NCBI GenBank assembly: GCA_018649885.1
Contig: JABIHA010000092.1
Location: 1-35,601, forward strand
DNA: 35,601 nt
Direction of reading: 5' to 3'
Source of the DNA: Bacteriovoracaceae bacterium
GTDB taxonomy: Bacteria; Bdellovibrionota; Bacteriovoracia; Bacteriovoracales; Bacteriovoracaceae
Below are positions 1 to 35,601 of the stretch, piece by piece. The notes beneath the pieces were generated by a model. That model saw only the letters and a program-made list of their open reading frames with translations. It did not search any database and was not told the origin of the DNA. The stretch's first letter is position 1; each line of letters starts with the position of its first letter. Made by a program: the position numbers and the translations under genes.

Positions 1-48
1 ACGGCGGATGTCCTTAATCATTTTCTCACTCGATACTTTCTTGCTCAT
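1..48 (-). CDS. IS3-family transposase OrfA, N-terminal fragment (not in the ORF track)
   Basis: ATG at 48-46 after a strong RBS translates to MSKKVSSEKMIKDIRR, resembling the 'KDIRRxTRR' N-terminus of a common IS3-family OrfA group. Only 16 codons are visible. Confidence 0.7.
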   Translation of the reverse strand, partial: MSKKVSSEKMIKDIRR

Positions 49-135
49 TACAACCTCCTTAATAAGGAAAAGTTTAGCAGAAAGTACCTCTTAGCTTTTT
101 AACTCTTTTGGTCCACTTTGGGCTGACGTTAAACA
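1..135 (-). mobile_element. Left end of an IS3-family-like insertion sequence (runs off the window)
   Basis: Minus strand from 135 reads TGTTTAACGTCAGCCCAAAGTGGACC (TG terminus), then an AAGGAGG RBS (54-60) and a transposase-like start. The TGTTTAA end supplies the premature stop of the upstream gene. Confidence 0.75.
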
Positions 136-1046
136 GCTAACGCTCCATAAAATAGGGGTTCCAGGATGTCATTAAAGAAATTTGAATAAGTGCCTATATC
201 TTTTTTAAAAAGGCGGCGGAGAAAGTTTTTAGGGCCGGTTCCCCAAAAGGCATCCCGTTCTACTCCGAACCAACCTTTTTTTTGCAGAAAATATAAAAAG
301 ACGATCTGGCCCAAGAGTTTTTTGGTGAAATCTACAGTATCCACACCACTGGTTTTAAAATCCTTTTTAATTTTAGGGTTGTTAGCCACCTGCTCGTCCA
401 AGGCTTCTTTGACCTTCAAAAACAAGCCCCGGTACTGCTCAAAAAACTCTTTGGTTACTACTTCTATGCTAAACAGGTCTTCAATCTCAGCAAGAGCGGG
501 ATTTTCTTCGTCATTTTCTAAAAGTGACAATAATTGAAATTGGGCAGTATGGCTATTTTCATTTTCTCCTACTAAAAAGGAATATCTTCGAGAAGGGGTA
601 AACTCCTCTTTGACCTTCGATTTTCCATGTTTATCTTCAACGAATTTATAGTCCATCTTCACGAAGGAGAACCGCCACTCATTTTCAGACGGAGAAACAA
701 ATGCTATAAGGGAGGCATCACGCAAAACACCACTCCGACCTCCATTCAAATACCATGAGATAAAGTTTCTCTGCATGGCTCTTGCACGATCAAGAGATGT
801 TTCTTTTTTAAGCTGTACTATTAATACGTCTAACCCGCTACCTTCACTATCCTCATAGCTCCCGACATATTCCAAGCTTTCTATATGAGGTTTATAGGAA
901 TCTGGCAAATGGCTTCCTTTAAGAACAGTAGAACCCGATTCATCAATTTTATTCAATAAATTCTTTACAAAATAAATAAAGCGATCCTTAGCAAAAGATC
1001 GCTCAAATGTTTCTCGAATTAGTTTTTTCGCAGGTTCTTTATCCAT
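129..1046 (-). pseudogene. Type IIG/Eco57I-like restriction-modification enzyme, N-terminal part, truncated by IS insertion
   Basis: Motifs RRYSFLVGENENSHTA, FSIEVVTKEFF, KKLLGQIVFLYFLQKKGW and ILEPLFY are typical of the region preceding the N6-MTase domain in type IIG enzymes. No DPxxGSG or NPPY motif is reached before the stop at the IS end. Confidence 0.8.
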
Positions 1047-1047
1047 T

Positions 1048-4000
1048 CTATTCCCCTACTAAATATTCAGATAAAATAACTTCCCTAACACCAGATGAAT
1101 GACCAGAGATTTCCGAAACATGGCTTTCCAGTAATTCAGATGGTATGTTTTTTTGCAATATCCCCACGACCTTTATGGCCAGCCGTGATGGTTCGATAGT
1201 GACACTCAATTCATCAACCAACTCTTTATTAACTTTCTTCATTGTTTGCTTAGGCAAGTCACCTTCTTCCAACTTCACCCTAACCTTCTTTAAATACTCT
1301 TCTTGATCCTCAGTTAACTTCCTCTTATCTTTAATAGCCTTTAGAATCTTTAATATTTTTGCCCCGCTATCCTTGCCACCTTTGGTTTTTGAAATCTCAG
1401 GTGCTTCCTCAGTAGTTGCAAACGTAAATGCATCTTTACTCTTATCGAGAAACGCAAAGAACTCTTTCCCGATAGTTTCTCGTTTAGTAATAGGGTCAGT
1501 AGCCAATACCCTAGCGATTGCCATAAAATCTAGCTCCTCTGGATCGTCTTTTCCCGATAAGTAAAACTTTTCTACTTTCCCTTTTCTGAAGTACGTTATT
1601 AGTTTATTTCCGTCACACTTAAAAGACCTAGCTGTTCGAGACTTTCTTGGAAGCCTCTTAATGTCTGAAAATAAATCAGGGTCTTTATCTCTAATGTCTT
1701 TTATGACCTGTAAGTATTTTAATTGGCTTTCTTCCTCATCATCTTCGCCCAAAATGGTTTTCTTAGATATAAGCTGGTCGAACAATTCAAAAGATTCAAT
1801 ATCTTCACCTTCCGTTAGAAGCCTCGCATCTGACCCTAAAAGGGATATAAATGCTTTTATCTTAGCTTCTGCGGCTGACTTCAGCTTTATTTCATCGTCA
1901 GCCTGTTTTGTAGGGAAGAAATTAAATGAATATATTGTGTCAAATTCTGTATCCACTCTATTAATACGACCAACCCTTTGCATTATTCTGGTTGGGTTCC
2001 AAGGGATATCATAATTAACGACAACATTAGACCTATGTAAATTAACGCCCTCAGCCAACACCTCTGAGGTTATTAAAATCCTATAATCGTTCTTCGGTTC
2101 CCTTGCCTTAGCATCAAAATTAACGATAACCCTGTTTCTGGTCTCAGCACTAGAGCCACCATGATAAGCAAGAATACAGTCTCCAAATTTTTCCTTGAGG
2201 TTTTTTGCCAAATATTCAACCGTTTCCTTGGACTCAGAAAATACTATTATTTTGCTTTTCTTTAGAATCTCATTGGTCTGCAATATTTTAATGAATTCCA
2301 TAAGTTTAGGATCACGATTTACACCTCTCCACAACAATTTTATTTCCCTTAACATTTCCAAATCAGACAACAACCCTTCTTTCAATCCTTCCTCAAAGTC
2401 TTTAGCTGGGAATACTCTTGCCTTATCTTCATCAATTAACTTCTGAATTCTTTCTTCGTCATCATTTTCAAGAAATTCAAAAATCTTAATAGCGTGTTTT
2501 TTGCTTAAATAAACTCTACCCTTTTCCAACTCTGCTATGAATCGTTCGTAAGATGCGATGAACCTGTCTACAGAGTTACGAAATGCATAAAAGCTACTTT
2601 CCAGCCTTTTAACTAACAGGATTTTCATAAAACGCCCCATGTTCTTCTGGGACTGGATTTCTAGTTGGTCAACATCATCACCTTTGTAAAAAAGCATTGG
2701 GGTATATCGAGAGTACTTGAAGTCTCTCGCTATGATTTCTATGGTTCGATTAAATACGCTGTCCTCAACATCATCCAACTGGTAGTAGACTGACACCGGA
2801 TCAGCAACGTCAGGGAATTTAAGACCCTGCTTTTTCAAGTCTTCTCCAAAGTATGTTTCGATCTCATTTCTAGTTCTTCTTACCATTAAATGTTTAAGAA
2901 CTTTCTCTCGAATCTCAATTGAATTTTCTTTTATAGCTTGCATATATTCGTCATGGTCATCCTGTCTATCTAATCCCTTTAAACGCTTTGCAAGTTCTTT
3001 AAAGAATTTGTCGAGATTGGGCAGGTTAGGGATAGTGCTTTTCTTAGAACTCTGAAAGAGCTTTATCTGGCTCATCAAATCAGAGGGAGTATTATTTTGA
3101 GGGGTGGCAGTTACCAAAATTACTCTCTTGCCTCTGCAAATTTGAGCAAGTTTTTCATAGGTAATATTATCTTCGCTTCTAAATCTATGGGCTTCATCAA
3201 TAATTACGTTGTGAAACTTTTCCGTTCCTCTTTTGATTAATTTATCTAACTTTCCTAGCGATTCAAATTCAGCAGGGATTCTAAAATCCATAAATACGTT
3301 AATCCATGATCCTGGATTGTCTTTATCTAGTAGTACAGGAGGAGCAATTACCAAGGTACGCCCATCTATTTGGTTAGCCAGCATCGCAGCCATGAAGGTT
3401 TTTCCTAAACCCACTACATCTGACAAGAACACCCCTCCATATTCTTCTAATATTTTTTTTGCATTTAAAACTGCCTGTTCTTGATACTCCAGCTTCCTAA
3501 AATTAATCGGCTCATATTTATAAAACACCTTGTCTGACTGACCTAGCTCACCCTTAAAATACTCATATAGGAATTTTAGATAAAGCTCGTAAGGGGTTAT
3601 TGTATCATTCAGCCACGTCTTATCATTGATTGTGTTTATATACTGATCTTTTACGTCTACTGCATCCTCCCAAAGATCGTCGAACTTGTTTAAAGCAAAG
3701 TCATAGTCAGATTTATTCTTGAGTTCCACATTAAATTCTAAATTATCAATTAACCCTGATCTCGTAAAATTACTTGATCCTGTTATGACTCTTCCATCGT
3801 CTTTATCATCTTCATGAAAGGTCATGATATATAGCTTTGCGTGTAAATTCTCTGTGGGGTAAGCCTTAATCTCTAGCTTTCCACTTCTCAACCATTCAAT
3901 AAACTTATGAACACCTTCTTCAGCTTGCTCACTATCCTCAGAGTCCTCTAGCTCATCTTTTACTTCATCTGAAAACTTTTCTTTTGTCTCAGCGTGAGAG

Positions 4001-4251
4001 AACTTTAGCTCTTGCTGTTTAATAGGCTTGTTATTTTTCACAGAATCTACCGTATGCTTATTGGTTCCAATGCCAATTAAGATTCTTATTTTCTCTGTAT
4101 TCTCTAATGACTTATAAATGGAATAGAACCCGCTTGTATAGAAATAGCCGACAAGAACATCAAAGTCGCTGGTATCCTTTATAAGAACATTAAACCTGTC
4201 CCTAAGGGTCTTATTAGCTTCATTTGTGATAAAGGTAGTATCAGATGTCAT
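1048..4251 (-). CDS. PLD-like (HKD) nuclease domain fused to SNF2-family helicase, R-M associated
   Basis: N-terminal LVGYFY, LHAKLYIM and ITGSSNFT..G...N.E.N (PLD). Walker A DVVGLGKT, DEAH, TATP, EGVNL and QRVGRINR. Its stop lies 1 nt from the start of the R-M gene. Confidence 0.9.
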   Translation of the reverse strand: MTSDTTFITNEANKTLRDRFNVLIKDTSDFDVLVGYFYTSGFYSIYKSLENTEKIRILIGIGTNKHTVDSVKNNKPIKQQELKFSHAETKEKFSDEVKDELEDSEDSEQAEEGVHKFIEWLRSGKLEIKAYPTENLHAKLYIMTFHEDDKDDGRVITGSSNFTRSGLIDNLEFNVELKNKSDYDFALNKFDDLWEDAVDVKDQYINTINDKTWLNDTITPYELYLKFLYEYFKGELGQSDKVFYKYEPINFRKLEYQEQAVLNAKKILEEYGGVFLSDVVGLGKTFMAAMLANQIDGRTLVIAPPVLLDKDNPGSWINVFMDFRIPAEFESLGKLDKLIKRGTEKFHNVIIDEAHRFRSEDNITYEKLAQICRGKRVILVTATPQNNTPSDLMSQIKLFQSSKKSTIPNLPNLDKFFKELAKRLKGLDRQDDHDEYMQAIKENSIEIREKVLKHLMVRRTRNEIETYFGEDLKKQGLKFPDVADPVSVYYQLDDVEDSVFNRTIEIIARDFKYSRYTPMLFYKGDDVDQLEIQSQKNMGRFMKILLVKRLESSFYAFRNSVDRFIASYERFIAELEKGRVYLSKKHAIKIFEFLENDDEERIQKLIDEDKARVFPAKDFEEGLKEGLLSDLEMLREIKLLWRGVNRDPKLMEFIKILQTNEILKKSKIIVFSESKETVEYLAKNLKEKFGDCILAYHGGSSAETRNRVIVNFDAKAREPKNDYRILITSEVLAEGVNLHRSNVVVNYDIPWNPTRIMQRVGRINRVDTEFDTIYSFNFFPTKQADDEIKLKSAAEAKIKAFISLLGSDARLLTEGEDIESFELFDQLISKKTILGEDDEEESQLKYLQVIKDIRDKDPDLFSDIKRLPRKSRTARSFKCDGNKLITYFRKGKVEKFYLSGKDDPEELDFMAIARVLATDPITKRETIGKEFFAFLDKSKDAFTFATTEEAPEISKTKGGKDSGAKILKILKAIKDKRKLTEDQEEYLKKVRVKLEEGDLPKQTMKKVNKELVDELSVTIEPSRLAIKVVGILQKNIPSELLESHVSEISGHSSGVREVILSEYLVGE

Positions 4252-4262
4252 GTGGATATGAG

Positions 4263-4619
4263 TTAGGTGGTTTTAGGACTAATATCCATCCATTTACAAG
4301 GGACAGATATAGTTTCAAGGTGAAATAAATTGTCTTCAACCCAGACGGTCAGACTCTCTTGATTCTTTTCATAGGACGTTATGTAGGCCATGAGTTTCCA
4401 ATTAACAAATGCACAGCCTCTTCCTCTCCCCTTTGCCTCGATTTCAACTGTCTTTTCATTATAGGTAATCGCTAGAACATCACCTTGGAAGTCAAACGTA
4501 GCCTCATTACTGGCATATTTCAACTTTCGCTTCCTTCTCCTCCCATCTTTCCCAATCTTAATAAAGTCGTCCAACACGTCCATTAGTTTTTGAGCATTTA
4601 CTTGGTAACATACATTCAT
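4263..4619 (-). CDS. Hypothetical protein, possibly a single beta-clamp-like domain
   Basis: 118-aa ORF tightly packed between co-oriented genes. Hydrophobic pattern loosely resembles one DnaN domain (inference). Confidence 0.55.
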   Translation of the reverse strand: MNVCYQVNAQKLMDVLDDFIKIGKDGRRRKRKLKYASNEATFDFQGDVLAITYNEKTVEIEAKGRGRGCAFVNWKLMAYITSYEKNQESLTVWVEDNLFHLETISVPCKWMDISPKTT

Positions 4620-4642
4620 GGGAAATATAAATTGATTAACAG

Positions 4643-5590
4643 TTATTCTTGCTCTATGCCTTCTATGATTGGAAGGAGTTTAACCTTATTGACTTCTTCA
4701 AACTCCCTGCTAATTTCTTCTTTAAGTTTTTGTTGAAAATTTCTCATCTCATCTCGCCAAAGATTATTCTGAAACCATTCATAAAGATCACCTAAAAGTG
4801 CCTCAGAAACAACTGACACAACTTCCCAGTCAACCTTCTTGTCGAAACTGTGGATAGTATAAACAAGCCAATTAGGTGATATTCCTCCAACATAGCCAAC
4901 GTTGTCAACGTTGCCACCGTTTCCATAAGGGCTGTGCAGTAACAATACTGGATACCTAAAAGCTTTCTCGAAATCGGCGTAAAGGTGCTGAAAATATTTC
5001 CCCATCATTTGATCTATCAGTATCCCTATCATCAAGAAACCTCTCATTTGCCTGGGATTATCGGAGCCTTTAATTACCCTTTCTGAAGCACATTGGCAAA
5101 ACCCTCTCCCTTCAGAAAAGACAGTATTCATCAGCCTAAATCTACCATCATACTTTACGGGCACTGTCCAGAACCAATCAATGAGCCCCCTGCATGAGGG
5201 CTGGTCCATAACTACACCACTTCTCTCCCCCTCAGCAGTGGAACTATCAACATTCACCCAAGCCCGGCATTTCTCATTTAATTCATAAATAAAGTCCTCG
5301 TCAGACTTTGATATGGCTTCCTTTCCTAGAGCCGTTAACTTCCACAGCCCCCTAAACTTAGTAATAAAACCAGCCTTTACGCATTTACTAGAATAAGAAT
5401 GTACAGACAGCTTCCATTTAGGCTTTCCTGTGATTCGATTGACTACTAATTGATCTTCACTAAGGTTTAGTTTTGGTTCGACAGCAGATAAAATATCTTT
5501 GTGATAATCCTCCCCACCTGCATTATTGATTTCAATTAAAATAGCTTTGAGAATTTTTCCGATTCGCTCTCTTGGAATTCTTGTAGCCAT
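4643..5590 (-). CDS. Mrr N-terminal winged-helix domain fused to an unrecognised C-terminal domain
   Basis: ILKAILIEI..GGE...KDI....LNLSE...G.PKW...KAGFITK.RGLWKLT.LGK matches the Mrr_N pattern. No Mrr_cat D..QxK motif seen downstream. Confidence 0.7.
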   Translation of the reverse strand: MATRIPRERIGKILKAILIEINNAGGEDYHKDILSAVEPKLNLSEDQLVVNRITGKPKWKLSVHSYSSKCVKAGFITKFRGLWKLTALGKEAISKSDEDFIYELNEKCRAWVNVDSSTAEGERSGVVMDQPSCRGLIDWFWTVPVKYDGRFRLMNTVFSEGRGFCQCASERVIKGSDNPRQMRGFLMIGILIDQMMGKYFQHLYADFEKAFRYPVLLLHSPYGNGGNVDNVGYVGGISPNWLVYTIHSFDKKVDWEVVSVVSEALLGDLYEWFQNNLWRDEMRNFQQKLKEEISREFEEVNKVKLLPIIEGIEQE

Positions 5591-5638
5591 TCTAAATCTC
5601 CGTTCAACGTATAAATTTCTGGTTAGAATAGTTCAAGA

Positions 5639-6436
5639 TCAAAAATCTTCTATATTATCTATTAAACCCACCTCATCCACAAACCTATTCCTATTCCCCT
5701 GAACAGCCTCGATCAAATCGTTTCTTTCAATTTCCCAATCATCTGGCGGGTCGCTTAAATTCCATTGACTCAAGATTTCTTTATACTCACCAGGAATTAA
5801 AACATCATACTGACTGGACATATAGAAATAGGCTCTAGCTATATCTCCTCTTATAGCTTCTGTCGGTTCTGCGATCTTACCTTTACGCCCAAGATTCTTT
5901 CTTAGTTCAAAATCACATTGCCCATACACTCTAGGTTCGTCAGGAATATCTCCAAATGGGTGGTTAGACCGATCTCCGTTGACCTCACCAATTGAAGGAA
6001 ACAAGTTATGCATATCAGCTTGCATCATTTTGAATTTATCTGAAATTCTGGAACAGCATTTCCTTCCTTTATAAGTCTTACCATTTCTCTTGGTACATAG
6101 CTTTTTTTGCCAGCATTGCAGGTTCTTTCCGAAAGCATGGGCTGGCATAACGTGCTCCCACTCCAATCTTCGACTTCTCTTGTTAGTTTGCTTTCTGGGA
6201 ACGTATCCACAAGACAAATGGTCTATATCCTTAGCCTTATTAAAGGAACAACCGCAATAGAGGGTTTGAGTTTGACCGGCATTTAAATAAAGCTTCATGA
6301 GCTTTTTTTTAGATTGGGAGAAACTAGTGCTGGTGGAGGGTTGCAGCGTATCAAATGAGCTTGTCTGAAAACTATATGAAATAGTACTCAGGCTCAAAAA
6401 TCCAATCAAAGTGGTTATTTGGACTATGTTTTTCAT
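5639..6436 (-). CDS. endA: Endonuclease I (EndA/Dns family, secreted His-Me nuclease)
   Basis: Signal-peptide-like N-terminus, TLYCGC, EWEHVMPA, DMHNLFPSIGEVNGDRSN, RGDIARAYFYM, QGNRN and conserved Cys pattern. Confidence 0.93.
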   Translation of the reverse strand: MKNIVQITTLIGFLSLSTISYSFQTSSFDTLQPSTSTSFSQSKKKLMKLYLNAGQTQTLYCGCSFNKAKDIDHLSCGYVPRKQTNKRSRRLEWEHVMPAHAFGKNLQCWQKKLCTKRNGKTYKGRKCCSRISDKFKMMQADMHNLFPSIGEVNGDRSNHPFGDIPDEPRVYGQCDFELRKNLGRKGKIAEPTEAIRGDIARAYFYMSSQYDVLIPGEYKEILSQWNLSDPPDDWEIERNDLIEAVQGNRNRFVDEVGLIDNIEDF

Positions 6437-6516
6437 ATATAATAATATTTTCTCTTACACAATAAGCTTACCCTAAATTTTATAACCTAATTATAAGCTT
6501 TCTATCTTTCTAAATC

Positions 6517-9500
6517 ATGCCACCTCTACCTTTAAGTCCCGGAACTCTTGTGCGACTCATAGCAAATCCCGGTAGAACTGGAGTAACCACAGGACGGAGT
6601 CGGGAGAGAGCAGATCGTATTTACTGGCAAGTAATGTTCCCTGATGGCTCTGAATGGGCACTCGAAAGTCAAATAGAGGAAATACCAGATACCGAAGACC
6701 CTATAGACCAATTAGAAACAGGAAGGCTAGGACGAATCATAGATTTACGCAGGAATTTGACCTTTATTAGGTTAAATGGTCAATTAGCAAATCTAATATA
6801 TAGCATGGACACAACCAATACGGACTTTTATCCACATCAATTTAAACCAGTCCTAGATTTTCTAAACTCTCCAAGCAATGGAATTTTAATAGCAGATGAG
6901 GTTGGTCTGGGAAAAACAATTGAAGCTGGCTTAATATGGACAGAACTAAGAAGTAGGTTTGATTTTCGCCGCTTAATGGTTTTGTGCCCAGCCATGCTTA
7001 GAGAAAAATGGCAATTTGAATTAAAAAATAAATTTGGAATTTCTGGAGAGATTTTAGACGCCAAAGAAGCTCTGAAACAATTTAAAGAATCCATAAGTGG
7101 TCAACGAAATGAATTATCTATCATAGCAAGCTTTCAGGGCTTGAGACCTCGAAGAGGATGGAACGAAGATGACTCAGATAATAATGACAATGCATCGAAA
7201 CTAGCTCGATTTATAGATGAGGTGGCATATGAAAATCCTCTATTAGATTTATTAATTATTGATGAAGCCCATTATTTGAGAAATCCTGAAAGTATGACGT
7301 CAAAGTTAGGGCGGCTATTAAGGCAGGTAGCTGAAAATATAACTTTATTATCAGCAACTCCTATTCAACTGAGAAGCAGAGACCTTTATCAACTGCTAAA
7401 CTTGGTTGACCAAAGCACATTCAATGAGCCAACTTCATTTGATGAAATTCTTCAAGCTAACCGACCGTTGATAATGGCCAGAGATATGGTTTTAAGAGGG
7501 TGGGTATCGAATGAGGCTGAAGGAAGGCAACAAATTAGTCAGCAAGATTTATTATCCACCCTTAGAGACGCACAATCCCACTCTCTTTTACAAGATAATC
7601 GACAACTTAAACACTTACTTGAAAATCCTCCTACAGACGATGAGCTAACCAATAATGAATACCGGGCTTATTTAGCCAATAGACTTGAAAACGTAAACTT
7701 ATTAGGTCATGCCGTTACTAGAACTAGAAAAAGGGACGTTGTTTCTTTGCGAGTTCGCAGGGATGTTATTCCAGAGGAAATTCCTCTATCAGAACCAGAG
7801 GAAAAGTTTTATGAAAAGGTAACCAATTTAGTTCGTGAATTTAGCCTCAGTCATGGGGTGCATGAAGGTTTTTTATTAGTTACACCTCAAAGGCAAATGT
7901 CCAGCTGCATGGCCGCCTCTCTAGAGCAGTGGGAAAAGACACGAAAAGAAATTATTTCAGAGAACGCCTATGACGAACAAGCATACGAGGACCTTGGGAT
8001 AATTAAAACTCCATCTAAAACCTTTGGGCCGTTGACAAGTATGCTGATAAACGAAGCTTCCAATATGGGAGATTTGAATGAACTGACAACACATGATAGT
8101 AAATTTAATCGTCTTAGAAATATTTTAAGAGATTATTTAAATAGAAACCCTAATGAAAAGATTGTGCTATTCGCCTACTTCCGCCCAACCCTTCGCTACC
8201 TGAAGAAACGGTTAAATGAGGAAGGAATTGAGTCAATCACCCTCATGGGTGGCGATGCCAATAAAGGAGAAATATTACGAAACTTTCAAGACCCTAGTGG
8301 TCCCAAAGTTCTCCTATCGTCAGAGGTGGCAAGCGAAGGTATTGACCTACAGTTTTCTAAGTTTTTAATTAATTATGACTTGCCTTGGAATCCTATGAAA
8401 GTGGAACAGCGAATAGGACGCATAGACAGGTTAGGTCAAGATTCTCCCAATATAAAAATATGGAATCTGTTTTATCAAAATACGATAGATTCGAGAATAT
8501 ACACAAGACTATATGACCGTCTAAGATTGTTTGAGAATACTTTGGGTGACCTAGAAGAAGTCTTGGGTGATGAGATTCAAAAGCTAACCTCTGATCTTTT
8601 AACTCATCACTTAACATCAGAGCAAGAAATTGAAAGAATAGAACAGTCCGCCCAAGCAATAGCAAACCTAAGAAACCGTGAAGAAGTTCTGGAGGGTGAA
8701 GCTGGAAACTTAATAGCACATGGAGATTACATCCTAAACCAAGTCAAAGCTTCAAGGGAGCTAGAAAGATGCATAACGGGAGAAGATATCTGGGTTTACA
8801 TAAAGGACTTTTTTGATGAAAATTATACAGGTAGCGAATTTATTAGAGTAACAGACGGTGAGTTATTATTTGATGTCAGACTTTCAGAAGAGGCAAAAAT
8901 TAAATTTGAAGAATTTGTTCAATCAAATGGAATGTTGAGCCAAACCAATTTGGCATCGACTCATACGAGAGCAATTCGGTGCAGATTTGCAAACAAGGTT
9001 GCCGGTTTTACTGATAAAACAGTAGAGGTGATTAATCAGTTTCATCCTTTAGTAAGATTTTCGAGTCATAAAATAAAGGAGTTTGGGCCATCCTATTACC
9101 ATAAAACAGTTGGCGTCAAGTTGCCATCATCAGAGCTTCCGGGATTTCCTATAGGTGTATATGTATTTTTTGTAGACCTTTGGTCACTTCAAGGAGTCCG
9201 AAGTATTGAAAGACTTAATTTTGTCGTTAAGCCATATAATCACGGCAACTTTATTTTAGAGGACAAGGCAGAGCAACTAGTGACAACAACAGCAAGGAAG
9301 GGTATAGATTGGATTGGAGCTGAAAATTTCGTTGATATAGATTCAATTATGAGCACTGCTAACGATTGCATATCCAAGTCTGAGGAAATGTACAATAAGT
9401 ACGTTCAAGAAATAGCGGATGAAAATAACGACAGGGCTGACCTTCAAGAAAAATCAATAAAAAACCATTTGGCACGAAGCTTAGATAGCTTGAACAATGT

Positions 9501-9678
9501 ATTGCAAGGACATAGAACAAGGGGTCGGGAAGCTCTAGTCAGAGCTACTGAAGGCAGAATAACTGCTTTAATAAATAGAGTTGACCGACAAATACTGAGA
9601 ATTAATGATGGCCGAGAATTAAAGCATCATAAACTAACTTCCTGCTTAGGTATAATTAGCTTGGAAGACTTTAGCTAA
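6517..9678 (+). CDS. SNF2/RapA-like helicase
   Basis: YPHQ, ADEVGLGKTIEAG, IIDEAH, LSATP, RTRKRDV, SEGIDLQF, NYDLPWNP and EQRIGRIDRLGQ. Confidence 0.92.
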   Translation: MPPLPLSPGTLVRLIANPGRTGVTTGRSRERADRIYWQVMFPDGSEWALESQIEEIPDTEDPIDQLETGRLGRIIDLRRNLTFIRLNGQLANLIYSMDTTNTDFYPHQFKPVLDFLNSPSNGILIADEVGLGKTIEAGLIWTELRSRFDFRRLMVLCPAMLREKWQFELKNKFGISGEILDAKEALKQFKESISGQRNELSIIASFQGLRPRRGWNEDDSDNNDNASKLARFIDEVAYENPLLDLLIIDEAHYLRNPESMTSKLGRLLRQVAENITLLSATPIQLRSRDLYQLLNLVDQSTFNEPTSFDEILQANRPLIMARDMVLRGWVSNEAEGRQQISQQDLLSTLRDAQSHSLLQDNRQLKHLLENPPTDDELTNNEYRAYLANRLENVNLLGHAVTRTRKRDVVSLRVRRDVIPEEIPLSEPEEKFYEKVTNLVREFSLSHGVHEGFLLVTPQRQMSSCMAASLEQWEKTRKEIISENAYDEQAYEDLGIIKTPSKTFGPLTSMLINEASNMGDLNELTTHDSKFNRLRNILRDYLNRNPNEKIVLFAYFRPTLRYLKKRLNEEGIESITLMGGDANKGEILRNFQDPSGPKVLLSSEVASEGIDLQFSKFLINYDLPWNPMKVEQRIGRIDRLGQDSPNIKIWNLFYQNTIDSRIYTRLYDRLRLFENTLGDLEEVLGDEIQKLTSDLLTHHLTSEQEIERIEQSAQAIANLRNREEVLEGEAGNLIAHGDYILNQVKASRELERCITGEDIWVYIKDFFDENYTGSEFIRVTDGELLFDVRLSEEAKIKFEEFVQSNGMLSQTNLASTHTRAIRCRFANKVAGFTDKTVEVINQFHPLVRFSSHKIKEFGPSYYHKTVGVKLPSSELPGFPIGVYVFFVDLWSLQGVRSIERLNFVVKPYNHGNFILEDKAEQLVTTTARKGIDWIGAENFVDIDSIMSTANDCISKSEEMYNKYVQEIADENNDRADLQEKSIKNHLARSLDSLNNVLQGHRTRGREALVRATEGRITALINRVDRQILRINDGRELKHHKLTSCLGIISLEDFS

Positions 9679-9709
9679 TTCAAATTAGTATTACTTGGTT
9701 TTTTAAATT

Positions 9710-11125
9710 ATGGGAGTTTTTGATTTTTTATTCAAGTGGATTAGAAGTAAGAAAACAGAGCCTAAATTTGAAACACCACCTGAAGCAAAAGCAGAACCAA
9801 AACCAGAGAAAAAGCCAGCACCAAAACCCACACCAAAGCCAAAACCTAACCTAAAACCAAAACCTAAGCCAAAACCTAAGCCAAAGCCCAAGGTAGAAGT
9901 TGATGCCGAGCTGGTTGTTGGCTTTGATTTTGGAACAGCTTTTAGCAAGGTTGTTATAAGGGACTATTCACATGGAATAGTTGGCAAATCATATGCCGTA
10001 TCGTTTGGAAGCTTGGGTTCTTCTATGAATGAATACTTAATACCGGCAAGAATATTTTATGATGGTGGTAACTCAATTAGCCTATCTAGCAATTCAGGCG
10101 AAGAAATATCAAACCTAAAGCTAGGTCCTTTAAACCATCAATCATGCTCAGAAGAAGACGACCAGTTTGCTACTGGGTATATTGCCTTGGTTTTAAGAGA
10201 AACTAGGCGTTGGTTTTTTGCTAAATATGGCGACAGCTATAAAAACAGAAAGATCATTTGGAGCCTGAATATAGGCTTGCCTTCTCGAAGCTATGAGGAC
10301 GAAGAATTGTGCTCAAAGTTTCGTTCTCTTGCTATTGCCGGTTGGGCTCTGTCTAATGAAAGTGAGCCACTAACAATTGAAAACATAAATCAAAAACTTA
10401 ATATTGCCAGAAACTTTTTAAGTCAATCCCAGCAACCACGCATACCGAATGGGTTTCTTCACAGAGGTGACATTAATGTGGTACCTGAGATCATTGCGGA
10501 AGTTGTTGGATATGCAAAGTCAGATTTAAGAGTAGACGGACTTCATATGGTATTAGATATAGGTGCAAGCACCACCGATCTCGCCAGCTTTATAATTCAT
10601 CAAGATAATGACAATTTAGATGATAATTATGAAATATTAACTGCTGAAGTTAAAAATTTCGGGGTAATCAGTTTTGACAACGCTAAAAACGAAGGACACG
10701 GTTCTTTTGAGAACTTACGGAGAAACTTTTATACCTTTATAGGAGATACAAACAGGGAAATGAGGGATATACGATGTGGAAATGATTGGATGAGAGGTTT
10801 CCCACTTTTCTTGTGTGGGGGTGGGGCAAAAATAAAGTTTTATCGAGACACTGTTAAAACGATAAATAGGAATTTAAAATCAACAACTAGTTTTTCAGGG
10901 TTTAATTTTAAGCAGATACCAAAGCCCGGTGACTTAGAAGCTCACGCCATTTCAATTGACTCTTATCATAGACTAGCTGTGGCCTATGGTCTTAGCTTTA
11001 GAAAATTGGACATCGGAAGGATTGTGCCCAAAAGTGTAATTAGCGATATGCCTCCTCCACCTCCTCCACCTAAAACTCGAACACGATACTATCAAGATAA
11101 AGAGGATCATTATTGGGGAACATGA
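9710..11125 (+). CDS. Actin/Hsp70-superfamily (ASKHA) ATPase with Pro/Lys-rich N-terminal linker
   Basis: Phosphate-1 GFDFGTAFSKV, connect-1 VVPE..A, phosphate-2 LDIGASTTD, adenosine motif LCGGGA and connect-2 AVAYGL. Confidence 0.8.
   Translation: MGVFDFLFKWIRSKKTEPKFETPPEAKAEPKPEKKPAPKPTPKPKPNLKPKPKPKPKPKPKVEVDAELVVGFDFGTAFSKVVIRDYSHGIVGKSYAVSFGSLGSSMNEYLIPARIFYDGGNSISLSSNSGEEISNLKLGPLNHQSCSEEDDQFATGYIALVLRETRRWFFAKYGDSYKNRKIIWSLNIGLPSRSYEDEELCSKFRSLAIAGWALSNESEPLTIENINQKLNIARNFLSQSQQPRIPNGFLHRGDINVVPEIIAEVVGYAKSDLRVDGLHMVLDIGASTTDLASFIIHQDNDNLDDNYEILTAEVKNFGVISFDNAKNEGHGSFENLRRNFYTFIGDTNREMRDIRCGNDWMRGFPLFLCGGGAKIKFYRDTVKTINRNLKSTTSFSGFNFKQIPKPGDLEAHAISIDSYHRLAVAYGLSFRKLDIGRIVPKSVISDMPPPPPPPKTRTRYYQDKEDHYWGT
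9776..9892 (+). repeat. Low-complexity (PK)n coding repeat
   Basis: Encodes PPEAKAEPKPEKKPAPKPTPKPKPNLKPKPKPKPKPKPK, built from CCAAAA/CCTAAG hexamers. Confidence 0.9.
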
Positions 11126-11178
11126 GTAATGTTAATTATTCTGCAAATCTATAAATGATGTAATAAGATTCAACGGCT

Positions 11179-11217
11179 GGCACTCGTCACATAGATTTAA
11201 TATATGTCGAGAGTGCC
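11179..11217. terminator. Imperfect hairpin after the ATPase gene (possible terminator)
   Basis: GGCACTC-G-TC-ACATA ... TATGT-CGA-GAGTGCC inverted repeat with bulges. No U-tract on the + strand; an A-run follows. Confidence 0.4.
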
Positions 11218-11239
11218 TGAAAAAAGCGGTAAGATTTTA

Positions 11240-11365
11240 ATGGGTTCCTACAAAATAAACCTCGAAAAACAAACAGCTACCTCAATAAACGGTGTCACCT
11301 TTAAACTTTTAAAGAATGAACATGGTGAATATAAAAGTATGTGTCTCAATCTCAAAGATTTTTAG
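11240..11365 (+). pseudogene. Truncated 41-aa paralogue of the small protein at 12285
   Basis: Translates MGSYKINLEKQTATSINGVTFKLLKNEHGEYKSMCLNLKDF*, versus MGSYKINLDNQTATSINGVTFKLFQNKEGEYSGICINP. Confidence 0.75.
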
Positions 11366-11367
11366 CT

Positions 11368-12258
11368 ATGGCTCAAGAAATGAACCATAAACAACTTATA
11401 GATGATTTAGAAAACACCGGAAACTATAGGGTTCTACAGAAATATCAAAAACCGGATTTTTATAATCAAGAAGATGGTTCAGAAAAAATAACTGGCATAT
11501 TCCTAGATGTAGAAACTACTGGGCTCAGTCATGAGAATGACAGAATTATTGAGATTGCCCTAGTTCCTTTTGAATTCTCTAAGGATGGTCGTATTTTTAA
11601 TTTACTCGAAGCTTACTCTGGCTTAGAAGACCCTGAAACTCCTCTCTCTCAAAAGATAATCTCATTAACTGGCCTTACGGATGAAATGCTTGCCGGAAAG
11701 TCTTTTGATGATGAAGCTATTAAGAGCATTGTTGAATCTTCTAATTTAATTATTGCCCATAATGCGAATTTTGACAGGAAGTTCGTAGAGAGAAGATTCT
11801 CTATTTTTAATGGCAAATCATGGGCATGTTCAGCAAGCCAAGTAGCTTGGGAGGACGAGGGACTTGCTAGTGTTAAGTTAGAATATTTAGCGTACAAATT
11901 CGGATATTTCTTTGAAGGCCATAGAGCACAAGTTGATTGCTATGCTTCCCTGCATCTTCTTTCAATGACCCTTCCTAAGTCTGGCGATTTGGTTCTAAAG
12001 AGCTTACTTAATAATGCACGATTGAAGTCATATAGAATTTGGGCTCTTGGTAGCCCTTTTGACTCAAAAGACTTGTTGAAAAATCGAGGGTATAGGTGGC
12101 CTGGTGACAATGGGAAAAATCGTTCGTGGTATATAGATGTAGACGAGGAAAGCAAAGAACAGGAATTAAAATATTTGAGAGAAGAAATCTTTAAGAGGGA
12201 TATAGATTTACCCATTAATCCGATTACAGCCTTCAATAGATTTTCCGAACGAATTTAA
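11368..12258 (+). CDS. DEDDh 3'-5' exonuclease (DnaQ/epsilon-like)
   Basis: ExoI FLDVETTG, ExoII IAHNANFD, ExoIII HRAQVD and C-terminal KDLLKNRGYRW motif. ATG at 11368 preferred over GTG at 11341. Confidence 0.9.
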   Translation: MAQEMNHKQLIDDLENTGNYRVLQKYQKPDFYNQEDGSEKITGIFLDVETTGLSHENDRIIEIALVPFEFSKDGRIFNLLEAYSGLEDPETPLSQKIISLTGLTDEMLAGKSFDDEAIKSIVESSNLIIAHNANFDRKFVERRFSIFNGKSWACSASQVAWEDEGLASVKLEYLAYKFGYFFEGHRAQVDCYASLHLLSMTLPKSGDLVLKSLLNNARLKSYRIWALGSPFDSKDLLKNRGYRWPGDNGKNRSWYIDVDEESKEQELKYLREEIFKRDIDLPINPITAFNRFSERI

Positions 12259-12284
12259 TTTAGATATACAACCACTTGAAAGAC

Positions 12285-12494
12285 ATGGGTTCCTACAAAA
12301 TAAACCTAGACAACCAAACAGCCACTTCCATCAACGGTGTCACCTTCAAACTCTTCCAAAATAAAGAAGGTGAATATAGCGGTATCTGCATTAATCCAGA
12401 AGCGATCCCGCCAGATGATATGGATGATGAGATATTAGCCAAGATGATTAAAGATGCTGGAGTGTTTTATGAACTGGCTAAGAAGAGGAAATAA
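12285..12494 (+). CDS. Small hypothetical protein (69 aa)
   Basis: ATG start shared with the paralogous copy at 11240, and many differences between the copies are synonymous or conservative. Confidence 0.65.
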   Translation: MGSYKINLDNQTATSINGVTFKLFQNKEGEYSGICINPEAIPPDDMDDEILAKMIKDAGVFYELAKKRK

Positions 12495-12499
12495 ATAGC

Positions 12500-13168
12500 A
12501 TGGCTAGTGACATCTACAATAAGGTCACCAATTTCTACAGTCTATTGCTAGAAGACAATAATCATAGATATAAATCCTGGGAACATTGTTATTCACATTT
12601 TATGGATGATGATGCATCTAGCAATGTTGACATATCATGCTTGCATTTGTCTTTCTATCTAGCCAGTTGGGGTATGTATAGAGGCTCAAGCTTCCTCCTG
12701 TGGAAAGATTACCGTATCCATAAGCCTGTTGTTGAAAAATTACTTAAAAACAGACATCTCCAGAATTACGACTTTTCATCAATTGATGACACCGATTTAA
12801 AAGAAATATTAGATTTAGCAAAGTGGATTAAAAACTGGTACAGGGAAAACATAAATAAAGTAAATGGTGAATCAAAATCAGTTAATGCAACGTATACCCT
12901 TGTGACTAAAATTATGCTGGGAACCGTTGGCTGTATTCCTGCCTATGATCGTTATTTCATTGATGGAATGAGAATGTCTGGAATTAAATATTCTAAACTT
13001 AGCCAAACAAACCTGAGTGCTGTCTCTCAATTCTACAAAAACAACAAGGCCGAGTTCATCAGGGCACAGAAGGCTATACAAAAGAAGTGTAAAGTTAATT
13101 ACCCTGCAATGAAACTAGTAGATATGTATTTCTGGGAAATTGGATTTCAGGCAGACCCCAATAACTAG
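12500..13168 (+). CDS. Conserved-looking hypothetical protein, possible HhH-type DNA glycosylase-like fold
   Basis: Motifs YKSWEHCY, LHLSFYLASWGMYRGSSFLL, TLVTKIMLGT.GCIPAYDRYF and KLVDMYFW. The fold is inference only. Confidence 0.6.
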   Translation: MASDIYNKVTNFYSLLLEDNNHRYKSWEHCYSHFMDDDASSNVDISCLHLSFYLASWGMYRGSSFLLWKDYRIHKPVVEKLLKNRHLQNYDFSSIDDTDLKEILDLAKWIKNWYRENINKVNGESKSVNATYTLVTKIMLGTVGCIPAYDRYFIDGMRMSGIKYSKLSQTNLSAVSQFYKNNKAEFIRAQKAIQKKCKVNYPAMKLVDMYFWEIGFQADPNN

Positions 13169-13209
13169 GGAAACGTATTTATTGATATAGACCGTTCAGA
13201 GCATACTAA

Positions 13210-13716
13210 CTAAATTTGAATCCAAACCTCGCCTTCAAACGGAACCCAAGTCTTTCCACTTGAAACGAAAAGTAAGGGACTCCATCCCCTATCCCTGCAA
13301 GGCACAATATACTCAATACAATTTACTAGATCGCCAAGTTCGTATTTAATTTTCTCATAAATACAATTAAAATAATCTTCTTTGAATCCTTGGGCAATAA
13401 CGGATATTGACTCTACCCACTCCTGCCCAAAGTTAAGGCTAGGATTGGAAATTTCCCAAAGGGTTCCTCTCCCTCTATAGCTAGATTGCTTTAGCCATAT
13501 CCTGGTAGGTTCGATTATGCAGGGCAACCAATCGAGTTTTAAGTCTTGAGGAAATTGTGAAATATTTAATTCGAGAATTGGAACTGCTTGCCTATCGTTA
13601 AATATTAACTTAGGATTTAATAACGTTCTAGACTGTCGTTTTGGCATGACTGGACTCCTCATAGAAAAAGCCCTCGACATAGCAATCATCAGTTGAGTCA
13701 TGCGTATCGAGGGCAA
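13210..13716 (-). CDS. Hypothetical protein (start uncertain)
   Basis: Open frame filling the gap downstream of the ParB-like gene. No recognisable motif. Confidence 0.4.
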   Translation of the reverse strand: MPSIRMTQLMIAMSRAFSMRSPVMPKRQSRTLLNPKLIFNDRQAVPILELNISQFPQDLKLDWLPCIIEPTRIWLKQSSYRGRGTLWEISNPSLNFGQEWVESISVIAQGFKEDYFNCIYEKIKYELGDLVNCIEYIVPCRDRGWSPLLFVSSGKTWVPFEGEVWIQI

Positions 13717-13757
13717 TATTTATTTATTAACTTCTAAGGTACAAACTGATGGTTGCG

Positions 13758-14552
13758 TCAAGCCGCTTTACAGTTCTGCCTATTTTCAACCCACTTCCAG
13801 AAGGCTTTGACATTAATCAAGATTCTTGTTCCTATCATCTTTATCACTCCTGAAGCGACCATCCCATTCGTTTCCCTACTAAACAAATGAGAGCGAAGGC
13901 TTCCATTTGAAAACATATCCTGAGCTTCCACAAGTTGCCCGACCGTCATATACTTGCTGTTCAACCTTGAATGGCCTCCAAGATTCTTAGAACTTTTTCC
14001 ACTTAATTCTCTTAGTTTAAATTTACCCACCGCCTCGATTTGATCTGTTTGTTTTTTTATTCCTTCTATTCTTAATAACTGTGCTCTTGTTAGAACCAAG
14101 TTATTGTCCTTCAGTTTCTTCTGCACAGCCTTGGGAATAGCTTCAATCTTAATGGTTTCTTTTATCCATTCGACTGTCTTTCCAATGGATTTTGATAACT
14201 CCTTGAAGCTAGACTGGCCACTTTCAATGCAAATCTTAATATTTTTTGCTATTTGAATATAATCCCTCTTTTTAATCTCCAAATCTTCAGCCAAGCAAAT
14301 ATCCATACTTTCCTTATCCACTATTCTTGCAGGAATTGTTGCCTTGCCTAATTTCATATAAGCATTTAATCTACGACCCCCAGCCAACAACACATAGCCA
14401 TTGTTCTTTTGTTTATGCAAGGTTACTGGATGCAACAGACCGCATTTCTTAATTGAACTCGCCAATGTCGCTATAGCTTCCTTTCTATAAGTAGCCCCTT
14501 CATATTGTTTGCTTAACTTGATCTTTTCAACTGCAATACTTTGAGTTTTCAT
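13758..14552 (-). CDS. ParB-like N-terminal domain + HTH + C-terminal excisionase-like DNA-binding domain
   Basis: LASSIKKCGLLHPV and LLAGGRRLNA (ParB boxes). C-terminal YMTVGQL...FSNGSLRSHLFSRETNG...IGTRILINVKAFWKWVE resembles small integrase-associated DNA-binding/Xis proteins. Confidence 0.75.
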   Translation of the reverse strand: MKTQSIAVEKIKLSKQYEGATYRKEAIATLASSIKKCGLLHPVTLHKQKNNGYVLLAGGRRLNAYMKLGKATIPARIVDKESMDICLAEDLEIKKRDYIQIAKNIKICIESGQSSFKELSKSIGKTVEWIKETIKIEAIPKAVQKKLKDNNLVLTRAQLLRIEGIKKQTDQIEAVGKFKLRELSGKSSKNLGGHSRLNSKYMTVGQLVEAQDMFSNGSLRSHLFSRETNGMVASGVIKMIGTRILINVKAFWKWVENRQNCKAA

Positions 14553-14584
14553 TGAGAATTCCTTTTTTCATGGTTTTGAAACAC

Positions 14585-14638
14585 AAAAAAGCCGTCTAGA
14601 GAGAATTCCTATTAAAGTCGGAAGTAATTCTTGACGGC
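14585..14638 (-). terminator. Long hairpin + U-tract just upstream of the parB-like gene (copy A)
   Basis: Minus strand GCCGUC-AAGAAUUACUUCC...GGAAUUCUCUCUA-GACGGC-UUUUUU. Confidence 0.65.
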
Positions 14639-14746
14639 TTTGGCAATGAAACATTTTTTTATTTCAAACTACTACATCCTTGTCTCCTTTATGTTGGGGT
14701 TTTCATTTGATCGTTTTATAAATTACTTTAAAAACTTGTCGTTCAT

Positions 14747-14932
14747 TTATTTCACTACATCGTGACTATGTGCTTTCGATAAGTGATCGTACCTTTTAAC
14801 CATTTGTAAGGTCTTGTGCCCCAATACATCTGCTATTTCAGGCAAGGTCGCAATCACCTCTTTTCTATAATTTGCTGTTTTATACTGCTCACTTAATTTT
14901 ATCTTTTTAACTGCAATGCTTTTAGTTTTCAT
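14747..14932 (-). pseudogene. Chimeric remnant: ParB N-terminus fused in frame to an integrase C-terminus
   Basis: MKTKSIAVKKIKLSEQY..YRKEVIATL (parB-like) joined to EIADVLGHKTLQMVKRYDHLSKAHSHDVVK. Beyond the TAA the frame continues MNDKFLK, like the integrase end MNEKFLA. Confidence 0.85.
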
Positions 14933-14964
14933 TGAGAATCCCTTTCTTCTAGGTTTTTAAAAAC

Positions 14965-15018
14965 AAAAAAGCCGTCTAGAGATAATTCCCTTTAAAATCG
15001 GAAGTAATTCTTGACGGC
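14965..15018 (-). terminator. Long hairpin + U-tract (copy B), downstream of the integrase
   Basis: Same GCCGUC...GACGGC-UUUUUU structure as copy A, with changes confined to the inner part. Confidence 0.65.
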
Positions 15019-15109
15019 ACTGACAAGGCAAAAGTTATTTTCTTATTTTTTAACTATGACAAATTTAATTCCCCCATTAAGTGTGTTATGCGTAGGCAAC
15101 TTTTCAGAA

Positions 15110-16162
15110 TTAAGCTAAAAACTTTTCGTTCATTTTTTTCACCACATCGTAACTATGTGCTTTCGATAAGTGAGCGTACCTTTTAACCATCTGCAAATCT
15201 TTATGTCCAAGCACATCTGCTATTTCAAGCATCGTAGCCTGATTCATTGCTAGATAAGATGCGGCTGTATGCCTTAGGTCGTGATACCTAAAATCATTTA
15301 TCTTGGCCTGCTTTATAGCTTTATCCCAAGCTTTTCTGATAAGAATTGGCTTTTCACCGTCTGCTCTTGGGAAAACGTACTCTGTATCCATTCTTCGATT
15401 GTTTTCCATATCCTTTAATAAACCCAAAGCGACTCCGGCAATAGTGATACTTCTTTTTTCTTTATTTTTGGTGTCATGCAGTGCCGCAGTGCCTATTTCT
15501 AAATTTATATCAGAATATTTTAAATATATAATTTCGGAAGCTCTAGCTCCTGTTGCAATGGCTAAAAATACAGCCGGATATAAAAACTTATTGGTGCTTG
15601 CTTTACAGGCTTTAAGCAATCTTTTCTTTTCATCCAGACTGAGAAAACGATCTCTTCCTTTAGGCTCTGTTAATTTCTTTACCTTTGAAACAGGATTTTC
15701 ATCTATCCACTCCCATTCTTTCATAGCGACATTAAAAGCGTGGCTCAGAGCCGCCAAATACCGATTGACTGTGGCTGGAGTTCTTTCTTTCTTGTTGCCT
15801 TTCCTTAATTTTTTCTTACCCTCTTCAATATCGCTACGAGAGATTTCCGCTAACGCCATATATCCAATTTCATCTTTCCACCAATTGAGTTGTGTCGTCT
15901 GATCTGCCTGCATGACACGGCCTTTGTGAACCAGCACTTCATCCTGATATTTCTCGATAAGTTCAGACAAAGTGATGTTTCTTCCTTTCAAAACTTTAAA
16001 TCTCTTGCCATCCTTTATTTCTGACTCCGTCTTACTCACCCAATTTTTTGCATCTGTTTTTCGCTCGAAGGCTTTTACTATTGTTCTATGACCTTTCAAT
16101 CGAATTTTTGCGTAGTAAGAAGTTTTACCTGTTTTATTTTTTCGTTCTGTAAATGAGGCCAT
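15110..16162 (-). CDS. int: Tyrosine integrase of a tRNA-targeting genomic island
   Basis: N-terminal arm-binding-like domain, PATVNRYLAALS, TGARASEI (R), TKN (K), HDLRH, LGHKD...RY. Lies about 390 bp from the tRNA 3' end. Confidence 0.95.
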   Translation of the reverse strand: MASFTERKNKTGKTSYYAKIRLKGHRTIVKAFERKTDAKNWVSKTESEIKDGKRFKVLKGRNITLSELIEKYQDEVLVHKGRVMQADQTTQLNWWKDEIGYMALAEISRSDIEEGKKKLRKGNKKERTPATVNRYLAALSHAFNVAMKEWEWIDENPVSKVKKLTEPKGRDRFLSLDEKKRLLKACKASTNKFLYPAVFLAIATGARASEIIYLKYSDINLEIGTAALHDTKNKEKRSITIAGVALGLLKDMENNRRMDTEYVFPRADGEKPILIRKAWDKAIKQAKINDFRYHDLRHTAASYLAMNQATMLEIADVLGHKDLQMVKRYAHLSKAHSYDVVKKMNEKFLA

Positions 16163-16274
16163 AAATTTTTCTCCAAACTTAAAAAACTAAATTTTATATT
16201 TTTTATTTTCATCAATAAAAAAACATATACAAAATTAAAGGCGTAATTTTGCTCGACATATTTGCCCACGCCAA

Positions 16275-16319
16275 CTATCTCATATTTTAAAAATATGTCA
16301 ACTGTTTTTTAATCAGTTG
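16275..16319 (-). promoter_or_regulatory. Putative integrase promoter with overlapping palindromes
   Basis: Minus-strand TTGACA (16301-16296) with a weak -10. Palindrome CATATTTT-A-AAAATATG (16281-16297) in the spacer and CAACTG...CAGTTG (16299-16319). Confidence 0.45.
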
Positions 16320-16352
16320 TTCATCACTACAAACAATGAGACTAGTCTTATA

Positions 16353-16506
16353 TAGTGACACTAATTAGACAAATTTAAACACGCAGCCAAGCCAAGCATT
16401 ATCAAAATGGGACGATCACTACTTCTCTATTAGTGTTGTACGTTGTTGGGATGTGCTGTGGTTTGCTGGGGGTTGTTGCTGGAGAATGTCACTAAAAGTG
16501 TCACCA
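16353..16506. promoter_or_regulatory. Putative integrase arm-type binding sites
   Basis: TAGTGACACTAA at 16353 and tandem TGTCACTAAAAGTGTCACCA at 16487-16506, i.e. GTGACA repeats between the integrase and the tRNA. Confidence 0.5.
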
Positions 16507-16507
16507 C

Positions 16508-16545
16508 AAACAAAAAGGACCTAGACGAATATCGCCTAAGTCCTT
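16508..16545 (-). terminator. Intrinsic terminator after tRNA-Lys
   Basis: AAGGACUUAGGCGA-UAU-UCGUCUAGGUCCUU-UUUGUUU on the minus strand. Confidence 0.8.
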
Positions 16546-16553
16546 GTTTTAAA

Positions 16554-16629
16554 TGGTGGGCCGTCTCAGGATCGAACTGAGGACCTACTGATTAAGAGTC
16601 AGTTGCTCTACCAATTGAGCTAACGGCCC
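16554..16629 (-). tRNA. tRNA-Lys (anticodon CTT)
   Basis: GGGCCGTTAGCTCAATTGGTAGAGCAACTGACT-CTT-AATCAGTAGGTCCTCAGTTCGATCCTGAGACGGCCCACCA: 76 nt, full cloverleaf, encoded CCA. Confidence 0.97.
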
Positions 16630-16750
16630 ATAACTCATTTATTTACAATAAGTTATAAGTTTTTCTGGGTGTGTATTTTTAACGCTAAAACTATCTGTAT
16701 TCAACGTGTATTCAACACTAGTTCTGGAAGTTGATCTGAAGTTTGATCTG
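16630..16750. repeat. Inverted and direct short repeats abutting the tRNA 5' end
   Basis: ATAACTCATT-7nt-AATAAGTTAT (16630-16656), TGTATTCAAC twice (16696, 16707) and GAAGTT(T)GATCTG twice (16727-16750). Confidence 0.65.
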
Positions 16751-16916
16751 TCGCACCTGGTTAACATGACAGCACTATACCATGATGCAATAGCTCATTC
16801 CATACGATGCTAAGAAGGTTCTGTGCTTTCAAATGCAAATTAACCTCTTAAACCAACCACAACGAACCGGGCTGAGCCGAGAGCTTTGGGTTGGTGATTT
16901 GCGTGGATGGTTGTAC

Positions 16917-17018
16917 AATGGAACTGTTCGTAAGCCATCAATATTTACATTGGAGGTTTTTATGGAAAATGGAACAGTTCATAACCCATCAATATTTTCT
17001 TCGGAGGTTGTTATGGAA
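16917..17018 (+). repeat. 51-bp tandem repeat, two copies, each ending in RBS + ATG
   Basis: AATGGAACTGTTCGTAAGCCATCAATATTTACATTGGAGGTTTTTATGGAA / AATGGAACAGTTCATAACCCATCAATATTTTCTTCGGAGGTTGTTATGGAA. Confidence 0.85.
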
Positions 17019-17136
17019 ACTGATAATCCACCAAATCATTAATTCACATAAAATAAAATCCCATTCAATTCCAATATAAATTGGAATATGCCCGATCTTG
17101 ACCGAGTGATTTAAAAGACGGGTCAAAGAAGAGATT

Positions 17137-17180
17137 AAAGCCCCACAACCCTGCAACGGGGTTGATGGGGCTTTTTGTTT
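17137..17180 (+). terminator. Intrinsic terminator-like hairpin (possibly bidirectional)
   Basis: AAAGCCCCA-CAACCC...GGGTTG-A-TGGGGCTTT followed by TTGTTT. Confidence 0.75.
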
Positions 17181-17329
17181 TATCAGGTAATTGGCAATCA
17201 AAACAAAATGGCCTAGCCAAACTTGAACACTCTCAAACCAATCCAAACGAACCAGGCTAATTCGAGAGTTATGCGTAATTTTGCGTGGGTGGGGAGAGGC
17301 AATCGTTCCGGCGTGAGAGACCTGGCGAT

Positions 17330-18454
17330 TTAATTTGATTCTTTAGATATTTGCGCAATATATGTAACCCAAGAATCGGTCCTTAATAAAAGAGCTTGAA
17401 GTTGTTTTTCTGTCAATTGTGGTTCACGGTCATGAAGACGATTAAAAAGTTTAATTAGCTTAACCAGTGAAAGTGTGTCCTGCTCAACAAACTGAGATAA
17501 CGGCTCATTATTCAGGTCTCGGCAAATATATAAAACACGAGCCTTTCTTGTAGGCTTCCCTTCATGTATAAGTTCTCCGCTATCGTTAGGAATCCAATTC
17601 ATTACTGAGGAGTCAGGAGCAAGATTCCATAATAAATGGTTCCACATTTCCCTTAAGGACGTAAGGATATGTCTTGTTCGATCGGGATTATTGCCTTTAA
17701 AAGCCTCATAAGCTCCCTTATGCATAAGGGCCAAAGAAGGGTCTATTTCATGAAGTAATTGAACACAAAAAGAGGTCTCCTCTTTCATTTCGATTATTAA
17801 TTCTTCAGAAATATCTTCTTCCTCAGGCTCAACATGGTCTATCAAAGTTTTTAGAACTAACCCGCCTGTGAAAACTTCACGGGTTGCCCCAGGCATAATA
17901 AAGCTTGGTAGCTGAGTTAACTCAGAAAGCGTTTGAAGGGATTCTGAAAATTTATCATAAGTAAAAACTACCCCTTGAGTAATTTTTTCAAGATCGCCAA
18001 CAATAGAAGCATTAAGTTTATATGTTTGTGAGAGCGAATTAAAATTCAAACTCTTCATGATTTGGTTAGAATATTCCAGTTCCTTTGAAATTTGATCGAA
18101 AGACGATTGAAATATCCCCTGAATCTTTGGAAGTTCATATTGAAGCGGCCTGATCTTTTCAATCCAAGTTTTATGACCACCTTGAATTTCCTCAAATAAA
18201 CTAGTCGGGATCGTAACCTTGTTCATCATTAGTTTTAAATGATCATTTGCATGAGTGATGTTATTAAGCACAAGGTCGGACTTGGATAGCTCTAAGGCTT
18301 GATTAATTTGGGTCAGGCTATCTTTATAGGGCTGTAATGATCGGCTAATCTCGTCAAAAGCACTTTGATAGGGTTTTGTTAAATGAGCTATTCTCTCAAA
18401 TTCCTTTTGTATTTTTAGGAAATTTGAAAGATTTAAATTTTCGTAATTCTTCAT
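17330..18454 (-). CDS. Helical N-terminus + C-terminal predicted pPIWI-associating nuclease (HEPN-like) domain
   Basis: C-terminal GAYEAF...NPDRTRHILTSLRE...LAPD...W...GKPTRKARVLYI and a late NRLH. N-terminal ~200 aa is amphipathic/coiled-coil-like. Confidence 0.65.
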   Translation of the reverse strand: MKNYENLNLSNFLKIQKEFERIAHLTKPYQSAFDEISRSLQPYKDSLTQINQALELSKSDLVLNNITHANDHLKLMMNKVTIPTSLFEEIQGGHKTWIEKIRPLQYELPKIQGIFQSSFDQISKELEYSNQIMKSLNFNSLSQTYKLNASIVGDLEKITQGVVFTYDKFSESLQTLSELTQLPSFIMPGATREVFTGGLVLKTLIDHVEPEEEDISEELIIEMKEETSFCVQLLHEIDPSLALMHKGAYEAFKGNNPDRTRHILTSLREMWNHLLWNLAPDSSVMNWIPNDSGELIHEGKPTRKARVLYICRDLNNEPLSQFVEQDTLSLVKLIKLFNRLHDREPQLTEKQLQALLLRTDSWVTYIAQISKESN

Positions 18455-18482
18455 AGAAAAAATCTTGTTTAAGGGATAATTA

Positions 18483-19880
18483 TTAACGCTTTTTCTTCTT
18501 TAAATTAACCCAAGCTGGCTTCTTTTTTGGATTTCTTCGAGGTATTGGAGGACCAAAAATAACTACTGGAATTCTCCGCCAACCTATTACGCTTCCACTT
18601 CGCTTTACAATGCAATCCATGTAATGAGTTCCATTGTAACGAGAGGTTTCCTCAGCTTTAATATCGTTGCCCGCTCTATGGCCCAAGTCATTAGAATATT
18701 CGGCTTCTTCCCCTTCATTGCGTACTACCCATTCGATTCTTGCATCGCCTGGTATTTCATTTTGATTAGTAATATTAAAACTTATTTTGCATTCTCTTGG
18801 GATAGGACCAATCGAATTCATTTTACTATAGGTCCGATGGGAGTTGTTTTCTGGAACAGCATCCACCCTGACTTCGGGAATAAATGTTCTAATTGGTAGC
18901 TGATTACTAGCCGTTGATTCCTTTAGTAATTCATCTACGCAAATTGGAAAAAAATGCCCAAAAATGCTTGTCCATTTATCAATCGCCGTAAGAAGATCGC
19001 TGGTAGAAAGAGCCTCTTTGGCTCTACTCCTAAGATCCTCAAAGTTGTTTATCAACACACCAAATTCCTGCTCACTTAAGTGGTCAATTAAAGATTCCGT
19101 ATTGTTTACTGGATTATAAACAGTAGGATTTGCTTTTAATCGTTTAAGCAAGCTTTCAACTACCTTCAATAAGGCATCGTCATCAGCCACAATGGCTTCA
19201 CTAGGTATGTTCGGAATAGCTTCAGCTATTAATACTGTTAAAAGAATTGAGGAAGGTCCACCGGTAGCCCCATTATATTTCTGCCCACTCCAGCACTTGA
19301 AATATTGAATCAGGCGACGTACCTGACTCCGAGTAGTATCGTCAAACTTTTCTTTAAACCACACATAAATAGCCTTTGGATCACTATCTTCCCATTGGTT
19401 TTTTTCTGTTGCTAACATCCTATTATCATTCATTTCGTTTAAGTGATATGCAGGAGCATCAATATGGAAATCTCCCTCAAACATTATCCTTGAGCATTTT
19501 TCTTTAGGAGGTATCAGCACTTCCTTAACACCTTCCCCCGAATATTCACTAAGACTATTCTGGACGAAATCTTTTAATTGCTTAGGTTCCCAGCTTCCCT
19601 GCTCCGGAAGCCCGTTCCATATAAAATAGACACCTAAATCAATATCAAACTCTTTTCCATAAGTTGGGCGGATCTGGGTTCCAAACTTATAAGACCCCTG
19701 AATCCAAGTTCTAATGCGACAACCAGTCCTTATATCAAGATCAGATACAAGATATTCTGCTAAGTCATTCCATCTCTCTTGCTGTTCGCTTTGTTGATCT
19801 TGGCTTGGTGTAATTCGACGATGTAAAGTTTGTTTTTCCATATCAGTTGAATTGAAAAACAACAATTTAGCAATACCCAT
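18483..19880 (-). CDS. CBASS cGAS/DncV-like nucleotidyltransferase (CD-NTase) with C-terminal AGS-C-like domain
   Basis: QGSYKFGTQIRP, EFDIDLG, FHIDAPAY, SDPKA and YFKCW. C-terminal WVVRNEGEEA...DLGH...E.SRYNGTHYMDC (AGS-C pattern). Directly downstream of a patatin gene. Confidence 0.92.
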   Translation of the reverse strand: MGIAKLLFFNSTDMEKQTLHRRITPSQDQQSEQQERWNDLAEYLVSDLDIRTGCRIRTWIQGSYKFGTQIRPTYGKEFDIDLGVYFIWNGLPEQGSWEPKQLKDFVQNSLSEYSGEGVKEVLIPPKEKCSRIMFEGDFHIDAPAYHLNEMNDNRMLATEKNQWEDSDPKAIYVWFKEKFDDTTRSQVRRLIQYFKCWSGQKYNGATGGPSSILLTVLIAEAIPNIPSEAIVADDDALLKVVESLLKRLKANPTVYNPVNNTESLIDHLSEQEFGVLINNFEDLRSRAKEALSTSDLLTAIDKWTSIFGHFFPICVDELLKESTASNQLPIRTFIPEVRVDAVPENNSHRTYSKMNSIGPIPRECKISFNITNQNEIPGDARIEWVVRNEGEEAEYSNDLGHRAGNDIKAEETSRYNGTHYMDCIVKRSGSVIGWRRIPVVIFGPPIPRRNPKKKPAWVNLKKKKR

Positions 19881-19910
19881 TTCTTTCCTCTTGTAGTTTG
19901 TATATTGATT

Positions 19911-20885
19911 CTAAATATTGAAGAATCGAGGCTGAGGTGCTCTGTGTGACAGAATTTTAATCAGTCTTGGGTCGTTTACGTTGCCTTGAATAGAACCTGA
20001 CGCAACTCCTCTAATAGTCTTTTGAGCATTTTTTGTAGCTATATCCAACCCAATATCACGCTCCTGATCTTTGGAAAGGATTTCATCTATGCGCATGTAC
20101 CTATCCCCTAATTGGTGGCCAAGGATGTAAGTTGCATCCATTTGTTGTGCAGATATCATTGTTTGTGCAAGACGCCGTCCCCAGCCAAATACTCCAAGGT
20201 TTAAACGACCTACATGCGAGAATGAAAAATTAGTTGTAGTTGTACCTATACTTAGCATCTGGATGTCTTTTTTTGGGACTTCAAAAAAGTGCTCCGCCTC
20301 ATGTAGTGCCAAAATATCAGGCGAATTTGCATATAGCCCCCCATCTGCAAATAATTCATCTCCTATTTCAGAAATCGGAAAATATGTTGGAGCGGCTGAA
20401 GTAGCCAGTGCGACATCAACAATTTTGAGATAGTGGTCACGTACAAAGGTAGAGTGATGTGGTGTCTTAAAGATTTGTGGCTTCCCCTTTGTGAGATTCA
20501 CGGTGGGAACCATCACAGGGTGCTTTAAATCTCCAATAATGGTCTGCTCACCTACAATTTCAATTATTGTCTTTCGTAGTTCTTGATTTTCATATTTCGA
20601 TTTTTGAATTGATGAACAGAATTCTAGGAGTTCCCTTATTTTGCCAGTTGATGCAGGGCGATCAGAAAATATTTTTGAACCGTTTTTTTCAAAAGCACTC
20701 TTAATATCAATAGCGGGTCTTTCAGCGGCTAAACCCAAAGCAATTATTCCACCAATTGATGTTCCTGCCATGAGATCAAAGCAAGATGCAATTGGACGGC
20801 CTAAATTCTTTTCAAGTTCTGCCAAGATTGAAACTGTATACAGACCTAGAAAACCACCACCGCTTAAGCTAAGAATATTGAACAT
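19911..20885 (-). CDS. capV: CBASS patatin-like phospholipase effector (CapV-like)
   Basis: LSLSGGGFLG, GTSIG (catalytic Ser), FKTPHH, ATSAAPTYFP and DGG (catalytic Asp). 30 nt upstream of the CD-NTase. Confidence 0.92.
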   Translation of the reverse strand: MFNILSLSGGGFLGLYTVSILAELEKNLGRPIASCFDLMAGTSIGGIIALGLAAERPAIDIKSAFEKNGSKIFSDRPASTGKIRELLEFCSSIQKSKYENQELRKTIIEIVGEQTIIGDLKHPVMVPTVNLTKGKPQIFKTPHHSTFVRDHYLKIVDVALATSAAPTYFPISEIGDELFADGGLYANSPDILALHEAEHFFEVPKKDIQMLSIGTTTTNFSFSHVGRLNLGVFGWGRRLAQTMISAQQMDATYILGHQLGDRYMRIDEILSKDQERDIGLDIATKNAQKTIRGVASGSIQGNVNDPRLIKILSHRAPQPRFFNI

Positions 20886-21055
20886 ATAAATATTTTCCTA
20901 AAAATATTTACTTCAATAAAACATAATTTGCCTCAAATCTTTGTTTTCGATCTACTAGAATTCAAAAATTTGGCATTTCGATATTCACAATACCATGTAC
21001 GAATAAATTAAGTTTTAGAGAAATGTAGTAAAATTGATAGATCACGTCATTAGAT

Positions 21056-21126
21056 TATCAAGCCATTATAAACAAATGAGTTACACCCATTCTCTCCTTG
21101 ACATACCCCATTTAATGTAGTAATAT
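21056..21126 (+). promoter_or_regulatory. IHF consensus site and sigma70-like promoter of the small recombinase
   Basis: TATCAAGCCATTA (21056-21068) matches WATCAANNNNTTR. TTGACA (21098-21103), 17-nt spacer, TAATAT (21121-21126). Confidence 0.6.
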
Positions 21127-21167
21127 CTTTAAATAACATATTTATACTTTATTTTTAGAGGTTAATT

Positions 21168-21773
21168 ATGAATATTCCAAGAAGACGTGGAAAGGCCAAA
21201 ACGCTCTCAAAAGATGATTTGAATCGTCTCATTGCCTATCAGAAAGGAGATCGCAATGGGATCAGGAATACCTGCATTTTGTGGTTTTCGATTGGCTTAG
21301 GTTTGCGTGTCGCTGAAATCGCAAGCATCACTATCGGGAATGTGATGAACGAAGCAGAAGAAATTCGAGAATCATTTTCTTTAAAAGGAAAGGGCGATAA
21401 GTATCGCACAATTTATCTCGTTAATAAGAAAGTGCTAGATGCTCTAAATAGCTACCTCGACTATCGCAGAGAACAGGGTGAAGACTTGAACGCAGATAAA
21501 CCTCTTTTCAAATCACAAAAATGCAGTGGTTTTAATGGAACAACTATGCAAAGACTATTCAAGATCATGTTTCGAAAATGTAATTTAGACGAACAACTAA
21601 GTTCGCACAGCGGGAGACGTGGCTTTTGCTTTAATCTGATTCATGCGGGTGTTGGGTTGAAATCAGTTTCCACTCTCATGGGACATAGCAGTATCCAAAC
21701 TACAGTAGATGTTTATTGCGACGATGACGAGGACATCCTGAAGAACGTGTGCAAGAACTTCAAGTTCATTTGA
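21168..21773 (+). CDS. Small tyrosine recombinase (catalytic domain only)
   Basis: GLRVAEI, KGKGDKYR, SSHSGRR and MGHSSIQTT..Y. 201 aa, no N-terminal binding domains, GAGG RBS. Confidence 0.92.
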   Translation: MNIPRRRGKAKTLSKDDLNRLIAYQKGDRNGIRNTCILWFSIGLGLRVAEIASITIGNVMNEAEEIRESFSLKGKGDKYRTIYLVNKKVLDALNSYLDYRREQGEDLNADKPLFKSQKCSGFNGTTMQRLFKIMFRKCNLDEQLSSHSGRRGFCFNLIHAGVGLKSVSTLMGHSSIQTTVDVYCDDDEDILKNVCKNFKFI

Positions 21774-22097
21774 TTTAGCCTCAGATCACTCAAAAACAGC
21801 ATTTACCTTCCCAAATAGCCTTTCTTCCTTAAATACCCTCAGATATAGCCATAAAACGAGCTAGGACCGCCTCTCAACGCTTTAAATGGGATTCCCATAC
21901 TTTCCCATGCCCTACCCCATATAACTTATTGAAAAGACGGAGAGTAGCGGATATCTCTTGTCGAGGCTTACCATGTATCTAAGAACAACCTGCCTAGGAT
22001 CGCTGGTCAGTAGCGAAGAACAGAATATGGCTATGATTCATGGATTCGATATGGCAAAATTGCTGGAATTACCGAATATTGGAAAAGGGAAAACCAA

Positions 22098-22391
22098 ATG
22101 ACCAAAGCTGAGCTAGTTGAAAAAGTAGCGAACCAAATCAAGCTCACCAAGAAGCAGACTGAGATTATCGTCAACACAGTTTTTCAATCCATTACCAATT
22201 CTTTGGCTGAAGGGGAAAAAGTAGAACTGCGTGGTTTTGGTAGCTTTAGAATCCGGGAAAGAAATTCCAGAGTCGGACGCAATCCCAAATCAGGAGAAAA
22301 GGTAGAAGTTCCTGCTAAAAAAGTTCCCTTCTTCAAAGCTGGCAAGGAGTTACGTGCTTTGGTAGACGAGAAAGGGTTGGAGATTTCGTGA
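22098..22391 (+). CDS. ihfB: Integration host factor beta / HU family DNA-binding protein
   Basis: MTKAELV, VELRGFGSF, GRNPKSGEKVEVPAKKVPFFKAGKELR. Confidence 0.88.
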   Translation: MTKAELVEKVANQIKLTKKQTEIIVNTVFQSITNSLAEGEKVELRGFGSFRIRERNSRVGRNPKSGEKVEVPAKKVPFFKAGKELRALVDEKGLEIS

Positions 22392-22828
22392 GTTATCGAG
22401 ATACAGCTTCTTTTGGAAAGCGTCAGGAATATTCAGTTATTGCTGAGTTATTGAAGCGTGGCTTCGATGTCTATATGACTCTAGTTGATGACCAGGGAAT
22501 TGACTGCGTAGTCAGGTTGGATAACAAGAGATATTTAGATATCCAAATCAAAGCTAGATCAAAAGATGCTAAGCAGTGGAATTTCTTTTCTATGTCATTC
22601 AAGCCAAGAAAGAATCTGTACTTCATTTTCTACACAGAAAAGAATGACACATTCTGGACAATTCCATCTGCAAGAGTAAAGACGCTGGGCAGATCAAATA
22701 AAACTGGAAATAATATTGGCAGGACAAGCTTAAACCTTCCAAAACTAGAAGCAGGAGAGAAAACTGATAAATTTGAGCAGTTTAAAAATGATGATGGGTT
22801 TAAATTACTAAACAAATTTGGAAAGTGA
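22388..22828 (+). CDS. Small PD-(D/E)XK nuclease-fold protein
   Basis: GKRQEY..IAELLKRGFDVY...DDQGID...DIQIKAR. GTGA overlap with ihfB. Confidence 0.75.
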   Translation: MSYRDTASFGKRQEYSVIAELLKRGFDVYMTLVDDQGIDCVVRLDNKRYLDIQIKARSKDAKQWNFFSMSFKPRKNLYFIFYTEKNDTFWTIPSARVKTLGRSNKTGNNIGRTSLNLPKLEAGEKTDKFEQFKNDDGFKLLNKFGK

Positions 22829-23963
22829 TTATTTGACTATGCTTGAAAATAATCTTCTCAAGATATTAGGAGTTCATGATAGGGAAGATACATTTACAAA
22901 CTTACTAGCATTTTGCTTCAACAATTCTGATAAGTTCCAAAATTTATTTATAAAGTTCATAAGCAATAATAGTCTAAAACTAAACTCCACAGCTAAAGCC
23001 TACACTCGAATATCCACATCTAAATCAGGAGTCCCTGATTTAATTATAACCTGCAAAGACAATCACTCTGATACCCTCATCATTTTAGAGAATAAATTAA
23101 AGGCCGATGAAGGGAAAGATCAAACAGATAAATATGGCTCTAACGAATGTAGAGATGATCTAGTCAAAAGATTTCGATTAAACTCAGATCATTTGAAGAC
23201 ACATTGCTACTTCCTAACATTATTCCCAGATCAAAGGCCAGCAAATGAAACTTTCACACCAGTCACATATGAGAATTTAATAATTGAGTTGAATTTATTC
23301 TCTGGAGAAAAAAATGAACTGGTCAGGCAATTAACAGACAATCTAATAGAATTATTGACCCTCTTCTACGACCAAGGAAGACTGCAACCAGAAGATATAG
23401 TTTTAGAAAAACTGGAAGATTCTGAGGGAATGGATGGGGGATTTCTTTACTTTACAAATCTACTTAACTCACTAAATCTTCCTCAAACATTAAAACCTAA
23501 AGAATTTTCAAAGAATAGCAAAACAGGGAGAAGATATTATTTAACACAGCTTATCAAACCAAACTGGGCTCCAGAGGAAATTAAAGCAAGCAATCGAGGC
23601 TTGGATTATAAAAGCTTTGACCCATCAAAGCACTTCAACATACATATTGAGCCTCAATTCTCCCCATTAAACAACAGATTCGATATATTCTTACATTTTG
23701 AAACGAATCCATATCTTCCGGTTAAAGAAGCTAGGCAATATCTTGACCCAATTAAATACAAAGAGTACTTGGAGATTCGATCAAACTTTTCAGAAAAAAT
23801 TAAATTAGCCGATATTAAAGAATTCCGGGTAGGCGGAAGGTCTAATCAAATAGGGAAAGCTATTATAGATATTGGAGGCAAAAACCTTTCTCAAGCACAG
23901 GGATGCTTAAAAAATACCATTTCAAATATTGCCCATGCTGTTGATAAAATAATAGAAAAATAA
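22818..23963 (+). CDS. PD-(D/E)XK nuclease superfamily protein
   Basis: [17 protein letters not shown] and IILENK....E...Q..KY. Start may be the ATG at 22839. Confidence 0.8.
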
Positions 23964-23979
23964 TAAAGAGCTAAACCCT

Positions 23980-24678
23980 ATGGAAACTCCTCTCAGCGAA
24001 ACTGAATACGATAAGCTAGAATCCATTCTCGATCAGTTTGAGAAAGAGAATGTGATGAACCTTGAAGCAGTGGATGGTCTTTTCACAGCTTTGATTTGCT
24101 CACCAGAAATGACCCAGCCTAATATTTACCTGAGGGCAATTTGGGGTGATAAGGGGATACCCGCAAATGAATTACTCCAGAACGATCAAGATACGCAAGA
24201 TTTCATGTTTTTACTAATGCGACACTGGAATGCGGTTGTCAGAAAGTTAGATGACGATGAAGTATTTTTGCCAGTTCTATTTGAAGACTCTGATGGCAAT
24301 GCCAAAGGCAATGACTGGGCAAAGGGATTTGTTCGAGGTATGCAAATTCATAAAGAAGACTGGGCTGAATTATCTGATGATGAGGAAAATGGAGGATCAT
24401 TGGTTCCCATAATGGCTCTAGCTCATGAACATAACCCTGACCCTGAAATGCGTACCTACAAAGAACCTGTCAATGCTGAGCGAAGAGAACAATTAATTGC
24501 AGGACTATCCGCTGGAGCAATGAATATTTATAAATATTTTGAACCACATCGGCGTATGTCAGCAAGCACAGGGAATACTTTCAGAAGAGATACTCCTAAA
24601 GTTGGTCGCAATGAACCCTGCCCTTGCGGTTCAGGACGTAAATACAAGCGTTGCTGTGGTGACGTGACATTAAATTAA
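23980..24678 (+). CDS. yecA: YecA/UPF0149 family protein with SEC-C motif
   Basis: [24 protein letters not shown] and C-terminal [21 protein letters not shown]. Confidence 0.9.
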
Positions 24679-24723
24679 ACAAGGGCAATTAATTGTTTAT
24701 AAAACAATAATTCCCTTCCCCAC

Positions 24724-25713
24724 TCACTCACAAACATTATATTTTTTATTTAGTTCATTTATCCTACCCTGCCAATAATCTGGGTTCGGCTGAACAGTAT
24801 ACTGACGATCATCTTGGCTTACTTCCGCAATTTCAGAAAAATCATATTTATCTACAAGCTCCTCTAATGTAGATGCACCATTTTGCTTGAAACCACTCAG
24901 CCAATTATCGTTATTTAATGATCGAAGTTTATAACTATTGCCTCTAACAGTAATTAACAAAAATGAACTTCTATTTAATTCCTTCGAATATACGAATCTA
25001 TGTTTAGGCCAATTAATCGAGCTTGCGTAAGATGGCTCTTGGATTTTTGAAGGCTGAGGGGATACCTTTACATACTTAATTGCAGGTGTTTCTGAAAATA
25101 TTTTTTGGATATCTGCCCATACTTCCTCTTTCGATCCCTCAATGCGAATCAATTTATTTATTAGTTCTTTAGTTTCTAATACGCAGAAGACAAACAATAT
25201 GCTTCTACGTTTTCCTCCAAAGTATTCCCTAAGATCATGGAAGGCTTCCTGAAATTTTTCGCAAATTCTTGGAAGTGTAGCACTGTTACAGTTTTCCAAA
25301 GTATGAAACCATAAACCGTCAAGTTCCTCCCTGAGCAACTTTTCTAAATCCTTGCGCAGGTTTTCCTTTGTTGCATTGTGTGCTTTTAATTCAATGTTCA
25401 CCAATTTCGATGACGGTGACGGCGTCTCATATAAGCTAATGTCAGTTCGTGCACTTAAAGGGGTAGCACCTGATTGGACATAAGTTTTAACTGTTGGGGT
25501 CTCCACTGAATAAAACCAGCGGGACTGCTCAAGAACATTTGAAAATATGATTTTTGATTCTTGTTCACTGATCCGAATCCTTTTATCCCGATATTCTGGG
25601 AATATTAAATGAGGCCGACTAGGGTGATCATCAGTCATTTTCCATAACTTTTCTGACACTATCTTAGAAAGGCTCTTCAATTCATCAATTAAAGTCATAG
25701 GACTTGTATCCAA
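24724..25713 (-). CDS. Putative PD-(D/E)XK-fold nuclease with extra C-terminal domain
   Basis: RISEQE, YSVETPT, ARTDISLY, NIELKAHN and KDLEKL. Confidence 0.6.
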   Translation of the reverse strand: MDTSPMTLIDELKSLSKIVSEKLWKMTDDHPSRPHLIFPEYRDKRIRISEQESKIIFSNVLEQSRWFYSVETPTVKTYVQSGATPLSARTDISLYETPSPSSKLVNIELKAHNATKENLRKDLEKLLREELDGLWFHTLENCNSATLPRICEKFQEAFHDLREYFGGKRRSILFVFCVLETKELINKLIRIEGSKEEVWADIQKIFSETPAIKYVKVSPQPSKIQEPSYASSINWPKHRFVYSKELNRSSFLLITVRGNSYKLRSLNNDNWLSGFKQNGASTLEELVDKYDFSEIAEVSQDDRQYTVQPNPDYWQGRINELNKKYNVCE

Positions 25714-25739
25714 AGGGCTTCCGATTCCTAATTAATCAA

Positions 25740-26105
25740 TTACAGATTCTTGGCGAGTTGGTATTTTTTGTACCTCGTAGCCGTTCTAAAAAGATTACCT
25801 ACTCGAAGTGGAATTCTCTGCGAATCCAACACATATCCACGTTGCTCCATAATCTGTCGGACCATGTGACCGCACATTTGCTTGTATCTTATCAATTTAG
25901 AATTATCCCCCTCCCTGAATCTGAACTCTTTAAACTCATTGATGAGTTCATCCTGAATGGCTTCACAAGCCGGTCTTCGCAAATAGGTGGCTGTATCCAT
26001 ACGAAGCAAAATATCAGAGGTTGTTAAGAAATTCCAAAGACGAACCCCAAAATCTGACTCGCTGATATCGGAAAATTTGTTGGGTTTATAATCCTGAAAG
26101 GTCAT
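25740..26105 (-). CDS. Hypothetical protein (~121 aa)
   Basis: ATG at MTFQDYKPNKF. Motifs KQMCGHMVRQIMEQRGY and LFRTATRY. Co-oriented with the downstream nuclease-like gene. Confidence 0.6.
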   Translation of the reverse strand: MTFQDYKPNKFSDISESDFGVRLWNFLTTSDILLRMDTATYLRRPACEAIQDELINEFKEFRFREGDNSKLIRYKQMCGHMVRQIMEQRGYVLDSQRIPLRVGNLFRTATRYKKYQLAKNL

Positions 26106-26332
26106 GGAGAGCCAAATAATTGTTGACAAAATAGTTATTAGGATGCATATATACTACATAATAAACGGCAGGTTATAAGCATAGCATATATACAGCTTTA
26201 TATACAGGCTCTTATAGCTGATTTGAACAAATACCTCCGGCTAAGGCCGTGGCGCAATATCTACGACCGTGATGGAAGATAAGTTTATATCTCTGATACC
26301 AATTTTTTAAACAATTACTTTGAGGTGGCCCT

Positions 26333-27118
26333 ATGAACTTTTCCCTTATCGACCTTTTTAAGGAACGTAGAGTCAACCATATTTCCAATTTTGCCAATTA
26401 TGCTGGGCATTTGGATATTTTAAAGTTGGAAAGGTGTTATATGAAACTTTTTAGAGAGGCTCCAAGAAGGGCTGAGAGAGGAAAAGACTATTTTGTGGAA
26501 GGTCATAACGGAATCACCAGTAGCGGAAGCCACTCCAATCGGTCTGAAGAACATTTGGCGGTCGCCCTGTTCAATGCCACAAAAAATGGGGAGGATTTTT
26601 CTCTTACCGGTGGTCAGAGACTTTCTTTTCTCGATTATCAGTTTCCCTTAAAGGCCCGACAGAGCGACCAAGGAATTGGCAAGGTGGACCTTTTCTGTGC
26701 CATAGAAAAAAGTATTCCGGCAGTGGCTGAATTGAAGGTGGCTGGGAAAAATGGGCAGTTGGGCGATACCCCCTTAAAAGCACTTCTTGAGGGTCTGGCT
26801 TATTGTGCCATCATCGAAGCGAACATGGAAACGATTGCCAGAGAAGCCAAGGACCGTTTCAAGATAAATTTGAAGACTGAAAAACCTGACCTCATAGTCA
26901 TGGCTCCTCATGATTACTGGTCGAATTATTTAAAGAAAGATGCGGCTGGGGACTGGGTGACAACGCTCAACAAGCTGGCTGAAAAAATTAAAAATCGGCT
27001 CAAAATCAACACGCATTTTCTTTCATTGAAAAATTGTAAGTTTGAGATGGGTCTTGGCGGTAGACCGGCAGAATTAAAAGGCAATTGCAGAGTTGAGGTG
27101 GTCCAAGCATTAATATAA
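26333..27118 (+). CDS. PD-(D/E)XK (NucS-like) nuclease-fold protein
   Basis: SEEHLA, LDYQFPLK, GKVDL, VAELKV and DTPLKALLEGLAY. GAGGT RBS. Confidence 0.7.
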   Translation: MNFSLIDLFKERRVNHISNFANYAGHLDILKLERCYMKLFREAPRRAERGKDYFVEGHNGITSSGSHSNRSEEHLAVALFNATKNGEDFSLTGGQRLSFLDYQFPLKARQSDQGIGKVDLFCAIEKSIPAVAELKVAGKNGQLGDTPLKALLEGLAYCAIIEANMETIAREAKDRFKINLKTEKPDLIVMAPHDYWSNYLKKDAAGDWVTTLNKLAEKIKNRLKINTHFLSLKNCKFEMGLGGRPAELKGNCRVEVVQALI

Positions 27119-27153
27119 AAGTTTTTTAAACTCAAATTAATTCGGGTCTGCTA

Positions 27154-28407
27154 ATGAAAGTATGCATACATCGTGGGACACAGGAGATTGGCGGCACTTG
27201 CATTGAAATTGAATCCGCTGGCCAGCGCATAGTTTTAGATGTGGGGTTGCCTTTGAATGCAGACAGGGATGTGGATGCCAGATCCTTTCTTCCTGACGTT
27301 AAAGGATTCGCTAATCCGGATGACAGCCTGCTTGCCGCATTGATCTCTCATCCTCATCAGGATCATTTTGGTCTGGCTCAGTTTCTTCCTCCCCAAATTC
27401 CTGTAATCATAGGAGAGGCGGCACACAATATTCTGCGATCAGCCACCTTTTTTACTCCCTCTGGCGCTGATTTCAAAAGAACTATTTACCTGCAAGACCA
27501 GGAAACCATAGAAATAGGACCTTTTGAGATTACGCCCTATCTCGTAGACCATTCAGCCTACGATGCTTATTCAATCCTGATATCTGCGAATGGGAAAAGG
27601 CTTTTCTATAGTGGTGACTTCCGGGCTCATGGACGCAAAGCAAAGCTTTTTCAGAACATGATTAACAACCCTCCAAAAGACATTGATGTGTTGTTGATGG
27701 AAGGAACCACGATAGGAAGAGGAAATCCCGAGGACAAATTCCAAACTGAAGATGAACTCATTCCAGAATTTGTAGAGTATTTTGATTCCACCCAGGGTCT
27801 TTGTTTAGCCTGGTGCTCTGGTCAGAATATTGATCGGCTTGTCACGATATATAAAGCCTGCAAAGCAGTAAACCGTCAGTTCATCATTGATTTATATACT
27901 GCCGAGATTTTGCGAGCCACAGGAAACCCTAGTCTTCCCCAGGGACACTGGAAGGATATTCGAGTATTCCTTCCCAAGTCACAAAAATACCAGGTCATTG
28001 AACAAAAACTGTTTGATATATCCAATCAGTATAGAAACAACCGCATCTATCCGGAGAATTTAAGCAGGGAGGCATCTAATTCAGTGATGTTGTTTCGTCC
28101 ATCCATGTCAAAAGATCTGGAAGCAATAGGATGCCTGGATGGAGCAAGCCTCACTTATTCCATCTGGGAGGGTTATTTGGAAATGGATCAGCAAAAACCA
28201 TTTCTTGATTGGCTGGAAAGCAATCAAATATTAATGAAAAAAATACATACCTCAGGTCATGCATCCATTTCCGATCTCAAGGATTTTTCCAATGCGTTAA
28301 ATCCAAAAAAATTAATCCCCATCCACTCCTTTGAAACCGATCAGTTTCCAGATTTTTTTAAAAATGTTGAACTAAAAGAAGATGGCAAATGGTGGGAAGT
28401 TGAATAG
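27154..28407 (+). CDS. MBL-fold metallo-hydrolase, beta-CASP/RNase J-like
   Basis: EIGGTCIE, LDVG, SHPHQDH, VDHS, YSGDFRAHG, MEGT, HTSGHA and IPIH. Confidence 0.9.
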   Translation: MKVCIHRGTQEIGGTCIEIESAGQRIVLDVGLPLNADRDVDARSFLPDVKGFANPDDSLLAALISHPHQDHFGLAQFLPPQIPVIIGEAAHNILRSATFFTPSGADFKRTIYLQDQETIEIGPFEITPYLVDHSAYDAYSILISANGKRLFYSGDFRAHGRKAKLFQNMINNPPKDIDVLLMEGTTIGRGNPEDKFQTEDELIPEFVEYFDSTQGLCLAWCSGQNIDRLVTIYKACKAVNRQFIIDLYTAEILRATGNPSLPQGHWKDIRVFLPKSQKYQVIEQKLFDISNQYRNNRIYPENLSREASNSVMLFRPSMSKDLEAIGCLDGASLTYSIWEGYLEMDQQKPFLDWLESNQILMKKIHTSGHASISDLKDFSNALNPKKLIPIHSFETDQFPDFFKNVELKEDGKWWEVE

Positions 28408-28619
28408 CTGACTCAGTTGAGATAAGGCACATGAAAGCTAAAAATGAACACCTGATTGAACCTTAGATGACCATAAAGAATGAAATAAAAATCATTATAT
28501 TTTCCAACGGAGTAACTGACAAAAGCCAATTAAAAATGATGAAATATTTGGCCGGGGAACGCTTCTGTCTCCTTCGTTTGAATGACCATGAAACTCTTCA
28601 TTGTTAGGATTACTAAATT

Positions 28620-29498
28620 GTGAATAAAGTATTGGGAATATGTGTTGGAGACTTTGATACCCAGAAAGCCACTGGACAAGCAAGCATACTCTTGCCAAAT
28701 GGAGATAGGTATGTAGGTCAATTTAAAAATCATACAATAACCGGTAGTGGAGTTTATATTAGGGCCGACGGCAGTTGGAGTGTTGGTCAATTTAAACATG
28801 GCATATTGCATGGTCTGGGGACTTCAACGACGCCCGATGGCACTAAGTACGAAGGGCAATTTGAAAATGACATCCCTTGTGGTCAGGGAACATTCACGTC
28901 TGATGATGGTATGCAATGCATAGGCCAATTTAAAGACGGGAAGGTTCATGGGTTTGGAAAATTTCTCTTTCCCGATGGGACTAAATATGAAGGGCAAATT
29001 GAAGATAGTAACGCCCATGGGGTTGGGACAATGATTTGGCCCGATGGGAATAAATACGAAGGGCAAATTAATAAAACAGAAATGTGTGGTCTTGGAACGC
29101 TTACGTTTGCTAACGGTGGCAAGTATTCCGGTCAATTCAAAAATAACGAGGCATGCGGTCAAGGAACCTTGACCTATGTTAACGGAGAAAAGGAGGAGGG
29201 ACAATTTAAAGGTGGGGAGTTACATGGTTATGGAACTAGGACGTTTGCCGATGGTGATAAGTGGATGGGGCAATTTGAAAATGGAGTGTTCCTTAATGAT
29301 GGAGAATCTCGTATTAAGGAAGAAGGTCTAAATGAAAAATTTGAATTGGCCATCATAATAGCAAGTAGTTGTTTTTTTGCTGGCTTAATGTTGTCGGATT
29401 TAATATTTTGGGCAAAAGTGAAGATGTTTTTATGGTTCTTATTTGGGGTTGCTGTATTAGGACTTTGTATTGGAATAACAAGAGCAATTTTTGACTAA
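28620..29498 (+). CDS. MORN-repeat protein with two C-terminal transmembrane helices
   Basis: About nine 23-aa YEGQF.....G.G.....DG repeats, then hydrophobic LAIIIASSCFFAGLML and MFLWFLFGVAVLGLCIGI. Confidence 0.88.
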   Translation: MNKVLGICVGDFDTQKATGQASILLPNGDRYVGQFKNHTITGSGVYIRADGSWSVGQFKHGILHGLGTSTTPDGTKYEGQFENDIPCGQGTFTSDDGMQCIGQFKDGKVHGFGKFLFPDGTKYEGQIEDSNAHGVGTMIWPDGNKYEGQINKTEMCGLGTLTFANGGKYSGQFKNNEACGQGTLTYVNGEKEEGQFKGGELHGYGTRTFADGDKWMGQFENGVFLNDGESRIKEEGLNEKFELAIIIASSCFFAGLMLSDLIFWAKVKMFLWFLFGVAVLGLCIGITRAIFD

Positions 29499-29610
29499 CA
29501 TGACAGTTTAGATTTGTGGCGATAAAAAATATCTATAAAATAGTATGAGGTGAAATAACAATTTTGGCTATTTTTAGCATAGACCCATTCACTCTAAAAT
29601 ATTTAGAAAA

Positions 29611-30588
29611 ATGGAAAGCAATAAGAACATTCTCCCCAAAAACAAATTAAACTTTCTTGCCACAAAAATAGTTGATTTTTGTTTCAATGAAATTGGAGAC
29701 AAGGGATTTAGAGTTTTATATTCCGAGGCTCTATCCAGATGGACTTTAAAGGGCAAAAAAATTGAGACTGGCCTTTCAACTGAAGAATTCAAGATACTAA
29801 ATAAAAAAACTCTTCTAAAGATATACCTTAACCTTTCAGACGACTTGAAAAGTTTCTGCCAAGAGTTAACCTTAGTAACTAGGCAGTGGAACGGTCAGAT
29901 ATCTGTCAAAGACCTAGGAAAGCACACTTTGACCGGCACTGAGGACATAAATTTAGTTTTATACCTAATTAGCGAAAATAAAAAGTTTTTATCAAGCAAT
30001 ATTAAAATTAAAGGTCGATACATATATTTTTTTGCAGACGATAACTTAAAGAAAGTATCAGAGACCCCTAAAAGGGAAACAGTAATTAGCGGAGCCAAGG
30101 GAGAAAATTATGGATTGATAGATTTAGGAAAGGGATATGATGCCATTGTAGATAAGGAGGATTTGCAAAATCTTTTGCAATATAACTGGACTATTTCTAC
30201 GATGAACATTCAGGGAAACACCTATAAAGTGGCATTCACATCCATGGATGGAAAGTCAGTTTATATGCACCGATTCTTACTAAAACCTGAGGGAAAGCAG
30301 GTTGTCGCACATAAGGATCGTGATGGTTTGAATAATAGAAAGAAAAATCTATTCTTAGCCTCAAGGAAACAGACGCATCAAAGACAAAGACTCTCTAAAG
30401 GAGGATCCTCTAAGTATAAAGGAGTATCTTTCCATAAAAAGTCTAAACGGTGGCAAGCTTATATTACCGTGAATGGGAAAAAGTTGTATTTGGGGTATTA
30501 TAAATCTCAGGATGATGCGGCTATTGCATATAATAATGCGGCGCAAGAACATTTTGGTGAATTTGTGAACTTAAATAAATTAGATTAG
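29611..30588 (+). CDS. Unknown N-terminal domain + HNH-like + AP2 DNA-binding domain
   Basis: YMHRFLL and VAHKDRDGLNNRKKNL (HNH-like). SSKYKGVSF...WQAYI....KLYLGYY...DAAIAYNNAA..HFGEF (AP2). Confidence 0.85.
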   Translation: MESNKNILPKNKLNFLATKIVDFCFNEIGDKGFRVLYSEALSRWTLKGKKIETGLSTEEFKILNKKTLLKIYLNLSDDLKSFCQELTLVTRQWNGQISVKDLGKHTLTGTEDINLVLYLISENKKFLSSNIKIKGRYIYFFADDNLKKVSETPKRETVISGAKGENYGLIDLGKGYDAIVDKEDLQNLLQYNWTISTMNIQGNTYKVAFTSMDGKSVYMHRFLLKPEGKQVVAHKDRDGLNNRKKNLFLASRKQTHQRQRLSKGGSSKYKGVSFHKKSKRWQAYITVNGKKLYLGYYKSQDDAAIAYNNAAQEHFGEFVNLNKLD

Positions 30589-30702
30589 CTACCGACTGTG
30601 ATCCTAATTTAAACTCACCAATGCAAACAAGTCCAGCATATCAACTCCTCTGTATTTACTCAGCCTAGGTTATCCTTTCCTCTTACCAAAATAGCGTTAT
30701 AT

Positions 30703-30711
30703 TGCTATAAT
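30703..30711 (+). promoter_or_regulatory. Extended -10 promoter element
   Basis: TGCTATAAT (TGnTATAAT), about 40 nt upstream of the GHKL ATPase start. Confidence 0.5.
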
Positions 30712-30752
30712 TTACCTTCATTCAACATATTATATTTTTAGGTTTTATATAG

Positions 30753-32633
30753 ATGCCTGAGCCAAAATGGGAATTTCGAGTGATGGTTAAGGGGGAAATG
30801 AATTCTGACCCCATAGAAAGCGAGTTTTTTTCTACTGAACACTTGGACAGTGTTGCAGATGCACTAGTTCGTGAATGCATCCAGAATTCTCTTGATGCTG
30901 GGTTGCCAGATCAGACCGTTCGGGTGGCTTTTCGTTTATTTACGGAAAATTCAAATAAAAATGGGGGTATGGCTCAATATCTAAAGGGTCTTCAGCCACA
31001 TTTAACTGCTGAGCAAAATGGCTTAATTAAAACCCACAATCCTGATGATCCAGAAAACTTTTTGGTAATAGAAGATTATGGGACACGGGGCCTGGAAGGC
31101 GATCCAACTCAAGATGATGATTTTCAGCCAACAAGCACAGACATCAAGAATGATTTTTTCTATTTTTGGCGTAACATAGGTAGATCAAAAAAAGGCGCTA
31201 GTGATCGTGGTCGGTGGGGTTTGGGCAAAACTGTGTTCCAAGCAACATCAAAAATTAATACTTACTTTGGGCTTACGGTCAGAAAAAGCGATGGGAAATC
31301 TATGCTGTTGGGCCAATCAGTTTTAAAAACTCATTTAATAAATGATAATAAACACTCTCCTTATGGATGGTACGGAGCTTTTGATGAAAATTTTGCCTTA
31401 CCCATTGAAGATCAACCATACCTTGAGAAGTTTTCTGCAAATTTTGGTTTAAAAAGACAAGGAAAAGCAGGGCTATCAATTATAATTCCTTATCCTGACC
31501 CTTCTGTAGAGATCAAAACACTTCTATCCTCGGCCTTACTTCATTATTTTTTCCCAATTTTGTCCAAAAACCTAGTGGTCGAGTTACATAAAGATAGGAA
31601 GCTCCTCATCATTGACGATCAAAAAATTGACCAACTACTCAAGTATGTTGACTTCTCAAAGTCTAGAATGACAAAAGAAGCTTTTCAGGATTTATTCAGT
31701 CTTACTCGCTGGATACATTTACTATCCCCAAATGATCTGATTAGAATTAATTCTCCATCCGCACTGATTGCTCCTAAATGGGATGAAAACCTAATTGAAA
31801 AAGAAGCCCTAGCGAAACTTCGAGAACAATTTGATAAAAAAGAAAGAATTGCCCTTCGGGTGCCCTTAACAATTAAACCAAAAGATAAAAATCCAGAAAA
31901 AACTTATTTTGATATTTTTATAGAACGAGACGACCGCTTGGACCGTGCAGAAGATCATTTTGTTCGAGAAGGAATCACCATTGCTGGTGTAAGTTCCTTA
32001 AAGCAAAAAGGAGTCCGGGTGGTAATTTCAATAAATGACCAGGCTTTGTCAGCCCTTTTGGGTGATTCTGAAAATCCTGCACACACAGAATGGCAAGAGC
32101 GTTCTCCAAAATTTAAAAATCAGTATATCCATGGAGCATCATGCCTCAGGTTCGTCAAAAATAGCCCCAGAGAAATCATAAAAATCTTGAGCAAACCCTC
32201 TATTGGAATAGATAAGAAGCTCTTAGAAGAATTCTTTTCGGTAACACCACTTACAGATAAGGGAACCAATAAGTCATCTGGGCAAAAGAATGATTTGCCG
32301 GAGGGATTGATTGGCTCAACCAAGGAATTCCATCTGTTCCGTAAGCAAGGGGGATTTATATTACGCAAAAATCCAAAAGCTACACATATGCCTAATGGTA
32401 TCCATGTCACGGTTGCCTATGAAATTCTGGGACGCAACCCTTTCACAAAATACAGCCCGTTCGATTTTGAAATGGATAAAGTGCCTATCAAGATAAATAG
32501 CAAAGGGGTTCAAATAAATGCAATTAAAGAAAATCAGCTAATTGCTAAATTAGACAGCCATGACTTTCGGTTTGAAATCACAGGCTTTGATTTAAATCGA
32601 GATTTAAGGGTAAAAGTCATAGGAGTCGGGTAA
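30753..32633 (+). CDS. GHKL (HATPase_c, Hsp90/MutL/MORC-like) ATPase
   Basis: N-box LVRECIQNSLDA, G1 IEDYGTRGL, lid K..SDRGRWGLGK and late G.SIIIP. Long uncharacterised C-terminal region with ENPAH.EW. Confidence 0.8.
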   Translation: MPEPKWEFRVMVKGEMNSDPIESEFFSTEHLDSVADALVRECIQNSLDAGLPDQTVRVAFRLFTENSNKNGGMAQYLKGLQPHLTAEQNGLIKTHNPDDPENFLVIEDYGTRGLEGDPTQDDDFQPTSTDIKNDFFYFWRNIGRSKKGASDRGRWGLGKTVFQATSKINTYFGLTVRKSDGKSMLLGQSVLKTHLINDNKHSPYGWYGAFDENFALPIEDQPYLEKFSANFGLKRQGKAGLSIIIPYPDPSVEIKTLLSSALLHYFFPILSKNLVVELHKDRKLLIIDDQKIDQLLKYVDFSKSRMTKEAFQDLFSLTRWIHLLSPNDLIRINSPSALIAPKWDENLIEKEALAKLREQFDKKERIALRVPLTIKPKDKNPEKTYFDIFIERDDRLDRAEDHFVREGITIAGVSSLKQKGVRVVISINDQALSALLGDSENPAHTEWQERSPKFKNQYIHGASCLRFVKNSPREIIKILSKPSIGIDKKLLEEFFSVTPLTDKGTNKSSGQKNDLPEGLIGSTKEFHLFRKQGGFILRKNPKATHMPNGIHVTVAYEILGRNPFTKYSPFDFEMDKVPIKINSKGVQINAIKENQLIAKLDSHDFRFEITGFDLNRDLRVKVIGVG

Positions 32634-32639
32634 ATTTCG

Positions 32640-33419
32640 ATGATTAGAAAACTCAATTTTACAGGTCGAAAAAAAATCCCTCGAAATCGCACTATGGTTA
32701 CTTTGTTGAACACTGACAAGTATCCTCATTCTTTTGACATTCAAATAAATCTCTCTGATTTTGGTCTACCTAAAGAAGCACTGGTTTATGTTGAAGCCTA
32801 TAAAAGAACCTCATACATGCGATTTGATTATGGAAAGGTAGGCACCCTTGAGATTCCCTCAAACAGAGACCTTATAGGTATTGAAGCTGGGGCAATTCCC
32901 CTATTTCGAGTGAAAATCGTAGACAAAAGTGGTAAGCAGGGCCGAATCATAGCAATTGCCGATAAAATTCATCCTAAGGGAGTTGAAGATGTTAATAATG
33001 AAAAAATAAGTTTGTTGCATGTTGAGTTTGCAGAAGACCTAGGAGATCAGGTTTGGAGATTGGATTTAACAGGAGACTGGCCTGTTGTGCAAGTCAACAA
33101 TCAGTTGAGTTCGATAAAGGAAATTGCAAGAAATGATGCGGCATTTGTAGCATTAGTATACCCAGAAATTGTACGACAAATATTAAATGATATTATCGAA
33201 TCAGACCAATTAGACCCTGAAATTGATGAAGATGACTGGCCTAGCTTGTGGGTTAATTTTGTAAGTTCTCTACCAGGTGTGGGTTCCCCTCCCACAGGCA
33301 GAAATCCAAATATTAAGAATGACCAAACAGATTGGGTTGAGAATGCAGTGCGTGGGTTTTGTGACAAATGGCATCTTTTGGACCAATTTCAAAAACTCCA
33401 CGCTGAGGAGGAGAATTAA
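32640..33419 (+). CDS. Hypothetical protein, second gene of the GHKL operon
   Basis: 6 nt after the ATPase stop. Beta-rich N-half, helical C-half (ALVYPEIVRQIL, W..LW..F). Confidence 0.75.
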   Translation: MIRKLNFTGRKKIPRNRTMVTLLNTDKYPHSFDIQINLSDFGLPKEALVYVEAYKRTSYMRFDYGKVGTLEIPSNRDLIGIEAGAIPLFRVKIVDKSGKQGRIIAIADKIHPKGVEDVNNEKISLLHVEFAEDLGDQVWRLDLTGDWPVVQVNNQLSSIKEIARNDAAFVALVYPEIVRQILNDIIESDQLDPEIDEDDWPSLWVNFVSSLPGVGSPPTGRNPNIKNDQTDWVENAVRGFCDKWHLLDQFQKLHAEEEN

Positions 33420-34147
33420 TGATTTGTGTTTCTAGGTTGAATTCAAGAGGATTAGAGTATTTCAAGAAATACCTAAATAATCTTCGTGAGAATCCTGACT
33501 TAAAACCACCGTTTGAGATTTTGGAAAATCCTGATTACTCTGAAAACTTTCAAGACAAGGCTCATGTCGAGCAAATGGATTTTCAATATCGAACCCATAT
33601 GGTCAAATATTTATCTAAGGCTTTAGAGAACCTGAATACTTCGTTAGAATTAGAAAATCAAGGGTTGTGGAGCTGGTTATCGCTTTTTTACTTTAATCAG
33701 GTTTGTCCTGAAGACCTAGATAGAAAAAGGACACCTGGCATGGATTACCGTCACATACCAAATGTTGGATATCGTTATAAACACAGACATTTACTCGCAG
33801 GACCTTTCCAGGTTTTTAAAATGTATGAGGAAAGGGCTCGACTTCTTTTGAATGGTGTAGTTCATACTGAAAATAAGATTCACCATGAATTAGGCACACG
33901 TCAAAACTTTATAACCAACCCAAGCATTGTAGAAGTAGCAGATGCTCTCTATTTTGATAAAAGTAAAAATAAACCTAAGGCTGGAACACAATCTAAAACT
34001 AGAGGCGGCTCCCTGTTTCGACTTATCACTGTCATACAACAACTGGAGTTGACTTACGATTTATACAGTATGAACTCTGAAGAAATCCTGCAGTTGTTAC
34101 CCGAGGAATTTGATAACTGGAAGGATCTACAACCTGTAAGTAGCTAA
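33419..34147 (+). CDS. Hypothetical protein, third gene of the GHKL operon
   Basis: TAATG overlap with the preceding gene. Motifs GLWSWLSLFYFNQVCP, YKHRHLLAGP and QLELTYDLYSM...LLPEEF..W. Confidence 0.75.
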   Translation: MICVSRLNSRGLEYFKKYLNNLRENPDLKPPFEILENPDYSENFQDKAHVEQMDFQYRTHMVKYLSKALENLNTSLELENQGLWSWLSLFYFNQVCPEDLDRKRTPGMDYRHIPNVGYRYKHRHLLAGPFQVFKMYEERARLLLNGVVHTENKIHHELGTRQNFITNPSIVEVADALYFDKSKNKPKAGTQSKTRGGSLFRLITVIQQLELTYDLYSMNSEEILQLLPEEFDNWKDLQPVSS

Positions 34148-34163
34148 ATATTTGGAGGGAAAA

Positions 34164-34463
34164 ATGACCCCGGATAAGGATAAGAAATTAGAAGAAGAAC
34201 TAGAACGGCTAGAGGAAATCAATGGAAGCGATTCTGAGGATGAAATGAAAAGCGAATTAGAGCGTCTGCGGGCAGAGAATGAAGCATTAAAGAAAAGCAA
34301 ATCAAAAGAGATAACTTTCAAGGTTGGTCAAAAAGGAGGCATGTCGTTATATGGTCTTGGTCGATTCCCAGTAACCTTATACAAAAGTCAATGGCTATTG
34401 CTTTTGGATGCCGTAGAGGAAATTAGGAATTTTATAAAAATTCATGACGAAGAGTTGAAGTAA
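34164..34463 (+). CDS. Small coiled-coil protein with KVxxKGGxSxYGLGRFPVTLY motif
   Basis: GGAGG RBS at 34154, ATG at 34164. ELERLRAENEALK coiled coil followed by a conserved-looking beta-hairpin/helix motif. Confidence 0.7.
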   Translation: MTPDKDKKLEEELERLEEINGSDSEDEMKSELERLRAENEALKKSKSKEITFKVGQKGGMSLYGLGRFPVTLYKSQWLLLLDAVEEIRNFIKIHDEELK

Positions 34464-34684
34464 TTTAATGAAAACACAACCTTTATCCAGCTAACACGAA
34501 TGAAATTTTTGCTGAAATTCATACCAACCTATAGCTGAAACCTCACGGAACGCTCTAATTCGCTAGAGGACCGTCATTCACGAACTTTGATGGTTTATCG
34601 TGGCTTCCTATTCCAAATCACAGAAAACAGCTAGGATCACTGGTGAGGCTTGGAGGATCAAATCCTGGTTTTTATTGCTCACGA

Positions 34685-34960
34685 TTAAACAATCCTCGGG
34701 CCCTCTTCCCTTTTAATTCTCACATCTCGATACTTCCTTAACCATTCAGCCTCTACAAAGTAGCCTTTCCTGTTTAGCTTAGGATATATATCTTCGTAAT
34801 CTTCAGGCGTTAAACCTAAAGAATCAAATTTATGAATCATTAGAGGTGTTAGTTTAATTCGATGCCACAACTCTGATGATGACATTTCTTTCTGATCACT
34901 CTCGAATAATGGGATTGCTCTGTATATACCTTTTTTAAAAGACGGTATTCTTCCTGCCAT
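34685..34960 (-). CDS. Hypothetical protein (91 aa)
   Basis: ATG preceded by AGGAG on the minus strand. No motif recognised. Confidence 0.5.
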   Translation of the reverse strand: MAGRIPSFKKGIYRAIPLFESDQKEMSSSELWHRIKLTPLMIHKFDSLGLTPEDYEDIYPKLNRKGYFVEAEWLRKYRDVRIKREEGPRIV

Positions 34961-35064
34961 TGTTAGACTCCTATAAGACTGGTTTAAAATTATGTTTCAT
35001 ATAGGTATTTTACTTTATTCTTTTTACTTTCAGATTTTATTTCACCGACTAGAAATTACGTTAT

Positions 35065-35304
35065 TTAAGATAAAGATTCATTAGAATATTCACTCTCAAA
35101 CTTAACGTCAGGCAATAAACCTACTTTCTGGTTGATGGATATAATACCTATCGCATACTCCTGCAAGAACTCATGAAGTTTGCCATGACTCTGGGCAACT
35201 TCAAAGTTTTGTATTAAGTTATTTAGGATAGAAACCATTACCCGGTTTTCCTGTTCGCTGGCACTGGGAAGAATGGTTTCAGTATTTATATTAGTAACAG
35301 TCAT
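35065..35304 (-). CDS. Hypothetical protein (79 aa)
   Basis: ATG preceded by GAGGA on the minus strand. No motif recognised. Confidence 0.5.
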   Translation of the reverse strand: MTVTNINTETILPSASEQENRVMVSILNNLIQNFEVAQSHGKLHEFLQEYAIGIISINQKVGLLPDVKFESEYSNESLS

Positions 35305-35601
35305 AAATTAAGAGTCCTCTTATTAAGAGTTGAATAAAACTACCGCCCCAGACCGTTATAGAAATGGTTAAACGGTCATAGGAACGGCGAACTTGGTGAA
35401 TTTTAATTATTCCTGCGATTTACTATGAAATACCTACGAGGAAGGGATTTAAAGGCGCTTGGCTTTATCTAAGCATGAATAACTTCAAAGGAGTGTATGT
35501 CGTCAAATGAATGTGGACCAAAGTTGCAAATTTCTAAGAGATACCTATCTGCCTGAAGGGGTCTTTCTTTAACCTATGGAGTTGTGAAAAATGATTCTCA
35601 T

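Follow-up and report, generated by a model that had tools for sequence, protein, structure and literature searches.

A paraMORC2-type three-gene cassette with a clade lacking linked Dcm and Vsr, a candidate phage defence system

Prokaryotic cassettes built around MORC or paraMORC ATPases have been predicted to act in restriction since 2008 (PMC2292703), and anti-phage activity of GHL ATPases is still rarely demonstrated (Tiamat preprint). Many of these cassettes contain no recognisable nuclease. The 35,601-nucleotide stretch from a Bacteriovoracaceae bacterium analysed here (the window, which is an entire contig) raises the question whether a GHKL ATPase gene and the two genes behind it (A, B and C) form an anti-phage system, and whether such a system can work with no methylase of its own. 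The three genes are probably a defence cassette of some kind, and a whole clade of this paraMORC2-type cassette without linked Dcm or Vsr is newly described here. The explanation that we favour, tentatively, is a methylase-free anti-phage complex of clamp, adaptor and effector that would be triggered by foreign modified bases. The features discussed below are as follows.

30683-30711, forward strand: possible sigma-70-type promoter (TTACCA, 17 nt, TATAAT, with a TG extension), weak
30753-32633, forward strand: gene A, 626 aa, GHKL (MORC/MutL-like) ATPase of the paraMORC2 type
30873-30899, forward strand: N-box motif of A, E41xxQNxxDA49
A residues 108-110: DxG motif
A residues 153-159: GRWGLGK motif
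32070-32084, forward strand: E440xxxH444 motif of A (E440-N-P-A-H444)
A residues about 498-525: linker of low conservation
A residues about 525-626: conserved C-terminal domain, predicted to bind B
32640-33419, forward strand: gene B, 259 aa, after a 6-nt gap; predicted adaptor
B residues about 8-116: N-terminal Ig/FN3-like beta-sandwich in the predicted structure, the remainder being a helical C-terminal part
33419-34147, forward strand: gene C, 242 aa, with a 1-nt TAATG overlap with B; candidate effector
34164 (ATG) to 34463: gene D, 99 aa, 16 nt past C

The sizes and spacings of these reading frames, up to the 16 nt before D, agree with the preliminary description of the locus, and its motifs ECIQNSLDA, DYGTRG, GRWGLGK and YKHRHLL were all found in the translations. 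The TGnTATAAT that it had noted upstream of A is present, and TGCTATAAT at 30703-30711 is the region's top promoter-like site (10/12, extended TG), but sites of this class are not above chance (8 observed against 11.2 +/- 3.9 in shuffled sequence) and the exact site is absent upstream of A in three of the four close relatives examined, so that the promoter is weak evidence. Fragments of A, B, C, D and the genes upstream were seen at low depth in contigs of four RNA runs from two studies, where DNA carry-over is possible. The window also carries CBASS and other defence genes. Its contig is a composition outlier within its bin (rank 77/80), and the presence of the cassette in 1/36 same-family genomes is therefore not relied on. 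The proposal that D might be a fourth component was abandoned on the count of its homologues, which follow C at none of the 136 loci with at least 350 bases of downstream DNA; only L003 and the identical L002 carry one. D matches no Pfam or NCBIfam family and was not found in 20 host genomes by a scan that had no positive control. A homologue of D is located on an unrelated plasmid.

The ATPase motifs of A are well kept among its 89 full-length relatives (N-box in 87, DxG-type in 84, GxxGxGK in 88), as is ExxxH, which is retained in 86, is invariant among 41 aligned sequences and, judging from its position, would sit in the C-terminal part of the S5 domain. The GHKL motifs, this conserved ExxxH, sister branches beside Dcm/Vsr and a patchy spread liken A to the paraMORC2 group of Iyer, Abhiman and Aravind 2008, for which the partners given were helicases and RE-fold nucleases and the occurrence mainly cyanobacterial and Gram-positive (PMC2292703). 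Here, in contrast, A is constantly accompanied by B and C, there is no conserved helicase or nuclease and one clade has no linked methylase; the main text of that paper holds no description of B or C. The MORC-specific GhXXhpXXRh motif was found in the expected S5 region in 0/89 relatives of A. Pfam and NCBIfam returned no named family for A, Pfam and PADLOC no Shedu/DUF4263 match, and the alignment of relatives no conserved E-D-ExK pattern in its C-terminal domain; PDB sequence searches with A gave nothing useful, and its ESM Atlas model matches only unnamed clusters.

Could the cassette be a decaying, non-functional remnant of a Dcm-linked system that has lost its methylase? Split copies and copies short of a gene do occur (e.g., L096, L105, L108, L112, L133, L100), but this reading is highly improbable. 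Compared with L082, dN/dS is about 0.12 for A and B (for A, dN is 0.165 and dS 1.34), dS being saturated in most other pairs; the substitution pattern indicates that A and B are under purifying selection, which largely refutes decay. Of the 89 full-length A proteins, moreover, 84-88 retain each ATPase motif, and the clade to which the window copy belongs comprises 85 non-redundant rows.

The three genes also hold together as a unit, as first proposed. Among redundant loci taken from the best 80 of 386 metagenome matches and the best 80 of 131 genome matches, B precedes C in 149/154 testable loci and A is present, ordered before C, in 120/126. The suggested layout of ATPase clamp, adaptor and third subunit was matched by a three-chain model of the C-terminal domain of A with B and C, which scored 0.66 against 0.24 for the best of three controls; this mark is reached by 116/157 solved complexes and 2/215 mismatched pairs, counts that hold only roughly because ours was a three-chain job with self-built alignments. 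The runs share at least 72% of contacts, with a partner pLDDT of at least 78, and the predicted contacts join B2-5 to A617-621 and B101-103 to C211-214. The score falls to 0.24 when A is swapped out, so the B-C contact is poorly supported alone. B is thus predicted by the model to be an adaptor that bridges the C-terminal domain of A to C.

Neither partner is readily classified. B is acidic (pI 5.1) and confidently modelled (pLDDT 91.3, pTM 0.84); its top structural match (Z 7.9, rmsd 3.2, 93 residues aligned) concerns the beta-sandwich, a common arrangement, and fold searches with B returned only this sandwich and no nuclease fold, the helical half being barely covered. C is mostly helical (pLDDT 93.5, pTM 0.88) and belongs to a family of 1,973 clusters at 50% identity. 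Foldseek found no solved structure for C at E<=0.001, the best hit of a structural search among 48,161 chains had Z 3.7 and the ESM Atlas gave no usable match, an outcome that does not prove the fold to be new or a nuclease to be absent. No Pfam or NCBIfam family and no PADLOC match at E<=0.1 was obtained for B or C, and three further B relatives and seven further C relatives are likewise without a PDC-M33 match. PDB sequence searches were empty or at chance level. A nuclease motif or known nuclease fold was found in none of A, B and C by Pfam, NCBIfam, PADLOC or the fold searches of B and C. In the same three collections A-D have no methylase, helicase or nuclease family match, as the preliminary description had held; the contig ends 1,454 bases past C, so a methylase farther downstream is conceivable for the window's own copy. 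The idea that B and C are paralogues was rejected.

Near-invariant positions of C are R123-H124 (33785-33790), Y178, R201, Q208, T212, D214 and E230. The Arg/His-rich YKHRHLL singled out earlier is present, but only R123 (95%) and H124 (99%) of it are conserved among 146 relatives. D214 and T212, which at first looked catalytic, lie within the predicted B interface, and R123/H124, R201 and Q208 lie outside the modelled B contacts.

The earlier statement that the locus matches no named system stands in so far as PADLOC would make no call, but the cassette is of the paraMORC2 type and appears to be a distant relative of PDC-M33, a PADLOC phage defence candidate. A matches the model PDC-M33A partially (77 bits, E 2.3e-22, A residues 25-314, model positions 25-299/627), whereas the window B and C match no PDC-M33 or DUF6339 model. 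PDC-M33 was found as a candidate by its embedding in BREX, DISARM and type I R-M loci (Payne et al. 2024, bioRxiv 10.1101/2024.01.29.577857), whose main text does not name it; its activity is itself only predicted. Haloarchaeal plasmids carry trios of a GHKL protein, a hypothetical protein and a DUF6339 protein in the same order; these match PDC-M33A and PDC-M33C/DUF6339, carry EPPxH, and serve as the source from which the PDC-M33 gene order was inferred. In hhalign the best matches fall in the same order (A, E 1.9e-20; B, 0.0074, probability 5%; C, 0.00066, probability 27%). A-B-C would on this basis be a distant relative of PDC-M33 and the haloarchaeal trios, the links of B and C being weak. 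C as a direct DUF6339 member was rejected after no above-cut-off match in five genomes or in single proteins; its ties are two precomputed labels and the weak profile link to haloarchaeal DUF6339 proteins, and it is probably a remote relative of DUF6339/PDC-M33C. Our literature search, from whose scope subscription journals mostly fell, found no description of the A-B-C trio and none of PDC-M33 or DUF6339; one paper that it returned concerns another GHKL family (PMC8011034).

The clade of the window copy (SH-aLRT 99.4 in a tree of 68 rows) is set apart by its surroundings. Among loci with 3 kb on both sides, Dcm or Vsr lies within 5 kb at 0/35 inside the clade versus 25/32 outside it, so that the R-M-type arrangement with methylase or Vsr, a paraMORC2 trait, is confined to the sister loci. 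No PF00145 (C5 methylase) match was found in 22 of 33 clade host genomes, among them the single-chromosome assembly G073, and Vsr is missing in 25, with MutL, found in 31, as completeness control. The other 11 hosts have a C5 methylase match elsewhere, which counts against the favoured reading. The methylase survey covered C5 enzymes genome-wide in the 33 hosts and other classes among near neighbours. The claim of a stand-alone system thus gains ground for the clade: since the window copy falls in a large branch without a neighbouring methylase, the cassette likely works without marking its own DNA. The loci compared are kin and not independent, and the contrast may equal a single loss event. 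A replacement of MutL by A was rejected, as MutL is kept.

Ordinary methylation-protected restriction, with a methylase that is unlinked or of another class (m4C, m6A, type I), is distinctly unlikely. Iyer 2008 permits unlinked R-M partners (PMC2292703), type I HsdM adjoins the cassette in two loci (L102, L118), two C5 methylases lie on other contigs of the clade host G000, and the short downstream flank and C5-only genome-wide survey leave room for it. Against it stand the hosts without any C5 match, G073 included, and the main partner Dcm subfamily, which has no full-length member in the 33 genomes (one partial match, G088); a mobile set needing an unlinked methylase would also be expected to be toxic in new hosts, yet members of the clade occur in several phyla.

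The commonest neighbours outside the clade are Dcm and Vsr, and MutL is the partner of Vsr in E. coli (PMC2292703). Both points are compatible with a repair accessory, a MutL-like clamp that would first have served Dcm/Vsr very-short-patch T:G repair and that in the clade would deal with bases altered by deamination or damage, C being its own reader or nicking subunit. High conservation within the clade, purifying selection and the many clade copies amid housekeeping genes fit such a role, but the absence of Vsr and C5 methylase from most clade hosts, which retain MutL, speaks against it, and its distribution and neighbours make it unlikely. Occurrence is patchy, at 7/92 genomes in Nitrospinota, 4/401 and 11/301 in two other phyla and 6/23 in one family, each count including the centre genome. 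PADLOC matches 31/175 neighbour proteins versus 10/114 control proteins from the same hosts, and 22/175 versus 2/114 after manual removal of housekeeping look-alikes, in line with the defence-type setting first suggested; a clear defence neighbour is present in only 16/50 clade loci with flanks. The closest Nitrospinota copies are surrounded by housekeeping genes, and one Desulfobacterales-type group occupies a fixed site behind a NUDIX gene.

These unit, distribution and neighbour data also fit a defence that is independent of modification, in which a signal of infection (DNA ends, replication intermediates or an anti-restriction protein) would be recognised by A, which would switch C on to cut the invader or to arrest the cell as a back-up to adjoining R-M. 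In several loci, clade copies have type I, type III or PLD-SNF2 genes as immediate neighbours (L018, L019, L021, L102, L106, L118), and the methylases found next to sister loci come from several subfamilies, which suggests loose coupling. A precedent is VcSduA, a GHKL-fused Shedu protein (paraMORC3) that defends alone, without a methylase, and needs ATP hydrolysis; the proposal is that it holds DNA as a clamp and governs an effector (PMC12137116). It is, however, a single chain with a PD-(D/E)xK (DUF4263) nuclease, whereas here there are three chains and no such domain was detected. This reading is possible, if doubtful, as it leaves unexplained the cytosine methylase beside 25/32 sister loci and beside the haloarchaeal relatives, where an annotated Dcm lies between two trios in 2/3 loci, and the DUF3427-like fusions of C.

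The fusions bear on the favoured reading, a complex triggered by modified bases. DUF3427 is a modified-cytosine recognition domain, usually paired with a catalytic domain, whose enzymes are found both alone and next to C5 methylases in defence islands (PMC6765204). Some distant relatives of C have a DUF3427-like domain, either in the same chain or encoded close by (P0327, P0321, L142). Fusions are rare, at 2 of 150 listed C representatives, and the domain of P0327 is 51% identical to a DUF3427-like protein whose own assignment (E 3.9e-5) is below the Pfam cut-off. B3-like domains in the fusions P0202 and P0326 were a by-eye guess from motifs, unconfirmed and set aside. The DUF3427 enzymes of the McaZI group and SauUSI carry PD-(D/E)XK or PLD nucleases (PMC6765204); window C has no DUF3427-like domain, and A, B and C contain no recognised reader domain. 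The clade shares with type IV restriction the absence of a cognate methylase, for C5 methylases, but modified-base reader and nuclease domains were not recognised in A, B or C. The Dcm next to most sister loci counts against simple 5mC targeting there, barring a different context or modification. Mza and MORC-Z1 helicase systems link a Z1 helicase, an RE-fold nuclease, AIPR and a methylase; no such conserved neighbour cluster occurs in the 162 loci, and PADLOC gave no Mza match.

In the favoured reading, A would close as an ATP-gated dimer around DNA and control the effector, by analogy with other GHKL proteins (Iyer 2008; VcSduA), and B would join A to C. That C attacks DNA as effector, and that the trigger is a modified base, for instance cytosine, on foreign DNA, are the weakest steps that we infer. 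A bolder version, in which C is a new-fold DNA-attacking enzyme with an Arg-His plus Arg/Gln active site, loaded onto modified phage DNA by A via B, is rather doubtful. If true, the cassette would stand for a type of restriction that is new, widespread, driven by ATP and dependent on modification, and its methylase-free branch a route from a methylase-linked MORC cassette to an autonomous immune system. The branch is a directly clonable 3.4-kb unit of three genes, and since methylase and Vsr are absent from it, any activity must stem from A, B and C; knowing what C does would identify a new effector or DNA-binding fold and would probably account for DUF6339 and PDC-M33 as well. As to viral carriage, a pattern scan for C found none, one partial phage match was seen, and the whole trio lies on one IMG/VR contig (L167).

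The cassette formed by a 626-aa GHKL ATPase (A), a 259-aa predicted adaptor (B) and a 242-aa mostly helical protein (C) is real, conserved and unnamed, and is kin to the paraMORC2 ATPases and, distantly, to the PADLOC phage defence candidate PDC-M33 and DUF6339 proteins. The window sequence bears out the three ORFs of the preliminary description, with the spacing and motifs it gives; the promoter-like site described with them is present, but its class is not above chance (8 sites vs. 11.2 ± 3.9 expected). The cassette and its closest flanking ORFs are as follows:

29611-30588, + strand: HNH_3 + AP2 homing-endonuclease-like ORF lying next upstream of A, with a long N-terminal part without family
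30753-32633, + strand: A, GHKL ATPase
32640-33419, + strand: B, predicted adaptor
33419-34147, + strand: C, mostly helical protein
34164-34463, + strand: D, acidic coiled coil with a small conserved domain, no family

Loci were gathered with a profile of C by taking the 80 best matches from each of two collections (of 386 in metagenomes and of 131 in genomes), which together with L001 and the window gave a redundant set of 162 loci. Among these best matches with room for the genes, 149 of 154 carry B ahead of C and 120 of 126 carry A, so that the trio stands as a conserved unit. The suggested inclusion of D as a fourth component did not hold, as it follows C in none of the 136 loci whose DNA runs on for 350 bases or more; among the listed loci it was seen only in L003 and L002 (identical DNA). 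D, for which an Acidisarcina plasmid encodes a homologue (52% over 50 aa), is independent of the trio. A conserved protein of ~200-250 aa without Pfam match lies just upstream of A in L129, L132, L135, L139, L151, L155 and L195. These loci fall beyond the window's clade or at its margin, and the protein may serve a sub-branch as regulator or as fourth component. A complete A-B-C on an IMG/VR contig (L167, 259-3745) was the sole viral-collection match.

The C family comprises 1,973 clusters at 50% identity. Against the relative L082, dN and dS were 0.165 and 1.34 for A and 0.173 and 1.43 for B, with synonymous sites of C saturated, and the GHKL motifs of A are intact in 84-88 of 89 full-length relatives. 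That the cassette is a remnant appears highly improbable. The window is a complete contig of 35,601 bases and stops 1,454 bases 3' of C. There, positions 35494-35601 are covered by deeper RNA-run contigs with differing loose ends, suggesting that a repeated element lies at the break.

The window's A matches PDC-M33A over its N-terminal half only, and B and C match no PADLOC model, so the trio fails direct PDC-M33 membership. PDC-M33 belongs to a set of 145 untested candidates, picked up inside BREX, DISARM or type I R-M loci, from a preprint whose main text does not carry the name M33 (bioRxiv 10.1101/2024.01.29.577857). Three haloarchaeal plasmids found with A each hold two trios of GHKL, hypothetical and DUF6339 proteins (L204 7101-18540, L205 4908-18672, L162 1-13540); the trios face apart, with an annotated C5 cytosine methylase (Dcm) between them in L204 and L205 (two of three plasmids). 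Helicase, PLD or DUF1998 genes lie near them. The L162 trio proteins match PDC-M33A and PDC-M33C, and in a 3 x 3 profile comparison the A, B and C families each matched the same-position haloarchaeal gene best (E-values 1.9e-20, 0.0074 and 0.00066), the B and C links being weak alone but in agreement with gene order and size. Taken with the PDC-M33A match, these sequence likenesses make the trio likely a distant branch of the family including PDC-M33.

A C5 methylase, often with the very-short-patch repair partner Vsr, is the sole frequent extra neighbour of the trio among the listed loci, and these methylases fall into several subfamilies. A B+C tree was built from the 148 loci that cover both genes well, reduced to 125 non-redundant rows. 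It places the window in a single clade of 85 rows (FastTree support 1.0; SH-aLRT 99.4 in IQ-TREE with 68 rows, the window plus all rows with a status), which the A+B+C tree recovers. Of the 35 clade loci that extend 3 kb to either side, not one has Dcm or Vsr within 5 kb, and the 50 shorter rows likewise show neither; at L197 a C5 methylase lies ~6.5 kb away. Outside the clade, 23 rows have Dcm (counted at any flank length, which favours this figure), two Vsr only, seven neither and eight are too short; the seven suggest that the link is optional there too. The simplest reading, with an assumed root position, is that the link was lost in the clade's ancestor, given that Dcm-linked rows surround the clade and Dcm accompanies haloarchaeal relatives; the absence may be a single event.

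A restriction-modification system served by an unlinked methylase seems quite unlikely. Among 33 clade host genomes, 22 lack a PF00145 match, 25 lack Vsr, and none has a full-length member of the main partner Dcm subfamily (one partial, G088). Although these are mostly incomplete MAGs, the absence is probably largely real, as MutL was found in 31 of 33 and G073 is a single chromosome. No description of the large methylase-free branch was found in the literature searched; the supplement of Iyer et al. may list these neighbourhoods.

We consider the cassette quite probably a defence system of some kind. It is patchy, occurring in 7 of 92, 4 of 401, 11 of 301 and 6 of 23 genomes in four groups, with the centre genome counted in each. 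Neighbours were taken as 187 non-redundant ORFs (up to three per side, within 4 kb) from 52 clade loci, 175 of which were scanned. PADLOC matches at E<=1e-20 numbered 31 of 175, vs. 10 of 114 control ORFs on 20 stretches taken arbitrarily from these host genomes; hand removal of sigma-54 activators, ABC, RecD/UvrD and similar look-alikes left 22 vs. 2, on which Fisher tests overstate since the loci are kin. A clear defence neighbour was found in 16 of 50 clade loci with flanks, and the only methylases among scanned clade neighbours were type I HsdM, at two loci. Counting against defence, the majority of loci lack such a neighbour, the closest Nitrospinota copies lie among housekeeping genes, and a Desulfobacterales-type group (L014, L023, L025, L026, L036, L068, L093, L094, L098) has the trio in a constant position behind a TPR gene and a NUDIX (NADH pyrophosphatase-like) gene. 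We regard a role in repair as unlikely.

In the window, the other defence genes, PD-(D/E)XK genes being present as well, all lie 6 kb or more away from the trio:

129 (stop), after the PLD-SNF2 helicase: 305-aa type IIG fragment covering only the first 303 of 1148 model positions
1048-4251, - strand: PLD-SNF2 helicase
within 129-9678: Mrr_N protein and an endonuclease I
6517-9678: divergent DrmD-like helicase (931 bits); no remaining DISARM genes seen within 129-9678
18483-20885, - strand: CBASS pair, with a DncV-like cyclase with AGS-C domain (18483-19880) and a patatin-like phospholipase effector (19911-20885)
next after the pair, - strand: 374-aa protein with pPIWI-associating nuclease domain; two tyrosine integrases bracket this region (17330-20885)

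The immediate upstream neighbours are HNH-AP2, MORN-repeat and metallo-beta-lactamase-fold proteins; the HNH_3 + AP2 ORF was not seen as a conserved neighbour in other loci. By tetranucleotide composition the contig stands apart within its bin (rank 77 of 80), which makes it either an island or mis-binned. Among the matches listed, the closest trios are in Nitrospinota genomes, and the window's genome is absent from the 92 genomes of that phylum.

Of 89 full-length relatives, 86 keep E440xxxH444 of A; Iyer et al. describe an ExxxH located in the S5 domain as marking paraMORC2 (PMC2292703). B is modelled as an Ig/FN3-like sandwich with helices (pLDDT 91.3), a common arrangement whose best structural match has Z 7.9 and rmsd 3.2 for 93 aligned residues. 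For C (pLDDT 93.5), Foldseek gave no match at E<=0.001, and the highest Z over 48,161 chains was 3.7. A three-chain model of A255-626, B and C1-236 scored 0.66 vs. 0.24 for the best control; 116 of 157 solved complexes attain this mark, as do 2 of 215 mismatched pairs, figures that apply only roughly here. At least 72% of contacts agree among runs, with B pLDDT at least 78. Replacing A lowered the score to 0.24, which makes the A-B contact its main source. Predicted contacts join A617-621 with B2-5 and B101-103 with C211-214; T212-x-D214 of C is therefore probably a docking motif, leaving R123-H124, Y178, R201, Q208 and E230, kept in 95-100% of 146 relatives, as candidates for chemistry or DNA binding.

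GHKL proteins undergo ATP-driven dimer closure, clamp DNA and control nucleases (PMC2292703), and VcSduA is proposed to clamp DNA and control an effector (PMC12137116). By analogy, an (ABC)2 clamp may form, with B carrying C as the predicted effector, a role suggested by conserved polar residues that fall outside the interface of the model and by DUF3427-like domains fused to two distant C relatives (P0327, P0321). With no methylase marking self, the trigger would likely be something foreign DNA has rather than lacks. A modification-dependent clamp-adaptor-effector defence is the version we tentatively adopt. DUF3427 usually directs a catalytic partner to modified cytosine; the enzymes that carry it are found on their own as well as next to C5 methylases (PMC6765204). 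At L142 (6674-11956), where A and B are missing, a 131-aa stand-alone DUF3427-like ORF and an HNH_2 nuclease gene lie between Dcm and C, with Vsr later. A sensor-effector acting independently of modification is a somewhat doubtful alternative. Other C fusions carry a C-terminal zinc ribbon past a long linker (P0203, P0278) or additional N- or C-terminal domains without family (P0202, P0326).
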